Below are positions 1 through 64,000 of a stretch of DNA of 64,000 nucleotides, piece by piece. Every line of letters begins with the position of its first letter. The stretch's first letter is position 1. The stretch is taken from positions 30,977 to 94,976 of the forward strand of contig JAMOTM010000056.1 in assembly GCA_027002265.1 (NCBI GenBank), read 5' to 3'. This DNA comes from Aquificota bacterium. GTDB lineage: Bacteria > Aquificota > Aquificia > Desulfurobacteriales > DQVG01. Below the pieces are notes generated by a model. The model did not search any database and was not told where the DNA came from. It saw only the letters and a list, made by a program, of their open reading frames with translations. The position numbers and the translations under genes were made by a program.

Positions 1-1134
1 TTTGAAGAAGAAAAAGATATAAAGGTTCTATTTGCAAAAAATGGAAAAGAAGCTTTAAATATTTTAGAAAAAGAAGATATAGATTTAATCTTACTTGATC
101 TTGCTATGCCAGTTTTAAATGGTTTTGATTTATTAAAAATAATTAGAAAAGAAAAAAAACTTGAGACTTTACCCATTATTGTTATTACAGCAAACTCTGA
201 TGAAAAGTTAAAATGTCTAAAACTTGGAGCAAATGATTTTTTAAGTAAACCTATAGAACCAACTGAACTTAAACTTAGAGTAAGAAATTATTTAAAATTG
301 AGAGAGTATGAAAAACGTTTAAAAAATATCAATAAATATTTAGAAGAAGAAGTTCAAAAAAGAACATATGCTTTAAAAGAGGCCTTAAAAAGATTAGAAG
401 AAGCTCTCAAATTTGCTAAGGAAACTGAACTTGCAATATCACGAATTTTAGGTAAAGCTGCAGAATTTAGGGATATAGAAACTGGAAATCACATTATCAG
501 AATGAGTAAATATTGTGAAATTATTGCAAGAAATTATGGTTTAAGTAAAAAAGAGCAAGAACTTATTTTATATGCGTCTCCACTTCATGACGTTGGAAAA
601 ATAGGAATTCCAGATGAAATTCTTTTAAAACCTGGAAGACTAACGGAAGAGGAATTTGAAATTATAAAAAAACATACTATTATTGGAGCAAAAATCTTAG
701 AAGGTTTTGAGAGATATCCAATAGTAAAATATGGGAAAATAATAGCTTTAGAACATCATGAAAGATGGGATGGTAAAGGTTACCCTTATGGTAAAAGGGG
801 GGAGGAAATTCATATATTTTCTAGGATAGCTGCTATCGCGGACGTTTTTGATGCTTTAACTTCTCCTAGAATTTATAAACCGCCTTTTCCTTTAGAAAAA
901 GCTATAAACATAATAAAAGAAGAAAAAGGAAAAGCATTTGATCCAACTTTAGTAGATGTATTTTTAGATAGTTTAGATGAAATAAAAGAGGTAAAAAAGA
1001 AATACGAAGATAAAAATTTAGATTTTAAAGATAATATTATATATCAATATCTTTTTTCAAAAGGTAAATTTAAAAATGTTTTGTTAGAAAACTTAAATTT
1101 AAAAAATAAAGACAAAACAACTCAAGAAAGCTAA
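1..1134 (+). CDS. Response regulator, CheY-like receiver + HD-GYP c-di-GMP phosphodiesterase domain (5' end cut by window edge)
   Basis: Frame 1 is open from nt 1 (FEEEKDIKVLFAKNGKEALNILEKEDIDLILLDLAMP...), so the receiver domain starts upstream of the window. Receiver motifs: DLILLDLAMP, ITANSD, KLGANDFLSKP. The C-terminal HD-GYP motifs are intact: PLHDVGKIGIPDEILLKPGRLT ... HHERWDGKGYPYG ... ADVFDALTS. Confidence 0.85.
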   Translation, partial: FEEEKDIKVLFAKNGKEALNILEKEDIDLILLDLAMPVLNGFDLLKIIRKEKKLETLPIIVITANSDEKLKCLKLGANDFLSKPIEPTELKLRVRNYLKLREYEKRLKNINKYLEEEVQKRTYALKEALKRLEEALKFAKETELAISRILGKAAEFRDIETGNHIIRMSKYCEIIARNYGLSKKEQELILYASPLHDVGKIGIPDEILLKPGRLTEEEFEIIKKHTIIGAKILEGFERYPIVKYGKIIALEHHERWDGKGYPYGKRGEEIHIFSRIAAIADVFDALTSPRIYKPPFPLEKAINIIKEEKGKAFDPTLVDVFLDSLDEIKEVKKKYEDKNLDFKDNIIYQYLFSKGKFKNVLLENLNLKNKDKTTQES

Positions 1135-1147
1135 ATAGGGGGATATT

Positions 1148-2500
1148 ATGCAGGAAACAATGGTTTTAGGCGCTCATATTCCTCTTTGGATGGTAATTCC
1201 TTTTATAGGAATTTTACTTTCTATTGCTATTTTACCTCTTGTAGCTCCTCATTTTTGGCACCATAATTTTGGGAAAGTTTCTTTATTTTGGGCTTTAGCT
1301 TGTTTAATTCCCTTTTTAATTATGTTTAAAGGAGTAGCTTTACATGAAGTTTTACATACTTTAATTGCAGAATATATTCCTTTTATCATTTTACTTGCCT
1401 CTTTATATACTATTGCTGGGGGAATATATATAAGAGGTTCTTTAGTAGGTACTCCTTTTTTAAATACAAGCATTTTATTTATAGGTTCTATACTTGCTTC
1501 TTTAATGGGAACAACTGGAGCTGCAATGCTTCTTGTTAGACCTTTAATACGTGCAAATAAATGGAGAAAATTTAAAACTTTTATTTTAGTTTTCTTTATT
1601 TTTCTTGTCGCAAACATTGGAGGAGCCTTAACTCCACTTGGAGATCCACCTTTATTTTTAGGATTTTTAAAAGGTGTTCCATTTTTATGGACTTTAAAAC
1701 TTTTTCCTATATGGATAACTGCAGTTGCAATTTTACTTGGAATATACTTTATTATGGATTTTTATTTTTATAAAAAAGAGGATTTGAGTAAAAAACCAAG
1801 TTTAAATGAAAAATTTTCCATTGAAGGGAAATTTAATTTTATTCTTCTTTTAGGAGTTTTACTTGGAGTTCTATTTAGCGGAACATTTCACTTGGGAGAA
1901 ATAAACATTTTTGGTATTCATTATCCTTTACAAAATTTAATAAGAGATATTTTTTTAATTATTCTTTTACTTTTATCTTTAATGTTTACTCCTCAAGAAA
2001 TTAGAATAAAAAATGAATTTTCGTGGTTTCCAATTAAAGAAGTAGCAATTTTATTTATCGGTATTTTCATTACTATGATTCCTTGTTTAAAAATTTTGGA
2101 AGCTGGAAGTCATGGTCCTGCAAAACCCTTAATAGAAGCTTTATCTTTACCATATCATTATTTTTGGGCAACAGGAACTTTATCCTCTTTCTTAGATAAT
2201 GCACCAACCTACCTTACTTTTTTAATGACAGCCCTGGGTAAATTTTATCCAGGTATACCAGTTCATGACGCTATATTAAAGCTTATAAAAGAACATCCAA
2301 AATACTTAGAGGCAATTTCTGCTGGAGCTGTATTTTTCGGAGCTGTAACTTACATTGGAAACGCACCAAACTTTATGGTAGCCTCCATTGCAAGGGAACA
2401 AGGAATAAATATGCCTTCCTTCTTTGGTTATATTTTAAAGTACTCTTTAGTATTTTTAATCCCAACTTTTATACTTTTAACCTATTTATTTTTCATTTAA
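1148..2500 (+). CDS. Polytopic ion transporter, ArsB/NhaD/CitMHS-superfamily permease (often annotated sodium:proton antiporter)
   Basis: 450-aa protein made almost entirely of hydrophobic helices, with RBS GGGGGA 6 nt upstream. Family assignment is by overall pattern only (GDPPLFLGFLKG, NAPNFMV). Confidence 0.55.
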   Translation: MQETMVLGAHIPLWMVIPFIGILLSIAILPLVAPHFWHHNFGKVSLFWALACLIPFLIMFKGVALHEVLHTLIAEYIPFIILLASLYTIAGGIYIRGSLVGTPFLNTSILFIGSILASLMGTTGAAMLLVRPLIRANKWRKFKTFILVFFIFLVANIGGALTPLGDPPLFLGFLKGVPFLWTLKLFPIWITAVAILLGIYFIMDFYFYKKEDLSKKPSLNEKFSIEGKFNFILLLGVLLGVLFSGTFHLGEINIFGIHYPLQNLIRDIFLIILLLLSLMFTPQEIRIKNEFSWFPIKEVAILFIGIFITMIPCLKILEAGSHGPAKPLIEALSLPYHYFWATGTLSSFLDNAPTYLTFLMTALGKFYPGIPVHDAILKLIKEHPKYLEAISAGAVFFGAVTYIGNAPNFMVASIAREQGINMPSFFGYILKYSLVFLIPTFILLTYLFFI

Positions 2501-2505
2501 TAAAA

Positions 2506-2530
2506 CTGGGGCTTTTTGCCCCAGATTTTC
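2506..2530 (+). terminator. Rho-independent terminator candidate
   Basis: CTGGGGC-TTTTT-GCCCCAG hairpin (2506-2524) followed by ATTTTC, directly after the stop at 2500. Confidence 0.55.
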
Positions 2531-2553
2531 TAATCTAAATGAGAGTTTAAATA

Positions 2554-3627
2554 ATGTTTTTGTATTTAACTATATTTATTTTTTTGATCTTAGAAATTAT
2601 TTTCAAAATAGATTTTAAAATACTTTTAAAGCTTCCTTATAAAGCTCTTATTTCCCTAAGTGTTTTTATGATTATTTCAAATGGTATATATTATTCTAAT
2701 TATCCAAAGAAAATTTTATATTTCCTTTTTAAAAATATAGAAAAATTTTCTATTTTTAAATTTCTTATAATTTACTCAGGTTTTATCTTTTTATTAGCCT
2801 TCTTTTTAACCAATGATATTGCCTTGTTTGTAGCTCTTCCTTTTGTAAAATATTTAAACTTTCAAAAGGATATTTTAAAAAATCTTGGATTTTCCTTTAT
2901 TTGGAGTGCAAATATAGGAGCTTGTGCTTCTCCTATAGGTTCTCCTCAAAATATTTTTATATGGAGTTATTTAAATGTGGGTTTTTTTAAATTTTGTTTG
3001 TATCTATTTCCTTTATTTTTAAGTATGCTTCTTTCATTTTTAATTTTTTTGTTTTCCTTTCAAAAAAATTTCTCAAAATATCATAAAATAGATGTTTCAA
3101 GATATAAAAATATATATCTTAACTTAAAGTTATTTAAGTTGTCCAGTTTTTTACTTTTTTTAAATATAGTTTCATTTGAGACAAATTTTTTTTATCTAAC
3201 ATCATTATTTACTTTTATAATATATTTAACTTTATATCCTAATTTAATAAAAAAATTTGATTATAAGTTTATTTTACTATTTATTTTCTTAAGTTTAGAT
3301 ATAAACATAATTCAAAAGATTCCAGGCATAAAAAATCTAATTTTGAAATTTAAAAATCCTTATTTTGAAAGTGCTTTTTTATCCCAAATTATTAGTAATT
3401 TTCCATCTTGTATTCTTATAACAAATATTACTCATAAACCTTTAGAAAGTTTATATGGTGCAAATGTAGCTTGTAACGGAATGTTGCATGCCTCCATTGC
3501 AAATTTAATAGGTATAAATATTTTAAGACTTAATAAAAAAGAATTTATGAAAAAATCTATGATTGCTTTTTTTTTAAGTTTACTTTTCGGATATTTAGCT
3601 TTAAAAGTTTTAAAAATTTTCTATTAA
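2554..3627 (+). CDS. Polytopic membrane permease, ArsB/NhaD-like
   Basis: 357-aa hydrophobic protein. The SPIGSPQNIFIW motif is typical of ArsB/NhaD/YbiR-type anion permeases. Second permease in tandem. Confidence 0.5.
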   Translation: MFLYLTIFIFLILEIIFKIDFKILLKLPYKALISLSVFMIISNGIYYSNYPKKILYFLFKNIEKFSIFKFLIIYSGFIFLLAFFLTNDIALFVALPFVKYLNFQKDILKNLGFSFIWSANIGACASPIGSPQNIFIWSYLNVGFFKFCLYLFPLFLSMLLSFLIFLFSFQKNFSKYHKIDVSRYKNIYLNLKLFKLSSFLLFLNIVSFETNFFYLTSLFTFIIYLTLYPNLIKKFDYKFILLFIFLSLDINIIQKIPGIKNLILKFKNPYFESAFLSQIISNFPSCILITNITHKPLESLYGANVACNGMLHASIANLIGINILRLNKKEFMKKSMIAFFLSLLFGYLALKVLKIFY

Positions 3628-6113
3628 GACAATTTATTTTCTAAAAATTCAAAATAAGTTTCTACTTTTTTTTCTATTTCTTTAATTTTTTTCTTTTCTT
3701 CTTCTAAAAGATAAAAGTCATCTTTATGAAGTTTTGTTTCTAATTCTAATTCCTTTAGAAAAATATAATCTTTTAAAAAATCAAATTTAGTTTCTTCTTT
3801 TAAAAGTTTTAAAACTTTATATAAATTAGGTTCCTTAAATTTATGGAAAAGTTGATAAGTAAAAGAAACAAACTCTAAAGCTATTAATCCACCTTTAGAA
3901 TATTTTACAGGATTTTCTGTATGGTATGTTTCTATTAATTTATTTAAAAGATTTAAGATTTCCTTTAGATCCTGTTTTTCCAAATCCTTTTTAAAAATAA
4001 AAGATTTTAAAAGTAATTCAAATTCGGGAAATTTTTTATATAAATCTTTTGCTTTCGTATATGCAAGTCTTTCCCATAATCTTGCTATTTTTTCAAAATA
4101 TTTTTTATAGTAACTTATAGGTATAACAATTTCGCTTTGATTTCCATAAGGTCGAAGCCTTAGATCTATATCAAATTCAAGTTCCATAAGTTTATTTACA
4201 AGCTTAGAAGCTAGCTTTAAACTTTTATTCTTTTCCTCTAGAGAAGATGCTACAAATATTAAATCTAAATCTCCAAGAAATAAAAGTTCATAACCTCCTA
4301 GCTTTCCAAGGGCATATATACTTGATGGAAATTCCATCTCTTTAGAAATAGCGTAAACAAAAGTATGAGCTAAAAGAGAGTAGTTATAGGCAAGACTTTT
4401 TATATCTAAGTTTTTAGTTTTATATCCTAGGTATAATGAAAGTTCATAAAATTGTTTTAATTTCTTTCTATTTTCATCTTTTGTATTTAAAATATTTTCA
4501 ACAAGATTTAGAAATTCAAGTTTTGGTTTTAAAAATTTTTGAGTGAAAATTTCTTCTAAAAGCTCGGTATATTTTAAAAATATATCTGTAAAGTAAGAAG
4601 TTTCCAAAATATATGTTAGTATTTTTAAAGCTAAAGGTTCATCTTTTATTTGATAAAAATAATTCAGATACAAAGGATTTTGAATAAACTTGAGAAAATT
4701 TTCAAATTTTTTATCTTTATACTTACCTTCTAAAAGATAAGGTAAAAGTTTTTCAAAAAGTGCATCTACTTTTTCAAAATTAGGTTTTAAAAATTCTTTT
4801 GCAGAAATTATATTTTTGTAACTTTCATAAAGTTTTTCATAATTTTTAAATCCAAGAAGCTTAAGTTTCCTTCGTGTTAAAGAAGAGAAATAAACTTTTT
4901 CTTGTTCTTCAAAGTATCTTTTGAATATTTCGGTTACTTTTTTTCTATAATTTAATATTTTTTCTTTAAATGTTTCATAATCTAAATTTAAAATTTGAGC
5001 TAAGGTTTTTGCTTCTTCTCCCTCAAGATGAAAAGAGTATCTTGGTTTAAAATCTCTAAGTTGCAAAAGATGTTCTATATCTCTAAAAAAAATATAAGCT
5101 TGTTTTAAAATTTTATATTCTTCCTTTAAAAGAATACCTCTATTTGTTAGAATTTCCAAAAGAGATAATGTATCTTTTCTAAAAATTTTATCTTTACCCA
5201 AACTCTTTGAAAAAATTAAACTTAAACCTTGTGCTAAAAACTCTATAAATCTTATTCCACCTTGACCTTCTTTAATATTTATAAGATCAAGTTTTTCTTT
5301 ATGCTCTACTAATAAATTTTTAAGTTTTATAATTTCTTCTTTTATATTTTCTAAAGAAGAAAACACAAAACTTTTAATTAAATCCTCAAGTTCTTTTATT
5401 TTTTCTTTTGGACCTAAAATAACTTTACTTCTAAAGTAGGCCAGCTTTTCCCAAGGTCTAGCAAATTTAAATAGATAATTTTCAAAGTCTTCCAAAGATA
5501 TTAAAAGAGGTCCTCGACTTCCAAAAGGACGAAGACGAGTATCTACTATGAAATACTTCTCAAGTTCTTTTATAAATTCCTTAATTATATTATCAAAAAA
5601 TATTTTATCTTTTTTTTCAATTTTTCCATTATAAATAAATATCAAATCAATATCGGAGCGATAATTAATTTCTAAGCTTGCAAGTTTTCCCATTCCTAAT
5701 ATAAATATATTGTTTAATATATTTTTTATATGTTCATTGTCTTCATATTTTTTCTTATAGTTTTCAAAAAGGTAAATTATTAATGCCTCTATTAAAAAAG
5801 AATGCTCTTTCCAAGCTTCATTTTTAGGAACAATTTCAAAAAAATCTTTTATAAAAATACGAATTAGATGAGATAAATAAATATCTTTAACATTTTTTAC
5901 ATTAGTTTCCTTTAAAATCTCAAAAAAATAATACTTGTCATAGGTATTATTTAAATTTTTAAGAATATAAAAAACATAATCCTTTTTTTCTTTTAAAAAG
6001 GAAAAAAGTGGGGGGGAGGCCAAAGCAAGGGTATATAAATATTTTTTTCCTTCTTCGTGATTAATGATACTATCTATAAAATCACTAGCTTTATTTGTTT
6101 GATTCTTCCACAT
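3624..6113 (-). CDS. glnE: Glutamine synthetase adenylyltransferase/adenylyl-removing enzyme (GlnE-like, two nucleotidyltransferase modules)
   Basis: Two repeated NTase modules: [22 protein letters not shown]...[13 protein letters not shown] and [19 protein letters not shown]...[12 protein letters not shown], each followed by a WERLAY/WEKLAY helical domain. Confidence 0.8.
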
Positions 6114-6891
6114 AATTAACTAATTTCCCTATATTTTCTATTTCTATTCTAACAATATCTCCTTTTTTTAATGGCCCCACCCCTTTTGGAGTTCCAGTTG
6201 CAATAACATCCCCAGGTAAAAGAGTCATAATTTTTGATATAAAAGAAACTAATTTATAAACATCAAAAATCATATCGGATGTATGTCCTTCTTGCTTAAG
6301 CTCGTCATTAACATAAGTTTTTATAGATAAGTTCATTGGATCTACATGAGTTTGAATCCAAGGACCATAAGGAGCAAAAGTATCAAAACCTTTTGCTCTT
6401 GTATACTGAATATCTTTTTGTTGTAAATCTCTTGCAGTAACGTCATTAAAGCAAGTATAACCTAAAATGTATTTTTTAGCTTCCTCTTCACTTACATCTT
6501 TACATTTTCTTCCAATTACAATAGCAAGTTCTCCTTCATAATCAACTCTCTTACTCATAGAAGGAAGGTAAATTCTCATTTTGTGAGAAATCACAGCTGT
6601 AGATGGTTTTAAAAAAATTAAAGGTTCTTCTGGAATAGGTTTTCCCATTTCCTCAGCGTGAGATTTGTAGTTTAAACCTACCCCTATTATTTTTGTAGGC
6701 CTCGTTGGGGATAGAAATTTTACTTCTTTTAAAGAGTATTTTTGAGTTAAACTTTCAAGAAGCATGTGAAAATTTTTTCGTTTTATTTTCATAAGGTCTT
6801 CTACTTTCCTTGCTGGTAATGGATAAACTTCATTTTTATGGACAAGCCCAAAAAAAAGATGATTTCCTTTTAAAAATCTACCAATTTTCAT
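6091..6891 (-). CDS. Fumarylacetoacetate hydrolase (FAH) family protein
   Basis: Motifs: [45 protein letters not shown]. The stop overlaps the glnE start by 23 nt. Confidence 0.85.
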
Positions 6892-6977
6892 AATATAAAG
6901 CCTCCCCTAAAATTATATTGTTAACTTATTTTAAAATTTCGTTTTTTTTCTATATTATTTTAAACTAATGTAGCTAC

Positions 6978-8663
6978 CTATTTTTCTAAAAATATTTTTA
7001 AGTTTAATTTTTCGCATCTTTCTCTCAATTTTTTGAGAGCTTTACTTTCTATTTGTCTCACTCTTTCCCTTGTAATTTTAAAAATTTTTCCAACTTGCTC
7101 TAAAGTATGCTCCGGATAACCATCTAATCCGAACCTTAGCTTTAAAACCTCAAGTTCTCTAGGAGTTAAAGCATCCATAATTTTTTCTAAATGTTCTCTT
7201 AAGTTTTGTCTTAAAATCTCTTCCGCCGGAGAAGGAGTAGAAGTATCCTCTATAAAGTTACCAATTGTAGAGTCTTCATCATCCCCTATTGGAGTTTCCA
7301 AAGAAATTGGTTCTTGAGCTATTTTTAAAATTTGTCTTACCTTATGAACTGGTAGATCTATTCTTTCTGCAATTTCTTCTGGAGTTGGATCCCTACCAAT
7401 TTCTTGATAAAGTTGACGGGAAATTTTATTTACTTTATTTATCGTTTCTATCATATGAACGGGAATTCTAATAGTTCTTGCTTGATCTGCAATAGCTCTA
7501 GTTATAGCCTGTCTAATCCACCAAGTTGCATAGGTAGAAAATTTGTATCCTCGTCTATATTCATATTTATCTACAGCTTTCATTAAACCTATATTTCCTT
7601 CTTGAATTAGGTCTAGAAAATGAAGACCTCTATTTATATATTTTTTTGCAATAGATACCACAAGTCTTAAATTAGACTTAATAAGTTTATCCTTTGCTGC
7701 TTCTACATCTTTTGACTTTTCATAAAGTTTTTCTTCTATTTCTAAGAACTTATCTATATCCATTTCAATTTCTTCTTGAAGAGCTTTTAATCTTTTTTTA
7801 TTTTCAACATACTTTTTTAAAAGCCTTTTTACTTCTCGTGTAGTAAAAGAAGAGCGCGCAAGTTTTTCTTGAATTTCCGGAGAATCAAAATTACAAATAA
7901 GATCTGTAATAGGAGCTATACTTTCTAGTTTTTTTTCTATTTTTGCTATTTCTTTTCTTTTTCTTCTTATTTCACTTGCGATATTATGAATTTTTTCTGT
8001 TAGGTGATCATAAATTGTAAATTTAAGTTGAATAGAACGAATATAGTTATTTACTTTTGCAAGTTCCTTTATAGCTTCTTTTTTATATTTTTCTTCTTCA
8101 GTTTCTTCATATTTTTTCATAAGTTCTCTATATTTAAAAAGGTGCTTTTCTACATTTTCCATAATTTCAAAAAATTTCTTTCTTCTTTCTGTTTCCCCAC
8201 CATTTACAAATTCATCTGGGGAACGTAAAATATCTCTAACTTTAAAATCTTCTTTTTCAATTCTTTCTTGAATGTCTTTTAAAAATTTATATAAAAATGG
8301 TGTTTTTAAAAGATATCTTAAAAGAAATGCTCTTCCATGCTCTACTCTTTTTGCAAGAGATATTTCCTCATGTCTTTTTAAAAGGGGAATACCTCCCATT
8401 TCTCTTAAATAAAGCTTTATAGGATCATCGGACTTGGGCATAGTATCTGGAGTTACCGTCATAGAAAGATCAGCAAAACTCAAATTAGATTCATCTCCAT
8501 AAACTACAGTTATATCGTTACTTTCTAAATATTCTATTAGCTCTTCTAAAAGTTCAGGTTCAGGTTCTATTCCATGTTCACTTAAATATTCAAATATTTC
8601 TTCATAGGTAATAAAACCTTTATCCTTTACTAAATTAATTAAATCATCGTAGTTAATAGCCAA
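6978..8663 (-). CDS. rpoD: RNA polymerase primary sigma factor (sigma-70)
   Basis: Region 2: [52 protein letters not shown]. Region 4.2: [28 protein letters not shown]. Confidence 0.97.
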
Positions 8664-10398
8664 GTTCTACCACCTCCTTTAATTTTTTTGTAATATTAAC
8701 AAGATCTTTAAAATCGTGACTATCTTCAAGAAATTCTTTTAAATTTTTTACTTTATTTATTTTTTCTTTTTGTTTTTTCAAAATAAAATTTCTATATAGA
8801 TAATTAAGATTTCTTTTTAAAATTTCTTTGTAACTTACAAAATAAATATGATCCCAAAGATGTTTTATTTCTTCTTCATCTTTTTCATAATCTTCTTTAA
8901 AATCTAAAGTTGCAATATCAGCAATTAAATTATTTATTTTTTCATCTTCCTTAAACTTTAAACTTAAATCCTTATAATTTTTTACATTTCCATAGACAAT
9001 TTCATTAAAAAGCTTTTGAATTTCTAAACTTAAAAATAAATTAGAATTTATACTTTTTAAAATTTCCGTATTATATCCTTCTTCTAAATATCTTTCCAAA
9101 ATAGTTTTTATAAAAAGCTTTTCTATACTTGGAATTGGGAGCTCAAAATTATTTTCTTTTTTTACATTTACTTTAAAAGTTTTTTCATATTTTTCTAAAA
9201 GAACTTCAGGTATTTTTAATTTTTCGCAAATTACGCTTTTTAAATTTATATATCTATAAAAGAAAAAAGCTTTTAATTTTCCCAAAATCTCTCCCAAGAT
9301 ATCTAAAAGTTCGAAAAATTTATCTTCATCTTTTTGGAATTGTAAAAGTTTTTTCACAATATATTCTTCAAAAGAAAGCTTATTTTTATAAATGTTTAAA
9401 AACTCTTTCTCATTTTTTCTAATTAAGCTATCTGGATCTTCTTCAAAAGGTAAATCTAGAACGTATATTTTAGTAATTAATTTTTCTATTAAAAGAGAAA
9501 TAGCTCTGAAACTTGCCTTTATTCCTGCAAAGTCTCCATCAAAGCCTAAATTTATTTTTTTTGAAAAAATTAAGGCCTTATCTATTTGCTCTCTTGTTAA
9601 AGATGTTCCCATAGGTGCAACTGCATTTTTTAAACCTATCCTATGACAGGAAATAACATCAAAATATCCTTCTACAAATAAAATACCTTCATCTTTTAAA
9701 AACTTTAAATTTTCTTTGGCTTGATAAAGACCATAAAGAAGTTTTCTTTTCTTAAAAAATTCATTTTCCTTTGTATTTATATATTTTGGAGAAGAATTAT
9801 CTAAACTTCTTGCCCCAAAACCTACAAGTTTTCCACTTTCATTGAAAATAGGAATAATAAGTCTATTTTTAAAAAATTCTTGCTCTCTTTCATTTAAAAG
9901 ACCAAGCTTTATTAAAGTATCTTTATTTATACCAAGTTGTATAAGTTCATTTTTATAATTTTTCGGAGCATAACCTAGGAAAAATTTTTCAATAGTACTG
10001 CTATCTATTTTTCTTTCTTTTAAATAATTTAAAACCTCTTTATTTTTATAGAGAGCATTTTTAAAATAATTTAATATTTTTTCATAAGGTAAATCTTCTT
10101 CTTTTTTAAATTCTATTTCCTCGGGATAAGGTAAAGAACATATCTCACATATTCTTTTTACAGCTTCCCAAAAAGATATGTTTTCTATTTTTTGAACAAA
10201 GGTTATGGCATTTCCACCTACTCCACATCCAAAACATTTAAATATTTGTTTGTCTGGAGAAACAAAAAAGGAAGGAGTATCCTCTATGTGAAAAGGACAT
10301 AAAGCACTATAATTTCTTCCAACAGGTTTTAAATCTGGGATATAGTAACTAACTACATCAACTATATCTACCTGAGATAGAAATTCTTCTATATTCAT
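8653..10398 (-). CDS. dnaG: DNA primase
   Basis: Zinc finger [32 protein letters not shown]-polymerase core and TOPRIM ([11 protein letters not shown] ... GFDGDFAG). Overlaps the rpoD start by 11 nt (conserved dnaG-rpoD pair). Confidence 0.95.
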
Positions 10399-10593
10399 TT
10401 TATAATAGAATACCTTTTAAGAGCTTGGATTGATATTTTCCCAAGGGATAATATAAATATATTTTTCTATTTTTCAATGGGAGAAATAAAAATTAGAGTA
10501 ATAATTTAAAAACAAGTTTTCAAGAATTCTTCCACCTTTGCTTTCTTTTAAATATACCGAGCTCTTAGAAAAAATTTAGTTTTTTCTATAAGC

Positions 10594-10860
10594 TTAAAAC
10601 TCTACCATCTCAGCGTATAACGATAAAGTATCATCCAAAAATAAACTTCTATTTAGAAATATTTTAAATTCCTCTTCAAGTTCCGGCATAAGCTCTAAAG
10701 ATATATAAGGAGAAACAAAAAAGTCTCCAATTAAAAAAGAAAAGATGATTATGGAAAATAGAAATTCTAAATCATATAGCTCTTTCTCCAAATGAGAATA
10801 TGCTATTTGTGAAAAACCTTCAAAAAAGCTTTTTATATTTTCCCAAAATTTATTAAGCAT
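10594..10860 (-). CDS. Hypothetical small protein
   Basis: 88-aa ORF whose start overlaps the upstream GT9 gene stop by 8 nt. No recognisable motif. Confidence 0.35.
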   Translation of the reverse strand: MLNKFWENIKSFFEGFSQIAYSHLEKELYDLEFLFSIIIFSFLIGDFFVSPYISLELMPELEEEFKIFLNRSLFLDDTLSLYAEMVEF

Positions 10861-11917
10861 TTAAAAACCTCTCAATTTTATTTAAAACATCTTTTACCTT
10901 TATATTTTTCATACATAAAAGAAGTTTACAATTTCTGTTTCTACAAGGAGAACAACTTACCTTTTTATATATAGCCTCTCCATTTATGTAGGGTCTTACA
11001 ACCTCTGGAGATGTAGGTCCTAAAATTTCAAAACTATAAACTCCAGCACTCCAAGCTATATGTGTAGCTCCAGCATCATTTCCAATAAAAAATTTTATAT
11101 TAAAATCTTTTGAAAATTTACAAAGATAAATATATTCTTTTAGAGAAATCTGATTATATAAATTTAGAAATTTAAGATTTTCCTTTGTTGCAAGTTTAAT
11201 AAAGTTTATATATTCATCTTCTTCAGGAGAACCTGAAGGTGCTCCTCCTACAAGGACTGGAATAAAGCCGTATTTTTCTTGAAGCTTCCTAGAAAGATAA
11301 AAGTAGTTTTTATATCCCCATCTTCGTGATATCCACCCTCCTCCAAGAAATAAAAGAAAATAAGTTTTATCTTTTTCAAAAAAAAATTTTAGTTTAGAAA
11401 ATATTTTCTCTATTTCATTTTGAGTAAAAGCATATGAAAAATCTACTTCTTTTTTAAAAGGTATTTTTAGGTAATCCTTAAATATTTTCTCTAAAGAGAA
11501 AAGATGTCTATCTACCCTATGAACATTTTCAAATTCTTTGTATTTATAGGGAAATTTAGAAAATAAAAAAGCTGGCTCTTTTGGAGAGGGAGAAGTTCCA
11601 AATTTATATTTTGCCTTTATAAAAAGCATAACAAGGGAACTTTTTAAATATCCTTGCATATCAAATGCTATATTAAAGTTAAAGTTTCTAAAAAATTTGT
11701 AGGCTTTAAATAGATTTAATGGATTTTTTAAAAGCTTAAAATCGTATGAAATTACTAGATCTATATTAGGATTTAAATCTACTAAGTCCTTATATCTTTT
11801 ATCTACAAAAAAAGTTATATGTGCACTCTTTAAAGATTTTTTTATGCTTTTTATAGCCGGAAAAGAAAAAACAATATCCCCAATTCTTGAAGGTAAAATA
11901 CAAGCAACTTTAGTCAT
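10853..11917 (-). CDS. Glycosyltransferase family 9 (LPS heptosyltransferase-like)
   Basis: N-terminal ILPSRIGDIVFSFPAIKSIK and C-terminal FIGNDAGATHIAWSAG match GT9 hallmarks. Cys cluster near the C-terminus (CSPCRNRNCKLLLC). Confidence 0.8.
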   Translation of the reverse strand: MTKVACILPSRIGDIVFSFPAIKSIKKSLKSAHITFFVDKRYKDLVDLNPNIDLVISYDFKLLKNPLNLFKAYKFFRNFNFNIAFDMQGYLKSSLVMLFIKAKYKFGTSPSPKEPAFLFSKFPYKYKEFENVHRVDRHLFSLEKIFKDYLKIPFKKEVDFSYAFTQNEIEKIFSKLKFFFEKDKTYFLLFLGGGWISRRWGYKNYFYLSRKLQEKYGFIPVLVGGAPSGSPEEDEYINFIKLATKENLKFLNLYNQISLKEYIYLCKFSKDFNIKFFIGNDAGATHIAWSAGVYSFEILGPTSPEVVRPYINGEAIYKKVSCSPCRNRNCKLLLCMKNIKVKDVLNKIERFLNA

Positions 11918-13244
11918 TTTTATACCTATTTTTATACTTTTTTTCTAAATATTTTGAATAAAGCTCTCTATAAAATAAAAGAAAATGCATGCTAAATATT
12001 GTTACCACGGCTGCTGGGACTATAACACTAAAATTTAAAGTAAGCTCAAAAGATAAAACAATTGCTGTTGTTGGAACATTTAAAATAGATCCTAGAAAAG
12101 CTGCTGCTCCAATAGCTGCAAAATAGCTATTTGGAAGATATATATCCGGAAGAAAATCTTTTAAAACAAGCGCATATAAGTAACCCAATAAAGCTCCAAT
12201 AGAAAGAATAGGCATAAAAAGACCACCGACAGCTCCCCATCCTAAAGCTAGAGAGGTTGATAATATACGTGCAAGTAAAATTAGAAGTGCTAAGCGAAAC
12301 GCAAATTCTTGGTTTTCGTAAATTAATTTTTCTATAAGTATATGCCCGGAAAATCCGGCATAAGGAGTTAACTTTAAAAGACAAGCCGTAAAAAAGCCTG
12401 CCAAAATTGCGCGAACAAAAATTTTATATTTTCCCGAAATTCCATATTTTTTCATTATTTTTTCAACTTTTTTTTCTATAGGATAAAAAATTTGTAAATT
12501 TATAGAATCTTTTACTCTTAAAAAAATTAAAGAAGCAATAACTACCAAGGGAACCATAAAAACGGAGTATAAAATATCTTGAAAAGATATGGTTCGCTGA
12601 AAGATGAAAGGGAATATATCTCCATGAAAAAAGTGGGAAGCTATGGCAAAACCAAAAACCGCAGATAAAACCATAATAAAAGAGTTTGTAAGAGATAACT
12701 CTTTTACTATAAGCTCAAGTCCAAAAACAAATCCAGTAAAGGGAGATATAAATACTGCAGCTATTCCTGCAGAAGCCCCAGCCGCAATAACAGTTCTCAT
12801 CAAAGTTACCGGAATTTTTACAAGTTTACTTAAATAAAAAGCAAGTATTGCTCCAACCTCGGCACTGGGACCTTCGTTTCCAACTGCAAATCCACTGCCT
12901 ATACTTATAGCTGAAGCAAAAATTTTAAGAATAACATCTTTTATACCGATAATAAGCTTTCCTTCTTCTAAAATTCTAGCTACTCGAACAACCCCATACT
13001 CTTTTATATTTTCATTTGTAATTTTTAAAAAGCTGACAATAATAGCTCCAACAATTGGAGGGAAAATTAAAATATAGAAAGGAATTTTTTTTATAGTTTT
13101 AAACGGGTCTCCGAAAAAAAATATATGCATAAAAAAATGGGTAAGTTTTAAATATATAACAATTGCGAAACCGACAGTTATCCCTATAAATACAGAATGT
13201 ACTAAAACTTTTAACTCAACATTTGATAATCTTTCTCCAGGCAA
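11910..13244 (-). CDS. ClC-family voltage-gated chloride channel/antiporter
   Basis: Selectivity-filter-like GSGFAVGNEGPSAEVG plus GGLFMPILSIGA. About 10 hydrophobic helices. Confidence 0.85.
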   Translation of the reverse strand: MPGERLSNVELKVLVHSVFIGITVGFAIVIYLKLTHFFMHIFFFGDPFKTIKKIPFYILIFPPIVGAIIVSFLKITNENIKEYGVVRVARILEEGKLIIGIKDVILKIFASAISIGSGFAVGNEGPSAEVGAILAFYLSKLVKIPVTLMRTVIAAGASAGIAAVFISPFTGFVFGLELIVKELSLTNSFIMVLSAVFGFAIASHFFHGDIFPFIFQRTISFQDILYSVFMVPLVVIASLIFLRVKDSINLQIFYPIEKKVEKIMKKYGISGKYKIFVRAILAGFFTACLLKLTPYAGFSGHILIEKLIYENQEFAFRLALLILLARILSTSLALGWGAVGGLFMPILSIGALLGYLYALVLKDFLPDIYLPNSYFAAIGAAAFLGSILNVPTTAIVLSFELTLNFSVIVPAAVVTIFSMHFLLFYRELYSKYLEKKYKNRYKND

Positions 13245-13258
13245 TAGAGTGCCTCTCG

Positions 13259-14428
13259 TTATTTAACAATTATTTTTGCGTGAATAGCTCCAGCTGCCTT
13301 TAAAGCTTCTATTATTGCAATTAAATCTCCGGGGGAAACTCCAAGAGCATTTAAAGTTTTTACAAGATCTTTTAAAGTGGGAGCATTCAACATAAAGATT
13401 TTTCCTTCCTGAGTAATATTTATCTCAGTTAAAGTTTTATTTGTTAAAGCCCTTAGCTCCTCTAAAAAGGCTTGGGTACTATTTCCATTTCCAAATATAA
13501 GTTTATTTATTTGAGGAATTTCTTTAACAGCTACCATAATGTTTCCGTGAGCTACGGCTACAGGATCTATTTTTACATCTTCACCCATAACCACGGTTCC
13601 TGTTCTTTCATCTATAACCACAACCGGCTCTGGATTAATATTAACTTTTAGAGATAGTATTTTATTTATTACATTTACAGGATCCTCATCTAAAGGTGGA
13701 ATAACTTTTATAGTATTTAAATCTACCACTTTACAAACTTTAGCATTAAAAGCTTTATTTATAGTTTTTACAATATTATCTATTACAGTTGGATCATCTC
13801 TAAATTTTTTTAAAACAAAAATTAATCCATATCTAGGGTCAAAAATTTGATTTGGAGTTTTTTCTACAATAGCTCCATTTATTACAATACCTGTTGTTGG
13901 AAAATTTTTTTGAACCTGAGCATTTCTAGTTCCTATTTTATATCCTCCAGTAGAAACAGGACCTTGCGCTAATGCATAAATTTTATTATCTGGACCAAAA
14001 AGGGGGGTCAAAAGTAAAACGCCATTTTGCAAAGATTTTGCATCTCCAATAGAAGATACCCTTACATCTAATCTCATTCCAGGCTTTGCATAAGGGGGGA
14101 GTGTAGTTGTAACCATTACAGCTGCAACATTTTTTGATTTAAAAGTAGTAGTATCTAATTTAACATTAAAACGTCGAAGCATATTTGCGATACTATTTAC
14201 TGCAGCTAAAGAAGAATCTCCAGTTCCATCTAATCCAACAACAACTCCGTATCCAACTAAATAATTTGGTTTATTTCCATATAAAGTGAGAAGCTCTTTT
14301 AAAGTGAAAGTCTTTGAAAAGGAAAATGTTATTAAACTAAAGATATATAAAAAAAAGAAAAAAATTTTTTTTAATATTTTTAACCGTCCTATCTTTACTT
14401 TTCTGCTATTAACTTTTACCATGGCCAA
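13259..14428 (-). CDS. flgI: Flagellar P-ring protein
   Basis: Motifs: LVGYGVVVGLDGTGDS, RVSSIGDAKSLQNGVLLLTPL, C-terminal LNALGVSPGDLIAIIEALKAAGAIHAKI. N-terminal signal sequence. Confidence 0.95.
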   Translation of the reverse strand: MAMVKVNSRKVKIGRLKILKKIFFFFLYIFSLITFSFSKTFTLKELLTLYGNKPNYLVGYGVVVGLDGTGDSSLAAVNSIANMLRRFNVKLDTTTFKSKNVAAVMVTTTLPPYAKPGMRLDVRVSSIGDAKSLQNGVLLLTPLFGPDNKIYALAQGPVSTGGYKIGTRNAQVQKNFPTTGIVINGAIVEKTPNQIFDPRYGLIFVLKKFRDDPTVIDNIVKTINKAFNAKVCKVVDLNTIKVIPPLDEDPVNVINKILSLKVNINPEPVVVIDERTGTVVMGEDVKIDPVAVAHGNIMVAVKEIPQINKLIFGNGNSTQAFLEELRALTNKTLTEINITQEGKIFMLNAPTLKDLVKTLNALGVSPGDLIAIIEALKAAGAIHAKIIVK

Positions 14429-15150
14429 GCACCGGTTATAAGTCTATAGAGCCATCCAGGTGAAGTAACAACTTTGGAGTAATTACGGGTATTATATATT
14501 ATTTTTAAATTAGATATTCTTGTAGAGTCCACTATATTATTTGGAGAAATATCTCTTGGAGAAACTTCTCCAGATATAGTAATTATAAGTTCTTCTCCAT
14601 TAACATTATATTGTTTTTTTCCTAAAATAAATAAGTTTCCATTAGGTAAAACCTCAATAACTTTTGCAGATATATATATATTTTCTAATTTTGTAGAAAG
14701 CTTTCCACTTGAGGAAGATTGAAAATTTGTAGAGGATTGCATAGAAATTCCAGTTTTAAAGTTTAAACCTGCAACATTTTGAGTATTTACACCTAAAAAA
14801 GAATTTAAAGAATTGGAATAGCTTGGATTTTTAGAAAAACTTCGTTGGGTTTGTGTTTCTGCACTTGGAGTTTCAGATACACGAATTAAAATAATATCTC
14901 CTTTTTTCCTAGCTACAGGATAAGCATAAGGATTATCTATATAATTTTGACTAAGTAAACTTCCCGTTATTTTTGGATCTTGAGGTAAAGGGGAATAGTT
15001 TATCTTTTTAGGAGTTAAAGGAGGTAAAGTGATTACTTTAATTTTATTTTCAGGCGTAGGTTTAGGTTGCTGCTCAGAACAACCTAAAAAAAATAAAAAA
15101 AAGATACCTATAAGGAAAATATTTAATTTTTGAGAAAAATGAAATTGCAT
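14416..15150 (-). CDS. flgH: Flagellar L-ring lipoprotein
   Basis: Motifs: GDIILIRVSE, ISAKVIEVLPNGNLFILGKK, ISGEVSPRDISPNNIVDSTRISNLKI. Start moved to ATG 15150 (MQFHFSQKLNIFLIGIFFLFFLGC, lipobox FLGC, RBS GGGGGAA). The longer ORF to 15279 runs through the livJ-like terminator hairpin. Confidence 0.9.
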   Translation of the reverse strand: MQFHFSQKLNIFLIGIFFLFFLGCSEQQPKPTPENKIKVITLPPLTPKKINYSPLPQDPKITGSLLSQNYIDNPYAYPVARKKGDIILIRVSETPSAETQTQRSFSKNPSYSNSLNSFLGVNTQNVAGLNFKTGISMQSSTNFQSSSSGKLSTKLENIYISAKVIEVLPNGNLFILGKKQYNVNGEELIITISGEVSPRDISPNNIVDSTRISNLKIIYNTRNYSKVVTSPGWLYRLITGAWPW

Positions 15151-15254
15151 TAATTCCCCCAAGGAAAACTTATATTTTAAAACTTTTAAATATATTATAC
15201 GGAAAAATATAAAGGATAATGTTAAAAGTTTAAAGAAGAGAAAAAAGAGATATA

Positions 15255-15286
15255 GGAAAAGAAAAGTAAGGGGGAACACCCCCCTT
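15255..15286 (-). terminator. Rho-independent terminator of the livJ-like gene
   Basis: On the minus strand: AAGGGGG-GTGTT-CCCCCTT hairpin (15268-15286), then ACTTTTCTTTTCC, 5 nt after the stop at 15292. Confidence 0.55.
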
Positions 15287-15291
15287 ATAAG

Positions 15292-16422
15292 TTAAGGATT
15301 TATTGTGGTTACATATTTAAATTCACCATTTTCAACTTTTTTAACAACTGCAGGTTTTACAGCATTTCCGTTTTTATCGATAGTAATGTTACCGGTTACA
15401 CCTGGGAAGTTTTTGGTGTTTGCAATAGCATCTCTAATTTTCTCTTTATCTAAAGAATTTGCTCTTTTTATGGAATCAACTGCAACAAAATAAGCGTCAG
15501 CTCCAAGAGCTGCTAAAGAGTTTAATTCTTTATGATAAGTTTCGTGATATTTTTTTACAAACTCTTTTCCAAGTTTTGTAGAAATAGATTTTTCATCAAA
15601 GTGAGTTGTAAAGTAAAGACCTTCTACTGCTTTTCCACCTATCTTTACAAGCTCTGGAGCTTCAGCTCCATCTCCAGATAAAATTTTTGCTTTTATTCCA
15701 AGTTGTCTTGCTTGTCTTGCAATTAAGGCAACTTCTCTATAATAACCTGGAACATAGATGACATCTGGATGAAGATATTTTATAACGGTTAAAATTCCTT
15801 TAAAATCTGTTTGACCGGATTTATATGGAAGTATTCTTATAACTCTTCCACCCATTTTTTCAAAAGCTTTTTTAAAGGATTTTGCAAGACCAACTGAGTA
15901 GTCTTGAGCTATATCCATAATTATTACTGCAGTTTTTGCATGAAGATTATTTCTTGCAAATTTTGCAGCAACGTATCCTTGAAATGGATCAATAAAACAA
16001 ACTCTAAATACATATTTTTTTCCTTTTGTTACTAGAGGATTTGTAGAAGAAGGAGAAATCATAGGAGTTTTATTTTTTTCAGCAACGGTACTCATAGCTA
16101 TAGAGTTAGAAGATGCTACCGCTCCTAAAATAACTTTAACGTTATTTTGTGTAATTAAACGAGAAGCTGCATTTGCACTTTCCGCTTTATCCCCACGGTT
16201 ATCCATTAAAATTAAGTTTATTTTATAGGTTTCTCCGTTAATTTTTACTGTTGGTTCAATTTGGTGAGCAAGTTTAATTCCTTCCCAAGTTTGTTGTCCG
16301 AAAGCAGAAATAGGCCCTGTCATTGGTAAAACTACACCTACATTAACTTGTTTCATAGCAAAAGCTAAACTTAAATTAAAGATTAAAATAGCAAAAAGCT
16401 TAAAAATTTTTTTCATTTTCAT
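15292..16422 (-). CDS. Branched-chain amino acid ABC transporter substrate-binding protein (LivJ/LivK family)
   Basis: Signal peptide, then VGVVLPMTGPISAFGQQTWEG and overall Peripla_BP_6-like pattern. No permease or ATPase genes adjacent. Confidence 0.8.
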   Translation of the reverse strand: MKMKKIFKLFAILIFNLSLAFAMKQVNVGVVLPMTGPISAFGQQTWEGIKLAHQIEPTVKINGETYKINLILMDNRGDKAESANAASRLITQNNVKVILGAVASSNSIAMSTVAEKNKTPMISPSSTNPLVTKGKKYVFRVCFIDPFQGYVAAKFARNNLHAKTAVIIMDIAQDYSVGLAKSFKKAFEKMGGRVIRILPYKSGQTDFKGILTVIKYLHPDVIYVPGYYREVALIARQARQLGIKAKILSGDGAEAPELVKIGGKAVEGLYFTTHFDEKSISTKLGKEFVKKYHETYHKELNSLAALGADAYFVAVDSIKRANSLDKEKIRDAIANTKNFPGVTGNITIDKNGNAVKPAVVKKVENGEFKYVTTINP

Positions 16423-16541
16423 ACCTCCTAAAAGTCCATCTTAAGGGTAAAATAAAAGCAATTGTATTATATTATAACACTAAAAAAATTGCTAAAATTT
16501 TAAACGTATAGTATTTTGCTTTTTTTATCGGAGGCTTTTTT

Positions 16542-19500
16542 ATGAAATATTTTGTCGGAATAGATATTGGTTCTACTACAATAAAAACTTGCGTTTTGGA
16601 TAAAAATAAAAATTTAGTTTATAGCTCTTATAAAAAGCATGAAGCCAAGCAAATAGATAAGTTAATTGAAGAACTTAAAATATTAAAAGAAAAATTTAAG
16701 GATAATTTAGTTTTAACTTTTACTGGTTCTGGAAGTTTTGATATTTCAAAAGTTCTAAATGCTAATTTTCTTCAAGAGGTAAACGCTTTAACACTTGCTG
16801 TAGAAGATGTTTTTAATAAGGAAGTTTCAAGCGTTGTAGAACTTGGTGGACAGGATGCAAAAGTTTTAATTTTTGAAGATGGTTCTACTTTCACGTCTAT
16901 GAATGATAAATGTGCTGGAGGAACTGGAGCAACTATAGAAAGAATAATAAGAAAACTAAATTTATCTTTAGAAGATGTAAAAAAAATTAATTTCTTTGAA
17001 AGAAAAATATATCCGGTAGCTTCTAAATGTGGAGTTTTTGCAGAAAGTGATATTAATTCTCTTCAAAAGCTTGGGGTCCCAAAAGAGGATTTAATAGCTT
17101 CCTTATTTAATGCTATTGTTCTTCAAAATCTAAATATTTTAACTAGAGGAAGAATTCTAAAGCCAAAAGTTTTACTTTTAGGAGGACCTCATTTTCTTTT
17201 TAAAGCTTTAAGACAAGCTTGGATAAAAAATTTATATAAAGTTTGGAGGGAAAAAGGATTTGTAAATTCCTTAGAAGAATGCTTTGAACTTGTTTTATGT
17301 CCAGAAAATGCCTATATATATCCGGCTTTAGGATGCGCTTTGTATGCTTTAGAAAATAATTTTGAAACTACAAAGTTTTCTATAAAGGAGCTTTTAAATT
17401 ATAAAAAGGAATATTTTGAAAAATTAAAAAAGGAAACTTCACAAGAAGGTTTAATTTCTAAAAAAGAGTATGAAGAATATAAAAAGCTTTATCCAGACCT
17501 TCCTAAAGATGAAATTTATAAAAAAATATATTTAGACTTTAAAAAAAAATATTCTCCTAAAGGTAAAGAACTAGAGAAGCTCCCAGAAACTGTAGAAATC
17601 TTTATTGGAATAGATGGTGGATCAACTTCAAGTAAGCTTATTGCAATAGATAAAAATAAAAATGTTGTAGCAAAAGCTTATAGAATTTCAAAAGGTAATC
17701 CTTTAGAAGATATTAAATATCTATTTAAGGATTTAAAAGCTTCTTTAGAAAAAAAAGGAGTAAAAAACATAAAAGTTTTAGGTGTTGCTACTACTGGATA
17801 TGCAAAGGAAATGTTAAAAGAAGCTCTTTGTGCAGATTTAGCTTTGGTAGAAACTGTGGCTCATACAAAAGGGGCCTTGTCCTTTTTTGAAGATATAGAC
17901 GTTATTTGTGATATTGGCGGTCAAGATATAAAAATAATTTTTTTAAAAAACAAAAAAGTTTATGATTTTAAACTAAATACTCAATGTTCGGCTGGAAATG
18001 GTTTTTATCTTCAAAGCACTTGTGAAAGATTTGGCTATAAAATAGAAGAATATGAAAAAATTGCTTTTAAAGCTGAAAAAGCACCTAAATTTAACGTAGG
18101 ATGTGCGGTATTTTTAGAGCAAGATATTGTTAATTTCCAAAGAATGGGTTGGGAACCAAAAGAAATCTTAGCTGGCCTTGCAAAGGTATTACCTTTAAAT
18201 GTTTGGATATATGTTGTCCAAGAGCATAATTTAGAAAAGTTTGGAAAAAGATTTTTACTTCAAGGTGGAACCCAAAGAAATTTAGCTGCAGTCAAAGCTC
18301 AAGTTGATTTTATCAAGTCCTCAGTTAAAGATGCAGAAGTTTTTGTTCATCCTTTTACTGGAGAAGCTGGAGCTTTGGGAGCAGCTTTAGAAATCAGAGA
18401 AAAATATTTAAAAGAAAATTTTGAGAGCTCTTTTATAGGTATAGATGAAGCTATCAATTTAAAATTTGAAGTAGAAACTTCTCCAAAAACAGTGTGTAAT
18501 TATTGTCCTAACAGATGCCTGAGAACATTTATTACTTTTGAAAGAAACAATAAGAAACATTTGTTTATAATTGCTCCCTGTGAAAAAGGTCAAGCTGAAA
18601 GTTTAAAAGAATTTAAAGATATAAATAAAAAGCTTTTAGAAATTGAAAAAGAAAATCCAAACCTTGCGAAGGAAGCTTTAAAGCACCTTTTTAAAGTACC
18701 AAAAATAAAAAATTCAAAACTTAAAGTAGCTATTCCAAGAGTTTTGAACATGTACTCTTTAGCTCCTTTCTTTATAGGATTTTTTGAAAATTTAGATATT
18801 GAAATTGAGTTTTCCCCCTATACAAATGAGAAATTAAAAGAAGAGTATTTAGTAGGAGGAACTATAGATCCGTGTTTCCCAAGTAAAATAGCACTAGCTC
18901 ATACTAGGTATTTACTTGAAAATAGTGATGCTCCAATAATATTTTTTCCAAAAATTCAATACTTACCGACATTTTTGGAAAATACCTTAGATTCCAAAGC
19001 CTGTCCTACTGTAACGGCAACTCCTATGCATGTTTATGCATCTCTAACTTTAGAAGAAGATGTATTTAAAAAGAAAAATAAAATATTTTTAGATCCTCTT
19101 TTAGACTTTAAGCATAAAAATGTTTTAGAAAATTTTCTTTTTGAAACTTTTCAAAAGTTTGGATATAAAAAAAATCAAATAAGGGAAGCTATTTCATATG
19201 GATTTTTAAAACAAAAAGAATATATGACTACTATGCAAAATTTAGGTAAAAATGTTTTTAAACTTTTAAAAGAAAAGAATAAAATAGGTGTGGTTTTACT
19301 TTGCAGAAGCTATCACTTGGATCCGGGAATTAATCATCAAATTCCAGATGAAATTCAAAAAAGAGGCTACCCTATTTTAACCATAGAAAGTTTACCTTTA
19401 GATGAAGCTCCCACTTTAAGTATTCAAGATGTTTGGCAAACAAGTTATAGTGAAAATTCTAATAGGAAAGTCTGGGCAGCAAAGTATGTGGCCTCTAAAG

Positions 19501-19718
19501 ATTTTTTAGCTGCAGTTGATTTATCTTCTTTTAAGTGTGGACATGATGCGCCTATTTTAAGAGTTGTGGAAGAAATTTTACATTCTAGTAATACTCCTTA
19601 TTTTGCCTTTCATGAGCTTGATGAAAATAAACCTACAGGTAGTATAAAAATAAGAGTAGAAACTTTGGATTACTTTTTAAAAGAGCTTCAAAGAGAGAAA
19701 AATAAACTTTACGTTTAA
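16542..19718 (+). CDS. Fused double BcrAD/BadFG/HgdC-type ATPase (CoA-substrate-specific enzyme activase-like) with C-terminal HgdB/DUF2229-like domain
   Basis: Two acetate/sugar-kinase-fold modules. Module 1: GIDIGSTTIKTCV...GGQDAKV...NDKCAGGTGATIE. Module 2: GIDGGSTSSKLIA...GGQDIKIIF...NTQCSAGNGFYLQ. Then a Cys motif CNYCPNRC and a ~350-aa C-terminal domain. Confidence 0.75.
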   Translation: MKYFVGIDIGSTTIKTCVLDKNKNLVYSSYKKHEAKQIDKLIEELKILKEKFKDNLVLTFTGSGSFDISKVLNANFLQEVNALTLAVEDVFNKEVSSVVELGGQDAKVLIFEDGSTFTSMNDKCAGGTGATIERIIRKLNLSLEDVKKINFFERKIYPVASKCGVFAESDINSLQKLGVPKEDLIASLFNAIVLQNLNILTRGRILKPKVLLLGGPHFLFKALRQAWIKNLYKVWREKGFVNSLEECFELVLCPENAYIYPALGCALYALENNFETTKFSIKELLNYKKEYFEKLKKETSQEGLISKKEYEEYKKLYPDLPKDEIYKKIYLDFKKKYSPKGKELEKLPETVEIFIGIDGGSTSSKLIAIDKNKNVVAKAYRISKGNPLEDIKYLFKDLKASLEKKGVKNIKVLGVATTGYAKEMLKEALCADLALVETVAHTKGALSFFEDIDVICDIGGQDIKIIFLKNKKVYDFKLNTQCSAGNGFYLQSTCERFGYKIEEYEKIAFKAEKAPKFNVGCAVFLEQDIVNFQRMGWEPKEILAGLAKVLPLNVWIYVVQEHNLEKFGKRFLLQGGTQRNLAAVKAQVDFIKSSVKDAEVFVHPFTGEAGALGAALEIREKYLKENFESSFIGIDEAINLKFEVETSPKTVCNYCPNRCLRTFITFERNNKKHLFIIAPCEKGQAESLKEFKDINKKLLEIEKENPNLAKEALKHLFKVPKIKNSKLKVAIPRVLNMYSLAPFFIGFFENLDIEIEFSPYTNEKLKEEYLVGGTIDPCFPSKIALAHTRYLLENSDAPIIFFPKIQYLPTFLENTLDSKACPTVTATPMHVYASLTLEEDVFKKKNKIFLDPLLDFKHKNVLENFLFETFQKFGYKKNQIREAISYGFLKQKEYMTTMQNLGKNVFKLLKEKNKIGVVLLCRSYHLDPGINHQIPDEIQKRGYPILTIESLPLDEAPTLSIQDVWQTSYSENSNRKVWAAKYVASKDFLAAVDLSSFKCGHDAPILRVVEEILHSSNTPYFAFHELDENKPTGSIKIRVETLDYFLKELQREKNKLYV

Positions 19719-19780
19719 AATTTTTACTTTTATTTTAAGTAGTATAATTAATTTTCACTAAACTTAAGTGGGGAACTTTT

Positions 19781-20974
19781 ATGAAACGTCAAAGAAATTT
19801 AAAATTATCTTCTAATAAATGTCCTATATATCCTTGTAGGTTTATAAATATATTAAACATACCTAAAATAAAATCTTTAATAGAAGATATTTTTTGCTTT
19901 GCCGAGTATACAGATTGCCAAAGATTTCTAAGACATCAAATGCATTTGGAAGTTCCCGAAGATTTATGGCCTATAGAAAGAATTTCAATCTCTGAAGTTT
20001 TAAAAAATATAGGTTTTTCTTTTGGAAAGGAAATAGAAAGATATAAAAGATTTTTTCAAAAATTTAAAAAAAGTGAATATTTCAAAAATGTGATTTTGAA
20101 AACTTTAACTTCTATAGAAAAGGGAATCTATAATAAAAGATTGAATTTTTTTAGAGCATTTTTTGAAAAATACTACGAGGAATTATTTATAAAAAAATTC
20201 AATAATCGATTCTTTTTAAAAATGGCATATTTAATTTTAAAAGAAAATATAGATGAAGCTATTTTCGACTCATCCTTTTTGGTCTATTCTACCTTTCTTT
20301 CAGAAAATATGTATCTTTGGAGTTTGCAAAATATTAAAAATTCTATTCTTAGAGCAAGGATTTTATCAAGCTTTACAAAATTAAACACTTTAGCTTTAAT
20401 CTTTATAAAAAGGAACGTAAAATTAATTAAGGAAATTGAAGAAATAAAAAAAACAAGAACTTATATTTTTAATATAAAAAACGAACTTTATATAGATCCT
20501 CTTACTAAGGTTTTAAATAGAAGATTTCTAGAAAATTATAAGGATGACATTTTAAAAAATTATTCTCATATTTTAGTTTTAGACATAGATCACTTTAAAA
20601 AGATAAATGATACATATGGTCATCAAATTGGAGATTTAGTTTTACAAAGTGTATGTAAAATATTAAAAAAGCTTTTAAGAAAAAAAGATTTAATTATAAG
20701 ATATGGTGGAGAAGAATTTATTTTGGCTATAAATGTACCTGATGATGAAACAGCTCTAAAAGTAGCAGAAAGAATTAGAAAAGCTATAGAAAATACCTTA
20801 ATTACTATAAATGATGATAAAATTAGAATTACAGTTTCCATTGGAATATCTAAAATAAATCCAAACAAATCTTTTGAAGAAATTTTCTTGCTTGCAGACA
20901 AAGCTTTATATGAAGCAAAAAGAAGTGGAAGAAATAAAGTAGTTTTTAAAAAGGAGTTTGAGGAATCTTATTAA
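19781..20974 (+). CDS. Diguanylate cyclase (GGDEF) with uncharacterised Cys-containing N-terminal domain
   Basis: Motifs: DPLTKVLNRRF, DIDHFKKINDTYGHQIGDLVL, RYGGEEFILA, ADKALYEAKRSGRNKV. Confidence 0.9.
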   Translation: MKRQRNLKLSSNKCPIYPCRFINILNIPKIKSLIEDIFCFAEYTDCQRFLRHQMHLEVPEDLWPIERISISEVLKNIGFSFGKEIERYKRFFQKFKKSEYFKNVILKTLTSIEKGIYNKRLNFFRAFFEKYYEELFIKKFNNRFFLKMAYLILKENIDEAIFDSSFLVYSTFLSENMYLWSLQNIKNSILRARILSSFTKLNTLALIFIKRNVKLIKEIEEIKKTRTYIFNIKNELYIDPLTKVLNRRFLENYKDDILKNYSHILVLDIDHFKKINDTYGHQIGDLVLQSVCKILKKLLRKKDLIIRYGGEEFILAINVPDDETALKVAERIRKAIENTLITINDDKIRITVSIGISKINPNKSFEEIFLLADKALYEAKRSGRNKVVFKKEFEESY

Positions 20975-20975
20975 T

Positions 20976-22718
20976 ATGCTGAAAAATTTAGTTTTTTTAT
21001 TTTTTTTATTCCAATGCGGATACTCTCAAACTCTAAGTATAAAAAATCAAAATATATCTACACAAGATATAAATTCTATCTATAAACATTATAAAAATAA
21101 AGATACAAATTACTTTTTAAATAATACTTACTTTTTTAAAAGTAAAACTTTTTCAAAAATTTTTATAAAAACATTTCCTTTAAGCTATACAAACGAAAAA
21201 GATTTAAATAAAATTTTAAAATTATACTCCCAGGAAAAAATTGCATGTAATTTATTTTTTCTTCTTAATAAACCTATAAGTGAAAACATAAAGAAAAAAA
21301 TAGAGAAAATTCTTTTTCTTTACTGTCCCTATGAACCTTATGTAAAATCTTTTAAAAATCGTTTTAACTTTTTGGAAGATATATACAAACGAGCTAAACT
21401 TCTTTTTAAAAATAAAGAGTTTCAAGATGCCTTTTATTATGCAAAAAAATTACCCCTAAACCAAGATAAATATCTTTATTTAAAAGCGAGAATTTACTAT
21501 GCAAATAGAAAAAGAAAACTTGCAGTAAAATTTATGGAAAAAATATCTGAAGATTCTAAATACAAAATAAAAAAATATTACTTTCTAAGTTTATGGAAAA
21601 AAAATCCTGCAGATAAACTTTATTATTTTAACAAACTTTTAAAAACTCAAGATAAAATAAGGATAAACATAGTTTTAAATGCGCTTTTAAATAACGCCTT
21701 TTATAGTGATAATGAAACTTATTTTGAAACTCTTTTAAATATTTCAAAAAAAGTAAATAAAAATCTCTATGGGATATATGGATTTAAAGATGCATATCTC
21801 TTTGGGGATTATAAAAAAGCGAAATTTTACCTATCTTTTATAAAGGATAAAAATAAAAAAAACTTATATACTCTTTTTCTTTATAACTCTTTTGGGAAAA
21901 ATTATAATTTAAAAAGTTTTTTAAATAATTTTACAAATTACAATAAATATAAAATTATTTTAGAACCTCCAAAAAAAATTTATTCTAGAGAGCCAAAAAT
22001 TTCTGATATAAAAAATCCTACTTTAAAAAAATATTTAAAAAAAGATAAAAAATTCACAGAAGTTTTATTAGAGCTTTATAAATTTCCAAAGTTAGATAAG
22101 GCTATTACCTATTACTTTTTGGGAGATTATTACTCTGCTATAAAATACAGCTATAGGTACTTGAATCAGCAAAAAAATAAGCCTTTTATTATAAGGCTTG
22201 TTTACCCAAGAGGTTATAAGAATAAAATAAAAAAATATTTAAAACTTTATAATTCTTCTTTACCTGAAAATTATATTTATGCTTTAATTAGAAAAGAAAG
22301 CCTTTTTAACAAAAATGCAGTTTCTTGGGCCGGAGCTAGAGGTCTTATGCAGATAATGCCTTTTACAGCAAAATTTATATCAAAAAAACTTAAAATAAAA
22401 TATAACTTATATAATTTAACTCAAGTTGATTATAATCTAAAACTTGGAATTTGGTACGTAAATTACTTAAGCAAAAGATTAGAAAATTTAGCTTTAGTAT
22501 CTGGAGCATATAATGCAGGAATATATAATATCTATCGCTTCTTAGGAAATGACACTCCTTGCTATAACACCTTAGAATTTATAGAACTTGTAGAAATGTT
22601 TGTAAGATATCCTGAGACAAGAAATTACATTTTAGAAACATTAAAAAATTTATACATATATAACGCAATTTATAAACGAGAGGGAAATCATGAAATTACT
22701 TGCACCATCTCTCCTTAG
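20976..22718 (+). CDS. Soluble lytic murein transglycosylase (Slt family)
   Basis: C-terminal SLT domain ALIRKESLFNKNAVSWAGARGLMQIMPFTA ... GAYNAG. Long helical-repeat N-terminus with a signal-like MLKNLVFLFFLF. ATG 20976 preferred over TTG 20958. Confidence 0.85.
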   Translation: MLKNLVFLFFLFQCGYSQTLSIKNQNISTQDINSIYKHYKNKDTNYFLNNTYFFKSKTFSKIFIKTFPLSYTNEKDLNKILKLYSQEKIACNLFFLLNKPISENIKKKIEKILFLYCPYEPYVKSFKNRFNFLEDIYKRAKLLFKNKEFQDAFYYAKKLPLNQDKYLYLKARIYYANRKRKLAVKFMEKISEDSKYKIKKYYFLSLWKKNPADKLYYFNKLLKTQDKIRINIVLNALLNNAFYSDNETYFETLLNISKKVNKNLYGIYGFKDAYLFGDYKKAKFYLSFIKDKNKKNLYTLFLYNSFGKNYNLKSFLNNFTNYNKYKIILEPPKKIYSREPKISDIKNPTLKKYLKKDKKFTEVLLELYKFPKLDKAITYYFLGDYYSAIKYSYRYLNQQKNKPFIIRLVYPRGYKNKIKKYLKLYNSSLPENYIYALIRKESLFNKNAVSWAGARGLMQIMPFTAKFISKKLKIKYNLYNLTQVDYNLKLGIWYVNYLSKRLENLALVSGAYNAGIYNIYRFLGNDTPCYNTLEFIELVEMFVRYPETRNYILETLKNLYIYNAIYKREGNHEITCTISP

Positions 22719-23343
22719 TGCAAATTTTGCGAATCTAGAAAAGGAAATTGAAACTGTTGAGGCGGCCGGGGCGGATCTTCTTCATGTAGATGTTATGGAT
22801 GGGCATTTTGTCCCAAATATTACTATCGGTATTCCAGTAGTAGAAGCTATTTATAAAGTTACAAAATTACCTTTAGATGTTCATTTAATGATAGAAAATC
22901 CAAGTAGATATATTAAAGATTTTATCAAGGCTGGTGCAAGTTATATTTCTTTTCATGTTGAAGCGGAAAAACACATTCATAGAACCTTAAGCTTTGCTAA
23001 GGAAGAAGGAGCCAAAGTGGGTTTAGCTCTTAATCCTGCAACACCTTTATATCTTATAGAGGATGTTTTAGAACTTTTGGATTTTGTTTTGATAATGACT
23101 GTAAACCCAGGTTTCGGGGGACAAAGATTTTTAGATTTTACTTTAAGAAAAATAAAAAAGCTAAAATCTTTGATAAGAGAAAAAGAACTTAAAACCTTAA
23201 TAGAAGTAGATGGAGGCATAAAGCTTGAAAATGTAAAAAAAGTTTTAGAAGCTGGAGCCGATATTATTGTTTCTGGATCAGGTATCTTTAAAAATCCGAA
23301 GGAAAATACAAAAAAATTTAAAGAAATCCTAAAAAGATATTAA
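22690..23343 (+). CDS. rpe: Ribulose-phosphate 3-epimerase
   Basis: Motifs: APSLLSANFANLEKEI, HVDVMDGHFVPN, MTVNPGFGGQ, EVDGGI. Confidence 0.97.
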   Translation: MKLLAPSLLSANFANLEKEIETVEAAGADLLHVDVMDGHFVPNITIGIPVVEAIYKVTKLPLDVHLMIENPSRYIKDFIKAGASYISFHVEAEKHIHRTLSFAKEEGAKVGLALNPATPLYLIEDVLELLDFVLIMTVNPGFGGQRFLDFTLRKIKKLKSLIREKELKTLIEVDGGIKLENVKKVLEAGADIIVSGSGIFKNPKENTKKFKEILKRY

Positions 23344-23369
23344 ATAACATAAAATCCGCGAGGTTAAAG

Positions 23370-23810
23370 ATGAAAGCCGAAAAAACAAATTTTGTGAAAA
23401 TGTGGATAAAAAATTATTTAAATGAAGTTGGAAGCTTTGTAGGAACTTGGAGCGAACTTTCAAGACATACAAATGCTTCTGCAACTGTTATAAAAAAAGC
23501 GGTAGAAGAACTTGAAAAAGAAGGTTTTTTAAAAGTATCTTCCAAAAAAGGAAAAGGGGTTATTTTAGAAAAAAAATCTTCTCAGGAAACTTCCTTAGAA
23601 CAAACGTTTTCCCCTTTAGAAGAAAAATACTACGAAAAGCTTTTAAATAAACCCTTGAAAATTGTATTTAAAGATGCATCTTATTTAACTGGTATCTTAA
23701 AAGATTTTTCTCCACATACTATAAAACTTTTTAATTTAGATACTCGTTCTGAGATAGACATAGATAAAAATAAAATTGCTTATATTGTAATTGATAAAAC
23801 TACACTTTAA
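23370..23810 (+). CDS. Hypothetical protein: N-terminal winged-helix + C-terminal Sm/Hfq-like barrel (inferred)
   Basis: wHTH-like segment: WSELSRHTNASATVIKKAVEELEKEGFLKVSSKKGKGVIL. The C-terminal LLNKPLKIVFKDASYLTGILKDFSPHTIKLFN...IDKNKIAYIV follows the Hfq pattern (L..v.v.l.nG..l.G.i..fD...i.l......i.K.aI). Confidence 0.5.
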   Translation: MKAEKTNFVKMWIKNYLNEVGSFVGTWSELSRHTNASATVIKKAVEELEKEGFLKVSSKKGKGVILEKKSSQETSLEQTFSPLEEKYYEKLLNKPLKIVFKDASYLTGILKDFSPHTIKLFNLDTRSEIDIDKNKIAYIVIDKTTL

Positions 23811-23819
23811 GGGGGAAAA

Positions 23820-24326
23820 ATGATTACAAAAAAAACTTTAAGAGATGTTTATTTTGATTTTGTAAAACTTTTAGAGGAAAAACAAAAAATTGTAGTTTCT
23901 TCAGAAGAGCTTTCAAATATTTTAGATACAACTCCATTGGTAGTAAATATTCTTATTAAAGCTTTAAAAAACTCAAAAGAAATTTCTCTTATAGAAAAAG
24001 GAGATATATACGAGATTTCACCCATATATAGAATAAAAGATTTTGATAAAGTTTTAAAAGATATTTTAAAATCTTCTAAAGAAGAAAAGGATAGTAAAGA
24101 AAAAGAAATAATTTCTGAAAATTCTAAAGTTGAAACAAGTCAAACTGAAAAAAGTGTAAAACTAAAAAAAGAAAATTTAGTTAAATTTAAATTAAAAAAT
24201 AATGAAGTTCTACAAGGAGAATTCATAGAGGAAGATGAAAAAATAGTTTGTCTAGATTCTCAAAAATATAGATATTTAATTTATAAAGATAATATCTTAG
24301 AAAGGGAAAATGTAGAAAATGTCTGA
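23820..24326 (+). CDS. Hypothetical protein, paralogous architecture: winged-helix + Sm/Hfq-like barrel (inferred)
   Basis: wHTH-like segment: SSEELSNILDTTPLVVNILIKALKNSKEISLIEKGDIYEI. K/E/S-rich linker. C-terminal VKFKLKNNEVLQGEFIEEDEKIVCLDSQKYRYLIYKDNI is Sm-like. Confidence 0.5.
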   Translation: MITKKTLRDVYFDFVKLLEEKQKIVVSSEELSNILDTTPLVVNILIKALKNSKEISLIEKGDIYEISPIYRIKDFDKVLKDILKSSKEEKDSKEKEIISENSKVETSQTEKSVKLKKENLVKFKLKNNEVLQGEFIEEDEKIVCLDSQKYRYLIYKDNILERENVENV

Positions 24327-25470
24327 TTTAGGTCTGCCTGAAATTGAAAAGGAAATAGAAAATAATAAATATTTTAAAAAAGTAGAAAATGATTTATTTA
24401 TAAAATATTATTATAGAGCTAACTTGCCATCTATTTTTGATTCTCCCTTAAAAAGGGAACTTCGAGGTATTACTTTTTCAAAGAAAGAAAAAGATCTTGT
24501 AGCTCGCCCTTATCATAAGTTTTTTAACATAAATGAACATGAGGAAACTAAAGAGGATAATCTAAATAATAAAAATTTTATAGCTAGAGAAAAACTAGAT
24601 GGAAGTTTAATTTATTTTTGTTTTTATAAAAATAAACTTCATGCTTTTACTCAAAGACGTTTTGAAAATGAATATACTCAAAAAGCATGGGAAATTATAA
24701 ATAAAAATAAAAAACTTTTAAAATTTATAGAAAATTTAACTCAAAAAGGTTATACTCCACTTTTTGAACTTATCTCTCCAGATTTTCAAATTGTTATTCC
24801 ATACAAAGAAGATAAACTTATTTTAACTGAAATAAGAGAAAACAAAACTGGAAAATATGTTTTAGAAAATTTTGAAAATGAAATTAAAGAAAATAATATC
24901 CTTCTTCCAAAAAAATACTTTTTCAATTTAAAAGAAGCAAAAGATTTTTTAGAAAATAAAGATAATATAGAGGGTTTAGTTTTAAAAGATATAAATTCTT
25001 ATAAAAACACGTATCCTAATTTCCCTTTATTTGTAAAATTGAAATCTCCATGGTACTTAGAAAAACACTATGCTACTTCTTATCTTTCTAATATTCCAGT
25101 TCATAAACTGTTTTTAAATTACATTCAAAACAAATTAGATGATATTTTTTCAAATGTTTTAAATTCTTCTTTAAAAGAAAAAAAGTTAAAAGAACTAAAA
25201 CCCTATGTAGAATTTTTTGAATTTCTTTTAGAAAATTTAGAAAAAATATCAAAAAATATAGAGAAATTTGAAAACTGGAAGGAAAAAAAGAGTTTTATAG
25301 ATAAAGCTTTGGAAGATCTTTTAAAGAAAATAGAAAAAAAGTACAAAATCACTTTTCCAAAAGAAATACTTTTAGAAACTGTATATGCTATTATTAACAA
25401 GTCAAACTATGAAGAAAATTTAGGTTTAAAAATATACAGTCTTATGAAAAAAGGGAAGCTCAAACTTTAG
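24319..25470 (+). CDS. ATP-dependent RNA ligase, phage T4 Rnl1 (RnlA) family
   Basis: Nucleotidyltransferase motif I REK92LDGSL. Other matches: RPYHKFFNINEHE; FELISPDFQIVIPYKEDKLILTEIRENKTGKY; motif IV IEGLVLK; motif V FVKLKSPWYLEKH. All are collinear with T4 Rnl1 as I remember it. The start ATG overlaps the upstream stop (ATGTCTGA). Confidence 0.88.
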   Translation: MSDLGLPEIEKEIENNKYFKKVENDLFIKYYYRANLPSIFDSPLKRELRGITFSKKEKDLVARPYHKFFNINEHEETKEDNLNNKNFIAREKLDGSLIYFCFYKNKLHAFTQRRFENEYTQKAWEIINKNKKLLKFIENLTQKGYTPLFELISPDFQIVIPYKEDKLILTEIRENKTGKYVLENFENEIKENNILLPKKYFFNLKEAKDFLENKDNIEGLVLKDINSYKNTYPNFPLFVKLKSPWYLEKHYATSYLSNIPVHKLFLNYIQNKLDDIFSNVLNSSLKEKKLKELKPYVEFFEFLLENLEKISKNIEKFENWKEKKSFIDKALEDLLKKIEKKYKITFPKEILLETVYAIINKSNYEENLGLKIYSLMKKGKLKL

Positions 25471-25479
25471 GGGGATTTT

Positions 25480-26409
25480 ATGGAACTTAAAGTATCTTTA
25501 AAAAATATAACTTTAAAAACTCCATTTTTACTTGCTTCCGGAACCTGTGGATTTGGTTTAATTTTTGAAAAATTTTTTGACGTAAAGGAAACTGCAACTG
25601 TAATTACAAAAGGTTTATCTTTAAATCCAAATCCTGGAAATCCTCCTCCACGTTTATATGAAACTTATGCAGGACTTTTAAATAGTATTGGCCTTGAAAA
25701 TCCAGGTGCAGACACGTTTTTAAAAGATATAGCTCCCAAGTTAGAAAAGAAAAAAATACCTTACATTATAAATATATATGGAAAGGATATAGATGAATTT
25801 ATTAAACTTGTAGAAAAATTAAATAAAACCCAAGCTTTAGCATATGAAGTTAATGTTTCTTGTCCTAATGTTAAAAAGGGCGGACTTGCTTTTGGCCAAG
25901 ATCTAGATACTTTAAAAACTCTATTAAAGGAAATAAAAAAAGTTTCTAAAAAAGAACTTATAGTAAAGCTTTCTCCTAATGTTTCGGATATAAAACCTTT
26001 TGTAAAGGTATGCCTAGATGAAAACATTTTTAATATTACAGTAGCAAATACTTACTTAGGAATGGCGGTAGACCTAAAAAACTTTAAGCCTCATTTTAAA
26101 AGAATTTATGCCGGATATTCGGGACCAGCCATAAAGCCTTTAACTTTAAGATTTGTTTATGAAGCAAGTAAAGTTTCCGAAAAAGCAAACATTATTGCAA
26201 GTGGTGGTATAACTACCTTTAAAGATGTCTTAGAATATTTCCTTGTAGGTGCAAAAGCTGTTCAACTTGGAAGCATTTTATTTAGAGATTCAAAGGCTCC
26301 AGCTAAATTTAAAGAAAGTTTAAAAGCATATATCAAAAGTTTGAATTTAAATACTTTTGAAGAACTTCTTGAGTTTTTTAAGGAAAAAAGAAAAGCATGG
26401 GAAGTTTAA
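25480..26409 (+). CDS. pyrD: Dihydroorotate dehydrogenase catalytic subunit (class 1)
   Basis: Motifs: ASGTCGFG, NSIGLENPG, NVSCPNVKKGG, SGPAIKP, ASGGI. Confidence 0.93.
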   Translation: MELKVSLKNITLKTPFLLASGTCGFGLIFEKFFDVKETATVITKGLSLNPNPGNPPPRLYETYAGLLNSIGLENPGADTFLKDIAPKLEKKKIPYIINIYGKDIDEFIKLVEKLNKTQALAYEVNVSCPNVKKGGLAFGQDLDTLKTLLKEIKKVSKKELIVKLSPNVSDIKPFVKVCLDENIFNITVANTYLGMAVDLKNFKPHFKRIYAGYSGPAIKPLTLRFVYEASKVSEKANIIASGGITTFKDVLEYFLVGAKAVQLGSILFRDSKAPAKFKESLKAYIKSLNLNTFEELLEFFKEKRKAWEV

Positions 26410-26987
26410 GTTTAAATCAAAAAATATTTTTATATTTAAATTCTTTTACCGGTAAAAATAAAATTTTAGATTTTTTCTTTGTGTGTTTAGCAAAGTACTC
26501 ACCTTATATTTTTATTTTTTATGAGTTTTACCTATATTTTTATAAAAAAGAAAAAGATAAAGCTTTATTTGCCTTTTACTCTGCCACTTTGGGAATAATT
26601 ATAAGTAAAACTATTTCCCTTTTTTATTTTCATAATCGTCCCTTTATGGATAAACTTGGAAGACTTCTTATTTATCACTCGCCAGATAGCTCTTTTCCTT
26701 CAGATCACACTACTTTTATGTTTTCTTTAGCTTTTTCCTTTTACTTTTTTAAAGTCCCCCATAGAAATTTATTTTTTCTTTTGGCTTTTCTAGGAAGTAT
26801 AGCTAGAGTTTTTGTAGGAGTTCACTATCCTTTTGATATTCTTGGAGGATTACTTGTTGGTTTTTTTAGCGCCTATATTATTTTTAGATCCCAAAGCTTA
26901 TTTTCAAAATTAAATAAAATAATAATTAACTTAGAAGAAAATTTAACTAAATTTTTAATTTGGAAAAAAAATGCTAAATCTAAATAA
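26397..26987 (+). CDS. PAP2-family phosphatase (undecaprenyl-diphosphatase BcrC/YbjG-like)
   Basis: PAP2 motifs: HNRPF, PSDHT, ARVFVGVHYPFDILGG. Multiple TM helices. Confidence 0.8.
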   Translation: MGSLSLNQKIFLYLNSFTGKNKILDFFFVCLAKYSPYIFIFYEFYLYFYKKEKDKALFAFYSATLGIIISKTISLFYFHNRPFMDKLGRLLIYHSPDSSFPSDHTTFMFSLAFSFYFFKVPHRNLFFLLAFLGSIARVFVGVHYPFDILGGLLVGFFSAYIIFRSQSLFSKLNKIIINLEENLTKFLIWKKNAKSK

Positions 26988-28140
26988 AAATGTAGTAGCT
27001 ATAAGTTTAGTAAGCTTTTTTACAGATTTTTCTAGTAGTATGGTAACTACAATTTTGCCGCTGTTTATTGTTTATATTTTAAAAGAAGATGTAGATAAGC
27101 TTGGATATATAACCGGTATTGCTACCTTCACTTCCTATATTTTTAGAATTCTTTTTGGTTATCTTTCCGATAAATATAATAAAACTAAACCGTTTTTAAT
27201 CTTTGGATATTCGATTTCTACATTTACAAAACCTCTTTTTGCATTTTCTCATTCTTGGAAAGATATAGCCCTTTTAAGAAGCATAGAAAGACTTGGAAAA
27301 GCAATAAGAAGTGCTCCAAAAGATGTTTTAATTTCTTTTTATTCAAAAAAAGAGTCTGGAAAAGCGTTTGGTTTTCAGAAAATGTTAGATATGGCTGGGA
27401 ACATGTTTGGAGCTTTAAGTGTATTTTTAATCTTATATTTTTTTGGAAAAACAGAAAATATTTTTAAAAGTATTTTTCTTTTAACTATAATTCCAGGTTT
27501 AATTGCGCTTCTTATTCTTCTTTTTTTTGTAGAGGATATTAAAAAAGATAAAAAAGAAAAAAGAAAAAAGATTTCTTTAAAGGAGGAAAATTATTTTATT
27601 TACCTTATTTTATTTTCCTACTTTTTTTCTATGTTTTTTATGTTAAAAAAACCTTTCTTTATTGTAAAGGCGAAAGATTTTATAGATATAACTTATATTC
27701 CACTTTTAGTAATTCTTTTATATTTTATTCAAAGCATAAGTAGCTATATTTTTGGAGTAAGTATAGATAAATATGGCTGGGCTCCATTTTTTATTTTATC
27801 TTTAGTATTTGGAATTTTATCAATTATTTTTTTGAGTTTTGGAAAAATAATTTTCGCTTTTGTTTTTCTCGCATTATTTCTTATTGCCTCTACTAATTCT
27901 ATTAAGGTTTTTATTTCAAAACATTCAAAAAATAAAGGTATCATTTTTGGAATTTTTTATGCGGGAACTGCTATTTTTTCTTCCTTAGGTGCTATAGTAA
28001 CTGGAATAATTTGGAAAAATTTTGGATTTAAAATGGCTACTAAATTTTCTATTTTTGGGCTAATTTTTACTTTATTTTTTTCAATTTTCGTTTTAAGATT
28101 TTTTATTATTAAAAATAAACTAGAGGTTAACCATGAATGA
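26971..28140 (+). CDS. MFS transporter
   Basis: About 12 hydrophobic helices. The GYLSDKYNKTKP loop is typical of MFS motif A. Confidence 0.75.
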   Translation: MLNLNKNVVAISLVSFFTDFSSSMVTTILPLFIVYILKEDVDKLGYITGIATFTSYIFRILFGYLSDKYNKTKPFLIFGYSISTFTKPLFAFSHSWKDIALLRSIERLGKAIRSAPKDVLISFYSKKESGKAFGFQKMLDMAGNMFGALSVFLILYFFGKTENIFKSIFLLTIIPGLIALLILLFFVEDIKKDKKEKRKKISLKEENYFIYLILFSYFFSMFFMLKKPFFIVKAKDFIDITYIPLLVILLYFIQSISSYIFGVSIDKYGWAPFFILSLVFGILSIIFLSFGKIIFAFVFLALFLIASTNSIKVFISKHSKNKGIIFGIFYAGTAIFSSLGAIVTGIIWKNFGFKMATKFSIFGLIFTLFFSIFVLRFFIIKNKLEVNHE

Positions 28141-28594
28141 ACTTAGTAGAAAAAAGAAATATTTTGAAGCTTTAAAAAATTTAGATATTTTGAAAATTGA
28201 AAGTAATTTTGAGGTCATAAAAAGTGAGGAAGAAAAGGAAGATTCAAGGGTAGTCTTTAAAATAAAAATATCTTTAAAAGATGGTTTAGAAGTAAGCTCC
28301 CACGGAGAAGCTGAGCTTAAATCAAAAAATGCATTTAGATTAGCTGAAACAAGAGCCTTTTTAAGGGCTTTGGAGATAATATATGCTTTAAAAGGTTTAT
28401 CTTTTAAAGTTAAAGAAGAAAAGCAAAAAAGTGCTGAAAATAGAGGTCCTTCAAAAAAACAAATAGGTTATCTTAAACACCTTGCAAAGAGTTTGGGAAA
28501 AGATTTGAAAGATGAGGAAATAAAAAATTTAAATGAAAAGGAAGTTAGAGTTTTAATTGAAAAATATAAAAAAGAACTTGAGGAGAAAAAATGA
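28133..28594 (+). CDS. Hypothetical protein
   Basis: 153-aa ORF overlapping both neighbours (8 nt with the MFS stop; ATGA with the next gene). C-terminal helical module PSKKQIGYLKHLAKSLGKDL...EVRVLIEKY. Confidence 0.45.
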   Translation: MNELSRKKKYFEALKNLDILKIESNFEVIKSEEEKEDSRVVFKIKISLKDGLEVSSHGEAELKSKNAFRLAETRAFLRALEIIYALKGLSFKVKEEKQKSAENRGPSKKQIGYLKHLAKSLGKDLKDEEIKNLNEKEVRVLIEKYKKELEEKK

Positions 28595-29079
28595 AAATAG
28601 CTATATGTTCAGATAGTCACGATCGAATGGACAAAATTTTAAAGTTTGTAGATTTTGTTATAAATAAAAAAGTAAATTTAGTTATTCATCTTGGAGATTT
28701 TGTCGCTCCATTTACTTTTAAATTTGGCTTTAATAAACTAAAGGAGCACAACATTTCCTTTTTAGGAATTTTTGGAAACAATGATGGGGAAGTTTTCGGA
28801 TTATTAAAAACATGTTATGGAGAAATTTATAAGCCACCTTATTTTTGTGAAATATTTAATAAAAAATTTCTTCTTATGCATGAACCTTATTTTGTGGAAA
28901 ATTTAAGTTTAAAGGATGTAGATTATATTCTTTATGGCCACACTCATAAACAAGATATAAGAAAAAAGGAAAATTACACGATAATAAATCCAGGAGAACT
29001 TTGTGGCTATTTAACAAAAAAAGCAAATTTTGTAATTTTGGATTTAGAAAATAACAAAATAGAAAAAGTAGAAGTTTAA
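28591..29079 (+). CDS. Metallophosphoesterase, YfcE/MJ0936 family
   Basis: Motifs: ICSDSHD, GDFV, GNNDGE, HEP, GHTH. Confidence 0.85.
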   Translation: MKIAICSDSHDRMDKILKFVDFVINKKVNLVIHLGDFVAPFTFKFGFNKLKEHNISFLGIFGNNDGEVFGLLKTCYGEIYKPPYFCEIFNKKFLLMHEPYFVENLSLKDVDYILYGHTHKQDIRKKENYTIINPGELCGYLTKKANFVILDLENNKIEKVEV

Positions 29080-29109
29080 GATAGGTAGTTAAATGGAGGT
29101 CTTCTTAAA

Positions 29110-30402
29110 ATGATAAAGGAAATATCTCCTATAACAAGAATAGAAGGTCACCTTAAAGTAGAGGTAGAGACCTCTCAAAATGTGGTAAAAAAAGCAAAAA
29201 TAGTTGGGGAAATGTATAGAGGTATAGAAAAAATTGTTGAAAATAGGCATTTTATGGATCCCATAAGAATAGTTCAAAGAGTTTGTGGACTTTGCTGTGA
29301 AGTTCATGGACTTGCTTCATGTAAAGCTATTGAAAACGCAATAAATGCTCCAGTTGAACCAAATGGAGACAAAATAAGAGATTTAATTATTTGTTTGAAT
29401 ATAATTAATGATCATTCTCTACATTTTTATCAATTAACTTTACCCGATTATATAGATTTTAGCGTTTTAGAAAATGTTCCTCTTTTTTTAAAAAATCCTC
29501 CTAAAGCTCCAGATTTAATTAGGGATAAAATAGTTGCAAAAAAATTTTTAAAAAAATATTTAGATTCCTTTAAATTAAGAACTAGAGTTTGTCAAGGAAT
29601 TGCTATCTTAGGAGCTAAAACTCCATTTGCTCACGCCATTTTAGTAGGTGGAGTTTCTACGAATATAAGAACAGATGATGTAGGATTTTTTGTATCTTTA
29701 CTAAATGATGTAAAAGACTTTTTAGAGGAATATAAAAAAGATATTTTATTTTTAGCGGAAAACTTTAAACATTTATTTGATATAGGAAAAGGCCCTGGAA
29801 ATTACCTTTCAGTTCCTCACTTATATGTTCCGGGTAAAGTTTTAATAAATGGAAAAGAAGAAGAATTTGATGTTTCTTATGTTACGGAAGATGAACCTAA
29901 ATATGGATTTATAAAAACTCCAAGATATAAAGGATATGTAGTTGAAACAGGCCCTTTAGCTGAATGTATTTTAACGAAAAATAAAGAGTTTTATGATTTA
30001 TTAAAGAAATTAAATGTTCCAAAAGAAAAAGCTAACTCCTTAATGGGACGGCTTCTTGCAAGATATGTAGATAGCTTAATGGCTTATAGATATGCAAAAG
30101 ATCTTGTAGATAGTATTTTGGCAAAAGGAAATAATATTTATTGGAAAGATCCAAAGGGACTTTATGAAGGAGAAGGTTATGGTTTTGTAAAAGCTCCAAG
30201 AGGAGCTTTAATTCATTATATAAAAATTCAAGATAGTAAAGTGAAAAAATACTCTATTATTTCTCCATCTACTTGGAATTTTTCTGCAGGTGGTCCTGTA
30301 GAAATAGCTTTAAAGGGATGCCCGGTAGAAAGTGAAGATTTAGTAAATGTAGGAAGAATAATAAGAAGCTTTGATCCATGTACAGCGTGCTCTATTCAGT
30401 AG
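29110..30402 (+). CDS. [NiFe]-hydrogenase large subunit (short form, no C-terminal extension)
   Basis: N-terminal ITRIEGH and RVCGLCCEVH (RxCGxCxxxH). C-terminal Ni-Fe ligand pair in FDPCTACSIQ, immediately followed by TAG. RBS GGAGG. Confidence 0.9.
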   Translation: MIKEISPITRIEGHLKVEVETSQNVVKKAKIVGEMYRGIEKIVENRHFMDPIRIVQRVCGLCCEVHGLASCKAIENAINAPVEPNGDKIRDLIICLNIINDHSLHFYQLTLPDYIDFSVLENVPLFLKNPPKAPDLIRDKIVAKKFLKKYLDSFKLRTRVCQGIAILGAKTPFAHAILVGGVSTNIRTDDVGFFVSLLNDVKDFLEEYKKDILFLAENFKHLFDIGKGPGNYLSVPHLYVPGKVLINGKEEEFDVSYVTEDEPKYGFIKTPRYKGYVVETGPLAECILTKNKEFYDLLKKLNVPKEKANSLMGRLLARYVDSLMAYRYAKDLVDSILAKGNNIYWKDPKGLYEGEGYGFVKAPRGALIHYIKIQDSKVKKYSIISPSTWNFSAGGPVEIALKGCPVESEDLVNVGRIIRSFDPCTACSIQ

Positions 30403-30517
30403 GAAATTAATTTTTATAAAATAAATTTAAAATGGAAACTTAAAACTAATAAGTTTATTGGACGAAAATAATAAAAAAAATTTTTGGGATAAGGGGTCTT
30501 TTTAGGAGGAAATAAAA

Positions 30518-31441
30518 ATGAAAACTACTCGAAGAGAACTTTTAAAATATTTAGGTAGCTTAGCTGCTCTTTTAGGACTTCCAAAAAGTGTGGGAAAAGC
30601 TTATGCTGAAACTTTACGAAAACTTAAGGAAGGAAAAACTAAAATAATAATTATTTCTGGTCAGGCTTGTTCAGGATGTATTTTATCTGCAACTTATTCG
30701 GATGGTCCTTTTTTTGATGATTTAGTTATTATGATAAAAAATATTTTACATCCAACTTTAGCAGCTTCTCAGGGGAAAAATTTTATAAAAGAACTTTATA
30801 AAGTTATAGATGAAGGAGATTATATTTTAACTACGGAAGGTGCTGTTCCGGGAGAGGAAAAGTACTGTGAATTTGGTGGAAAACCTTATTCTGAAATTCT
30901 TTTAGATGCAGTAAGAAATGCTAAATTTTTAGTAAATATGGGGACATGTGCCTCTTATGGGGGTGTCCCTGCAGCAAAAGGTAATCCTACAAAAGCTATG
31001 AGTGTGCCCGAGTTTTTAAAGAAAAACGGTGTAAATATTCCTTATGTAAATGTTCCAGGATGCCCAGTTAGAAGCGATAGAATACTTGCAACTTGGCTTT
31101 ATATAGCAACTTTTGATAAGCTTCCTCCTATAAATCAAAAAATTAATGCTCCAAAAATGTTTTATGAAGATATTATTCACTATAACTGCGAAAGATATCA
31201 GTACTTTACTCAAGATATATATGCTAAAAAACCTGGAGATAAATTTAAATGCCTTTTGGCCCTTGGATGTAGAGGACCTATAACTTATGGAGATTGTTCT
31301 TATAAACGCTGGAACTGTGGAAAAAATTATTGTATAGCCGCCGGAACACCTTGTATAGGTTGTTCTAATCCAAAATTTCCTTTTGATAAGCCAATTTATA
31401 CATCTCCACAAGAAGTTTTAAAAGGTTTAAAGATTCAATAA
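30518..31441 (+). CDS. [NiFe]-hydrogenase small subunit with twin-arginine (Tat) signal peptide
   Basis: Tat motif: MKTTRRELLKYLGSLAALLGL...AYA. FeS ligand motifs: GQACSGC, GTCASYGG, PGCPV, HYNCERY, CLLALGCRGP, CIAAGTPCIGCSNP. Confidence 0.9.
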   Translation: MKTTRRELLKYLGSLAALLGLPKSVGKAYAETLRKLKEGKTKIIIISGQACSGCILSATYSDGPFFDDLVIMIKNILHPTLAASQGKNFIKELYKVIDEGDYILTTEGAVPGEEKYCEFGGKPYSEILLDAVRNAKFLVNMGTCASYGGVPAAKGNPTKAMSVPEFLKKNGVNIPYVNVPGCPVRSDRILATWLYIATFDKLPPINQKINAPKMFYEDIIHYNCERYQYFTQDIYAKKPGDKFKCLLALGCRGPITYGDCSYKRWNCGKNYCIAAGTPCIGCSNPKFPFDKPIYTSPQEVLKGLKIQ

Positions 31442-31455
31442 GAGGGTGAGGAAAA

Positions 31456-33795
31456 ATGAGATTAAAGTATTTATTACCCGGAATATCTTTTGTAACTTTA
31501 TTGATTTTAGCAATAATTTTCTTCATATATTCTCAATATTCCATAAATTCCATAAAAAAAGAAAATATCAACTTAGCTAAAGCTTTAGGTAATACTGCTT
31601 TTAGTAGTGCTTATGATTCTTTACGAAAAGGTAATATGGTACTTTTTGATCATATTTTAAAGTCTATTGCTTCTCAAAAAATTATTCGTGAGTTTAGTTT
31701 AGCAGATAAAAATGGAGTAATAGAATACTCTTCAAATCCATCTTTACTTGGAAAAAAAATCAATATTGAAGAAATAAAAAAGAAATTTAAAATAAAAGAA
31801 TTAAAACCAGAAACAATGTATTTAACTTTAGATAAAAATGAGAAAGCAACTTTAGTTTTTAAAGCTATAAAAACAATTCCTTATTGTATTAGATGTCATA
31901 CTACCTGGAAGCTAGGAGAAATAAATTCCTATTATATTTTAAAAGTAGATGCAAGAAATATATTAACCGTAATAACTACAACCCGACTAGTGAACCTTCT
32001 TTACTTACTGGCAGCTATTGTTATTTTATTTATCACTTTATTCATTTTAAATCACCAATTTATCAGACCTCTTGAAAAAGTGAAAAGTGCTTTAAATGAA
32101 ATTTCTAAAGGAAATCTGAAAGTTAAACCTAAAATCTATGTAAATAACGAAATTCAGGAGGTTGCAAGAGCATTAAATAGAACTTTAAAAAATATAAATT
32201 TTATATTTTCTCAAATAAATGAGTTTGCAGAAAATGTAAATAAAGGTAATGTTTTTGTAAATATAGATTATGGACAAACTCAAGGAGATTTTAGGGCTAC
32301 CTTAGAAAAATTAAATGAAATAGTCAAAAATCTTCAAAAATTTGTGAAAGGATTAGAAGATGTTTTAAATAAAATTGAATCTATGAACATAGGAGTAAGT
32401 GTAAATGGAGCTTCTGCTCGGGGAAATTTAATAAAGATTTATGAGTATTTCCAAAAGGTATTTAATGATCTTAAAGAAACTATAGAAACAGTAACTAAAT
32501 CTATAAAAGAACTTTCTAGCAAACTTGCGGAAGGAGAATTTGAAACCGAGGATCCCCTTAAATATAAAGGAATATGGCAAGATATTGTTATATCTTTAAA
32601 TGCTATTGTAAATAGTATTGAAAAAGTAACTACCTATTTAAAAAGAATTCTTGAAGATACTATAAATGGAAAATCTTCTCAAATTGATATAGAAGAGTTT
32701 AAAGGAATTTATAGAGAAATTATTGAAAATCTTTTAGATTTTCAAAATAAACTTAAAGAAGCAATTAAAGAAGTTCAAAATATTTCTAAAGCTATTGCAG
32801 ATGGTAATTTTGATACATCTTTAAATACAGCTAGTTTACCACCGGCTCTATTACCAATAGGAGAGGCTGTGGAAGATATAAAAAATAATATTAACCGTGT
32901 TATTGTTGCTCTTGATAAAGCTATTAAAAAAATGGCCATGGGAGATTTATCTGTTCGTATAAATGAAAACGAATTTAAAGGTAAGTATAAAGAAATTGCC
33001 AAAATGTTTAATTATGGAGTTAGACAGCTTGCTCAAGCCATTGCAGTTTCTTTATCTACTTTTGAACTTATTGGTGAAAGAGTAGAAAAAACAATTCAGG
33101 AACTTATGAAAACCATAAATACCTTCAACATGCAAAATAAAAAGACTGAAGAAATTTCTCAGGAAATCCTACGTCTTATTGACGTTCTAAGGAATTTAAA
33201 GAAAGAAATGGATAGGGTAAAACAAATTTCCAGGGTTACCGAGGAAGATTTAGTGAAAACTCAGGAATCCTTTGAACATATTGCAAATATTCTTAAAACC
33301 CGTCTAGAAGAACTTGATAAGATCGTTGATATTATTCTTTCTATTTCTGAGCAAACAAATTTACTTGCCTTAAATGCGGCAATTGAAGCGGCCCGTGCTG
33401 GAGAAATGGGAAGAGGTTTTGCAGTAGTTGCAGATGAAGTTAGAAAGCTCTCAACTCAAGTTTCCGAACAAGCTAATGAAATACGTTCTACTATTTCTCA
33501 ACTTTCAGATGATATTAGAAAATATATCTTTGAAAATCTCTCTAAGCTTCTTGAAAATATTAAAAATAGCATGAATAACCTTTTAGATGTTATTGAAAAA
33601 GTATCTACCACTACCGAAAAAGAAGCATCTCAAGCTGAAAAATCTAAAGAAGATATTATTGCGCTTGAAAATCTTGCAAAAGAATCTAGCGAAAAAATTA
33701 AGAAAATTGTGGAAGACTTTAAAAAGGTTGAAGAACTTCTTACAGATTTATCCGAAGTATCTAAGAAATTTAAAGTTGGAGATTTAAAGAAATAA
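31456..33795 (+). CDS. Methyl-accepting chemotaxis protein with periplasmic CXXCH (heme c) sensor domain and poly-HAMP-like array
   Basis: TM1 about aa 6-25 and TM2 about aa 176-199. Periplasmic loop with C144-I-R-C147-H148 (nt 31885-31899), the only Cys residues in 779 aa. About 400 aa of repeated HAMP-like units. Canonical hairpin [35 protein letters not shown]. Confidence 0.9.
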
Positions 33796-33872
33796 AAAAT
33801 TAAATCGAAAAGTTAAAATTTATAACAAATAAGGCGATTTAATAAAGAAAACTAAATAGGAAGGAGGAGAAA

Positions 33873-34151
33873 ATGAAAAAGTTGTTAGCAATTTTAGGTA
33901 TATTGTTTGGAACAGCTTTTGCTCAATGCTATGTACCTTGTCAAACTTGCGTATCTGGATATGTTGTAATGTATCCCGGAACATATGTTCCAAATGTTTG
34001 TAATAATCCTTGTTGCTGTGAATACTGTAGTTTTTGTTATTCTTCTTGCTGTTTGCCTTCAGGGTGTATTTACGGCCCTGTTAATTGTCCAACATGTTAT
34101 CCAACATGCTGCCCAACTCAGTCTATAATTGTTAATCAAGTGGCAAACTAA
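33873..34151 (+). CDS. Secreted cysteine-rich small protein (16 Cys in the 75-aa mature part)
   Basis: Strong RBS GGAAGGAGGAG. Signal peptide MKKLLAILGILFGTAFA|Q. The mature part is C/P/Y/T/V-rich, with CCC, CC, CxxC and CxC runs and no K, R, H or D. Confidence 0.7.
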   Translation: MKKLLAILGILFGTAFAQCYVPCQTCVSGYVVMYPGTYVPNVCNNPCCCEYCSFCYSSCCLPSGCIYGPVNCPTCYPTCCPTQSIIVNQVAN

Positions 34152-34161
34152 GGAGGAAAAA

Positions 34162-34509
34162 ATGAAAAAAATATTTATATCTTCTTTAGTAGTCACATCC
34201 TTCCTTCTTGTAGGTTGTGAATGTACTGATGTACAAACAACTCCTCCGCAAACTACTTCTTTTCAAGCCAATATTCCACAAATTCAAACATGTGATGCAT
34301 GTGCTAATCAAACAAGTACAAAAATTACGAAGATTTTACCTACTGAAAAAAAAGTAATTCAAAATGTAATAACCGTAAATCCAAAACCAATATGTACTTG
34401 CCCAAGCATACCAATGGTTCCAGCAAATTATTTTGTAACATATGAACCACTTAATGATTATCCAGTCACCTATAAGACAAAATACACAGAACCTTGCTCT
34501 TGCTACTAA
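34162..34509 (+). CDS. Small lipoprotein with four CxC/CxxC pairs
   Basis: ATG 34162 preceded by AGGAGG (34151-34156). Lipobox LLVGC. Cys pairs: CEC, CDAC, CTC, CSC. The ORF-track start 34129 lacks an RBS. Confidence 0.65.
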   Translation: MKKIFISSLVVTSFLLVGCECTDVQTTPPQTTSFQANIPQIQTCDACANQTSTKITKILPTEKKVIQNVITVNPKPICTCPSIPMVPANYFVTYEPLNDYPVTYKTKYTEPCSCY

Positions 34510-34521
34510 GGGGGATAAAAA

Positions 34522-35346
34522 ATGATAGAAATTATAATAAAAGCTATTTTTGCTATAGCTCAAGTAGTAAATTTAAATACAGTATATACGTATACACCTT
34601 ATACCAAACCTACAATACAACCTTATAATCCAACCTTGCCTTCTACACAACTTAACTTGCAAAATTCCCCAAAAATTGTATATCCTTTACCTCAAAATAC
34701 TAATAATTTACCTAGAGCAGCTCAACCTGTACCCCCGCTAACCTATCAACCTCAAAGAAGATCTAATACAGTTCAAAATATTCAAATATATACAACTTTT
34801 CCAAAAGCTTCATATTTACCATCTATATCAAGAAAAGGTATACTTTTACCTATTTTACCTTCAAGAACAAAAATAGGATACTTAAATTCAAATATTATCT
34901 TTTTAGCTGATCAACTTTTAAGAAATATGGATAAGGAATTTAAAAAATATCCCGTTATTGTAACTACATTTGTAAATTTAAATAATTTTAAAGAAACAAG
35001 TGATTTAGGAAGACTACTAAAGGAAAATTTAGTTCATGAACTTCAAGTAAGAGGTTGGAAGGTTATTGATATTAATTATATGCCTAAAATTGTTGTAAAT
35101 AAATATGGAGAATTTGTTTTAACAAGAGATATGAAACGTATTATAAAAAAATATAAAGTTGCCTCAATTTTAGCTGGAACTTATACAGTAGCTGATAATT
35201 CTCTAATTGTAAATGCTAAAATTATAGATGCAAAAAGTGGTCTTATTATTTCAACCGGACAATTTGAGATTCCTTTAGAATTTGTTGAGGATTTATTAAA
35301 AAATAGTTCTTTAAAACCTGTTGAAATTATAGTAACGGGAGAATAA
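34522..35346 (+). CDS. Envelope protein: P/Q/T/Y-rich low-complexity N-terminal half + FlgO-like (LpoB/CsgG/TolB-N-like) C-terminal domain
   Basis: RBS AAGGGGGA. The C-terminal VIVTTFVNLNNFKETSDLGRLLKENLVHELQVRGWKVIDI ... ILAGTYTVADNSLIVNAKIIDAKSGLIIS fits the FlgO-family pattern as I remember it. Confidence 0.5.
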   Translation: MIEIIIKAIFAIAQVVNLNTVYTYTPYTKPTIQPYNPTLPSTQLNLQNSPKIVYPLPQNTNNLPRAAQPVPPLTYQPQRRSNTVQNIQIYTTFPKASYLPSISRKGILLPILPSRTKIGYLNSNIIFLADQLLRNMDKEFKKYPVIVTTFVNLNNFKETSDLGRLLKENLVHELQVRGWKVIDINYMPKIVVNKYGEFVLTRDMKRIIKKYKVASILAGTYTVADNSLIVNAKIIDAKSGLIISTGQFEIPLEFVEDLLKNSSLKPVEIIVTGE

Positions 35347-35356
35347 AAGGAAAATA

Positions 35357-35938
35357 ATGAAAAAATTTTTATCCCTTTTTCTTGTAGGAGCGGGATTTCT
35401 CCCGCTCTACTCTTGTGTTTATCAGGAAGATGTTACACCTTATTATATTGACAAATATTCTGAGCCTATTTCATACGCCAATATAAAGTATGTTCCTTTA
35501 GATGATCTTTTAAATCACATAAAACCTCAAGAAATAAAATATGTTTTTGATAAAATAGTAATCTCTATGTGTCCATGTATATGTAAATATAATAAAGTTA
35601 TTGTTACAGATTTACCAAATCTTTCTTATTTAAAAGTAGATAAGCTTTCCTCTTATTTTGGAGATACTTTAAGAACATCTGTTTCAGATATGTGTCATAA
35701 ACCTACCATTTTAGCTGAATTTTCAAAGTATCTAAAGATAAATACTCTTGGAATAAAAGTAAGAAGTAGAAAAGTAAATGATCTATTAAATAAAAAGTAT
35801 AAAGGATATTCTGTAGCTTTTTTAACAGGAACTTATCAAATAAATAATGATAAAATTACTGTGTTTGTAAAGTTTATAGATGCAAAAACTGGGAAGATTC
35901 TTTGTGCCAAGGAAGGTATTATAAATATATATCCTTAA
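35357..35938 (+). CDS. Lipoprotein with FlgO-like C-terminal segment
   Basis: Signal plus lipobox-like FLPLYSC. C-terminal VAFLTGTYQINNDKITVFVKFIDAKTGKIL repeats the motif of the preceding gene. Confidence 0.45.
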   Translation: MKKFLSLFLVGAGFLPLYSCVYQEDVTPYYIDKYSEPISYANIKYVPLDDLLNHIKPQEIKYVFDKIVISMCPCICKYNKVIVTDLPNLSYLKVDKLSSYFGDTLRTSVSDMCHKPTILAEFSKYLKINTLGIKVRSRKVNDLLNKKYKGYSVAFLTGTYQINNDKITVFVKFIDAKTGKILCAKEGIINIYP

Positions 35939-35959
35939 TTTACTTTAGGGAGGTAAAAT

Positions 35960-36307
35960 ATGAGTGAATGTATATTTTGCAAGATTATAAATAGGGAAAT
36001 TCCCTCTGAAATTGTATATGAAGACGATAAAGTAATTGCCTTTAAAGATATTAATCCTCAAGCTCCTATTCATATTCTTATTTGTCCAAAAAAACATATA
36101 GAAACTGTAAATGATATAAAAGAGGAAGATAAAGATCTTATTGGTCACATATTTTTAGTAGCTAAAAAAATTGCAAAAGATTTGAATGTAGCTGAAAGAG
36201 GTTATAGAATCATAGTTAATTGTAACAAAGAAGGTGGCCAAGAAATCTATCATATTCATTTTCATTTTTTAGCAGGAAAACCACTTGGAAAACTTGTTTG
36301 TCCTTAA
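35960..36307 (+). CDS. HIT-family (histidine triad) nucleotide hydrolase
   Basis: Motifs: CIFCKII, AFKDINPQAPIHILICPKKH, histidine triad HIHFHFLAG. Confidence 0.93.
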   Translation: MSECIFCKIINREIPSEIVYEDDKVIAFKDINPQAPIHILICPKKHIETVNDIKEEDKDLIGHIFLVAKKIAKDLNVAERGYRIIVNCNKEGGQEIYHIHFHFLAGKPLGKLVCP

Positions 36308-36362
36308 CTAATATTTATATTTAAAAGTAAGTGAATCTAAATTGAGAAAATGGAGCTACTTT

Positions 36363-36971
36363 ATGAAAGGTTTTGGTTATTACAAAGAAAAACTTTCAAA
36401 CCGTCAAATCCCCATTTTTGCAGATTTAGACTTAAATCTTGATAAAGGAATAGTTTTTATAAAAAATATACGTCCCTCAACTTTAGCAGCCATTTTAAAA
36501 TTTGGAGATTTAATGGAATTTGTCTTTACAGATAAAGATAATAAGTCAAAAGATATAGTTTTAGAGATCGTAACGGAGACTGCTCCTGGTATATATCAAG
36601 GAAAAATACTAAAGCTTTCTGAAAATAAAAGAAGATTTCCCCGTTTTAATGTTAGAAACTTAGATGTAAGAGTTATTGTTGCCGGAACTTACTTTGGATT
36701 TTTAAGAGATATTTCTTTAAGGGGTTTTTCGGTAGAAATAAAGGAAGTTCCCGATAAACTTTTTTTAAAAAAAACTTATCCTGTGAAAATACTTTATAAA
36801 GGTAAAGAATATAAGTTCTCTTCTCAACTGGTAGGTATGTCATATGATGATGAGAAAGAATGTTATATTCTTAGATTCAGAATTTTAGAAAGTTTAAGAA
36901 ATATTAAACTTATAGATGAACTTTATAAAAAACTTTTTGAAGATGAGTTAAAACTATTTCTAAGTTCCTAA
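36363..36971 (+). CDS. PilZ-domain c-di-GMP receptor protein
   Basis: PilZ motifs RRFPR (RxxxR) and DISLRG (DxSxxG). ATG 36363 with GGAG upstream is preferred over TTG 36342. Confidence 0.75.
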   Translation: MKGFGYYKEKLSNRQIPIFADLDLNLDKGIVFIKNIRPSTLAAILKFGDLMEFVFTDKDNKSKDIVLEIVTETAPGIYQGKILKLSENKRRFPRFNVRNLDVRVIVAGTYFGFLRDISLRGFSVEIKEVPDKLFLKKTYPVKILYKGKEYKFSSQLVGMSYDDEKECYILRFRILESLRNIKLIDELYKKLFEDELKLFLSS

Positions 36972-37016
36972 CAATTTGAAATTAGAGTTTAAATTACTTT
37001 AGCTTTTATTGAAAGG

Positions 37017-39131
37017 TTATTTATCATTTTTTAACTTTTCTAAATATTCTTTAACCTTTTCAAAGGGCATAGGAGGAGAGAAATAATATCCTTGTAGATA
37101 ATCGACTCCTAGTTTGTTTAAAAGTTTTGCAGTTTCTTCATCCTCAACAAATTCTGCAATGGTTTTTAAGTGGAGTTTTCTTGCCATAATTACAATAGTT
37201 TCTACAATTTCCTGCTTTTTCCTATTAATTTTTAAATCTTTAACCAAAGATCCGTCTATTTTAAGGTATTTAATAATTCCTCGAATAGATAAATCCAAAA
37301 CTGTATGTAAAGAAGAAAATCCAGTTCCAAAATCATCTATTGCAAAATCTAAATTTAGTTCTTTTCTTAGTTTTTCAATTTGCTCTAAATTTTCTAAAAT
37401 AAATTGTTCGGTAATCTCAAAGACGGTATTTCCAAGGTATATGTTTTTTAACTCTTCCAAAATATGTTTAGAATACAAAGATTTTGGAGACAAATTAACA
37501 AAAAGCTTTACAGGAAGTTCTTTTCTAATTTTGGATATATATTTAAGCATTTGAATATCAATATCTAAAATAAGACCTGTTTCAATAGCTACATCAATGA
37601 ACATACCTGCAGGTAAAACTTTATTATTATCTACAATTCTTGCAAGACATTCAAACGCGTATGGTTTGTATGTTTTTGAGTCTACGATAGGTTGAAAATA
37701 AGCAATAACTTTCTGTTCTTTTATAGCTTTTTGTAAAATTTTTTCTTTTTCCATAATATCTTCAAGTTTTAAACGAAAATCTGCATGACCTTCATAAATA
37801 ACTATTGAACCCTTGCTTTGGTTTTTTGCATAATCTTCCAAATATTCAACAAAGGAAAAAAAATCACATGAATTTTTTAAACATTTAGAACAATCTATTT
37901 TTTCCTTCACTACCATAGTAAATTTTGGAATATACTCTAAACCATTTTCTAAATATATGGGTTTTTCAAGTTTGTCTTTTATACTTTTTAAAAAAGCATA
38001 ATCCTTAAATTTTTTATCTTGAGAAGGAATGAAAATTACAAAAGTATTAGACCAAAATCGTGAGATTAACGGATTAAAATCTTTAAAAACAGATTTTATT
38101 CTTTCAGCAATTAATCTTAAAAGATTATCTCCAGATTTCCTACCGTAAATTTCATTAAATCTTTTAAACTTTACAAGATCTAAAATAATGATATATCCTT
38201 TTTTATTTTTTGTATACTCAAAAAATACATCTCTGTTTAAAGTATTTGTTAAATCATCTTTGATAAGGAGTTCCTCCATTTTTTTTCTTTCTTTACAGAA
38301 TAAAATTAAGGAAGAAATAACAAGAATAACTCCAAATAAAATAGAGATTATAGATAACCTTTCGTAAAATTTCTCTTTCTTTTGTAACTTTGTTTCTTCC
38401 TCTAAAAGTTCCATCTTTGTATTTTTTAAAAATATATAAAATTGATTTTTTAAATCCTCAAATATGCAATTTATTAAGTTATCTATTAAGTTTGTAGAAT
38501 TAAACATATTTTTGTCAAAGTGTAAATTACATTTTTGTATAAAATCTTCAGAATAATAGAATTTTAGTAACCTAATTAAGTGATAAATATAATCCTTGGA
38601 TATATTACTATTAGTAACAAAAGTTTTTGAAAAATCTTGAAGATGCCAATATAAATTTTCTTCTTCATTTTGTAAATCCTTAAATTTTAAAGGAAAAGAA
38701 AAAGAACCTTTTCCTTGCAAATTTTTAAAAATTCTTTTCTCGAGTTTTCCAATAAGAAATGCAAAATCAAAAGTTTGGGCTTGATTGTGTTTTATCTTAT
38801 TTATTAACACTTCTAAATCTTTTTTTAATTTTTGATCATCTAGTAAATTTAAAGTTTGCTCTAATATATTTTCAGACTTAATTTTTAATTTTTTGTTTCT
38901 TTTAGAAAGGGTATAATATATTTCAGCTTGATGAATATTTATTAAAGCTTGAAAATATTTTTCTATATTATGCAAATTATAATTTACATAATGATACTGC
39001 GTTAATTTTTGATAATAATCTTCCTTAAGCTTTAAACCTATAGCTCCAATAATAAAAAAAATCATAGATAAAAGTCCTATTATAGGGCTTATAATAATTT
39101 GAAAACGTTTCTTTCTTGTCATATCCTTCAC
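37017..39131 (-). CDS. Membrane-anchored degenerate-GGDEF + EAL c-di-GMP phosphodiesterase
   Basis: Two TM segments flank a ~240-aa N-terminal domain. The GGDEF-like domain has RFWSNTF in place of GGDEF. EAL domain motifs: FECLARI, NLSPKS, EITE, DDFGTGFSSL, KIDGSLV, AEFVE, QGYYFSPP. Confidence 0.85.
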   Translation of the reverse strand: MKDMTRKKRFQIIISPIIGLLSMIFFIIGAIGLKLKEDYYQKLTQYHYVNYNLHNIEKYFQALINIHQAEIYYTLSKRNKKLKIKSENILEQTLNLLDDQKLKKDLEVLINKIKHNQAQTFDFAFLIGKLEKRIFKNLQGKGSFSFPLKFKDLQNEEENLYWHLQDFSKTFVTNSNISKDYIYHLIRLLKFYYSEDFIQKCNLHFDKNMFNSTNLIDNLINCIFEDLKNQFYIFLKNTKMELLEEETKLQKKEKFYERLSIISILFGVILVISSLILFCKERKKMEELLIKDDLTNTLNRDVFFEYTKNKKGYIIILDLVKFKRFNEIYGRKSGDNLLRLIAERIKSVFKDFNPLISRFWSNTFVIFIPSQDKKFKDYAFLKSIKDKLEKPIYLENGLEYIPKFTMVVKEKIDCSKCLKNSCDFFSFVEYLEDYAKNQSKGSIVIYEGHADFRLKLEDIMEKEKILQKAIKEQKVIAYFQPIVDSKTYKPYAFECLARIVDNNKVLPAGMFIDVAIETGLILDIDIQMLKYISKIRKELPVKLFVNLSPKSLYSKHILEELKNIYLGNTVFEITEQFILENLEQIEKLRKELNLDFAIDDFGTGFSSLHTVLDLSIRGIIKYLKIDGSLVKDLKINRKKQEIVETIVIMARKLHLKTIAEFVEDEETAKLLNKLGVDYLQGYYFSPPMPFEKVKEYLEKLKNDK

Positions 39132-39163
39132 CTTTCTAAGTTTACTATCAATTTAATAAAGTA

Positions 39164-39195
39164 TATAAAATTTTATAATTATAAAATTTTATAAT
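39164..39195. repeat. Perfect tandem duplication of a 16-bp unit containing the 12-bp palindrome ATAAAATTTTAT (possible operator/promoter element)
   Basis: TATAAAATTTTATAAT (39164-39179) is repeated exactly at 39180-39195, 33-64 nt upstream of the start (39131, minus strand) of the GGDEF*-EAL gene. It contains TATAAT hexamers. Confidence 0.4.
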
Positions 39196-39221
39196 AAAGT
39201 TTTATAAAGTACTTTCAAGTA

Positions 39222-40238
39222 CTAATTATTTAAAGTTTTATAGGAAATATATTTTTTAGGAAGATATAAAGCTTTAGCTTTACCATCTAGGGCAAAAAAT
39301 GGTAAAGCTAAGGGAGATAAGGTAGAATAAAGTTTTAATAAAATTTTATCTCTTTTTTTATTTTCTACTTTAAAATGGTAAACACTTTTTACGGGATCAC
39401 AATCAAAAAGGTAGTAAGGTTTAATTTTTAAATCTCTTAAAGTTTTAAAAAGTTTAGATAACTCTTTATAACTATCATTAATTCCTTTAAGTAAAACAGT
39501 TTGAGAATAAACCTTAAAATTTTTTGAAAGTTTTTTTAAAAGATTTATATTTTCCTCTATAAGTTCATTTATATGATTTATATGAATAACAAAAATCAAT
39601 TTTTCGAAAGCTTTAAATTTATCTATAAGATCATCTGTGAAAAAATTTGGAGCATTTATTACAGATTTACTTGCAAATCTAATTATTTTTATGTGCTTGA
39701 TTTTTTCTAAATTCCCTAAAAGAGAAAATAAAATATTTTTAGAAAGTAAAATTGGTTCACCTCCAGAAACTAAAACTTCCTCAATTTCTTTGTGCTTTTT
39801 TAAATAATCTAGGATTTTTTCTAAATCTTTGTTGTCTATCAAAAATGACTTTCCCCAATTTTTCTTTCTCATACAAAATCTACAAAAAGCAGGGCACATA
39901 TTTGTAGTAACTATTAGAGCTCTATTTGGATATTTATGAACTAAAATTGGAATTTTTCCTTTAAAAACTTTTCCATAAACCTTTTCTTGATATGGATCTA
40001 CAGTTTTTTGTTTAAAACTTTTAAGCTCATCTATATGAGGAAAATACATCTTAAAAATTGGATCTTCAAAAGAAAAGTTTTTTATTTGCTTTAGTATGAA
40101 AGGTGTAATCTTAAAAGGATAAATTCTACTTACCTTTCTAAAAACAAAGGAATAATTTTTTTCCTTTACTTTTTTTAAAATAGAATTTATGTTGATATAG
40201 CTTTTTTTTAGCATCCTATAAATCCATTTCGAAATCAA
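39222..40238 (-). CDS. KamA-family radical SAM protein (lysine 2,3-aminomutase/EpmB-like)
   Basis: Motifs: TNMCPAFCRFCMRK (CxxxCxxC), VLVSGGEP, characteristic KPYYLF. Confidence 0.85.
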   Translation of the reverse strand: MISKWIYRMLKKSYININSILKKVKEKNYSFVFRKVSRIYPFKITPFILKQIKNFSFEDPIFKMYFPHIDELKSFKQKTVDPYQEKVYGKVFKGKIPILVHKYPNRALIVTTNMCPAFCRFCMRKKNWGKSFLIDNKDLEKILDYLKKHKEIEEVLVSGGEPILLSKNILFSLLGNLEKIKHIKIIRFASKSVINAPNFFTDDLIDKFKAFEKLIFVIHINHINELIEENINLLKKLSKNFKVYSQTVLLKGINDSYKELSKLFKTLRDLKIKPYYLFDCDPVKSVYHFKVENKKRDKILLKLYSTLSPLALPFFALDGKAKALYLPKKYISYKTLNN

Positions 40239-40267
40239 ATAAATAGTATAGGGGAGAAAAATCTCCC

Positions 40268-40936
40268 CTATAAAGAAATATCTAAAATATCATAATTTTC
40301 TAAAATTTCTTTTTTTGTTCCAAACTTTAAAAATTTAATAGTATCTTTTTCCAAATATGTATATAAAGCTGCATAATCTCCATAATAACTTGGAATTTCC
40401 ATAATATATATATTCTCACTTAAAGCCTTTGAGTGCTCTTCTAAATTTCCAAGAGATTTTATAAAAGCATCAAATAAAAAGGGTTTTTGAGCTAAAGAGG
40501 CAATAAAGCTTTTTCTAAAATTTTTAGAAAATAAAACTTTTTTGTTTTCTTTAGATGCTACAAAAGAAGAAAGTGCATTTAAAGCTATTTCTAAAAAAAG
40601 CTCTAAACGAGAAGGTGTAAAAATTTGTTTTTTTTGAATTTCAATTTCATGGGAAAGTTCAAAAATTTTTTGGTTAAGTTTATTAATTTTTTCTTCTCTT
40701 TTTCTTATTTCATTTTTTAAATAATTGATATCCTCTTTTGTCTCTAAAGAACTTTTTTTCTTTTTAGCCAGCAACATTTTTTTATCTTTGGAAATAGATT
40801 TTTTTTCTGCTTTTTCCTTTTTTTCCGATTCTATTTTTTCTAAGGTTTGAGTAGAAGATGAATTTTGAAGAGCTTTTTCCCTTTGCAAAAATATAGCTTC
40901 AAGATCTTTTATATCTTCATTTGATAATGGATACAT
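40268..40936 (-). CDS. Hypothetical coiled-coil protein
   Basis: ORF with K/E-rich coiled-coil centre. ATG 40936 is preceded by GGGGGTGA. An alternative start at 40951 lies inside that RBS-like sequence. Confidence 0.4.
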   Translation of the reverse strand: MYPLSNEDIKDLEAIFLQREKALQNSSSTQTLEKIESEKKEKAEKKSISKDKKMLLAKKKKSSLETKEDINYLKNEIRKREEKINKLNQKIFELSHEIEIQKKQIFTPSRLELFLEIALNALSSFVASKENKKVLFSKNFRKSFIASLAQKPFLFDAFIKSLGNLEEHSKALSENIYIMEIPSYYGDYAALYTYLEKDTIKFLKFGTKKEILENYDILDISL

Positions 40937-41135
40937 TTCTATCACCCCCATAGAACTTCTAACCTGATTTTAAAATTTAAACTACTTTTTCATATCTTCA
41001 AATTTAATTTTTTGAAGCGAAATTAAAATTAATTATACCGAACTTAGAAATTGGAAAGATGTAAAAATTTTGTAAAAAAATGATAAAATTACTTTGCTTC
41101 AAGATTTAAATGATTTAAATATAAGGAGGGTAAAA

Positions 41136-43133
41136 GTGGGATTAAATGTTACCCAAAAAATTATCAAAAATCATCTTGTAGAGGGAGATTGGACAAAACC
41201 AGGTAGTCCGATTGCAATTAGAATTGATCAAACTTTAACCCAAGATGCTACTGGAACTATGGCATATTTACACTTTGAAGCTATGAGAATTCCAAAGGTT
41301 CAAACTGAACTTTCTGTATCTTATGTAGATCATAACACTCTACAGGCTGGAGGACCGGAAAACGCAAATGACCATCTCTTTTTACAAACCGTAGCAGCAA
41401 AATATGGAATTTACTTTTCCAAAGCAGGAAGTGGAATTTGTCACCAACTTCATTTAGAAAGATTCGGAATTCCTGGAAAAACTTTACTTGGATCAGATTC
41501 CCATACCCCAACTGCGGGTGGACTTGGTATGCTCGCTATCGGAGCTGGGGGTATGGACGTAGCACTTGCAATGGCAGGGGAGCCATTTTATTTAAAAATG
41601 CCAAAGGTAGTAGGAGTAAAGCTTGTTGGAAAACTTAGACCATTTGTATCTGCAAAAGACGTTATTTTAGAGCTTTTAAGAAGACTTTCTGTAAAAGGTG
41701 GTCTTGGAAAAGTATTTGAATATTTTGGACCTGGAGTAAAAACTTTAACTGTTCCAGAAAGAGCTACTATTTGTAATATGGGTGCAGAACTTGGAGCTAC
41801 AACTTCTATTTTCCCATCTGATGAGCAAACCTATGCTTTCTTAAAAGCTCAAGGAAGAGAAAGAGAGTGGAGAAGACTTGAAGCTGATCCAGATGCTACT
41901 TATGATGAAATTATTGAAATTGATCTTTCAGAAATAGAACCTTTAATTGCATGTCCTCACTCTCCAGATAATGTTGTTCCAGTAAGAGAAATTGAAGGTT
42001 TAGAAGTAGATCAAGTTGCAATTGGTTCTTGTACTAACTCTTCTTATAGAGACTTAAAGATGGTAGCTCAAATGTTTAAACAAATGGAAGAAAAGTATGG
42101 ACCAAAAGCAGCTTTAGTTGCTAGAAACATTTCTGCAGCAATATCTCCAGGTTCTAAAAATGTACTTCATCATTTAGTTGCAGAAGGAGATTATGCAGTT
42201 CTTTTAAGAGCCGGATTTAGATTTTTAGAATGTGCTTGTGGACCTTGTATCGGTATGGGATTTGCACCACCATCTAAAGGTAAATCTGTTAGAACCTTTA
42301 ACAGAAACTTTGAGGGTAGAAGTGGAACAAAAGATGCAGAAGTTTACTTATGTTCTCCAGAAACTGCGGCAGCAACTGCTATGAAGGGAGTAATTACTGA
42401 TCCTAGAAACTTAGGTTTAGATGAAATTAAAATTACAATGCCAGAAAAATTTATTGTAGACGAATCTTTAATTTACGCTCCAGCTGCAAATCCAGATGAA
42501 GTAGAAGTTATTAAAAAACCAACTATTAGATATTTTGAACCTAGACCTCCAATGCCAGATGTTTTAGAGGGAGAAGTTTTAATTAAAGTAGGTGATAATA
42601 TTACTACAGACCATATTATTCCAGGTGGAGCCAAAATCTTACCACTTCGTTCTAATATTCCAGCTATTTCTCAATATACTTTCAGCATTTTTGAAGATGA
42701 AAAAGGAAACTTTGCTAAAAAAGCTCAAGAAAAAGGTGGTGGATTTATTGTTGGAGGTGAAAACTACGGACAAGGTTCTTCCAGAGAACACGCAGCTATT
42801 TGTCCAATGTATCTTGGAGTAAAAGCTGTTTTAGCAAAATCTTTTGCAAGAATTCATAGAGCTAATCTTATTAATTTTGGAATTGTTCCGTTTATCTTTA
42901 AAAATAAAGAAGACTACGATAAAATTGATGAAGGAGATACATTAGTAATAGATGTAAAAGATCTAACTCCAGGTGGAATTACAAAGTGCACAGTTAAAAA
43001 ACCATCTGGGGAAGAATTTATTATAGAGCTTACAAATGATCTTTCTCAAAGAGAGGTAGATATTCTTAAAGCTGGTGGAATTTTAAATTATGTTGGAGAA
43101 AAAGTAAGAAAAAGACTTGGTATTCAAGAATAA
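41136..43133 (+). CDS. acn: Aconitate hydratase (aconitase/IPM-isomerase superfamily, ~665 aa form)
   Basis: Motifs: IDQTLTQDATG, GSDSHT, IGSCTNSS, CGPCIG, NRNFEGR; swivel domain GENYGQGSSREHAA. GTG 41136 with AAGGAGGG RBS is preferred over TTG 41094. Confidence 0.92.
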   Translation: MGLNVTQKIIKNHLVEGDWTKPGSPIAIRIDQTLTQDATGTMAYLHFEAMRIPKVQTELSVSYVDHNTLQAGGPENANDHLFLQTVAAKYGIYFSKAGSGICHQLHLERFGIPGKTLLGSDSHTPTAGGLGMLAIGAGGMDVALAMAGEPFYLKMPKVVGVKLVGKLRPFVSAKDVILELLRRLSVKGGLGKVFEYFGPGVKTLTVPERATICNMGAELGATTSIFPSDEQTYAFLKAQGREREWRRLEADPDATYDEIIEIDLSEIEPLIACPHSPDNVVPVREIEGLEVDQVAIGSCTNSSYRDLKMVAQMFKQMEEKYGPKAALVARNISAAISPGSKNVLHHLVAEGDYAVLLRAGFRFLECACGPCIGMGFAPPSKGKSVRTFNRNFEGRSGTKDAEVYLCSPETAAATAMKGVITDPRNLGLDEIKITMPEKFIVDESLIYAPAANPDEVEVIKKPTIRYFEPRPPMPDVLEGEVLIKVGDNITTDHIIPGGAKILPLRSNIPAISQYTFSIFEDEKGNFAKKAQEKGGGFIVGGENYGQGSSREHAAICPMYLGVKAVLAKSFARIHRANLINFGIVPFIFKNKEDYDKIDEGDTLVIDVKDLTPGGITKCTVKKPSGEEFIIELTNDLSQREVDILKAGGILNYVGEKVRKRLGIQE

Positions 43134-43136
43134 TTT

Positions 43137-43166
43137 TTAGGGGGGATGTTGCCCCCCTAATTTTAA
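43137..43166. terminator. Terminator hairpin between convergent acn and nfi
   Basis: TTAGGGGGG-ATGTTG-CCCCCCTAA (43137-43160), then TTTTAA on the plus strand. It lies 3 nt after the acn stop and 10 nt after the nfi stop. Confidence 0.65.
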
Positions 43167-43170
43167 AAAT

Positions 43171-43893
43171 CTAAAATAGTTTTCCAAATTTTTCTTTATT
43201 TAAAAGCTCTTTTCTTATAGAATTACAATATAAATGAGCAAGCCTGGTAGGTTCTGGTAAACGGTATCCTTTTAAAGATTTTTTCACAATCTCTAATGCT
43301 GTTAAAGGTGTTAGATAATTTCCGGGAGATATATAAATAGGAGTTACTTTTTTTCTACTTCTTAAAACATATCCTAAAATTTCTTTTGTTTTTTCATCAT
43401 ATAAAGGAACATAACTACCTTTTTCTAAAGGTAGCTCTTCATGTTTACCATATAAAAGTTTTTTAGCACAACCTATAGTAGGAATCTCTAAAGTAGCACC
43501 TATGTGAGAGGCAATACCCATTTTCCTAGGATGAGCAATTCCGTGACCGTCTACTATCAGTACATCTGGTTTTATTTTTAATTTTTTATAAGCTGAAAGA
43601 ATTAAAGGAGCTTCCCTAAAAGCTAAAAATCCAGGAATATAAGGCATATTAACTATATCTATACTATAAGTTTTATCCACAATTTTCCAAGTTTTAAAAT
43701 CAAAAACTAATATAACTCCTATTCCTCTACAAGGATTTGAGAAGGGATTTAGAAAGGTTAAGTCACAACCAGCAATATATCTAATTTTATCTATATTTAT
43801 CTTATCTTCTAAGATAAGTTTCTTTCTTAAAGAATACTGAATTTTTTTTAAATCTTCTAAAAAATTATTTTTCTTCAAATTTATTTTCCTCAA
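43171..43893 (-). CDS. nfi: Endonuclease V
   Basis: Motifs: IAGCDL, FREAP, DVLIVDGHGIAHPRKMGIASHIG, PIYISPGN. Confidence 0.93.
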   Translation of the reverse strand: MRKINLKKNNFLEDLKKIQYSLRKKLILEDKINIDKIRYIAGCDLTFLNPFSNPCRGIGVILVFDFKTWKIVDKTYSIDIVNMPYIPGFLAFREAPLILSAYKKLKIKPDVLIVDGHGIAHPRKMGIASHIGATLEIPTIGCAKKLLYGKHEELPLEKGSYVPLYDEKTKEILGYVLRSRKKVTPIYISPGNYLTPLTALEIVKKSLKGYRLPEPTRLAHLYCNSIRKELLNKEKFGKLF

Positions 43894-44635
43894 ATTCTCT
43901 TATATATATAAATCTACCACAATAAGGACATCTACTTTTACCAAATTGAAGCTTTCTTAAAATTTCCATAAATTCTACCGAGGAATATTTCATACCACAT
44001 CCTTCACACACGCCATCTGTAACATCCGAAAAAACTAAAGCTCCATATAAATTTTTATATTTATCAAAAATTTCCATATAATGAGGATTTTTTTCTTTAA
44101 TTTCAGATTTTAATTTTTCTAATTCTTCTTCTAACTTTTTGTATTCTTCTTCTAATTTACTTAGTTCATCTTTTAAAAATTTTATGACAACTTCATTTTC
44201 TTCTTTTATTTTTTTTATTTCTTCAAAAAGGGCTTGATATTTTTCCTTTTCTTCATCATAAGCTCCTTCTAAATCTATAATATCTTCTTGAGTTTCCAAA
44301 AGTTCTTTTTCAAGCTTAGCTATTTCTCGAGCAAGTTTTTTGAATTCTTCGGGGGAAGAAGCATTTTCTTGAAGTTTTTTTAGTTCTTGAATTTTTTCTC
44401 TTAAATATTTTGCTTTTTCCTTTAGCTCTCTAATTTTATTTTGATATTCTTTTAAAGTATTTCCTAACTTTTCTAGTTCTTTTTCTTTTTCAGAAATAAA
44501 ATTTTCAATTTCCTTTATTTGTTTTTCTTTTTCTTTAATTTTAATTTCAAGTTGTCTTTTTTTTATTACCTTTCTTTGATAATTAATTACCTTTTTTTCA
44601 TCATCAGAATACTTGTAAAATATATTTAAAGACAT
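43865..44635 (-). CDS. Coiled-coil protein with C-terminal zinc ribbon (COG1579/DUF164-like)
   Basis: About 190 aa of K/E heptad-rich sequence, then CEGCGM...(x19)...CPYCGR. Confidence 0.7.
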   Translation of the reverse strand: MSLNIFYKYSDDEKKVINYQRKVIKKRQLEIKIKEKEKQIKEIENFISEKEKELEKLGNTLKEYQNKIRELKEKAKYLREKIQELKKLQENASSPEEFKKLAREIAKLEKELLETQEDIIDLEGAYDEEKEKYQALFEEIKKIKEENEVVIKFLKDELSKLEEEYKKLEEELEKLKSEIKEKNPHYMEIFDKYKNLYGALVFSDVTDGVCEGCGMKYSSVEFMEILRKLQFGKSRCPYCGRFIYIREFEENKFEEK

Positions 44636-44731
44636 GTTTTTCCCCCTTAACTTCTTTCAAAGAGAAATATAACACTTTGAAATTTTAAGGTCAACTATAT
44701 TTTATGTAGAAGAGAAAAATAAAATTTACTT

Positions 44732-45370
44732 TTATAAAGAAGATAAGATATCAACCTGTTTATTATTTATATCAATTAAAGCACCTATTTTTCCAGGATT
44801 TACAAAAAGAGTTTCTTTATATATTTCAATAGAGCCAGCAAATTCATGAACGTGTCCACAAATATAGATATCTATATTAAAAGTATCTACTATTTTCCTT
44901 AAAGCTTTTGAACCTCTTAAATTATCTAAAATTCCAAAAGGGGGAGAGTGAGCTAAAAATATATCTATATGAGAAACTTTGTAATTTTCAAATAAGTCCA
45001 AAAGTTCAACTTCTCTTATAACTTCATCAAACTCATAAGGCGTTCCCGCATATGGAGCTTCGCAGCCTCCCGTTCCTACAATAATTTTTCCTTTATATTT
45101 TTTTACTTTTAAATCTATAACCTCTATGTTTTTAAAATCATATTTTTTTATTAAACTTTCTATAAATTCACTTCTTTCGTTGTTTCCACCTACAAAAAAA
45201 GTTTTAACTTGATTTAGAAGTTCCAAAATGGCTTTAATAGGACCTCTTTCCGAAAATGAAATATCTCCAGCACAAAATACTGGAAGATTATAAGCTTTTG
45301 CAAAATTAATAATTTTTGTAAGTCTAACAACATCTCCATGAATATCACTAATAGCAATTATTTTTTCCAT
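44732..45370 (-). CDS. Metallophosphoesterase (calcineurin-like)
   Basis: Motifs: IAISDIHGD, AGDISF, GGNNE, AHSPP, CGHVHE. Confidence 0.8.
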   Translation of the reverse strand: MEKIIAISDIHGDVVRLTKIINFAKAYNLPVFCAGDISFSERGPIKAILELLNQVKTFFVGGNNERSEFIESLIKKYDFKNIEVIDLKVKKYKGKIIVGTGGCEAPYAGTPYEFDEVIREVELLDLFENYKVSHIDIFLAHSPPFGILDNLRGSKALRKIVDTFNIDIYICGHVHEFAGSIEIYKETLFVNPGKIGALIDINNKQVDILSSL

Positions 45371-45580
45371 AAAATCCCTCTCTTTTAATTGTTTGCATAA
45401 AAATTTTATATTGTTAAATTTTATATTATTTATTTAAATAACTTAAAATTTTTACATAACAAATAAAAGTGTTATCAAAAGTTTATTTTCATTTATAAAA
45501 CATCTAATAATATAGATTTTTGTAATAAAATTATTTAAGCAATATAAATACCAAATCCACTTAATAAAGGAGGCCTTAGA

Positions 45581-45895
45581 ATGATTTTATCTTTTGGAGA
45601 AATTCCACAACCTCATGAAGTTTTAACTTTGGTTTATGCTTATGCGGAGGCGGATCCAGATACCTTCTTTACTAAAGATGAGCAAGGTCAAGATATTTTA
45701 CCAACTGATTACATTATGTACGTTGTAGATATGCTTATTAAGGCAGCTCAAGAGCAGTATCAAGCAAACGGTTTAAAAAATATTCAAATAAAAATAATTC
45801 CGGCAAAGAATAAAGAAGGAAAAGAAATTTATAGAATTTTTGGAATGGCCACAGCGGTAAGAGTTCATATTACTTATCAAATGCCAAATATCTAA
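45581..45895 (+). CDS. Small hypothetical protein (possibly YbjQ/UPF0145-like fold)
   Basis: 104-aa ORF with RBS AAAGGAGG. Weak pattern similarity to YbjQ (C-terminal ...IFGMATAVRV). Confidence 0.4.
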   Translation: MILSFGEIPQPHEVLTLVYAYAEADPDTFFTKDEQGQDILPTDYIMYVVDMLIKAAQEQYQANGLKNIQIKIIPAKNKEGKEIYRIFGMATAVRVHITYQMPNI

Positions 45896-45922
45896 AATTA
45901 AGAAAACAAATAAGGTGATAAA

Positions 45923-47539
45923 ATGCCAGGAAAGGAAATTAAATCTAGATTATTTTTAGTTTTATTTACTCTACTTGCAGCTATTTATATAGTTTTAACA
46001 AAACCAATAAAACTTGGTTTAGATTTAAAGGGTGGAACATATATAAAGCTTAAAGTAGATATTAATAAAGTCATACAGGAAAAGCTTTATAATACAAAAA
46101 AGGAAATTTTATCTTTGGCTAAACAAAATAATTTCCAAATTTTAAAGGTAGATATAAAAGACAATCGCATTTTTATATATCCTTTAGAAGATAAAAATTT
46201 ACAAAAATTTTTAACAGCTTTAAGACGAAATTTTGAAGGAATTTATGATATTTCATGGGACGGAGAAAAAATAGTTTTAAGTTTTAACCCTACTTACCTT
46301 CTTACCTTTAAAAGAAAAGTTTTAGAGCAAGAACTAGAAACTATAAGAAATAGAATTGATAGCTTAGGAGTTAGTGAACCTCTTATTGCAATGGAGGGAG
46401 ATAAATATATTGTAGTAGAGCTTGCAGGAATAAAAAATCCTGAAAGAGCAAAAAAAATTCTTAAAAAAGTTGCCAATTTAGAGTTTATGGAAGTTATTAA
46501 AGAATATCACCTAAAGGAGCCTTATCCTATTTTTAATATAAAAAAATGCGAAGAAGGCTTGAAAAATCCCGTTTGCACTCTTTATAACAATTTAAAACTT
46601 AAATACGCAAATATTACAAATAAAGAAATTTTACCCGGAGTAAAAAAAATAGGTGTTACTCAAAATAAAAAATTGTATATAACTTCTTTATATGTTTTAA
46701 AAACTCCTCCTATTTTAACTGGAAGATATTTAGAAGATGCTTATCCTTCAAAAGATCAATATGGTATGCCAGCTGTTGCATTTAGATTAAATGAGGAAGG
46801 AGCAAAAATTTTTGAAAATTATACAGCTTCTCATATAGGTAAAAGACTTGCTATCGTTCTTGATAAAAAGGTTATGTCCGCTCCCGTTATTCAAAGTAAG
46901 ATTTCTTATCAAGGTCAAATTACTGGAAGTTTTACCTTAGAAGAAGCCCAAGATTTAGCTTTAGTTTTAAGAGCTGGGGCTTTGCCTGCTCCAGTTAAAA
47001 TTGTAGAAGAAAATACGGTAGGACCTTATTTAGGAAAAGCTTCTATAGAAGCTGGTTTTAAAGCTGCAATTTCCGGATTAATTTTAGTTTTACTTTTTAT
47101 GCTTGCCTATTACAAAATTTTTGGTCTTATTGCAGATATTGCACTTCTTCTAAATTGTTTATTTTTGTATGCTCTTTTAGTTTTATTAGATGCAGTTTTA
47201 ACCCTGCCAGGTATCGCAGGTTTTATCTTAACTATTGGTATGTCAGTAGACGCAAATGTTATTATTTTTGAAAGAATAAAAGAAGAGCTTAAAAAAGGAA
47301 GAAGACTTTCCTCAGCTATTGAAAGCGGATTTAAAAAGGCTTGGCTTACTATTTTTGATGCAAATATAACTACTTTAATTTCAGCTTTAATTTTATTTAT
47401 ATTTGGAACAGGACCTATAAGAGGATTTGCTATTACCTTAAGTTTGGGAATTATATGCTCTATGTTTACGGCCGTATTTGTAACAAAGGTTTTAATAGAT
47501 ATTATCTATAAAATAAATCCAAAACTTTTAAAGTTTTAG
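45923..47539 (+). CDS. secD: Protein translocase subunit SecD
   Basis: Motifs: LGLDLKGG, RIDSLGVSEP, ANLEF, VGPYLG, GIAGFILTIGMSVDANVIIFERIKEE. Six TM helices. Confidence 0.93.
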   Translation: MPGKEIKSRLFLVLFTLLAAIYIVLTKPIKLGLDLKGGTYIKLKVDINKVIQEKLYNTKKEILSLAKQNNFQILKVDIKDNRIFIYPLEDKNLQKFLTALRRNFEGIYDISWDGEKIVLSFNPTYLLTFKRKVLEQELETIRNRIDSLGVSEPLIAMEGDKYIVVELAGIKNPERAKKILKKVANLEFMEVIKEYHLKEPYPIFNIKKCEEGLKNPVCTLYNNLKLKYANITNKEILPGVKKIGVTQNKKLYITSLYVLKTPPILTGRYLEDAYPSKDQYGMPAVAFRLNEEGAKIFENYTASHIGKRLAIVLDKKVMSAPVIQSKISYQGQITGSFTLEEAQDLALVLRAGALPAPVKIVEENTVGPYLGKASIEAGFKAAISGLILVLLFMLAYYKIFGLIADIALLLNCLFLYALLVLLDAVLTLPGIAGFILTIGMSVDANVIIFERIKEELKKGRRLSSAIESGFKKAWLTIFDANITTLISALILFIFGTGPIRGFAITLSLGIICSMFTAVFVTKVLIDIIYKINPKLLKF

Positions 47540-47546
47540 GAACAAA

Positions 47547-48620
47547 ATGGAAGTAAAAAGGAGAAAAACTAAAATAATTTCTCTGGGATCTTTAAAAATA
47601 GGTTATACTGAGCCTATATATGTTCAATCTATGCTTAAAAATCCTTTAACAAATTTTGAGAAAGTAAAAAAAGAGGTTAAAAAACTTTTGGAAGTTGGTT
47701 GCGAAATCATTCGCTTTGCGGTCCCAGATAGAGAAAGTATAAAATATATAAAGCTTTTAAAATCATATCTTTATTTAACTTCAAAAGAACTTAAAAAATT
47801 CCCACCACCTTTGATTGCAGATATTCATTTTGATCCTAAACTTGCCCTTCTTGCTATGGAAGAAGGAGTGGAAGGTATTAGAATAAATCCAGGAAATATA
47901 AAACGTTCTTCTTTAAAAGAAATAATAAAAGAGGCTATAGATAAAAATATTTGCATTAGAGTAGGTATAAATACAGGAAGTCTACCTAAAGTTATTTCTT
48001 CAAGAAACTCTATAGATGCTATTGTAAATTATGTTTTAGATTTAATAAAGGAAATAGAAGATTTTGGATTTACCAATATAAAAATCTCTATAAAAGATAG
48101 CTCAGTTTTAAATACTATAAAAATAAATAAAGCTTTAGCTAAAAAAACAGATTATCCTCTTCATCTTGGGGTTACCGAAGCTGGAACTTTTCTTTCTGGA
48201 ACTGTAAAATCAAGTGTAGGTCTTGGAATTTTACTTTCTGAAGGTATAGGTGACACGATAAGAGTCTCTTTAAGCGAAGAAAGTTATAAGGAAGTTTTAG
48301 TTGGGTTTGAAATTTTAAAAGCTTTGGGGTTAAGGCAAGGTATTAATATTATTTCTTGTCCTACCTGTGGAAGATGTAAAGTTAATGTAAAGGAAATTGC
48401 AAAAATATTAGAAGAAAAATTTTCTCATATTCGAAAAAATATAAATGTTGCAGTTATGGGATGTAGTGTAAATGGTCCGGGAGAGGCAAAACATGCCGAC
48501 TTAGGTATAGCTGGAGCCGGAAATTACTTTTTATTTTTTGAGAAAGGAAAAGTGGTTGGAAAAGGAAAATTCAAGGAGGCATTAGATTGGATTTCTCAAA
48601 AAATTTCTCATCTCAAGTGA
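47547..48620 (+). CDS. ispG: 4-hydroxy-3-methylbut-2-en-1-yl diphosphate synthase
   Basis: Motifs: VQSM, IADIHFD, RINPGN, LGVTEAG, SCPTCGRC, GCSVNGPGE. Confidence 0.95.
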   Translation: MEVKRRKTKIISLGSLKIGYTEPIYVQSMLKNPLTNFEKVKKEVKKLLEVGCEIIRFAVPDRESIKYIKLLKSYLYLTSKELKKFPPPLIADIHFDPKLALLAMEEGVEGIRINPGNIKRSSLKEIIKEAIDKNICIRVGINTGSLPKVISSRNSIDAIVNYVLDLIKEIEDFGFTNIKISIKDSSVLNTIKINKALAKKTDYPLHLGVTEAGTFLSGTVKSSVGLGILLSEGIGDTIRVSLSEESYKEVLVGFEILKALGLRQGINIISCPTCGRCKVNVKEIAKILEEKFSHIRKNINVAVMGCSVNGPGEAKHADLGIAGAGNYFLFFEKGKVVGKGKFKEALDWISQKISHLK

Positions 48621-48967
48621 AAAATGAAGTTTATGTAAAAAAGTATTCTATAGTGATAAAAGATTTAAAACTTGTTTTGCATTGTGGAGATATTCAAGAA
48701 GAAAAAATTCTCGGAATAGAAACTTTAATGGATTTTGAAATTGAAGCTATTGATTTTTTGGATTATATGGTTATTTATAAGTTTATAGAAGATTACTCAA
48801 AACATGAGTTTAAATATCTAGAGGACTTTTGCTTTTCTTTAGCTAAAGAAATGTTTAAAACTTTTAAACAAATTATTAAAATATACATATACATAAGAAA
48901 AAAATCCATCCCCTTTAATATTTATGCTCAAGAAATAGGAGTTAAATTAGAATTTGAAAAAAATTAA
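48587..48967 (+). CDS. folB: Dihydroneopterin aldolase-like T-fold protein
   Basis: TTG start 7 nt after AAGGAGG. The pattern IVIKDLKLVLHCGDIQEEKILGIETLMDFEIEA ... IYIYIRKKSIP...IGVKLEF parallels FolB by eye. Confidence 0.5.
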   Translation: MDFSKNFSSQVKNEVYVKKYSIVIKDLKLVLHCGDIQEEKILGIETLMDFEIEAIDFLDYMVIYKFIEDYSKHEFKYLEDFCFSLAKEMFKTFKQIIKIYIYIRKKSIPFNIYAQEIGVKLEFEKN

Positions 48968-48977
48968 GGAGAAAAAA

Positions 48978-50054
48978 ATGGAAAAAAAATTAAAATGTAA
49001 GGTTTTAGAGAAAATATTTAATAATGAGTATTCCGAAGAGGATATAAAACTTATATCCGAAATTGCGCGTGAGGAACTTAAATTTTTGGTTAGAAATAAT
49101 ATTCCAATAACTCCCCAAAATTTCGAAGCATGGTTTTATGTATTTTGCTATGTTTTAGAAAATCTAAAATATATTCCCAGCGACGAAGAACTAAAAGAAC
49201 TTTTTAAAAATTTTTATAAAAATGAAAAAGCTATTTTAAAACAAGGTTTAAATCCCAAAGTTTTAAAAGAATTTTCTGAAAAATTAGAAAAGGAAATAGA
49301 TAATGTTTTAAAACTTATAGATAATCATACCAATTCTTTAGATAAACATCAAAAAAACTTAGAAAATATAGAAAAGAAAACTCAAAATAAAAATTTAAAT
49401 GTTGAAGAGCTTTTAAAAGAGATACTAAATGAAGTTCACTCTTTAAAAGAACAAAATGAATCTTTAAAAGTAAAACTTCAGGAAGCTCAACTTCAAATAA
49501 GTGAACTTAAAGAGGAACTTCAGCAAACAAAAAGAGAAGCTACTATAGATTTTCTTACGAAAATTCCAAATAGAATGTCGTTTATGAGAGCTTTAAGAGA
49601 TTTTGTAAGAGATTACTATGAAAGAAAATATCCTTTTGCTTTAATTATGGTAGATATAGATCACTTTAAAAATATTAATGATACTTATGGTCATCTTTGT
49701 GGGGATAAAGTTTTAAAAGCAGTTGCGGAAACTTTAAAGCTTAACTTAAGAGCACGAGATATTATAGGTAGATATGGAGGGGAAGAATTTGGAATTATTT
49801 TACCTGGAGTTAACTTAGCCCAAGCTGTAAGTATCGCAGAAAGATTAAGAAAAGCGGTTGAAGGTATAACCATAGATTGTAATGGAGTTCCAATAAAAGT
49901 TACTATATCTTTAGGTGTAGCTACTATGAAAGATGGTTTAGATGAAGAGAAACTTATAAGTTTAGCTGATGAGGCTTTATATTTAGCAAAAAGAAGTGGA
50001 AGAAACAGGGTTAAAACAAGCGTAGATGTTGAAATAGAAAAAAAGTCTAAGTAG
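48978..50054 (+). CDS. Diguanylate cyclase (GGDEF) with coiled-coil N-terminal region
   Basis: Motifs: DFLTKIPNR, DIDHFKNINDTYGHLCGDKVL, RYGGEEFGIIL, ADEALYLAKRSGRNRV. ATG 48978 after AAGGAG. Confidence 0.9.
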   Translation: MEKKLKCKVLEKIFNNEYSEEDIKLISEIAREELKFLVRNNIPITPQNFEAWFYVFCYVLENLKYIPSDEELKELFKNFYKNEKAILKQGLNPKVLKEFSEKLEKEIDNVLKLIDNHTNSLDKHQKNLENIEKKTQNKNLNVEELLKEILNEVHSLKEQNESLKVKLQEAQLQISELKEELQQTKREATIDFLTKIPNRMSFMRALRDFVRDYYERKYPFALIMVDIDHFKNINDTYGHLCGDKVLKAVAETLKLNLRARDIIGRYGGEEFGIILPGVNLAQAVSIAERLRKAVEGITIDCNGVPIKVTISLGVATMKDGLDEEKLISLADEALYLAKRSGRNRVKTSVDVEIEKKSK

Positions 50055-50062
50055 GATTAAAA

Positions 50063-50635
50063 ATGGAAAAAGCAAAAGTTTTACTTCACATATGTTGTGC
50101 TCCATGTGCATGTTATCCTATTGAAAAATTAAAGGAAGAAAATTTTGAAGTTTTTGGCCTTTGGTATAACCCAAATATTCATCCTTTTACAGAATATAAA
50201 AAACGTTTAGAGGAAGTAAAAAAACTAGAAAGTATATATAACATAAAAGTTATATATATAATAGAATATCCGTTGGAAACTTGGATTCAAGATAAAGTTT
50301 TTAGAGAAAATAGAAAAATAAGATGTAAGCTTTGTTATTTTGATAGATTTAAAAGAACTGTATCTGTCTGTAAAGGTGGAAGATTTGATTTTTGGACCTC
50401 AACTTTATTTTATAGCAAATTCCAAAATCACAAGCTTATGAAAGAGGTTGCCTTAAGTTTATCTGAAAGTTACAAGGTAAAATTTTTATATAAAGACTTT
50501 AGAGAAGGTTGGAAAGAAGGTATTGAGAAAAGTAAAGCTTTAGGCCTTTATCGTCAAAACTATTGTGGGTGCATATACTCTGAGAAAGAAAGATATGAAA
50601 ATGAAATAAAAAAATTAAAGGAACTTTATAAATGA
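50063..50635 (+). CDS. queH: Epoxyqueuosine reductase QueH (DUF208)
   Basis: Motifs: LLHICCAPCACYP, CKLCY, YRQNYCGC. Confidence 0.85.
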   Translation: MEKAKVLLHICCAPCACYPIEKLKEENFEVFGLWYNPNIHPFTEYKKRLEEVKKLESIYNIKVIYIIEYPLETWIQDKVFRENRKIRCKLCYFDRFKRTVSVCKGGRFDFWTSTLFYSKFQNHKLMKEVALSLSESYKVKFLYKDFREGWKEGIEKSKALGLYRQNYCGCIYSEKERYENEIKKLKELYK

Positions 50636-51324
50636 TATTAAAAATATTATTAAGTTTCATTTATATATCTTGGGCTACAAAACTTTTTTTATGTTTATAT
50701 GTTCCCCAAAAATTTCTTATGCTTCCTTTTTACATAAGTAAATATAAATATAATTATGAAGTTGAAGTAAAATTTTATCTTTCTAAGAAAATTCCAAGAA
50801 GCTTTTTTAATTCAAATTTTGCAATTTTTATTTTGCCTTATAAAGAAGGAATAAAATATCCCCTGCTTCATGCCGTAACTGTACTTTGCAAAACCAATAG
50901 CACGTACTATACTCTTTTTATAAATAAAGACGGAGATTACGAATATACTAATTTAAAAGGTGTTCTCCAAGCTTGGTATAAAGGGAGTTATGAGCTATAT
51001 AATAAAGATTATAGATTTTTATTTGAAAATATATTTAATATAACGCTTCCAAAAGATATTGTTTTTTATACTCCTACTCAAGGTATTTTGAAACTTTTTG
51101 ATCTAAAAAAAAGATATAAGGTAAACAGTAATCAAAAAAATAAAGCTTCTAAAAAGAATATAAAGACCTCTTTAAATAAAAGTAAAAGCAACTTAAAAGC
51201 AAATATAAATACAACAAAAAATAATAAAACTTCAAAAATTGAAAAAAGTTATAAAAAAATATTAAAAATTCCTTGTGTAAAAAATAAAGATCCAAAGATC
51301 ATAGAAAAAACTTTAAAAAAATAA
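50632..51324 (+). CDS. Hypothetical protein with N-terminal hydrophobic segment and K/N/S-rich basic tail
   Basis: ORF with ATGA overlap to queH. No recognisable motif. Confidence 0.4.
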   Translation: MILKILLSFIYISWATKLFLCLYVPQKFLMLPFYISKYKYNYEVEVKFYLSKKIPRSFFNSNFAIFILPYKEGIKYPLLHAVTVLCKTNSTYYTLFINKDGDYEYTNLKGVLQAWYKGSYELYNKDYRFLFENIFNITLPKDIVFYTPTQGILKLFDLKKRYKVNSNQKNKASKKNIKTSLNKSKSNLKANINTTKNNKTSKIEKSYKKILKIPCVKNKDPKIIEKTLKK

Positions 51325-51384
51325 AGTTTCAGTATTAAAATCCAAATTAACATTTAAAATCTAAGGGGGAAGAAAAGAAAGCAA

Positions 51385-53241
51385 ATGGGTAAAATTTCAA
51401 AAAAACTTCAAAGTAAATTTATTTGGTATTTTCTTATATTCACCATTTTGGCTTTAGCACTTTCAAACTTTATAATTATTTCCATAATAGGTGCAAAAAG
51501 TAAATATGCTTTAAGCATACTTCTTAATAATTACTTTGTTAACTCAAATACAATTAATGAATTAATAAATAGACTTGTAACCTCTCCCTTTGTTTCTCAC
51601 TTAACAGTTTTAAAAGATGGAGTTATATATAAGGATTTAACAGGCCTTGCAGATAGTTATAACTACATCCTTACAAAAAGTTTTATAGGAAAAAATGGTA
51701 TTTATGAGGTAAAATTATTCATATCTTTACCTGATCTAGTTAAATATGTATATATAAAGCTTTTTTATTTAAGCTTTATATTAACTCTTCTTTTTGATGT
51801 ATTTTTCCTTCTTTTTTATAGAAATATAAAAAATACATTTATTAGACCTATAGAAGTTCTTTTATCAAATATTAAAGAAAGAAAAATAAGCAAGTTAATA
51901 TCTATAAAAAATAAAGAATTTTTTGAAGCTCAAAAAGAACTTGAAGATATTTTTTCCGTTATTAGAATTTCTCAACAAAAAATTCATTTTATATCTGAAA
52001 TTTTAGAGGTCTTATCTCGAAGTGAAAATTTCAAGGAAGATTTTAAACATTTACTTAAAAAGCTTGTAAATTCTTTACCTCAAATAGATGGATTTTTATT
52101 AGTTGAAAAACAAAATGATGATGGTCTGAAGGTCAAAGTTATAGATAAACATTTTGAAAAAGAATTTAAAGTAGATAAAGAAAGCTTTAGCTTGTATGCT
52201 TTTAACTTAATCAATCCTAAACTTGTTCCAGAAGTAGATAAACTTGGAGTTTTATCCGAAGAAGAAAAGGAAATTTTTATAAAGGATGCTTATGTAATTC
52301 CTATTAATTTATTTTCAAAAAAAATAGGAGCTTTTATAACTTATTCAAAAGGAAAATTATTTTTATCTGATATTGAAAAGGAATTTTTTAAACTTCTTGG
52401 ATTTACTATCTTTTTAGCTTTAGTTTTAGATAAAGTTTATAAGGAGGCTCAAAACATAGATAAGCTCAAAGCTGAGCTTTTAATAAAGGGAATAACAAAT
52501 TATTTAAATATATTAGAAAATAGGTATATATATAGCTATAAAACTCAAAGAATTCTTTCTTTAATAGAAAAATTAAAAGATACTTTAAGCAGTTTAAATT
52601 TAGATTTAGAAAAATTAAAAAGAGCTGCAACTTTAATGGATATAGGTCTTTTTATGATGCCAGATAAAATTGTTTTAAATTTTGAAGAAGATTTGGAGGA
52701 AAAGGAAAAAAATCTCTATGAGCTTCATCCAATAATCGGAAGTATATATATAAACTCTTTAAATGCTTGTGATGAAGATATAAAAAGAGCAATTTTAGAA
52801 CATCATGAAAATATAGATGGAAGTGGTTTTCCTTCGCAAAAAAAGGGAAATGAAATTTCAAGTTATGCAAAAGTTTTAAGAATTTTAGATGATTTTGATA
52901 GTTTAAGTTATAAAGAAAACAAAGAAAAGGCTTTAGAATTTTTAAGAGAGCAAAAGGGAAAATATTATGATGAAGAAATTTTAGATAAACTTTTACCAGA
53001 ACTTGAAAAAATAGAAATTCCAAAAGTATCTTCCTTATTACCTGAAGAGATTTTAGAGCTGCAAAGAGAAGTTCTAGAAATAGAAAAAAATAGTTTAAAT
53101 ATAGCTTTACCAAAAGATCTTGAAAAAATAGAAAAGGAAATAGAGGAAAATAACAAAGATATAGAGGACAATGAAACACAAAAGACAAAAGAATCTTCTC
53201 AAGAAAATTTAGAAAACTTGAAAGATACTCAAAATCCTTAA
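51385..53241 (+). CDS. Membrane-anchored HD-GYP-like protein with degenerate HD motif
   Basis: Two TM segments flank a ~90-aa loop, then a GAF-like middle region. The C-terminal domain has LMDIGLF in place of HDxGK but retains LHPIIG, HHENIDGSGFP and LDDFDSL. Confidence 0.7.
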   Translation: MGKISKKLQSKFIWYFLIFTILALALSNFIIISIIGAKSKYALSILLNNYFVNSNTINELINRLVTSPFVSHLTVLKDGVIYKDLTGLADSYNYILTKSFIGKNGIYEVKLFISLPDLVKYVYIKLFYLSFILTLLFDVFFLLFYRNIKNTFIRPIEVLLSNIKERKISKLISIKNKEFFEAQKELEDIFSVIRISQQKIHFISEILEVLSRSENFKEDFKHLLKKLVNSLPQIDGFLLVEKQNDDGLKVKVIDKHFEKEFKVDKESFSLYAFNLINPKLVPEVDKLGVLSEEEKEIFIKDAYVIPINLFSKKIGAFITYSKGKLFLSDIEKEFFKLLGFTIFLALVLDKVYKEAQNIDKLKAELLIKGITNYLNILENRYIYSYKTQRILSLIEKLKDTLSSLNLDLEKLKRAATLMDIGLFMMPDKIVLNFEEDLEEKEKNLYELHPIIGSIYINSLNACDEDIKRAILEHHENIDGSGFPSQKKGNEISSYAKVLRILDDFDSLSYKENKEKALEFLREQKGKYYDEEILDKLLPELEKIEIPKVSSLLPEEILELQREVLEIEKNSLNIALPKDLEKIEKEIEENNKDIEDNETQKTKESSQENLENLKDTQNP

Positions 53242-53261
53242 CAAGAAGCATTTAGAAAAAA

Positions 53262-54380
53262 ATGAAAATAATAGATTCTAAAGCTTTAACCGAAAGATTA
53301 AAAAATATTTCTTTAGATGAAAAAAAAGAATTTATAAAAAATTTTGATGCCATAACTACTTCCACTTTTGCCGTTATTTCTTCGGTTTCTTTTATATTTG
53401 AAATAAAATTTGCAGAAAGTGGAAAATATAAAGTTGCAAAAGAAGCTTATATAGATAAAGATAAAGTATGTATAGGACCTGCTCCAAATGAAGGTCTTGG
53501 AATTTTAGATGGAATTGTTAATCGCCCAAAATTTTTAAATAAGCTTCTAAATAACGAAAAAGTAGAAATAAAAATAAAAGCCTTGGATTATAAAAATAAA
53601 CTTCACACTCTTAAATTTTTTGCTACAAAAAAAGATTTTCTTTATCAAAAGCTTCTTTTTACCCGCGTTTGTGTAAAAAATTATATGGCTTTTACTTCTT
53701 TTGAAAAAGTAGAAACTATATTTGCCTATGATTATCTTAATAAAGGAGAACTTACCTTTAGTGGTTGCGGGATTTTGAACCCTTTAGAAATTTTTGAAAT
53801 TAAAAAAGGTGACAAAATTTTTATTGCAGGGGGAAGCGGTTTAGTTTTAGGAAGTGGAACAAGAAGTTCAAAAGAAAAACCCAATTTAAGTGTTTTAGTA
53901 GATTTCAAAGAAGTAGATAAAAAATATTTTGGGAATTTTTATCAAAAATCATCTCTAGAGTACTATGTGGCCGTAGGATATAAGAAGAAAGTAAGAGACT
54001 TAACACCCAAAGAAACAGAAAATCTTTTTAACAAAAGCATGGAAAGTATAAAACTCCCAATTGCTAATGTAAAAGGAAGGAAAATTATAGATTTTTCAAA
54101 TTATAAAGAAGCTTGGCAAGGGGATTTAAGTTTTAAATTTGATAAAAGTAAATGTAAAAGCTGTAAAGATTGCATTATAGAAAAATATTGCCCTGCTCAA
54201 GCATTTTCAAAAGAGGTAGGATTTTTAGAAAATTGTTTATATTGCGGCGTTTGTCTTTCCTTATGTCCTTTTAAAGCTATTAAAGGTAACTTGGGATATA
54301 TAAAAAATTATAAAATCAAAATGCGACACTCATCTTTAAAACGAGCTTTGGATGTTTGTAATCTTTTAAAGGATCTTTGA
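53262..54380 (+). CDS. COG1900/HcyBio (DUF39)-like domain protein with C-terminal 2x[4Fe-4S] ferredoxin domain
   Basis: C-terminal CKSCKDCIIEKYCP ... CLYCGVCLSLCP (two CxxCxxCxxxCP motifs). N-terminal DAITTSTFAVISS and KIFIAGGSGLVLGSGTR resemble the sulfur-insertion HcyBio family (from memory). Confidence 0.5.
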   Translation: MKIIDSKALTERLKNISLDEKKEFIKNFDAITTSTFAVISSVSFIFEIKFAESGKYKVAKEAYIDKDKVCIGPAPNEGLGILDGIVNRPKFLNKLLNNEKVEIKIKALDYKNKLHTLKFFATKKDFLYQKLLFTRVCVKNYMAFTSFEKVETIFAYDYLNKGELTFSGCGILNPLEIFEIKKGDKIFIAGGSGLVLGSGTRSSKEKPNLSVLVDFKEVDKKYFGNFYQKSSLEYYVAVGYKKKVRDLTPKETENLFNKSMESIKLPIANVKGRKIIDFSNYKEAWQGDLSFKFDKSKCKSCKDCIIEKYCPAQAFSKEVGFLENCLYCGVCLSLCPFKAIKGNLGYIKNYKIKMRHSSLKRALDVCNLLKDL

Positions 54381-54441
54381 AAATTTTGCATGCTATAATC
54401 TTTTTAAATCCAATTTTTAAATTAAAGCTTGAGAGGGGAAA

Positions 54442-55326
54442 ATGTCTATAGAAAGAGTAGCTGTTTTGTATGGGGGACCTTCCCCTGAGGCAGAAATTTC
54501 AATGAAATCAGCAAAAGAAGTAGAAAAAGCTTTAAAAAATTTAGGATATGATGCTTTTTTAATTGAATTTTCTCCAAAATTTATTGCAGATATTAAATCC
54601 GCTTTAACAGATAAAGTTTTTATATGCATGCATGGAGTTCCCGGAGAAGAGGGTCGTATTCAAGGGACCTTTGAACTTATAGATATACCTTATACAGGTT
54701 CTTCTTTTGAAGCTTCTCATAAAGCTGCGGATAAAGAGCTTTCTAAACTTTTATTTTTAGAATATGATATTCCTACTCCAAAATATAAAATAATAAAAAG
54801 TGAAGATGATTTACTTTCGTGGAACATTTTTCCAGCTATTTTAAAACCTTGCACTCTCGGTTCATCATTAGGAGTAGAGCTTATAGAAAGTAAAAAAGAT
54901 ATTTTTGAAGCTTTTAATAAAGTAAAAAATTTAGATGAAAAATTTTTAATTGAAGAATTTATAGATGGGAAAGAGCTTTCTATTGGAGTTTTAAACGGAA
55001 AACCCTTAGAAATTGTAGAAATTATTCCTAAAGGAAAGGTTTTTACTTTTGAAGATAAGTATATTTCTCCCGATACTCAATATATTTGCCCGGCTCCCAT
55101 AGAGGATGAAGTTAAAGAAAAAATAAAAAACTATGCAAAAAAAATTTGGGATACTTTTAAATTTAAAGGAGCTGTGAGAATAGATTTAAGGCTTAAAGAT
55201 GATAAACCTTACTTTTTGGAAGTAAACACTATACCTGGTTTAACGCGAAGAAGTCTCTTACCTTTAAGTGCTCAAGGTATAGGAATTTCCTTTGAAGATT
55301 TAATTCATGAAATATTGTTAAGTTAA
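54442..55326 (+). CDS. ddl: D-alanine--D-alanine ligase
   Basis: Motifs: VAVLYGGPSPEAEIS, HGVPGEEGRIQG, KPCTLGSSLGV, RIDL, EVNTIPG. Confidence 0.93.
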   Translation: MSIERVAVLYGGPSPEAEISMKSAKEVEKALKNLGYDAFLIEFSPKFIADIKSALTDKVFICMHGVPGEEGRIQGTFELIDIPYTGSSFEASHKAADKELSKLLFLEYDIPTPKYKIIKSEDDLLSWNIFPAILKPCTLGSSLGVELIESKKDIFEAFNKVKNLDEKFLIEEFIDGKELSIGVLNGKPLEIVEIIPKGKVFTFEDKYISPDTQYICPAPIEDEVKEKIKNYAKKIWDTFKFKGAVRIDLRLKDDKPYFLEVNTIPGLTRRSLLPLSAQGIGISFEDLIHEILLS

Positions 55327-55392
55327 TTAGCTTAAAGTTTTTCAAAAGTATTAAAATATCTTTATCAAAATTTTAAATTTAGGAGAAACGAA

Positions 55393-56586
55393 ATGGCATT
55401 AACTTATGAAAGCTCAGGAGTTTCCATTAAAGAGGGTGATAGTTTTGTAGAAAAAATAAAAAAACTAGTTCCAATAACTTATGACGAAAATGTATTAGAG
55501 GGAGTAGGTCTTTTTGCTTCTTGTTATAAATTAGATAAAGATAATGTCCTTGTTTCTTCTACAGATGGAGTTGGAACTAAGATAAAAATTGCTCAAGAAG
55601 TGGATATACACTCAACTATTGGAATAGATCTAGTTGCGATGTGTGTAAATGATTTAATTACAACTGGGGCAAAACCTTTATTTTTCTTGGACTATCTTGC
55701 AACAGGAAAACTTGATAAGGAAATTCATTTTCAAATAATAAAAGGTATAGTAGAAGGTTGTAAAGAAAGTGAGTGTGCCTTAATTGGTGGAGAAACTGCA
55801 GAGATGCCTGGAGTTTATAAAGATAAAGAATATGATTTAGCTGGTTTTGCAGTAGGAAATGTAAAACTAAAAGATTTAATTTTACCTACAGTTTTTGGAG
55901 ATGAAAAAAAAGCAAGAAAAATATATGGTAAATATTTTGATATAGCTAAAGATAGAAAAATGAAGGAAGGAGATATTATTGTTTACCTTCCTTCTAGTGG
56001 AATTCACTCAAATGGATACTCTCTTGTTAGAAAACTCTTTTTTGAAATCATTGGAAAAAAGTTAAGACTTTCTCCAAAGGAAATCTTAAAAAAATCTGTA
56101 AAAGAAATATTAAGAAAATTAAAACTTTTAGAAAAAGAAAAAAAAGATTTTTATAATGATCTTTTAGAAACATTACCCAAAGAATTTTTAGAAAAATATT
56201 TATATGAAATTTTACTTACACCTACGAAGATATATGTAAAAGATGTAAAAAATATACTTAAAAAGTACAAAGTTAAAGCTATGGCACATATTACCGGAGG
56301 AGGAATTCCCGGAAATTTATCTCGGGTTTTACCCAAGGATTTAAAAGCAAAAATTTATCTTGATATAGAAAAAGATGTGAAATTTGATAAAGTTGTTATA
56401 AAAGCTTTAAAGGATACATCTATCGTTCTTCCTATTTTTAAGCTTATTCAAAAACTTGGAAATGTACCTTTAGAAGATATGTTAAAAACTTTTAATATGG
56501 GCGTTGGTTATTTAATTGTTTTAGATAAAAAAGAAGAAAATAAAGTTTGTGAAGATAACTTAAAAATTATTGGAGAGATTATTTAA
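55393..56586 (+). CDS. purM: Phosphoribosylformylglycinamidine cyclo-ligase (AIR synthetase)
   Basis: Motifs: YESSGVSI, STDGVGTK, GGETAEMPGVY, DLAGFAVG, SSGIHSNGYSLVRK, HITGGG, FNMGVG. About 50 aa longer than typical PurM because of K/E-rich insertions. Confidence 0.92.
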   Translation: MALTYESSGVSIKEGDSFVEKIKKLVPITYDENVLEGVGLFASCYKLDKDNVLVSSTDGVGTKIKIAQEVDIHSTIGIDLVAMCVNDLITTGAKPLFFLDYLATGKLDKEIHFQIIKGIVEGCKESECALIGGETAEMPGVYKDKEYDLAGFAVGNVKLKDLILPTVFGDEKKARKIYGKYFDIAKDRKMKEGDIIVYLPSSGIHSNGYSLVRKLFFEIIGKKLRLSPKEILKKSVKEILRKLKLLEKEKKDFYNDLLETLPKEFLEKYLYEILLTPTKIYVKDVKNILKKYKVKAMAHITGGGIPGNLSRVLPKDLKAKIYLDIEKDVKFDKVVIKALKDTSIVLPIFKLIQKLGNVPLEDMLKTFNMGVGYLIVLDKKEENKVCEDNLKIIGEII

Positions 56587-56587
56587 G

Positions 56588-59500
56588 ATGGCAAAGCTCT
56601 TGGGTATAAAACTTGAAAATTTTAAATCTTTTAAAAATTTGGATTTACCTATTCCAAGTGGCTTTACAGCCATTGTTGGTCCAAATGGAGCTGGAAAATG
56701 TCTTTTAGGAAACTCTCTTTTACACTTAGATACTGGAAAAATAAGTATAGAAAAACTTTTTGAAAAAATAAAAAAGAATTATCTTAAAAGAAAAGTAGAG
56801 AATAATACAGAAATTTTAATTCCAAGGGAAAAGTATTTAATTTTTAGTGTTAATTTGGATACCTTAAATATAGAAAAAAAAGAAATTTTAGCTATAACAA
56901 AAAGAAGAGAAAAAAGATTTGCAATTTTAAGAACAAAATATAAAAGAGAAATTGAAGCTACTTTAAATCATCCTTTTTTTGTTTTAGAAAAAAATAAAAT
57001 AGTTTCAAAACCTTTAAGTTTTTTAAAAGAAGGAGAGAAAATTTTAACTTATCCTTTAGATTTAAAGTTAAGCTTTAAAAAAGAAAAAAAAGAAAAATAT
57101 AACTTTTCATCTCAAAAAGATTATTATCTTGAAAATTTACCCGATATAAGTTTTCTTTTAAAAGAAGCTTTTAATATGGATACTAATTCTTTTATAGATA
57201 AAAAAGGACTTTTACAAATTTTAGAATTTCAAAAAGTTTTGAATAAAAAAATTTATTCAAAGGAAGCTTTAAAACTTTTAGAAAATTTAGCAAAAACTCC
57301 TTTAACTTGGGATGAAATAGAAGATATTGAAGTTATAGAAAAGGAAGTTTATGTTTATGATATTCAAGTAAAAGATAATAGTAACTTTTTTGCAAATGAT
57401 ATTTTGGTTCATAATTCTAATATAGTAGATGCCTTTTGTTTTATTTTAGGAAAAGGCTCTTCAAAAGCTTTAAGAGGAAAAACTTTTAAGGATCTAATCA
57501 CTTTATTACCTAAGCGTCCTAAAGAAGGGAAAGTTTGTATATTTTTTTCCATAAATGATAAAGAAAAGGAAAAGTTAAATGCAAAATCAAATCTTTTAGC
57601 TTTGGAAAGAAAAATATATCTAGATAAAGATGAAACATCTTATCGTATTTATTATTTAGATGGAGAAGAAAATGAAATTTTTAATTTTTTAAGAGAAAAA
57701 AAAGGAAATGAAATTTTTAAAAGAACTATAAAAACAAAAAAAATTTCAAAAAGTGAAACTTCAGATATTCTTTCAAAGTTAAATTTACCTCCTCATGCTC
57801 CTAACGTTATTCAACAAGGAGATTTGTTAAAAATAATTTCTATGTCAAATTTAGAAAGAAGAAAGGTTATAGATGAAATTTGTGGAATTTGGGAATTTGA
57901 AGAGAAAAAGGAAAAAGCTTTAGAAGAGTTAAAAGTAGCCAGAGAATATTTAGAAAAAATAGAAGTTCGTCTTTTAGAAGTAAAAAATCTTTTAGATCAC
58001 TTAAAAAAAGAAGTAGAGAAGCTTGAAAAATATGAAAAATTGAAAAGAAAGTTAAATTTACTTTTGGATATATATTATCTTCGTCTTTATATTTTTTACA
58101 AAAACAGAATAAGAAAATTAAAAGAAACTTTACAAGAGAAAAGAAAAATTTTAGAAAATATAGAACTTGAACTTGAAAATTTAAAAAAACATAAAAAAAA
58201 TTTTTTAGAAAAACTTTCTGAAATAGATGCAAAAATATTTGAATTTAAGGAAGGGGAATATAAAGAAAAATTTGAAAATTATTCTAAGATAAATATAGAA
58301 ATATCTAATCTTTCTAAAGAAATTAAAGATCTTGAAAGTAAGTTAAAAGCTTTGGAAAATAAACTTTCTTTAACTTTAAAAGAAAAAGAAAACTTATCTT
58401 TTCAAAAAGATACTTTAGAAAAAGATTTATCAAATTTAAGATCACTTTTAAAAGATCTTTTGGAAGATATAAAGATTTTAGAGGAAAAAAGAAAAAAAAT
58501 ATCTAACTCCTATTTAAAATTAAGTCAAAAGTTAGAAGAGCTTTCGGAGAAAGAAAGAAATCTTTTAGAAAAATTTTCTAAGCTTTCTCAGGAAGTTCAA
58601 AATCTTTCCCATAAAATAGAAATTTTAAAAAAAGAAAGGGATATAAAGCTAAAGGAAATAGAAAATTTAAAGTCTTTAAAAGAACAGCTTACAAAGGAGA
58701 TAGAAAATTTAAAAAATGAAAAATATAAATATGACATAAAAGATATTTTGAATCGCCTGGAAGCCATAAAAGAAGAAGAATTTTCCTTAAAAGATGACAT
58801 AAAAAAACTTACAGAAGAAATAAAAACTTTAGAAAAAGAAAGAGAAAAAATTTTTAGAGAACTTATTGAAGAAGAAGCAAAGATAAAGAACTTAGAAAAA
58901 TACTCAGTTTCTTATGATGAAGCTTTAAAAAAGCTCATGCAAGCAAATTTACCTGGTATTATAGATATAGTAGGAAATTTAGGTAAAACTTCCTTAGAAT
59001 ATAAAACTGCTTTAGAAGCAAGTGCAGGAGGAAGGCTTAATTTCATTGTTGTAGATACCTTTGAAAATACAAAAAGAATAATAGAGTTTTTAAAACGTCA
59101 TAATCTTCCGCGATTTACATTTTTGCCCTTAGATACAATTAGATATCGAGAAACGCCTTATATAGAGCATGAAAAAATTATAGGAAGAGCTATAGATTTA
59201 ATAGAATTTGAAGAAAAATATCGTCCTATTTTTGAATTTGTATTTTATGGAACATATATAGTTAGAAATTTAGATGATGCAAGAGAACTTTTTGAAATTT
59301 ATCCAAATTGGAGATTCGTAACTTTAGAAGGAGATATTTTGGAACCTTCAGGTGCTGTATCTGGAGGAAAGTTAAAAAGTCGAGCACAAATTTCTATAAA
59401 AATCGATTATTCTCATCTAGAAACTTTAAAAAATAAATTAAAAGAGATATCAAAAAGTTTAGAAGAGAAAAAAAATATTTTAGAAAATCTAAAAAGAAAA

Positions 59501-60952
59501 CTAAGTTCTTTAGAAAAAGAGGAGTTTTCCTTAAAACATCATTTAAAGGAAATAGAAAGAAAAAAACAAACAACTTCAAAAAAATTGGAAAAATTAACTT
59601 GTGAGCTTGAAAGTATAGAGCCCAAGATCTTTGCTTTAAATAAAGATATAGAAAATATTTCAAAAAAAATTAAGATTTTGGAAAATGAAAAAAAAGAGAA
59701 AGAAGTTATTCTGTCAAATCTAGAAAAGGAAATAAATGTTTTAAAACAAGAAAAAGAAAGCATTAAAAATAATGAAATTTTAAAGGAGTTGTCTTCTCTG
59801 GAAGAGATTTTAAGTAAAAAGAAAGGTTTGTATGAAAGATATGAAAAAGAGTTTAAAGAAAAGTCCTTGAAACTTGAAAAAATAGATTTAAAACTTTCTT
59901 CTCTAGAAGAAAATATTAACTCTCTAAAAGAGGAAATTTCTATTTTAAAAGAAACTTTAAATTTAAGAAAGAAGCTTTATGAAAAAAAGAAAGAAGAGCT
60001 TTCACGACTTGAAAAAGAATTTAAAGCTTTAGAAGAAAAGTTAAGAAAATTAGAAGAGGATAAAACTTTCTTAAAAAAAAATATAGAAAATATTGAAAAA
60101 GAAATAGAAAAAAAGCAAAGGGAAAGAGAAAAAATAAAAGAAGAAATTTATCACTTTGAAAAAGAAATAGAAAAATCAAAAGTTTATATAGAGGATATAA
60201 AAAAGGTCTATCCAAAAATAGAATATTATCTAGATATTTCAAGAAAAGAGGATATAGAAAATATTTTAACTTCTAATGGTTTTAAAAAAGAGGAATTTGA
60301 AAGTTATTTAAATCTAGAGATTGATAGTATTGAAAGGGAAATAAAAGATATAAAAGCTTTTTTAAAGTCTTTAGGTGAAATTAATTTTCAAGCAAAGAAG
60401 GATTATAAAGAAGTTTACGAAAGACACAAAGAGCTTTTAGAAAAATGGGAAATATATAAAAAAGAAGAAGAAAAGTACTTACATCTTTTGGAAGAAATTG
60501 AAAAGAGAAAAAAAGAAGTATTTTTAGAAACTTTTAGAAAAATTAGAAAAGCTTTTCAAGAAATTTATGAAAAATTGGGGGGAAAAGGAGATATTCTTTT
60601 AGAAAATGAAAAAGACCCCTTAAAGGCAGGCATTATTATAAAAGCAACTCCCAAAGGAAAAAAACTTATAAATATAAATTCCATGAGTGGAGGAGAAAAA
60701 GCTTTAGCTGCTTTAAGCTTTATTTTTGCAATAGCACGTCTATTTAATGCGCCTTTCTATATTTTAGATGAAGTAGATGCTCCTTTAGATGTAAAAAATG
60801 CAGCCTTAGTGGGTAAACTTATAAAGGAATACTCTAAAGAAAAGGATTTTATAGTAATTTCGCATCGAGAGCAAACTATATCCTCGGCAGATAATATTTT
60901 TGGGGTTACTATGGAAAATGGTCTTTCAAAGGTTGTAGGTATAAAAATCTAG
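56588..60952 (+). CDS. smc: Chromosome segregation protein SMC, interrupted by an intein in the Walker A motif
   Basis: Exteins: LENFKSFKN...AIVGPNGAGK | SNIVDAFCFILGKGSSKALRG. Long coiled coils. Hinge IVGNLGKTSLEYKTALEASAGGRLNFIVVD. C-terminal SGGEKALAALSFIFAI...FYILDEVDAPLD. ATG 56588 directly follows the purM stop. Confidence 0.93.
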   Translation: MAKLLGIKLENFKSFKNLDLPIPSGFTAIVGPNGAGKCLLGNSLLHLDTGKISIEKLFEKIKKNYLKRKVENNTEILIPREKYLIFSVNLDTLNIEKKEILAITKRREKRFAILRTKYKREIEATLNHPFFVLEKNKIVSKPLSFLKEGEKILTYPLDLKLSFKKEKKEKYNFSSQKDYYLENLPDISFLLKEAFNMDTNSFIDKKGLLQILEFQKVLNKKIYSKEALKLLENLAKTPLTWDEIEDIEVIEKEVYVYDIQVKDNSNFFANDILVHNSNIVDAFCFILGKGSSKALRGKTFKDLITLLPKRPKEGKVCIFFSINDKEKEKLNAKSNLLALERKIYLDKDETSYRIYYLDGEENEIFNFLREKKGNEIFKRTIKTKKISKSETSDILSKLNLPPHAPNVIQQGDLLKIISMSNLERRKVIDEICGIWEFEEKKEKALEELKVAREYLEKIEVRLLEVKNLLDHLKKEVEKLEKYEKLKRKLNLLLDIYYLRLYIFYKNRIRKLKETLQEKRKILENIELELENLKKHKKNFLEKLSEIDAKIFEFKEGEYKEKFENYSKINIEISNLSKEIKDLESKLKALENKLSLTLKEKENLSFQKDTLEKDLSNLRSLLKDLLEDIKILEEKRKKISNSYLKLSQKLEELSEKERNLLEKFSKLSQEVQNLSHKIEILKKERDIKLKEIENLKSLKEQLTKEIENLKNEKYKYDIKDILNRLEAIKEEEFSLKDDIKKLTEEIKTLEKEREKIFRELIEEEAKIKNLEKYSVSYDEALKKLMQANLPGIIDIVGNLGKTSLEYKTALEASAGGRLNFIVVDTFENTKRIIEFLKRHNLPRFTFLPLDTIRYRETPYIEHEKIIGRAIDLIEFEEKYRPIFEFVFYGTYIVRNLDDARELFEIYPNWRFVTLEGDILEPSGAVSGGKLKSRAQISIKIDYSHLETLKNKLKEISKSLEEKKNILENLKRKLSSLEKEEFSLKHHLKEIERKKQTTSKKLEKLTCELESIEPKIFALNKDIENISKKIKILENEKKEKEVILSNLEKEINVLKQEKESIKNNEILKELSSLEEILSKKKGLYERYEKEFKEKSLKLEKIDLKLSSLEENINSLKEEISILKETLNLRKKLYEKKKEELSRLEKEFKALEEKLRKLEEDKTFLKKNIENIEKEIEKKQREREKIKEEIYHFEKEIEKSKVYIEDIKKVYPKIEYYLDISRKEDIENILTSNGFKKEEFESYLNLEIDSIEREIKDIKAFLKSLGEINFQAKKDYKEVYERHKELLEKWEIYKKEEEKYLHLLEEIEKRKKEVFLETFRKIRKAFQEIYEKLGGKGDILLENEKDPLKAGIIIKATPKGKKLININSMSGGEKALAALSFIFAIARLFNAPFYILDEVDAPLDVKNAALVGKLIKEYSKEKDFIVISHREQTISSADNIFGVTMENGLSKVVGIKI
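56699..57415 (+). mobile_element. Class-1 intein (239 aa) inserted between Lys and Ser of the SMC P-loop GPNGAGK|S
   Basis: Starts with Cys (CLLGNSLLHLDTG, block A). Block B TLNHPFF. Ends ...VYVYDIQVKDNSNFFANDILVHN, followed by +1 Ser. Removing it restores the canonical GPNGAGKSNIVDA. Confidence 0.85.
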
Positions 60953-60954
60953 TA

Positions 60955-61764
60955 TTATATTTCCTTTATGGGATAATCATTTTCCAAAATTTCTTTTGCA
61001 AGTTTTACAAAATTTTTGTTTTTATCTGAAACATATATCTCAAGTCTTGGAAAATTATTAGAAATGTTTAATAAATTTTTTCTTTTTAAAAAGTTCTTTA
61101 AAGCATAAGCAGTTTGATAAGCGCTATCTATAATCTTTACGTTAGGCAAAATAGATCTTATAACACCCTTTAAAAGAGGATAGTGAGTACATCCGAGAAC
61201 CAAAGTATCAACTTTTCCTTTAAGCTCACTTAAATATAAATTTGCAGTTTGATAAGCAATATGAGAGTTATATAAACCTTCTTCTACAATTGGAACAAAT
61301 AAAGGACAAGCTTTTTGAAATATTTTTAATTTTCCATTTAAAAAGGGATAGTATTTTTTGTAAAATTTAAAAATCTCTTCTTTGTATTTTCCACTACTTA
61401 TAGTAGATGCAGTTCCTATAACCCCTATTTGTTTTCTTTTACTAACAAGCACTGCTTTCAAACTTGCAGGCTTAATAACACCTATTACAGGAATATTAAA
61501 TTTTTTTCTTAAAATTTCTAAACTGTAACAAGAGGAAGTATTACAGGCAACAACTAAAGCTTTAATTCCTTTTGAGACTAAAAACTCGGCATTTTCTAAG
61601 CTATATTGAATTATGGTTTTTGGACTTTTATTCCCATAAGGAACTCGAGCTGTATCTCCAAAATATATAAAATTTTCAAAAGGCATTAATTTTTTTAAAG
61701 CTTTTAAAACAGTTAACCCACCTATTCCTGAATCAAAAACACCTATGGGTTTTTTTCTGTTCAA
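60955..61764 (-). CDS. murI: Glutamate racemase
   Basis: Motifs: GVFDSGIGGLTV, VVACNTSS, VLGCTHYP. Confidence 0.95.
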   Translation of the reverse strand: MNRKKPIGVFDSGIGGLTVLKALKKLMPFENFIYFGDTARVPYGNKSPKTIIQYSLENAEFLVSKGIKALVVACNTSSCYSLEILRKKFNIPVIGVIKPASLKAVLVSKRKQIGVIGTASTISSGKYKEEIFKFYKKYYPFLNGKLKIFQKACPLFVPIVEEGLYNSHIAYQTANLYLSELKGKVDTLVLGCTHYPLLKGVIRSILPNVKIIDSAYQTAYALKNFLKRKNLLNISNNFPRLEIYVSDKNKNFVKLAKEILENDYPIKEI

Positions 61765-62015
61765 GTTCCTTAACCTGATAAATATTTGATGTTCTAATAT
61801 TATTTAAAATAAGTTATAAACTGGTAAAAACAGAAAGTATATTTAGATTTTATAAATTTTATCTTAAGTTTTATACCTGTCAATTATATAGAAAAACTTT
61901 AAAATGTTAAAATAAATTTGTTTAGGATTTATATTCGTTTTATAATTAAAATTACACATATTAAAAGAAATAAAAATTCCTTGTTTTTCAAAATATGCAA
62001 TAAAGGAGGTACAAT

Positions 62016-62783
62016 ATGTGTGATACATGTGGATGTCATGAAAATTCTCAGGTTCAAAAAAAGGAAGTAAAACTTTTAGAAAGCATATTTAAAGGAAATT
62101 TAGAAGTAGCTGAGCATAATAAAGAGCATATAAATAAACTTAAAGCTTTATCTATAAACCTTATTTCATCTCCGGGAGCTGGTAAAACTACATTACTTGA
62201 AAATACTATAGAGGCTTTAAAAGATAAGCTTAAAATTGCAGTTTTAGAAGGAGATATAGAAACTCAACGAGATGCCGAACGTATAAGAGCAAAAGGAGTA
62301 CCAGCTATTCAACTTACAACCGGAGGAGCTTGTCATTTAGAATCTGAGCTAGTTCATAAAGGTATTAGTGCTCTTGAAAAACTTATAAAAGATTTTAATT
62401 GGCCTACCAAAAATCCTTTATATCCAGAAGATCCTTTAGATCTTTTATTTATAGAAAATGTTGGAAATTTAGTATGTCCGGCTTCTTTTTATTTAGGAGA
62501 AGATCTTAGAGTAGTCTTAATTTCCGTTCCAGAAGGGCCTGATAAACCTGCAAAATATCCGAAAGCTTTTAAAACTTCAGATGTATTTATTATTACAAAA
62601 ATAGATTTACTTCCTTACTTTAAAGAATTTGATCTTCAAAAGGTAAAAGAAGAAGCTTTATCTTTAAATCCAAACTTAAAAATTTTTACTATTTCCAATG
62701 AAACTAAAGAAGGTTTGGAAGATTGGGTAAATTACCTTTTAAAGAAGGTAGAAGAGAAAAAAAATAAGTTAAAGTCCGAATAA
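62016..62783 (+). CDS. hypB: Hydrogenase nickel-incorporation GTPase HypB
   Basis: N-terminal Ni site MCDTCGCH. P-loop SSPGAGKTTLLE. Also ENVGNLVCPA and ITKIDL. Confidence 0.93.
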   Translation: MCDTCGCHENSQVQKKEVKLLESIFKGNLEVAEHNKEHINKLKALSINLISSPGAGKTTLLENTIEALKDKLKIAVLEGDIETQRDAERIRAKGVPAIQLTTGGACHLESELVHKGISALEKLIKDFNWPTKNPLYPEDPLDLLFIENVGNLVCPASFYLGEDLRVVLISVPEGPDKPAKYPKAFKTSDVFIITKIDLLPYFKEFDLQKVKEEALSLNPNLKIFTISNETKEGLEDWVNYLLKKVEEKKNKLKSE

Positions 62784-62826
62784 ATTTATATAGATAATTT
62801 TTTTAAGTTGCATTTGGGGATTTCAG

Positions 62827-64000
62827 ATGGTTGTGGAAAAAGACTCCAAGAAGGTTGAAAAAGAATATCAATTTTTAAATTTACTTATTAATGAGCTTAA
62901 ACTTTTAAAGGAGCTTAGCCTTAATATTTTTTCTTCATTTGAAGAGGTAAATAAACTTTTACGTTTAGATATTTCAAAAAAACATAAAGAATTCTCTAAA
63001 ATTTTAAGGAATTTGAAATTATTTTTACAAGATCAAATAATTAATTTTAATGTTGAAGAGATAAAAAAGAGAATAGATGTTTATGTTGAAGATTTAAGGA
63101 AACTTTCTAGAGAATTATCTTTAATGGCTATAAATACAAAAATAAAATCTGTCAATATGGGGGAAAGAGGAACTACAATCTCTGTTCTTTCTACAGAGAT
63201 AAAAAAAGCGGCTGAATTTCAAAATGAGTTTTCTACAAAATTTGAAGAAGAACTTACAGCTGTTTCAAAAACCTTAGAAAGTTTAATCAAAGCATTTGAA
63301 GAAATTTATAATAATTTTGAAAATTTGGTAAACAATTACAAAAACAACATTCAAATTAAAAATTTTCAAATGGACAGAAATTATATTTTCAAACTTGAAG
63401 AAATTATTTTTAAATTAGAAAAACTAAGATTAGATTTTGAAAAAAATAAACATTTAAATAAATCTGTGTATAAAAGACTTTTAGAGGATTTAAAAAAATT
63501 CTTAGATGAATATGAAAATTATATTACAAACAAAATAATGGAATTTAAAGATATGTTCCAAAGTTTCGAAAAAATAGAAAAAGCTTGTAAAACCGCTCAA
63601 ATATCTGTAAATAAAGAATATAAAAACATTATGAAAATAATAAAAAGTTTTCAAAATTTAATTTCAAATATAATAAAAAATCTTTATTTTATTGAAAACT
63701 TTTCTAAAACAATAGAAGGTTTAAGAGTTTTAATGGCAATAGAAGTAAACAGAATTCAGGCTAAGGAGTTTTATTCCATTGTAGAAGCTATGGATAGAAT
63801 AAAACAAATTTCAGACAAAGCACAAATAGAAATGCAACGTTTATTTTTAGAGTGGCAAAGAAAGAATGAGAAAATGGAGCAAAGATTTGAAAGATTAAAA
63901 ATTATAAACGAATGTATGGATGAAACTTTATCTTTAAATTCTGAATACCAAAAAAAGCTTATAGAATTTTTGGAAAAACTAAAATCTCAAATGAAAAAAA
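62827..64000 (+). CDS. Cytoplasmic coiled-coil protein with divergent MCP-signalling-hairpin-like segments (3' end beyond window)
   Basis: I translated this frame by hand from ATG 62827 (RBS GGGGA) to nt 64000 without a stop. It is not in the ORF track because it runs off the window. LSLMAINTKIKSVNMGERGTTISVLSTEIKKAAE aligns with the MCP hairpin [31 protein letters not shown] second segment reads LRVLMAIEVNRIQAKEFYSIVEAMDRIKQIS. Confidence 0.6.
   Translation, partial: MVVEKDSKKVEKEYQFLNLLINELKLLKELSLNIFSSFEEVNKLLRLDISKKHKEFSKILRNLKLFLQDQIINFNVEEIKKRIDVYVEDLRKLSRELSLMAINTKIKSVNMGERGTTISVLSTEIKKAAEFQNEFSTKFEEELTAVSKTLESLIKAFEEIYNNFENLVNNYKNNIQIKNFQMDRNYIFKLEEIIFKLEKLRLDFEKNKHLNKSVYKRLLEDLKKFLDEYENYITNKIMEFKDMFQSFEKIEKACKTAQISVNKEYKNIMKIIKSFQNLISNIIKNLYFIENFSKTIEGLRVLMAIEVNRIQAKEFYSIVEAMDRIKQISDKAQIEMQRLFLEWQRKNEKMEQRFERLKIINECMDETLSLNSEYQKKLIEFLEKLKSQMKK

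Follow-up and report, generated by a model that had tools for sequence, protein, structure and literature searches.

A winged helix-turn-helix (wHTH) domain fused to a bona fide Hfq domain, present as a tandem pair across one hot-vent bacterial family, is an apparently undescribed element, and in one low-GC clade of that family a strongly diverged version of the pair directly precedes a gene for an Rnl1-type RNA ligase. Our best explanation of this arrangement, to which we assign a probability of about 60%, is that three separately evolved genes of RNA metabolism are co-expressed within a housekeeping string: the first two (pA and pB) would be strongly diverged orthologues of the family-specific tandem "long Hfq" pair, and the third a vertically inherited family Rnl1-type enzyme. 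A joint RNA-repair machine made of the three products is possible. The family-wide tandem pair is a novel element independent of any re-purposing for the ligase, and better supported than it.

The source of the DNA is a member of the Desulfurobacteriaceae (Aquificota) with ~26% GC. The window (the whole 64-kb stretch that was analysed) contains all three open reading frames proposed in an initial, sequence-only reading, laid out with their domains as follows:

23370..23810, plus strand: pA, 146 aa, probable orthologue (diverged) of protein A of the Desulfurobacteriaceae wHTH-Hfq pair
23370..23573, plus strand: wHTH domain of pA, aa 1-68, predicted from AF2 topology
23613..23792, plus strand: Hfq-like Sm barrel of pA, aa 82-141, a helix and five strands, predicted by Foldseek
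23820..24326, plus strand: pB, 168 aa, probable orthologue (diverged) of protein B of that pair
23838..24023, plus strand: wHTH domain of pB, aa 7-68, predicted from AF2 topology
24177..24314, plus strand: Hfq-like Sm barrel of pB, aa 120-165, predicted by Foldseek with weak sequence matches
24319..24326, plus strand: overlap of the pB stop and the ligase start, 8 nt, ATGTCTGA, read from the sequence
24319..25470, plus strand: Rnl1-type ATP-dependent RNA ligase, 383 aa, from PF09511 and T4 Rnl1 structure matches
24445..25068, plus strand: ligase adenylyltransferase domain, aa 43-250, with motifs I, III, IV and V, from the T4 Rnl1 alignment
25069..25467, plus strand: C-terminal helical region of the ligase, aa 251-383, without a recognisable T4 Rnl1 C-terminal domain

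The overlap between pB and the ligase gene, claimed from the sequence at the outset, is thus confirmed, and it measures 4 nt in three relatives from the same clade (loci L003, L008 and L011). Upstream, pA follows rpe after a gap of 26 nt. The trio sits in a long, dense string of housekeeping genes: coding density in the window is 94%, 16 of the 43 same-strand neighbours overlap (37%), and 21 of the 43 are separated by 10 nt or less. A scan found no plus-strand terminators between 19.5 and 29.5 kb, promoter and terminator sites were no commoner than in shuffled sequence, and Rfam and tRNA scans of the 64-kb window were empty. Because overlaps are generic in so compact a window, and because the ligase gene overlaps hisA elsewhere, translational coupling is uninformative here. 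In the model that we favor, the common ancestor of the low-GC lineages would have undergone a rearrangement that brought the pair and the ligase gene together, and this adjacency would have led to co-transcription and translational coupling, which does not by itself indicate a dedicated complex.

Structure prediction bore out the architecture initially proposed for pA and pB, namely a shared wHTH domain, charged linker and C-terminal segment. The AF2 models of both proteins (mean pLDDT 83 for pA and 71 for pB) contain a wHTH with the order H-E-H-H-E-E, a low-confidence linker and a five-strand barrel. The wHTH elements fall at H2-20, E22-26, H27-34, H38-50, E54-58 and E63-68 in pA, and at H7-21, E24-27, H28-34, H39-51, E55-60 and E63-68 in pB (pLDDT 83-90), where a disordered linker occupies aa 84-117. 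Weak Pfam matches to HTH_11, GMT-wHTH and HTH_24 (E 4e-4 to 3e-3) were obtained for the pA wHTH, as was a weak match to the Csa3/CasR wHTH. Consistent with the Sm/Hfq character proposed for the C-terminal segments, both are predicted to fold as Sm barrels resembling Hfq: the pA barrel matches Staphylococcus aureus Hfq (1kq2) with a target TM-score of 0.88 and an rmsd of 1.5 A, and the top 50 Foldseek matches of the pB barrel are all Hfq (target TM-score 0.6-0.72, identity 22-33%). The helix adjoining the pB barrel has no confident AF2 model. At the level of sequence profiles, pB shows weak Hfq matches (Pfam Hfq_1, E 0.016, and Hfq, E 0.032; NCBIfam Hfq-related, E 0.0055; S. aureus Hfq, E 0.011), with 14.3 bits against Pfam Hfq PF17209, under the cutoff of 27, and pA gives no match to Pfam Hfq (LSM only, E 0.12).

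The link to Hfq runs through relatives in the same family. Word-indexed homologue searches returned just close relatives of pA and pB, and it was an exhaustive profile search, in which pA had only 3 true clusters among 1.84 billion representatives, that reached a canonical pair: tandem paralogous wHTH-Hfq proteins with a YKHA motif, in at least 10 other Desulfurobacteriaceae species. Comparison by hhalign connects the pA family with canonical A (E 1.8e-20), canonical A with canonical B (E 7e-20, full length) and the pB family with canonical B (E 1e-5, full length). The paralogy of pA and pB claimed by the sequence-only reading is therefore upheld through these intermediates rather than by direct comparison, in which BLASTP found nothing in register and hhalign gave E 0.56. 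With 52.6 and 48.7 bits the canonical orthologues clear the Pfam Hfq cutoff of 27, but they stay below the one for NCBIfam TIGR02383, 61.7; the canonical A and B profiles match Hfq structures in the PDB (E 1e-10 and 2e-7), including Hfq of Aquifex (5szd; E 3.5e-9 and 1.9e-7). Members of the pair are annotated "RNA chaperone Hfq" in Desulfurobacterium pacificum and in a Thermovibrio sp.

Descriptions of Hfq usually present a homohexameric Sm protein that stands alone, and its uridine pocket (Q8, F42, YKH) forms only between neighboring ring subunits. Compared with Hfq of S. aureus (1KQ2) and Aquifex aeolicus (5SZD), pA and pB share the Sm fold, with homology established via the canonical orthologues, but they add an N-terminal winged helix and a flexible, charged linker rich in K and E, and occur as two tandem paralogues rather than as a single stand-alone domain. 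Canonical A and B keep Q8, F42 and Y55-K56-H57. The trio-clade proteins, in contrast, lie below the Pfam threshold and have lost the proximal-site residues Q8, F42 and H57. In an alignment with Escherichia coli Hfq, pA keeps K56, with Q8 replaced by E, F42 by H, T or N, and Y55-K56-H57 reading D-K-N; pB has no Q aligned with Q8, has K or N for F42, keeps Y55 and K56, and has D or N for H57. Since the proximal uridine pocket is gone in the trio clade, RNA specificity would have changed there. We envisage a ring, probably of mixed A/B composition, built through the Sm domains of pA and pB; it would bind single-stranded RNA, with the winged helices tethered over the proximal face, where they could make a second contact with nucleic acid or a partner.

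A wHTH followed by an Sm-fold barrel also recalls the wHTH-WYL(-WCX) proteins PafBC, BrxR, CapW and DriD, and pA and pB could accordingly be read as ligand-sensing transcription factors of the PafBC/BrxR/CapW kind, whose winged helix binds DNA, whose Sm barrel senses a nucleic-acid fragment or nucleotide and whose regulon may include the ligase. The weak HTH_11 and HTH_PafC matches fit this reading, as does a Foldseek match of full-length pA to CapW (7tb5) and BrxR (7qfz) at E 5e-4. WYL domains share the Sm fold with Hfq, and PafB and PafC are likewise adjacent, tandem paralogues (PMC6789036, PMC4012209). However, the alignments to CapW and BrxR are of low overall quality (query TM-score 0.31-0.38, rmsd 11-13 A), the barrels of pA and pB are of Hfq type, and in the canonical orthologues the Hfq domain is a bona fide one that retains Q8, F42 and YKH. 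Neither protein gave a Pfam match to WYL (PF13280) at E <=1, a PADLOC WYL/Csx1 match to pB at E 0.007 being the only trace, and neither has a WCX domain, as both stop 3-5 residues past the last barrel strand in the AF2 models. Nor do the short gaps after rpe in the window and after accC in relatives (about 30 nt) leave intergenic room for a promoter or operator, and the genes lie in housekeeping operons rather than beside a defence or DNA-damage regulon. Transcription factors of this sort are thus a quite unlikely explanation, and membership of the WYL regulators as such was rejected on the domain tests (wHTH present, WYL signature and WCX absent).

The statement in the sequence-only reading that no wHTH-Sm system with an Rnl1 ligase had been described holds in part. 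Combinations of a wHTH with an Sm fold (WYL) are familiar from regulators like PafBC, BrxR and CapW (PMC6789036, PMC4012209), and the open-access and preprint literature searched contained no described wHTH-Hfq fusion and no bacterial Rnl1-Hfq link.

The identification of the third gene as a ligase of the T4 Rnl1 type proved sound, as did the ligase and T4 Rnl1 segments quoted in support of it. The protein matches Pfam PF09511 with 93.0 bits (cutoff 28.3, E 3.1e-26) over profile positions 2-227 of 227, and it matches the T4 Rnl1 structures 2c5u, 5tt6 and 9do4 with E about 1e-20. In the HMMER alignment, residues 43-294 pair with T4 Rnl1 residues 49-293 (2c5u, E 4.7e-20), and the alignment ends at residue 294. 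The motif I lysine is K92 (KxDG, K92-L-D-G95), and K92, E150, E218-G219 and K240/K242 align to T4 K99, E159, E227-G228 and K240/K242. Upstream of motif I, R49, K67 and F69 align to T4 R54, K75 and F77, which we take from the mutagenesis literature to be essential residues specific to Rnl1. All of these (R49, K67, F69, K92, G95, E150, E218, G219, K240 and K242) are conserved without exception across 22 homologues, a phage and a eukaryotic protein among them. Because the residues presumed essential in T4 Rnl1 are invariant, the enzyme looks catalytically intact. At the position of the motif Ia lysine (T4 K119) lies Q112-R113; the clade consensus is TQK, and the protein in the window has R. By analogy with T4 Rnl1, the ligase would self-adenylylate on K92, pass the AMP to a 5'-phosphate and seal it to a 3'-OH.

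The ligase and T4 Rnl1 (RnlA; 2C5U, 5TT6) thus share the PF09511 adenylyltransferase fold family, motifs I (KxDG), III, IV and V, and the upstream Arg, Lys and Phe, at about 25-30% identity. The differences are equally clear. The score against the NCBIfam equivalog TIGR02308 is 78.4 bits, below the cutoff of 242.25, and by these profiles the protein is a member of the Rnl1 family and not a T4 RnlA equivalog. PF20819, the T4-type C-terminal tRNA-specificity domain, is listed for many phage-type homologues but has no match in the C-terminal region of the window ligase or in the precomputed domains of its clade. Moreover, the gene appears to be vertically inherited and chromosomal, with no Pnkp partner or anticodon nuclease nearby. 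As the sequence-only reading had stated, the window is free of healing enzymes and nucleases at the Pfam level across all open reading frames of at least 110 aa, and no Pfam end-healing or end-modifying family adjoins the ligase gene at 7 other loci. We know of no cellular role for a chromosomal Rnl1-type ligase without a healing partner.

The closest characterized ligase comes from phage T4 and many of the wider homologues are viral, so the ligase and its neighbors might be what is left of a decayed prophage, or else an island of anti-phage defence. We regard this as highly improbable, and the prophage reading was rejected on genomic context: the window is core chromosome (rpoD, dnaG, glnE, secD, SMC, rpe, pyrD), the ligase falls in a tight family-specific clade of about 44 Desulfurobacteriaceae proteins with stable synteny, and its GC content equals that of the host. 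No phage or defence signature was found, and PADLOC gave no significant match for the ligase or the pair, only weak wHTH matches. The cellular locus suggested by the sequence-only reading is thereby supported, and a prophage remnant effectively refuted.

We also compared where the pair and the ligase gene occur. The trio is found only on contigs of 24-26% GC, all other pair and ligase loci having 39-50% GC. The sequence-only reading had named a lack of trio synteny in other genomes as grounds for rejecting its RNA-repair or RNA-processing module, and this is half borne out: a single narrow clade of ~25% GC, with four species-level lineages, keeps the trio together, and at all loci examined in the rest of the family the pair and the ligase gene are unlinked, each in a conserved housekeeping context of its own. 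Downstream of the trio lies pyrD in the window and GATase-carA in the other three lineages. The context of the canonical pair, in the scanned species where flanks suffice, is efp-accB-accC-A-B-(OmpR-like, reverse strand)-uvrD, and no ligase gene lies in the flanking sequence, which spans up to 8 kb and is shorter near contig ends. A metagenome scan added at least one pair locus (L033), a contig that carries the canonical pair and no ligase gene on the 6 kb examined. Outside the trio clade, all 7 ligase loci examined read dapA-protoglobin-dapB-hisA-ligase, where the ligase gene overlaps by 1-4 nt a true hisA (TIGR00007, 289 bits). None of dapB, hisA, efp, accBC and uvrD turned up when the 64-kb window was searched for them.

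Within the clade, dN/dS is 0.11-0.30 across the three genes (pA 0.11-0.23, pB 0.17-0.30), and by this measure pA, pB and the ligase gene are real genes under purifying selection. Protein identity between trio-clade and canonical lineages is 32-42% for A, 20-32% for B and 42-49% for the ligase, versus 64-92%, 66-93% and 51-72%, respectively, among canonical lineages. The Hfq pair has therefore diverged faster than the ligase on the branch where the two adjoin, a disproportion that would be compatible with a functional shift linked to the ligase.

This divergence, together with the loss of the uridine pocket specifically in the ligase-linked clade, counts in favor of a dedicated RNA-repair or RNA-processing module, in which a diverged pA/pB ring would capture RNA 3' ends or broken tRNA and present them to the ligase or regulate it. 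A ligase needs two RNA ends, and one of them, the 3'-OH, is bound by Hfq and Lsm rings. The pB-ligase overlap is conserved in four lineages, and the trio is intact in all four despite the changed downstream genes; this persistence, like the divergence, also weighs against our best explanation. However, the linkage is absent at all 11 pair loci and all 7 ligase loci examined outside the clade, the upstream GGDEF-SLT-rpe synteny is kept as well as the trio itself, so that close relatedness alone may explain why the trio is conserved, and the ligase gene is equally coupled to hisA elsewhere. Homologue alignment showed no ligase domain gained in the trio clade, and the window holds no end-healing enzyme or nuclease. 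We consider such a module unlikely. The more specific proposal that the wHTH-Hfq pair, its uridine pocket lost, was re-purposed as an RNA-end-capturing or regulatory subunit of an Rnl1-type ligase, giving Sm-ring-assisted ligation or repair, is distinctly doubtful.

Comparison with known RNA repair cassettes (RtcR-RtcA-RtcB, Pnkp-Hen1) yields one likeness, by analogy with RtcR and its CARF domain: the ligase adjoins a protein with a possible nucleic-acid-sensing domain. The ligase here belongs to another family, with predicted ATP-dependent sealing of 5'-P to 3'-OH, whereas RtcB is GTP-dependent and ligates 3'-P to 5'-OH ends; the trio also lacks a healing enzyme, methyltransferase and sigma-54 activator, and its linkage is clade-restricted.

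A conserved, strongly constrained tandem winged-helix-Hfq pair in a deep-branching thermophilic family would broaden the concept of Hfq, which might then form heteromers and link the binding of RNA to that of DNA or a partner, possibly as the first heteromeric Hfq ring with DNA-binding-type domains, a new Hfq architecture. The pair can also be set directly against the wHTH-WYL regulators, in which the sensor domain likewise has the Sm fold. The low-GC clade, with pair and ligase in one translationally coupled unit and the Hfq pocket remodelled, would be a natural experiment on whether an Sm ring can serve an RNA ligase.

The assemblies that encode two non-clade ligases (P0040 and P0043) differ from those in which the pair loci lie. 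A ligase locus (L034) and a pair locus (L017) derive from the same metagenome assembly, ERZ23495891, a hint only of co-occurrence in the same genome.

Long ORFs cover 94% of the window (~26% GC), and three of them lie where the sequence-only reading had placed them:

23370-23810, + strand: pA, ORF of 146 aa, a winged-helix (wHTH) and Hfq-like Sm protein
23820-24326, + strand: pB, ORF of 168 aa, of the same type
24319-25470, + strand: ligase, Rnl1-type ORF of 383 aa

The window sequence also shows the reported overlap of the ligase ATG with the pB stop, as ATGTCTGA. All three are real, constrained genes, since each has conserved orthologues and comparison within the clade gives dN/dS values of 0.11-0.30 (0.05-0.14 for the neighboring rpe). 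We rejected a prophage or defence island as the setting, as this is core chromosome (rpoD, dnaG, glnE, flgHI, secD, ispG, ddl and SMC) and PADLOC gave no significant match for the ligase or the pair.

The ligase scores 93 bits against Pfam PF09511 (cutoff, 28.3), and the only PDB structures that it matches are those of T4 Rnl1 (2c5u, 9do4 and 5tt6; E about 1e-20, phmmer). The alignment covers residues 43-294, and the T4 segments given in the sequence-only reading proved accurate. An alignment of 22 sequences, drawn from the clade, from a Caulobacter phage and from a eukaryote, leaves ten residues unchanged throughout (R49, K67, F69, K92, G95, E150, E218, G219, K240 and K242), and these match the essential residues of T4 Rnl1 (R54, K75, F77, K99, G102, E159, E227, G228, K240 and K242). 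A T4 RnlA equivalog was ruled out (78 bits against TIGR02308; cutoff, 242), and no PF20819 C-terminal domain was recognisable in a Pfam search or among the domains listed for its clade. The ligase falls in a compact clade of about 44 proteins (>=283 bits), which bear the names Phorcysia, Thermovibrio or Desulfurobacteriaceae; beyond it, scores fall to 125 bits. The Rnl1 family gains a new cellular member in this ligase, which is not a T4 RnlA orthologue.

AF2 predicts one layout for pA and pB (mean pLDDT, 83 and 71): an H-E-H-H-E-E winged helix, then a charged linker modelled with low confidence, then a barrel of five strands, with a helix before the barrel in the pA model. In Foldseek, the PDB matches of both barrels are Hfq and Sm proteins: the pA barrel aligns to Staphylococcus aureus Hfq 1kq2 with a target TM-score of 0.88 (rmsd, 1.5 A), and all 50 top matches of pB are Hfq. 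Direct sequence matches are marginal, for pB to Hfq (E 0.03, Pfam; 0.0055, NCBIfam; 0.011 against 1kq1) and for pA to LSM (E 0.12), and BLASTP and hhalign found no significant similarity between pA and pB compared directly.

Searched exhaustively by profile, 1.84 billion representatives yielded only three true clusters for pA. One of these, P0141, is a 169-aa protein whose wHTH is joined by a K/E-rich linker to a canonical Hfq domain (LVYKHAVATI; PF17209, 52.6 bits), and its gene is followed on the same contig, with a 4-nt overlap, by that of a 165-aa paralogue of identical architecture (AYKHAISTI; PF17209, 48.7 bits). In a genome scan, this tandem pair, canonical A and B, turned up in another 10 Desulfurobacteriaceae genomes at species level and in the trio clade, a low-GC (~25%) sub-lineage with the ligase beside the pair. 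A and B share about 31% identity across their full length (E about 3e-13, tblastn). By profile-profile comparison in hhalign, canonical A matches both the pA family (E 1.8e-20) and canonical B (E 7e-20), and canonical B matches the pB family over its full length (E 1e-5); pA and pB are therefore diverged paralogues with C-terminal domains derived from Hfq. This chain and the models bear out the earlier assignment of two paralogous wHTH and Sm/Hfq-like proteins, and the original observation is confirmed; pA and pB belong to the wHTH-Hfq tandem pair as highly diverged members. Databases label members of the pair simply as Hfq, with "RNA chaperone Hfq" given to B-type members in Desulfurobacterium pacificum (WP_283400403.1) and a Thermovibrio sp., and we found no description of the pair in the limited library of literature searched. 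The canonical pairs (L015:6001-7004; L019-L028; L033) encode strongly conserved ~165-aa proteins in Desulfurobacteriaceae of 39-50% GC, with an invariant KKxKKK patch directly ahead of the Hfq helix and YKHA-bearing Hfq domains without the usual rim arginines; all share the wHTH and K/E-rich linker seen in P0141.

For full-length pA, Foldseek also gave a weak match to CapW and BrxR, which are wHTH-WYL regulators (E 5e-4), but with an rmsd of 11-13 A. WYL-like regulators would fit in that the Sm fold of WYL domains resembles that of Hfq and PafB/PafC are likewise tandem paralogues (PMC6789036; PMC4012209). However, pA and pB have neither a WYL signature nor a WCX domain, and their locus has no operator-sized intergenic region. 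In known Hfq structures, the proximal pocket forms only between ring subunits, and the canonical orthologues keep it, which also argues against such regulators.

Besides the window, three lineages (L003; L008-10/L029; L011-14) have the order GGDEF-SLT-rpe-pA-pB-ligase, and all are of 24-26% GC. Outside that clade, the pair and the ligase occupy separate contexts. In the genome-scan species with flanks reaching that far, the canonical pair lies in efp-accB-accC-A-B-(reverse OmpR-like gene)-uvrD, and the flanks, of up to 8 kb and shorter at contig ends, contain no ligase. L033, a metagenome contig, adds a further pair and has no ligase across 6 kb. The ligase alone lies in dapA-protoglobin-dapB-hisA-ligase at seven distinct loci, where it overlaps a genuine hisA (TIGR00007, 289 bits) by 1-4 nt. 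Every ligase-alone locus (L001-L007, L030, L031 and L034) keeps a ~340-aa PsiE-domain and protoglobin protein between dapA and dapB. An HNH endonuclease gene directly follows the ligase in two of them (L006:6187-6720; L034:6205-6741), with a GmrSD_N-domain gene next in L034; in other lineages this variable slot is taken by rplU-rpmA, thi4 or a GGACT gene.

In the window, 16 of 43 same-strand neighbors overlap and 21 of 43 lie <=10 nt apart. The trio sits in a gene string at 16.5-29 kb with unrelated functions (CoA-enzyme activase, GGDEF, SLT, rpe, trio, pyrD, PAP2, MFS, phosphoesterase and hydrogenase), in which no + strand terminator-like site was found. Because the ligase overlaps hisA elsewhere, overlaps are common and the string is functionally mixed, translational coupling here is no evidence of functional partnership. 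The trio's conservation is likewise confounded, as upstream synteny is equally conserved among these close relatives. A rearrangement specific to this clade placed the ligase beside the Hfq pair. The sequence-only interpretation is partly supported: it stands for the ligase and the paralogous pair, and a dedicated module is unlikely, the trio occurring in one low-GC clade only.

We consider it unlikely that the pA/pB pair serves the ligase in Sm-assisted RNA ligation. In favor of this idea, the trio is intact despite differing downstream neighbors (pyrD in the window, GATase-carA in other trio lineages), and the pair evolved at a disproportionately high rate along the trio-clade branch. Identity between trio clade and canonical lineages is 32-42% for A, 20-32% for B and 42-49% for the ligase, compared with 64-92%, 66-93% and 51-72%, respectively, among canonical lineages. 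In addition, the proximal uridine-pocket residues kept in canonical A and B (Q8, F42 and Y55-K56-H57) have mostly been substituted in pA (E, H/T/N and D-K-N) and pB (no aligned Q, then K/N and Y-K-D/N). Two causes fit this divergence and pocket loss, an altered function or drift across the whole lineage, whose genome is extremely AT-rich.

As the sequence-only reading had stated for healing enzymes and anticodon nucleases, no window ORF of >=110 aa has an RtcB, RtcA, Pnkp, Hen1 or PrrC-type domain; scans of the 64-kb window for tRNA genes and for Rfam families at the gathering threshold gave none. An endonuclease V gene (43171-43893, -) lies 18 kb from the ligase; endonuclease V leaves 3'-OH/5'-P nicks at inosine, ends that an Rnl1-type ligase can seal. 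Two small calcineurin-type metallophosphoesterases are encoded at 28591-29079 (+) and 44732-45370 (-). The former (Metallophos_2, E 1.5e-25), 3 kb downstream within the ligase's own gene string, is probably unrelated to the trio, because it is not beside it in L003, L008 and L011.

Five ORFs were without a Pfam match at the thresholds applied (28133-28594, 153 aa; 34129-34509; 35357-35938; 40268-40951; 50632-51324). At 29110-33795 (+), a short (430-aa) NiFe-hydrogenase large-subunit-like ORF precedes a Tat-signal small subunit (30518-31441) and, after these, a methyl-accepting chemotaxis protein gene; the unusual order and size possibly indicate a sensory hydrogenase. The N-terminal ATPase head of the 1460-aa SMC ORF (56570-60952, +) is interrupted by an intein splicing domain (PF14890, E 8e-22, aa 65-282).

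What the first reader, a model, noticed from the sequence alone, without database searches (positions are those of the whole stretch)
29110..31441. Atypical periplasmic [NiFe]-hydrogenase: large subunit first, short, and ending at ...DPCTACSIQ with no cleavable extension
**Seen in the sequence**
- The large subunit is only 430 aa. It carries the N-terminal RxCGxCxxxH site (RVCGLCCEVH).
- Its C-terminal ligand pair is DPCTAC-S-I-Q-stop. The His/Arg that normally follows (DPCxxCxxH/R) is Gln, and that Gln is the last residue. There is therefore no C-terminal peptide for an endopeptidase to remove.
- The gene order is large, then a 115-bp gap, then small. This is the reverse of the usual small-then-large order of respiratory and sensory enzymes.
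- The small subunit carries a clear Tat signal (TRRELLKYLGS...AYA) but no C-terminal membrane anchor.
- No cytochrome b, Isp, diaphorase or maturation-protease gene is adjacent.

**Established knowledge**
- Lack of a C-terminal extension is a hallmark of H2-sensing regulatory hydrogenases (HupUV/HoxBC) and of Ech-type enzymes. Those enzymes are cytoplasmic or membrane-bound and lack Tat signals.

**Inference**
- A small, extension-less enzyme that is exported looks like a periplasmic sensory or low-turnover enzyme rather than a respiratory one.
Basis: partly seen in the sequence, partly recalled or inferred. Interest (0 to 1): 0.7.

Follow-up and report, generated by a model that had tools for sequence, protein, structure and literature searches.

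The report
Periplasmic hydrogenase wired to a chemoreceptor
This short, exported nickel-iron hydrogenase belongs to a conserved three-gene unit whose third gene is a chemotaxis receptor with a haem-binding outer domain, so it is most likely a hydrogen sensor that steers swimming rather than an energy-yielding enzyme.

Summary
There is a 430-aa [NiFe] large subunit ending ...DPCTACSIQ-stop, a 115-bp gap, and a 307-aa small subunit with a Tat signal and no membrane anchor.

It starts 14 bp downstream and encodes a 779-aa methyl-accepting chemotaxis protein. Its periplasmic domain has a Cache fold and carries an invariant CxxCH haem-c motif and an invariant Met.

The order large subunit, Tat small subunit, haem-c transducer recurs across many phyla:
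- 31 of 43 extension-less, large-first, Tat loci have a CxxCH transducer just downstream, against 0 of 45 other hydrogenase loci.
- The transducer output is usually an MCP, sometimes a histidine kinase or GGDEF/EAL protein.

By sequence and predicted fold the enzyme is closest to periplasmic group 1a/[NiFeSe] hydrogenases. It is only 26% identical to the HoxC H2 sensor.

My best reading is a periplasmic H2 sensor that reduces the receptor's haem and so biases chemotaxis. This rests on comparative evidence and is not demonstrated.

The window's Aquificota clade is a shortened, divergent branch in which the terminal His is not conserved (Gln, Leu or His).

I found no description of this module in the searchable literature. 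I rate it a new variant of a known kind (sensory hydrogenases).

The parts
29110..30402 (+). [NiFe]-hydrogenase large subunit, 430 aa, with no C-terminal extension
   Evidence: PF00374, E 7e-83. The AF2 model has pLDDT 89.6 and pTM 0.90. Its best structural matches are [NiFeSe] large subunits, TM 0.89-0.90 at 31-32% identity. It nests in the extension-less 'xEVH' clade.
29278..29307 (+). L1 metal-site motif RVCGLCCEVH (Cys59, Cys62)
   Evidence: The wider family has CGVCHEVH. The window clade has Leu61 and Cys63 or Ser63.
30373..30402 (+). L2 motif DPCTACSIQ (Cys424, Cys427, terminal Gln430) followed by the TAG stop
   Evidence: Clade relatives end in Q, L or H at the same column. The wider family always ends in H.
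30403..30517 (.). 115-bp AT-rich spacer with AGGAGG before the small-subunit ATG
   Evidence: No terminator-like site and no fold above shuffled controls (z 0.33). Relatives have gaps of about 10 bp.
30518..31441 (+). [NiFe]-hydrogenase small subunit, 307 aa, with no membrane anchor
   Evidence: PF01058 plus PF14720. The best PDB match is the DvH [NiFeSe] small subunit 2wpn_A, E 4e-47. Aligned ligands are Cys51/54/144/182, His221/Cys224/245/251 and Cys260/272/279/282. No TM segment.
30518..30607 (+). Tat signal peptide (T-R-R-E-L-L-K, hydrophobic core, A-Y-A cleavage site)
   Evidence: It aligns with the signal of 2wpn_A. The RRxFLK motif is conserved in small subunits of related loci.
31456..33795 (+). 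Methyl-accepting chemotaxis protein, 779 aa: TM1, periplasmic domain, TM2, HAMP region, MCP signalling domain
   Evidence: PF00672 HAMP (residues 198-247) and PF00015 MCPsignal (residues 612-689). Hydrophobic stretches fall within residues 2-33 and 169-206. It starts 14 bp after the small subunit.
31531..31965 (+). Periplasmic single-Cache-type sensor domain (about residues 26-170)
   Evidence: AF2 pLDDT 95.4 and pTM 0.87. Foldseek matches: WalK extracellular Cache domain (E 5e-7), then PctD, DctB, CitA and DcuS; the GSU0935 haem-c sensor 3b42 scores E 6e-3. 128 representative clusters in 1.84 billion proteins.
31885..31899 (+). CIRCH haem-c attachment motif (Cys144, Cys147, His148)
   Evidence: Invariant in alignments. 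Present in 127 of 128 family representatives.
31636..31638 (+). Invariant Met61 (KGNM motif), candidate distal haem ligand
   Evidence: The [KR]G[NEQDS]M motif is in 112 of 128 representatives. GSU0935 uses Met60 with Cys140/Cys143/His144 (PMC8396549).

Best explanation
The three genes form one module: a periplasmic H2 sensor coupled to chemotaxis.

1. **Maturation.** The Hyp machinery matures the large subunit. No endopeptidase step is needed because there is no C-terminal extension.
2. **Export.** The large subunit is exported folded, piggy-backing on the small subunit's Tat signal. The result is a soluble periplasmic heterodimer.
3. **Electron path.** H2 oxidised at the Ni-Fe site sends electrons down three Fe-S clusters to the His-ligated distal cluster.
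4. **Sensing.** Electrons pass from the distal cluster to a c-type haem bound to the CxxCH motif of the MCP's periplasmic Cache domain.
5. **Signal.** Reduction changes haem coordination. The invariant Met61 would bind as distal ligand, as Met60 does in Geobacter GSU0935. The change passes through TM2 and the HAMP region to the MCP tip, alters CheA activity and biases swimming along H2 or redox gradients.
6. **Variants.** In relatives the same sensor front end drives histidine kinases or c-di-GMP enzymes instead.

**Shown here:** gene content, motifs, conserved order, predicted folds.
**Inferred:** haem attachment, electron transfer from the hydrogenase, and the behavioural output.
For: **The enzyme looks intact**
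- All four Ni-Fe cysteines are present. The RIEGH Glu and the APRG Arg, which I take from memory to be catalytic residues, are also conserved.
- All 12 Fe-S ligands of the small subunit align with a solved periplasmic enzyme.
- The fold models confidently.

**Both partners are periplasmic**
- The small subunit has a Tat signal.
- The sensor domain lies between two TM helices.

**Synteny from the hydrogenase side**
- All 18 non-redundant 'xEVH'-clade loci have the large subunit, then a Tat small subunit, then a CxxCH transducer.
- Overall, 31 of 43 extension-less, large-first, Tat loci have a CxxCH transducer within 2.5 kb, against 0 of 45 other hydrogenase loci (Fisher p 3e-14).
- Gene starts and stops abut or overlap.

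**Synteny from the sensor side**
- Two of three informative loci sampled by starting from the sensor domain lie directly after large and small subunit genes.

**Swappable output, constant input**
- Of 38 third-gene products, 32 are MCPs, 3 are histidine kinases and 2 are GGDEF(/EAL) proteins.

**The sensor domain**
- Cache fold.
- Invariant Cys, Cys, His and Met.
- These residues sit at nearly the same positions as in the redox- and gas-responsive GSU0935 sensor.

**No respiratory partner, and sensor-like paralogy**
- No cytochrome b, Isp or soluble cytochrome gene is adjacent.
- One Deferribacterales contig carries two trios (L016, L018). L072 carries two enzyme pairs and two tandem transducers.

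**Local context**
- Flagellar (FlgH, FlgI, FlgO) and c-di-GMP genes surround the locus.
Against: - There is no experimental evidence for haem binding, electron transfer or H2 taxis.
- The sensor domain fails the Pfam thresholds for known haem-Cache families (E 0.1-0.2). It has no significant sequence match in the PDB.
- Six Planctomycetota loci pair the same kind of hydrogenase with an MCP-like protein that lacks CxxCH. Haem reduction therefore cannot be the universal mechanism.
- The enzyme is closest to respiratory group 1a enzymes, not to proven H2 sensors (26% identity to HoxC).
- No che genes were found in the window.
- The re-oxidation route for the haem is unknown.
Confidence: 0.58

Rival explanations
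1. The haem-Cache MCP is primarily a gas sensor (NO, CO or O2), as proposed for other haem-Cache transducers. On this reading the hydrogenase is an accessory reductase. It uses H2 to keep the sensor haem ferrous, or resets it after oxidation. H2 would be a co-factor, not the cue.
For: - Transducer-fused haem-Cache domains behave as NO sensors in vitro (PMC12889525).
- GSU0582 and GSU0935 bind CO and NO by displacing Met60 (PMC8396549).
- The same Cys/His/Met pattern is present here.
Against: - A dedicated, Tat-exported Ni-Fe enzyme that needs the full Hyp machinery is a costly way to supply a reductant.
- The hydrogenase-sensor pairing is very tight. That fits H2 being the input.
- The carriers named in the records are largely vent, sediment and other anaerobe lineages; I expect H2 to be their main fuel (my inference, not tested).
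Confidence: 0.15
2. Signalling works by protein-protein contact, not by electron transfer to haem. The hydrogenase docks on the transducer, as the cytoplasmic HoxBC sensor docks on the HoxJ kinase. Redox-state-dependent conformational changes of the enzyme itself are then relayed. The haem would have a structural or secondary role.
For: - Planctomycetota loci keep the extension-less, large-first, Tat hydrogenase plus an MCP-like gene but lack CxxCH.
- From my own knowledge, the regulatory hydrogenase of C. necator signals within a stable complex with its kinase.
Against: - CxxCH is present in 127 of 128 sensor-domain representatives.
- Cys, Cys, His and Met are invariant.
- The small subunit keeps a complete relay ending in the surface-facing, His-ligated distal cluster.
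Confidence: 0.15
3. It is an ordinary energy-conserving periplasmic uptake hydrogenase of the group 1a type. It would donate electrons to a soluble cytochrome encoded elsewhere. The neighbouring MCP would reflect only loose co-regulation, such as energy taxis.
For: - The closest sequence and structure matches are periplasmic [NiFeSe]/[NiFe] enzymes.
- The active site and Fe-S relay are intact.
Against: - The trio order is conserved across distant phyla with translational coupling.
- The association is absent from all 45 comparison loci.
- There is no cytochrome, Isp or cytochrome b partner.
- The missing extension and reversed gene order set the family apart from every extension-bearing relative.
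- Several copies occur per genome.
Confidence: 0.1
4. The short large subunit is an artefact or a decaying gene. This would mean a sequencing error at the TAG, or a pseudogene that has lost segments and the terminal His.
For: - The large subunit is about 50 aa shorter than its nearest family members.
- The terminal residue varies (Q, L or H) within the clade.
Against: - The identical protein is found on 7 contigs, and the three places shown come from different samples.
- Four clade members at 62-80% identity keep the same length, the same deletions and all invariant family residues.
- The AF2 model is a compact, confident fold.
- Read-through yields no extension-like peptide.
Confidence: 0.02

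Closest known systems
Periplasmic group 1a [NiFe]/[NiFeSe] hydrogenases (D. vulgaris Hildenborough HysAB, Dm. baculatum)
   Same: - Best sequence matches for both subunits.
- Best structural match for the large subunit, TM 0.89-0.90.
- Tat-signal small subunit.
- A four-Cys medial cluster pattern, as in the [NiFeSe] small subunit.
   Different: - Gene order is large then small, not small then large.
- There is no C-terminal extension and therefore no endopeptidase step.
- The large subunit is about 55-65 aa shorter.
- The active site has Cys, not Sec.
- The partner gene is a haem-c transducer, not a cytochrome c3-type acceptor.
Regulatory H2-sensing hydrogenase HoxBC/HupUV (HydDB group 2b) with the kinase HoxJ/HupT
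   Same: - The large subunit ends at the L2 motif with no extension.
- The genes are linked to a signal-transduction protein.
- A bulky residue sits between the two L1 cysteines. It is Leu61 here and Ile in HoxC. That this position gates the gas channel is from my own knowledge.
   Different: - HoxBC is encoded small-then-large. It is described as cytoplasmic (PMC4853749); I did not inspect HoxB for a Tat signal.
- Its L2 motif is CMVCTVH.
- Identity is only 26%.
- Its partner is a soluble histidine kinase, not a membrane MCP with periplasmic haem.
HydDB group 2c, 'diguanylate cyclase-linked (putative)' [NiFe] hydrogenases
   Same: - A putative H2 sensor adjacent to signalling proteins.
- A minority of relatives here are followed by PAS-GGDEF-EAL proteins (L005, L096).
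   Different: - Published descriptions give group 2c as cytosolic, with an L2 consensus of SFDxCLVCTVH (PMC4853749; PMC5037454).
- This family has SFDPC[TLM]AC[SA][IV]H and is Tat-exported.
- 32 of its 38 transducers are MCPs.
- I could not run HydDB, so overlap with group 2c is not strictly excluded.
Geobacter sulfurreducens MCPs GSU0582/GSU0935 and the haem-containing Cache (DUF3365/Tll0287) family
   Same: - A periplasmic Cache/PAS-like domain between two TM helices of an MCP.
- A CxxCH motif and a Met at nearly identical residue numbers: Met61/Cys144/Cys147/His148 here against Met60/Cys140/Cys143/His144.
- Foldseek recovers 3b42.
   Different: - Sequence similarity is below the thresholds of Pfam and HMMER.
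- The papers I read on the Geobacter sensors do not mention a hydrogenase. Here a dedicated hydrogenase is encoded immediately upstream.
[FeFe] group C2 'chemotactic (putative)' hydrogenases (HydDB)
   Same: The concept is the same: a hydrogenase genetically tied to an MCP and presumed to sense H2 (PMC5037454).
   Different: It is an unrelated enzyme class ([FeFe]). The HydDB table has no [NiFe] class linked to MCPs.

Membership tests
[NiFe]-hydrogenase heterodimer | Large subunit with the L1 (RxCGxCxxxH) and L2 (DPCxxC) cysteine pairs and a PF00374 match | tested here: met
   RVCGLCCEVH and DPCTAC are present. PF00374 E 7e-83.
[NiFe]-hydrogenase heterodimer | Small subunit with ligands for the proximal, medial and distal Fe-S clusters | tested here: met
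   PF01058 plus PF14720. Eleven Cys and one His align with the ligands of 2wpn_A.
Group 1a periplasmic uptake hydrogenase | Tat signal on the small subunit | tested here: met
   TRRELLK, a hydrophobic region and AYA. The region aligns to the signal of 2wpn_A.
Group 1a periplasmic uptake hydrogenase | C-terminal extension on the large subunit, removed by a specific endopeptidase | tested here: not met
   The protein ends at Gln430. No endopeptidase gene was found in the window.
Group 1a periplasmic uptake hydrogenase | Small-then-large gene order with a cytochrome or membrane electron-acceptor partner | tested here: not met
   The order is large then small, and the next gene is an MCP. Extension-bearing relatives are small-then-large in 34 of the 35 loci where order could be called.
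Group 2b regulatory hydrogenase (HoxBC/HupUV) | Large subunit without a C-terminal extension | tested here: met
   Both end at the L2 motif.
Group 2b regulatory hydrogenase (HoxBC/HupUV) | Cytoplasmic location (small subunit without a Tat signal), partnered with a HoxJ/HupT kinase | tested here: not met
   A Tat signal is present. The partner is an MCP. The pHG1 operon shows hoxB-hoxC followed by a gene annotated only as 'ATP-binding protein'; I take it to be the HoxJ kinase from my own knowledge.
Group 2b regulatory hydrogenase (HoxBC/HupUV) | Sequence affiliation with HoxC/HupV | tested here: not met
   26% identity to HoxC. That equals the identity to HoxG and is well below the match to group 1a. 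An NJ tree rooted on HoxC shows HoxC on a long branch outside the group.
HydDB group 2c (diguanylate cyclase-linked) | L2 consensus SFDxCLVCTVH and cytosolic location, as quoted in PMC4853749 | tested here: not met
   The motif here is SFDPCTACSIQ, and the enzyme is Tat-exported.
HydDB group 2c (diguanylate cyclase-linked) | Assignment by the HydDB classifier or a reference phylogeny | not testable with these tools
   HydDB and its reference set are not available here. A HoxC-seeded search returned only close group 2b proteins.
Haem-c Cache sensor domains (GSU0582/GSU0935, DUF3365/Tll0287) | Conserved CxxCH within an extracytoplasmic Cache fold | tested here: met
   CIRCH is invariant in the family. 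The AF2 model is a Cache fold, with Foldseek hits to WalK, DctB, CitA and 3b42.
Haem-c Cache sensor domains (GSU0582/GSU0935, DUF3365/Tll0287) | Significant match to the family profiles (PF21563, PF11845) | tested here: not met
   Only E 0.09-0.19, below the gathering scores. No significant PDB sequence match.
Haem-c Cache sensor domains (GSU0582/GSU0935, DUF3365/Tll0287) | Covalent haem with redox-linked Met ligation | not testable with these tools
   Only the invariant Met61 at the position equivalent to Met60 of GSU0935 can be shown.
Methyl-accepting chemotaxis protein | Two TM helices, a HAMP domain and an MCP signalling domain | tested here: met
   PF00672 and PF00015. Two hydrophobic segments.

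The most novel reading that the evidence does not exclude
These loci define a class of periplasmic, group-1-derived [NiFe] hydrogenases whose only job is to report H2. They would do so by reducing the haem of a Cache-domain transducer. This class is missing from the published HydDB table that I could read. If the reading is right, this is, as far as I know, the first molecular H2 chemoreceptor described in bacteria, with variants that drive kinases or c-di-GMP enzymes. It is spread across Aquificota, Deferribacterota, Desulfobacterota, Verrucomicrobiota and other phyla. The window's Aquificota branch would be a minimised version that has even dispensed with the terminal His.
Probability: 0.45. 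Interest if true: 0.85.

Novelty: new variant of a known kind. Interest (0 to 1): 0.68.

Why it matters
- **An open question becomes testable.** How motile H2-oxidising bacteria find H2 is unresolved. Recent work only speculates about H2 chemotaxis (PMC12004927). HydDB lists a putative chemotactic class only for [FeFe] enzymes.
- **A concrete mechanism.** A Tat-exported hydrogenase hard-wired to a haem-c chemoreceptor gives a defined three-gene module. The module is present in cultured, tractable organisms.
- **Classification.** Group-1-like hydrogenase sequences in metagenomes should not automatically be counted as respiratory H2 uptake.
- **Enzyme design.** The family offers a naturally minimal large subunit of 430 aa that needs no endopeptidase. 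This is of interest for maturation studies and for H2 biosensors.

Tried and rejected
**Searches that gave nothing useful**
- A word-indexed homologue search with the 202-aa sensor piece returned nothing. The exhaustive representative search replaced it.
- A profile of the sensor domain against PDB sequences gave no significant hit. Pfam gave only sub-threshold hints.
- A HoxC-seeded search, meant to reach group 2c, listed only group 2b proteins at 68-76% identity. Group 2c could therefore be compared only through its published motif.
- The Greening 2016 ISME J paper could not be read.
- Ten literature searches found no description of a [NiFe] hydrogenase coupled to an MCP. The T. ammonificans genome paper does not mention one.

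It was redone with sequences from the representative search.

**Negative results in the window**
- Rfam found nothing in the window.
- The 115-bp gap has no terminator, and its fold is no better than shuffled controls. Promoter-like sites are not above chance.

**Ideas rejected**
- Sequencing error at the TAG.
- A selenocysteine enzyme: the L2 codon is TGT.
- A membrane-anchored small subunit.
- Membership of group 2b.
Full report
**1. The observation**

- A 430-aa ORF at 29110-30402 carries RVCGLCCEVH and ends DPCTACSIQ-TAG.
- A 115-bp AT-rich spacer follows, with an AGGAGG ribosome-binding site.
- A 307-aa ORF at 30518-31441 starts MKTTRRELLKYLGSLAALLGLPKSVGKAYA.

Pfam assigns the first ORF to PF00374 (E 7e-83) and the second to PF01058 plus PF14720. 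NCBIfam's best models for both are the [NiFeSe]/[NiFe] periplasmic subunits, all below the equivalog cut-offs.

The small subunit has no hydrophobic segment that could serve as a membrane anchor.

The stop codon is not an error.
- The identical 430-aa protein is encoded on seven contigs, and the three places shown come from different samples.
- Relatives at 80, 73 and 62% identity end at the same alignment column.
- Read-through gives only 22 unrelated residues.

The spacer has no terminator-like site, and its predicted fold is no better than shuffled sequence. In relatives the same junction is about 10 bp.

**2.

A 779-aa methyl-accepting chemotaxis protein (31456-33795) starts fourteen bases after the small subunit.
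- It has two hydrophobic segments, a HAMP domain (residues 198-247) and an MCP signalling domain (residues 612-689).
- Between the two membrane segments lies a domain of about 145 residues that contains CIRCH, a c-type haem attachment motif.

**3. The three genes travel together**

*Within the window's clade*
- The closest relatives of the large subunit form a small clade (62-80% identity). Members are labelled Desulfurobacteriaceae or Aquificota MAGs.
- All members with enough flanking sequence show large subunit, Tat small subunit, then MCP with CxxCH. This includes a 62%-identical member in a completely different genomic neighbourhood.

*The next relatives*
- These share about 40% identity and are 458-496 aa long. 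They have CGVCHEVH, and every one ends exactly at DPCxxCxxH.
- They show the same trio in Denitrovibrio, a Seleniivibrio MAG, other Deferribacterales, Aquificales, Thermodesulfobacteriota and Geobacteraceae.
- Thermodesulfatator atlantic

us encodes a large subunit of this type, but I did not inspect its locus.

*A second extension-less lineage*
- A lineage with CGVCP[IVY]xH, about 505 aa long, repeats the pattern. It occurs in Desulfobulbaceae, Desulfurivibrio, Desulfarculus, Verrucomicrobiota and others.

*Counts over the loci fetched*
- Among non-redundant loci, 43 have an extension-less large subunit followed by a small subunit with an RR motif.
- 37 of the 43 have a gene matching my sensor-domain HMM within 2.5 kb downstream, and 31 of those carry CxxCH.
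- None of the 45 comparison loci do. These comprise 38 with a 12-17-aa extension, almost all small-then-large, and 7 extension-less, small-then-large, Tat-less loci.
- Fisher p is 3e-14 (CxxCH) and 7e-19 (any HMM hit).
- Stops and starts abut or overlap.

*Starting from the sensor domain*
- Two of three informative sampled loci again lie directly after large and small subunit genes.
- The third has a transposase fragment and no hydrogenase gene within the 5 kb upstream.

**4. Constant input, variable output**

Of 38 third-gene products, 32 carry an MCP signalling domain, 3 are histidine kinases and 2 are GGDEF (one with EAL). This is the signature of a sensory input module, not of a respiratory complex.

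Paralogy fits the same picture.
- One Deferribacterales contig carries two trios (L016, L018).
- L072 carries two enzyme pairs and two tandem transducers.

**5. The sensor domain**

*Family size and motifs*
- An exhaustive phmmer search of 1.84 billion representatives found 128 clusters. The domain always sits at the N-terminus, mostly of 500-800-aa proteins.
- 127 of the 128 have CxxCH, and 112 have a [KR]G[NEQDS]M motif.
- In alignments Gly59, Met61, Cys144, Cys147, His148 and Trp151 (MCP numbering) are invariant.

*Similarity to known families*
- The domain is not significantly similar to any Pfam family. The best hits, E 0.09-0.19, are the Geobacter MCP haem sensor family, Tll0287 and the WalK Cache domain.
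- It has no significant match to any PDB sequence.

*Predicted fold*
- It models with very high confidence (pLDDT 95.4, pTM 0.87) as a single Cache/PDC fold.
- Foldseek's best matches are the extracellular domains of WalK (E 5e-7), PctD, DctB, CitA and DcuS. The haem-c sensor of Geobacter GSU0935 scores E 6e-3.

*Comparison with GSU0935*
- In GSU0935 the haem is bound by Cys140, Cys143 and His144. Met60 becomes the distal ligand on reduction (PMC8396549).
- The residue numbers here are almost the same. I take the domain to be a divergent member of the haem-containing Cache sensors recently defined by Deshpande et al. (PMC12889525).
- Neither paper mentions a hydrogenase.

**6. The enzyme**

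*Small subunit*
- It aligns end to end, signal peptide included, with the D. vulgaris [NiFeSe] small subunit.
- It keeps all proximal, medial (four-Cys) and distal (His plus three Cys) ligands.

*Large subunit*
- It keeps the four metal cysteines, the RIEGH glutamate and the APRG arginine.
- It models as a complete fold (pLDDT 89.6, pTM 0.90).
- Its best structural matches are [NiFeSe] large subunits (TM 0.89-0.90).
- Identity to the regulatory-hydrogenase large subunit HoxC of C. necator is only 26%, the same as to the membrane-bound HoxG.
- In a rough NJ tree rooted on HoxC, the window clade sits on a long branch inside the 'xEVH' extension-less clade, among group-1-like sequences.

*Features specific to the window clade*
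- About five deletions, totalling roughly 50 residues.
- Leu instead of Val between the two L1 cysteines. From memory, this is the gas-channel gate position, where the HoxC sensor has Ile.
- Cys or Ser instead of His after the second L1 cysteine.
- A terminal residue that is Gln, Leu or His.

*The terminal residue*
- From my knowledge of Desulfovibrio structures, the terminal His ligates the Mg ion near the active site. I cannot say from sequence what its loss means.
- A terminal Gln is not unique. Cytoplasmic Acetothermia enzymes end ...DPCLACAIQ, and two extension-bearing proteins have Gln at that position.

**7. Mechanism**

The best-supported reading is a periplasmic H2 sensor.
1. The Tat-exported heterodimer oxidises H2.
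2. It passes electrons from its distal cluster to the haem of the Cache domain.
3. The resulting coordination change, with Met61 binding, is relayed through TM2 and HAMP to the chemotaxis machinery.

All electron-transfer and behavioural steps are inferred. Three rivals remain open:
- The hydrogenase only keeps a gas-sensing haem reduced.
- Signalling is by docking rather than haem reduction. The six Planctomycetota loci whose MCP-like partner lacks CxxCH favour this.
- It is an ordinary uptake enzyme.

The artefact or pseudogene reading is effectively excluded.

**8. Comparison with known systems, and novelty**

The published HydDB table lists these sensory classes (PMC5037454):
- [NiFe] 2b, kinase-linked.
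- [NiFe] 2c, 'diguanylate cyclase-linked (putative)'.
- [FeFe] C2, 'chemotactic (putative)'.

It has no MCP-linked [NiFe] class. Group 2c is described as cytosolic with an L2 consensus of SFDxCLVCTVH (PMC4853749), which does not fit this family. I could not run HydDB, so this exclusion rests on quoted features only.

A neighbourhood survey of [NiFe] hydrogenases lists MCP and EAL/GGDEF clusters among neighbours without interpreting them (PMC12727194). None of my ten literature searches found a description of the module. The T. ammonificans genome paper does not report one for cultured Desulfurobacteriaceae.

I therefore rate it a new variant of a known kind. It is a sensory hydrogenase, but it is periplasmic, derived from group 1 and coupled to haem-c chemoreceptors. 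The caveat is that subscription literature was not searchable.

**9. Context in the window**

- G+C content is 21-32%.
- The surrounding genes include FlgH, FlgI, FlgO-like genes, several GGDEF, EAL and HD-GYP proteins and a PilZ protein.
- A CobW/HypB/UreG-family gene lies at 62016-62783.
- I found no endopeptidase gene and no che genes.

Noticed in passing
window 56570-60952 (+): The 1460-aa SMC protein contains an intein splicing domain (PF14890, about residues 65-282) inserted in its N-terminal ATPase head.
   Followed up: no
window 33873-34151 and 34129-34509 (+): Two small secreted or lipoprotein-like proteins are extremely rich in cysteine; the 92-aa one has over 20 Cys. They lie directly after the MCP and before two FlgO-like genes (34522-35346, 35357-35938). 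Genes of similar size sit at the same position in relatives at 73% identity, but not in the 62% relative.
   Followed up: partly
L001 11906-17241 (Desulfurobacteriaceae MAG GCA_039832905.1): HcgB, HcgC, HcgF, a fibrillarin-like gene and a radical-SAM gene lie immediately downstream of that genome's hydrogenase-MCP trio. These genes make the cofactor of the [Fe]-hydrogenase Hmd. This hints at an Hmd-type system in a bacterium.
   Followed up: no
L024, L025, L027, L037, L046, L070 (Acetothermia/Bipolaricaulota MAGs): These loci have an extension-less large subunit ending ...DPCLACAIQ or ...AVQ, small-then-large order and no Tat signal. Judging only from their N-terminal sequences, the genes that follow look like MetV/MetF (methylene-THF reductase) and formate-THF ligase. 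That would suggest a cytoplasmic hydrogenase tied to the Wood-Ljungdahl methyl branch.
   Followed up: partly
L038, L050, L060, L063, L084, L091 (Planctomycetota MAGs): These loci have the same extension-less, large-first, Tat hydrogenase. The MCP-like gene that follows has a periplasmic part without CxxCH. This is either a haem-free version of the coupling or a different sensing mode.
   Followed up: partly
L054 8068-9363; L069 9537-10853; L097 3618-4931: In some loci a gene of about 435 aa sits between the small subunit and the haem transducer; it has a response-regulator domain in L097 (Pfam) and a response-regulator-like N-terminus in L069. The transducer is then a hybrid histidine kinase in L097 and, judging by size (937 aa), probably in L069; the L054 transducer (563 aa) was not typed. 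In L097 the hydrogenase position holds a transposase fragment.
   Followed up: no
window 62016-62783 (+) and 55393-56586 (+): The window holds a CobW/HypB/UreG-family GTPase (a HypB candidate) and a 397-aa AIR-synthase-family protein (a HypE, SelD or ThiL-like candidate). I found no HycI/HybD-type endopeptidase.
   Followed up: partly
window 29290-29292 (Leu61 of the large subunit): The window clade has CGLC where the wider family has CGVC or CGIC. The H2 sensor HoxC has Ile at this position. From my own knowledge this is the gas-channel gate residue, which suggests restricted gas access.
   Followed up: partly
window 1-64000: The window has very low G+C (21-32%). It also holds many c-di-GMP and HD-type signalling genes: GGDEF at 19781-20974 and 48954-50054, GGDEF-EAL at 37017-39131, HD-GYP-like at 106-1134 and 51385-53241, and PilZ at 36342-36971.
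   Followed up: no

Follow-up and report, generated by a model that had tools for sequence, protein, structure and literature searches.

The genes for the large and small subunits of a [NiFe] hydrogenase and the chemoreceptor (MCP) gene that follows them, found in a 64,000-nucleotide stretch of DNA from an Aquificota bacterium that we call the window, appear to encode a single periplasmic H2-sensing unit in which the hydrogenase would reduce a heme carried by the receptor, a reading to which we give a probability of roughly 0.7 on the strength of sequence comparison, a structure model and analogy with characterised sensors. As the set of three genes is found again in about 100 bacterial species, the triplet is probably a dedicated and apparently undescribed H2-sensing device. 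We further lean towards the existence of a widespread, unrecognised class of Tat-exported, extension-less [NiFe] hydrogenases that would serve solely to set the redox state of c-heme Cache sensors, mainly those of chemoreceptors and less often those of histidine kinases or c-di-GMP enzymes.

As read at the locus, the order is large subunit, small subunit and heme-MCP, all on the forward strand:

29110..30402, + strand: [NiFe] hydrogenase large subunit, 430 aa (Pfam NiFeSe_Hases, E 6.8e-83)
30518..31441, + strand: [NiFe] hydrogenase small subunit, 307 aa (Pfam Oxidored_q6 and NiFe_hyd_SSU_C)
31442..31451, + strand: ribosome-binding site GAGGGTGAGG, within the 14-nt spacer (direct sequence reading)
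31456..33795, + strand: MCP, 779 aa, comprising TM1, periplasmic heme-Cache sensor, TM2, HAMP, poly-HAMP and signalling hairpin (Pfam, hydropathy)

The small-subunit stop codon (TAA, 31439-31441) and the MCP start codon (ATG, 31456) are separated by 14 nt, GAGGGTGAGGAAAA, and reading the sequence upholds the description of this spacing, and of a ribosome-binding site belonging to the receptor gene itself, in the first-pass annotation. A terminator scan found no terminator-like site between the two genes, the promoter and terminator scan gave matches no better than those in shuffled sequence, and Rfam and tRNA scans of the window returned no matches. No cytochrome b or c3 gene was found in the neighbourhood of the hydrogenase. 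The source organism is flagellated, as seen from the FlgI and FlgH genes at 13259-15279 and the FlgO homologues at 34522-35938, and no che gene turned up in the scanned ORFs of the window.

The large subunit carries the L1 motif RVCGLCCEVH and the L2 motif DPCTACSIQ, which is followed at once by the stop codon, leaving a protein that ends in DPCTACSIQ and has no C-terminal extension. Its Ni-Fe cysteines C59, C62, C424 and C427 are invariant across 80 syntenic modules, and its best matches in the PDB are periplasmic [NiFeSe]/[NiFe] group 1 enzymes (E ~1e-62), with the group 2a enzyme Huc at 3e-32. The small subunit, whose best PDB match is a NiFeSe small subunit (E 4e-47), holds the full ligand set for three Fe-S clusters, and residues C51, C54, C117, C144, C182, H221, C224, C245, C251, C260, C272, C279 and C282 are invariant in the same 80 modules. 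Because it bears a twin-arginine signal at aa 1-30 (MKTTRRELLKYLGSLAALLGLPKSVGKAYA followed by E; motif TRRELLK), the hydrogenase is predicted to be periplasmic; an RR motif is likewise found in the examined small subunits of both subfamilies introduced below. The small subunit has no C-terminal membrane anchor, the hydropathy scan showing no hydrophobic window. With group 1 enzymes the pair shares the L1 and L2 cysteine pairs, the Tat signal and the three sets of Fe-S ligands, and it departs from them in the missing C-terminal extension, which in group 1 enzymes is cut off by a specific endopeptidase, in not having the small-then-large gene order and in lacking an adjacent cytochrome partner gene. 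At 430 aa the large subunit is compact: most sensor-linked relatives have one of 472-504 aa, and ordinary relatives one of 495-566 aa. It ends at the last Ni-ligand motif in all sensor-linked relatives, whereas ordinary relatives continue for another 13-16 aa. The linked hydrogenases have in common that their metal ligands are intact, that they carry a twin-arginine export signal and that the large subunit is extension-less.

The receptor is identified as an MCP by a match to MCPsignal (PF00015) above the curated threshold (99.8 bits, cut-off 34.6) together with the succession of TM1, periplasmic domain, TM2 and HAMP, and divides as follows:

31531..31989, + strand: periplasmic sensor domain, aa 26-178, one Cache (PDC) fold with a predicted single covalent c-type heme (AlphaFold2, Foldseek)
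31636..31638, + strand: Met61 codon, candidate distal (sixth) heme ligand (invariance among homologues)
31885..31899, + strand: C144-I-R-C147-H148, CXXCH heme c attachment motif (sequence, homologue conservation)
32047..32196, + strand: canonical HAMP domain, aa 198-247 (Pfam PF00672)
32203..33105, + strand: poly-HAMP-like array, aa ~250-550, lineage-specific (HAMP_2, 31.4 bits)
33289..33522, + strand: conserved MCP signalling hairpin core, aa 612-689 (best PF00015 stretch)

Hydropathy places hydrophobic segments at about aa 6-27 and aa 177-200, so that the residues between them (about aa 26-178) are read as a periplasmic loop. That this loop contains a CXXCH motif made up of the only cysteines of the protein had been noted at first sight and is borne out by sequence and hydropathy: the 779-aa MCP has exactly two cysteines, C144 and C147, both within YCIRCH. 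The predicted compartments agree, since the Tat signal of the small subunit points to the same side of the membrane as the CXXCH in the putative periplasmic loop. A word-indexed protein search with the N-terminal 247 aa of the MCP gave no matches; the homologues came from an exhaustive HMMER search with the sensor domain, which yielded 102 homologous cluster representatives. A single CxxCH, mostly C[ILV]RCH, occupies the same position in 101 of them, the exception being a 121-aa fragment, and at the level of sequence this conservation is far beyond chance. C144, R146, C147 and H148 are invariant in the 80 syntenic modules, M61 is invariant both there and in 94 full-length homologues, and W151 joins M61 and R146 among the sensor residues that are invariant or nearly so, the whole domain being recognisable by the signature [KR]G[NE]M...EFSL...YSS...C[ILV]RCHxxW.

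AlphaFold2 confidently models the sensor as a single Cache fold (mean pLDDT 93.7, pTM 0.87), with strands at 52-59, 63-67, 96-101 and 106-114, a helix at 117-121 that holds the CXXCH, and a strand at 131-140; the motif thus sits on a short helix ahead of the last β-strand of the model. The best Foldseek matches are the extracellular domain of WalK and the Cache sensors of PctD and DctB, with CitA and DcuS lower and GSU0935 at rank 36 (TM 0.37-0.43). Membership of the DUF3365/Tll0287 family, proposed at the outset, did not survive the Pfam check: PF11845 scores 13.3 bits against the window protein, below its cut-off of 24.1, and matches 16 of 32 relatives at E ≥ 0.0034 only, while PF21563 matches 11 of the 32 with a best E of 3e-6, its single inspected member reaching 14.5 bits against a cut-off of 27. 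Sequence searches of the PDB, run with the sensor by itself or with three different profiles, gave chance matches only, and none to 3B42/3B47 at E ≤ 10. Judged by these profile scores, the sensor is a divergent heme-Cache branch and not a Pfam-level member of DUF3365/Tll0287.

Beyond TM2, the HAMP domain at aa 198-247 is matched by PF00672 with 54.8 bits (E 1.2e-14). The five or six HAMP-like units described downstream of it in the first-pass annotation hold up as a region, aa 250-550 passing the HAMP_2 cut-off (31.4 bits against 24.3, in four matched stretches), but only in part as single units: units 3 and 6 give weak HAMP_2 matches (E 0.015 and 0.002), unit 5 a faint match to HAMP_N3 only, and units 2 and 4 no HAMP matches when searched singly. 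The poly-HAMP array is lineage-specific, and it lies outside the conserved core because it is absent from the 555-aa orthologue in L002, one of three orthologous triplets.

In these three triplets the succession of large subunit, small subunit and heme-MCP is kept at 80%, 73% and 62% large-subunit identity, and in L002 the flanking genes are wholly different. For the wider survey, the species-representative genomes of GTDB were queried with the sensor domain alone, using two subfamilies (A3 and A4) into which the alignment (A2), too diverse for the locus search, had been split; this gave 26 and 80 loci, 106 altogether. A locus search of GTDB genomes by the large subunit alone gave no matches. 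The small subunit lies directly upstream on the same strand at 95 of the 106 sensor loci; among the others, three have a hydrogenase nearby, three lie at a contig edge and five have no hydrogenase, so that a hydrogenase is adjacent to or near the sensor gene at 98 of 103 informative loci. In one metagenome-assembled genome both halves, hydrogenase and sensor, are present on separate contigs. The carrier taxa include Aquificota, Deferribacterota, Desulfuromonadales, Desulfobacterota, Verrucomicrobiota and Planctomycetota, and among cultured organisms Denitrovibrio acetiphilus DSM 12809 and Desulfocarbo indianensis SCBM.

The output coupled to the sensor varies. At the 95 adjacent loci it is an MCP in at least 77 cases, a histidine kinase in eight and, in one, a sensor ORF that carries GGDEF alone and is followed by an ORF with EAL; a separately found, hydrogenase-linked sensor (L007) has a GGDEF+EAL output, L033 is likewise a GGDEF/EAL-linked relative, and the Desulfuromonadales variants of the module are kinase-linked. 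Because one sensor domain is combined with varied outputs behind the same kind of hydrogenase, we regard the arrangement as a sensor module and not as chance packing. The initial reading had itself cautioned that adjacency might reflect only the tight packing of genes, a concern countered by the 95 of 106 loci with the small subunit directly upstream, and it had named a lack of the gene pair in relatives as grounds for giving up the idea; the pair proved conserved, at those 95 loci and in the three orthologous triplets.

The linkage is also specific to the hydrogenase type. A sensor within 5 kb accompanies none of 63 related large subunits that have the 13-16 aa C-terminal extension, and three of the five extension-less large subunits in the same scan; the extension-less sequences of two sensor-linked L1 types all end at the motif. 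Adjacency is not absolute, as five sensor genes and two extension-less hydrogenases have no partner nearby. The distance matrix of the sensor correlates with that of the large subunit at 0.91 and with that of the small subunit at 0.93 (Mantel p 0.001), values inflated by shared species history, and the two subunits correlate with each other at 0.97, a mirror-tree value that the same shared history inflates.

From the anatomy of the locus, the invariance of its motifs, the fold, the synteny and the swapping of outputs, all of which are carried by the data, we infer a mechanism comprising export, heme binding, electron transfer, a ligand switch and a behavioural output. The hydrogenase subunits would be assembled in the cytoplasm and then exported jointly via the Tat pathway, and the MCP would display its single Cache domain in the periplasm, with a c-type heme attached covalently at C144 and C147 and H148 as the proximal ligand. 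H2 would be oxidised by the hydrogenase and the electrons passed through the three Fe-S clusters to the sensor heme, which we propose as the acceptor because the hydrogenase has no cytochrome of its own and comes from a lineage whose usual electron acceptors are periplasmic c-type cytochromes. In this way the local H2 level would be mirrored in the redox state of the heme. Upon reduction, the invariant Met61, at the start of the second helix of the sensor domain, may bind the iron, as in GSU0935, and the signal would pass through TM2, HAMP and poly-HAMP to the signalling tip, CheA and flagellar rotation; in other lineages the hydrogenase-plus-sensor pair would drive a histidine kinase or a c-di-GMP enzyme.

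The sequence data fit equally well with an arrangement in which the hydrogenase acts as a reset reductase that keeps the heme reduced, while the signal is its oxidation, whether by O2, by nitrogen oxides or by a high ambient potential, and the receptor reports the balance of donors and acceptors (energy taxis). GSU0582/GSU0935 and DcrA are read as redox or O2 sensors, thought to be active when the heme is oxidised and Met released (PMC8396549), the carriers are mostly anaerobes at redox interfaces, and an obligatory hydrogenase partner would still be accounted for. We nevertheless consider this unlikely: any periplasmic reductant would do for such a task, and the presence of a dedicated, fully ligand-conserved hydrogenase at ~95% of loci points to H2 as the quantity that is read. 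We hold it to be quite improbable that the sensor works independently, its heme-Cache domain binding NO or CO or sensing potential alone and its gene being merely co-transcribed with the hydrogenase, for instance since the cell requires both in the same circumstances. The spectra of signalling proteins with sCache_heme domains do resemble those of NO sensors, and their release of NO is slow (PMC12889525), and five sensor genes have no neighbouring hydrogenase; the window domain belongs, however, to a family that is only remotely related to the proteins examined in that preprint, and co-regulation alone fails to explain why the gene order is fixed across the sampled taxa while the output changes. 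It also leaves unexplained the restriction to one extension-less hydrogenase lineage and a hydrogenase without an electron acceptor of its own. A respiratory role, in which the transmembrane heme protein would anchor an energy-conserving uptake hydrogenase in the membrane or accept its electrons and signalling would come second, would suit a hydrogenase of the group 1 periplasmic uptake type with no other partner gene nearby. It is nevertheless highly improbable: the only heme sits in the soluble periplasmic domain, no heme or quinone site is embedded in the membrane, the cytoplasmic part is invariably a signalling module, and the extension-less large subunit resembles those of regulatory enzymes (HoxC/HupV) and not those of respiratory ones.

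At vents, in sediments and in syntrophic consortia, H2 serves as a central currency of energy, and H2-directed swimming has long been postulated. Swimming towards H2 has been observed in Methanococcus maripaludis (PMC3817446), and our literature search found no receptor for H2 taxis. If the proposed class of H2 sensors exists, it would provide the first molecular mechanism for bacterial H2 chemotaxis, and an entire clade of heme-c sensor domains would gain a defined physiological signal; the natural signals of heme-c Cache sensors are debated (redox or NO), and the module would define one input. The module is a concrete candidate for an H2-taxis receptor, and cultured carriers exist. Some enzymes that bear the label 'cytochrome-c3 hydrogenase' or group 1 uptake hydrogenase may be sensory, which would affect metabolic inference from metagenomes, and the lack of a large-subunit C-terminal extension together with a downstream CxRCH sensor gene could serve as their marker.

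Hydrogenases feeding c-di-GMP or MCP signalling have been proposed before from gene context (PMC5037454, PMC4853749), and HydDB lists [FeFe] group C2 as 'chemotactic (putative)' (PMC5037454); this group is MCP-linked too, but belongs to a different metalloenzyme class. The initial remark of being unaware of any described hydrogenase-coupled chemoreceptor therefore needs narrowing, as the group C2 link had already been predicted (PMC5037454), and stands for [NiFe] hydrogenases with a heme receptor, a literature search for a module of [NiFe] hydrogenase and heme-MCP having found no paper. Group 2c, putatively linked to diguanylate cyclases, has the L2 consensus SFDxCLVCTVH (PMC4853749), which neither the window motif (SFDPCTACSIQ) nor that of its relatives (SFDPC[TIL]AC[SA][IV]H) fits; group 2 is cytosolic, and the partner in the window is an MCP, with GGDEF/EAL linkage only in some relatives (L007, L033). 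An assignment to HydDB group 2c, suggested by a GGDEF/EAL-linked relative, was rejected, since neither the L2 motif nor the Tat signal nor the affinity to group 1 agrees with it. We also rejected identity with the cytoplasmic 'group 2 sensing' enzyme of vent Epsilonproteobacteria, which is an Aquifex-type soluble enzyme.

On the sensor side, the closest parallels are GSU0582/GSU0935, the sCache_heme (DUF3365/Tll0287) proteins and DcrA, which are likewise MCPs with a single PAS/Cache-like periplasmic domain and a CXXCH. GSU0582 and GSU0935 undergo a redox-linked His/Met switch with Em values of -156 and -251 mV, and in GSU0935, where the switch involves His144 and Met60, Met60 binds the reduced heme (PMC8396549). 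In both GSU0935 and the window protein the Met lies ~85 residues upstream of the His (Met60/His144 and M61/H148), and conservation and position, as opposed to an alignment or coordinates, suggest that Met61 may be equivalent to Met60. The CXXCH of sCache_heme domains lies on a short helix or loop before the last β-strand (PMC12889525), as it does in our model, and the output range of the heme-c sensor families is the same (MCP, histidine kinase, GGDEF/EAL). A preprint argues that signalling-linked heme-Cache domains act as NO sensors (PMC12889525). The sensor described here differs from sCache_heme in falling below the Pfam thresholds and in having its own signature, and from the heme-c sensor families in standing almost always behind a hydrogenase, which the review PMC8396549 and the preprint PMC12889525 never mention.

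On the hydrogenase side, the best structural-sequence relatives of the window enzyme are the [NiFeSe]/[NiFe] hydrogenases of sulfate reducers (HydDB 1a/1b), which reduce cytochrome c3. Like them, it has a Tat signal, is predicted to be soluble and anchorless, and has three Fe-S clusters by its ligands; the medial cluster has a fourth Cys, a feature of NiFeSe enzymes. The natural acceptor there is a periplasmic c-type heme, and the proposed acceptor here would be one as well, located in a receptor domain instead of cytochrome c3; the large-subunit extension amounts to 0 aa against 13-16 aa, and the gene order is reversed.

Functionally, the nearest counterpart is HydDB group 2b, known for H2 sensing linked to histidine kinases (PMC5037454). 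As in HoxBC-HoxJ of Cupriavidus necator and HupUV-HupT of Rhodobacter, a hydrogenase stands beside a signal transducer and would serve it rather than respiration. The regulatory large subunits of group 2b (HoxC/HupV) have no C-terminal extension, a trait common to both systems. The window enzyme differs in its Tat signal, by which it is predicted to be periplasmic where group 2b is cytoplasmic, in being closest to group 1 periplasmic enzymes and not to group 2 in the PDB search, and in its large-then-small gene order. Its partner is a predicted periplasmic c-type heme Cache domain in place of a cytoplasmic PAS kinase, and chemotaxis is the dominant output, so that next to the cytoplasmic HoxBC-HoxJ the module would represent a second design for sensing H2, periplasmic and heme-mediated.

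The hydrogenase and receptor genes lie co-directionally in the window (G+C ~26%), and the nearest named relative of their locus is a Desulfurobacteriaceae MAG within the Aquificota. The features concerned are:

29110-30402, same strand as the next two genes: [NiFe] hydrogenase large subunit, 430 aa (gene calling and Pfam)
30518-31441, same strand: [NiFe] hydrogenase small subunit, 307 aa (gene calling and Pfam)
31439-31441: small-subunit stop codon, TAA
31456-33795, same strand: methyl-accepting chemotaxis protein (MCP), 779 aa (gene calling and Pfam)
13259-15279: FlgI and FlgH (Pfam)
34522-35938: two FlgO homologues

The first-pass annotation had placed the MCP start 14 nt past the small-subunit stop, and a direct read of the sequence bears this out, the gap being GAGGGTGAGGAAAA. 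The spacer between the large- and small-subunit genes (30403-30517) is 115 nt long and AT-rich in the window and ~10 nt long in the closest relatives (L002-L007), and a scan of the window spacer for promoters and terminators gave no signal above chance. A calcineurin-like metallophosphoesterase gene stands directly 5' of the large subunit here (28591-29079) and in close relatives (L003:4663-5151; L006:99-587), and another lies just 3' of a sensor-less, extension-less hydrogenase (L115:4111-5058). On the 3' side of the MCP, positions 33873-36971 hold genes for a secreted protein of 92 aa, ~20 of them cysteines, a lipoprotein-like ORF rich in Cys, two members of the FlgO family, and one HIT and one PilZ-like protein, and may form a flagellar or outer-membrane accessory cluster; L003 and L004 mostly match this order (an unannotated ORF, two FlgO genes, HIT, an unannotated ORF), and L002 does not keep it. 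The GGDEF-EAL gene at 37017-39131 (minus strand) is intact in the window; in the relatives at 73% identity (L003:12573-13240; L004:9849-10501) it is split into three short pieces of EAL and is thus apparently a pseudogene. The presence of FlgI, FlgH and two FlgO homologues indicates that the window organism is flagellated.

Two hydrophobic segments in the MCP (aa ~6-27 and 177-200) place aa ~26-178 in the periplasm, and a residue count confirms that its sole two cysteines, C144 and C147, are those of the CxxCH pair, within YCIRCH. Pfam assigns one canonical HAMP and an MCP signalling domain. The poly-HAMP array proposed earlier is broadly right, since aa 250-550 exceed the HAMP_2 threshold in four matched stretches, but some of the proposed units score nothing singly; the array is missing from the 555-aa orthologue in L002. 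The hydrogenase-linked heme MCPs of Deferribacterales occur in a longer form of ~640 aa (L017, L019, L022, L023, L027, L028, L196), and those scanned (L017, L019, L022, L196) carry weak to sub-threshold matches to a C-terminal chemoreceptor zinc-binding (CZB) domain.

An exhaustive HMMER search with the sensor domain (MCP aa 26-178) against 1.84 billion cluster representatives returned 102 proteins, 101 of which have a single CxxCH, mostly C[ILV]RCH, at the equivalent site, the one exception being a truncated fragment; the heme motif is a conserved feature of the domain. Across 94 aligned full-length homologues only M61, L82, C144, C147 and H148 are invariant, and in 80 syntenic modules conservation is 100% at M61, F64, L82, C144, R146, C147 and H148 and 99% at W151. 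An AlphaFold2 model built on a 32-sequence alignment is confident (mean pLDDT 93.7, pTM 0.87) and comprises a long N-terminal helix, a second helix starting at M61, and a five-stranded sheet, with the CxxCH on a short helix immediately ahead of the last strand. Its Foldseek matches in the PDB are single and double Cache (PDC) sensor domains, led by the WalK extracellular domain, PctD and DctB, with CitA and DcuS lower; the heme-containing GSU0935 domain ranks only 36th, perhaps owing to its swapped-dimer crystal form. The motif position agrees with that in DUF3365/Tll0287, GSU0582 and GSU0935 ('sCache_heme'; 2026 preprint, PMC12889525). Profiles do not support the DUF3365/Tll0287-like sequence membership raised in the first-pass annotation: PF11845 scores 13.3 bits on the window sensor against a cut-off of 24.1, PF21563 and PF11845 matched some relatives at sub-threshold or marginal scores only, and PDB sequence searches gave no match. 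We regard it as a branch of the heme-binding Cache domains that is divergent and can be recognised in its own right. The proximal ligand of GSU0935 is His144, and its Met60 coordinates the heme in the reduced state and is released upon oxidation (PMC8396549); in the window MCP, H148 and the invariant M61 sit in closely similar positions.

The hydrogenase is unusual in its gene order (large before small subunit), in the absence of a nearby cytochrome gene and in a large subunit that ends exactly at the second Ni-ligand motif (L2), DPCTACSIQ. Among the best 120 database matches, no residue follows L2 in any sequence of the two sensor-linked types of the first Ni-ligand motif (CHEVH-like and CP[VI]SH) or in two additional types, and most remaining relatives have 13-16 extra residues. 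Cytoplasmic H2-sensing regulatory hydrogenases characteristically have a large subunit with no such extension. The solved structures most similar to both subunits are those of periplasmic [NiFeSe] and [NiFe] enzymes of group 1 (large subunit, PDB search: E ~1e-62 against group 1 structures, 3e-32 against group 2a Huc). All four Ni-Fe cysteines and the complete ligands of three Fe-S clusters, the distal-cluster His221 among them, show no variation across 80 modules. The small subunit carries a twin-arginine signal and has no membrane anchor; the signals of the relatives are much like that of E. coli HyaA. The Desulfurobacteriaceae-type large subunit (430 aa; 29110-30402 in the window) is shorter than its relatives of 472-504 aa, lacking segments of ~18, 6 and ~16 aa after residues 122, 237 and 260, respectively; its final residue is Gln in the window type, Leu in L003 and His in nearly all relatives.

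The triplet of large subunit, small subunit and sensor protein recurs in relatives with 80% (L006), 73% (L003-L005) and 62% (L002) large-subunit identity, in the last of these amid wholly different flanking genes, and at 40% identity (L007) a GGDEF-EAL protein with the same sensor domain lies immediately 3' of the small subunit. Directly past the module in L002 (Desulfurobacteriaceae MAG GCA_039832905.1; 11906-17241, minus strand), a cluster encoding fused HcgB and HcgC, HcgF, NIF3/DUF34, Fibrillarin_2 and a radical SAM protein resembles, by its Pfam content, the genes that make the FeGP cofactor of [Fe]-hydrogenase (Hmd), in this case in a bacterium. With the sensor domain as sole query, searches for two subfamilies in the GTDB species representatives yielded 26 + 80 loci, which were annotated by BLAST against reference domains and tallied. 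The small subunit lies directly upstream on the same strand in 95 of the 106, so the proposal that the hydrogenase reduces the receptor heme passed the test of gene-pair conservation set for it; a hydrogenase is nearby in 3, the sensor gene is at an uninformative contig edge in 3, and 5 have no hydrogenase. Outputs at the adjacent loci include at least 77 MCPs and 8 histidine kinases, and one sensor ORF with GGDEF only, EAL being in the next ORF. Carriers include Deferribacterota (Denitrovibrio, Seleniivibrio), Desulfuromonadales, many Desulfobacterota, Verrucomicrobiota, Planctomycetota, Omnitrophota and one spirochaete, with intact modules in two cultured organisms, Denitrovibrio acetiphilus DSM 12809 and Desulfocarbo indianensis. 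A third extension-less type (first motif RTCGCCPYAH; JGI metagenome contig, L114:5001-9247) precedes a small subunit and an MCP whose larger periplasmic domain has two CxxCH motifs, CTNCH and CIKCHTHWKKGEEGG; these motifs make it a di-heme version of the module.

As a control, 80 loci were retrieved with a profile built from extension-bearing relatives: none of the 63 with a C-terminal extension has a sensor within 5 kb, 3/5 without one have the sensor, and 0/12 have it where the large-subunit end could not be located. One of the two sensor-less, extension-less cases shares its MAG, AMR_MDS_4946, with an orphan sensor gene: a heme-sensor MCP without hydrogenase and an extension-less hydrogenase without sensor occupy different contigs there (L051, L128), which suggests a module split between two places in the genome. 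Pairwise distances of the sensor domain correlate with those of the hydrogenase subunits (r = 0.91 for the large and 0.93 for the small subunit; Mantel p = 0.001; 0.72-0.91 within subfamilies), and those of the large and small subunits with each other at 0.97; judged by these distances, sensor and hydrogenase show co-inheritance over a long time, with shared species history adding to the correlation.

The simplest reading of these sequences and models is that the module would be a dedicated H2 sensor, given an acceptor-less, extension-less hydrogenase with intact ligands and a Tat signal, a sensor gene almost always behind it, an invariant heme site and Met, and an interchangeable output. The hydrogenase, predicted from its Tat signal to be exported to the periplasm, would reduce the receptor heme or equilibrate with it, and a redox-linked ligand change at Met61 would send a signal across the membrane that, in the window organism, would steer flagellar motility; everything from heme binding on is inference. 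In the main alternative, the link between hydrogenase and heme stands and oxidants are the informative signal, and a weaker one has an independent NO or redox sensor merely co-expressed with the hydrogenase.

We found no account in the literature of a module of extension-less [NiFe] hydrogenase and heme-Cache receptor, an earlier mention being possible, as the 2016 classification paper lay outside the search; the joining of the sensory-hydrogenase and heme-c-chemoreceptor ideas, as read from sequences and models, thus appears to be new. Known systems comprise histidine-kinase-linked group 2b sensory hydrogenases, putative diguanylate-cyclase-linked group 2c hydrogenases and putative 'chemotactic' [FeFe] group C2 hydrogenases (PMC5037454), as well as heme-c periplasmic domains of chemoreceptors (PMC8396549, PMC12889525). 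Membership of group 2c was rejected, since the L2 motif, export signal and sequence affinity all misfit. A dedicated H2 sensor of the kind proposed here would differ from all of these in coupling a group-1-like, extension-less [NiFe] enzyme, predicted to be Tat-exported, to a heme-Cache receptor.
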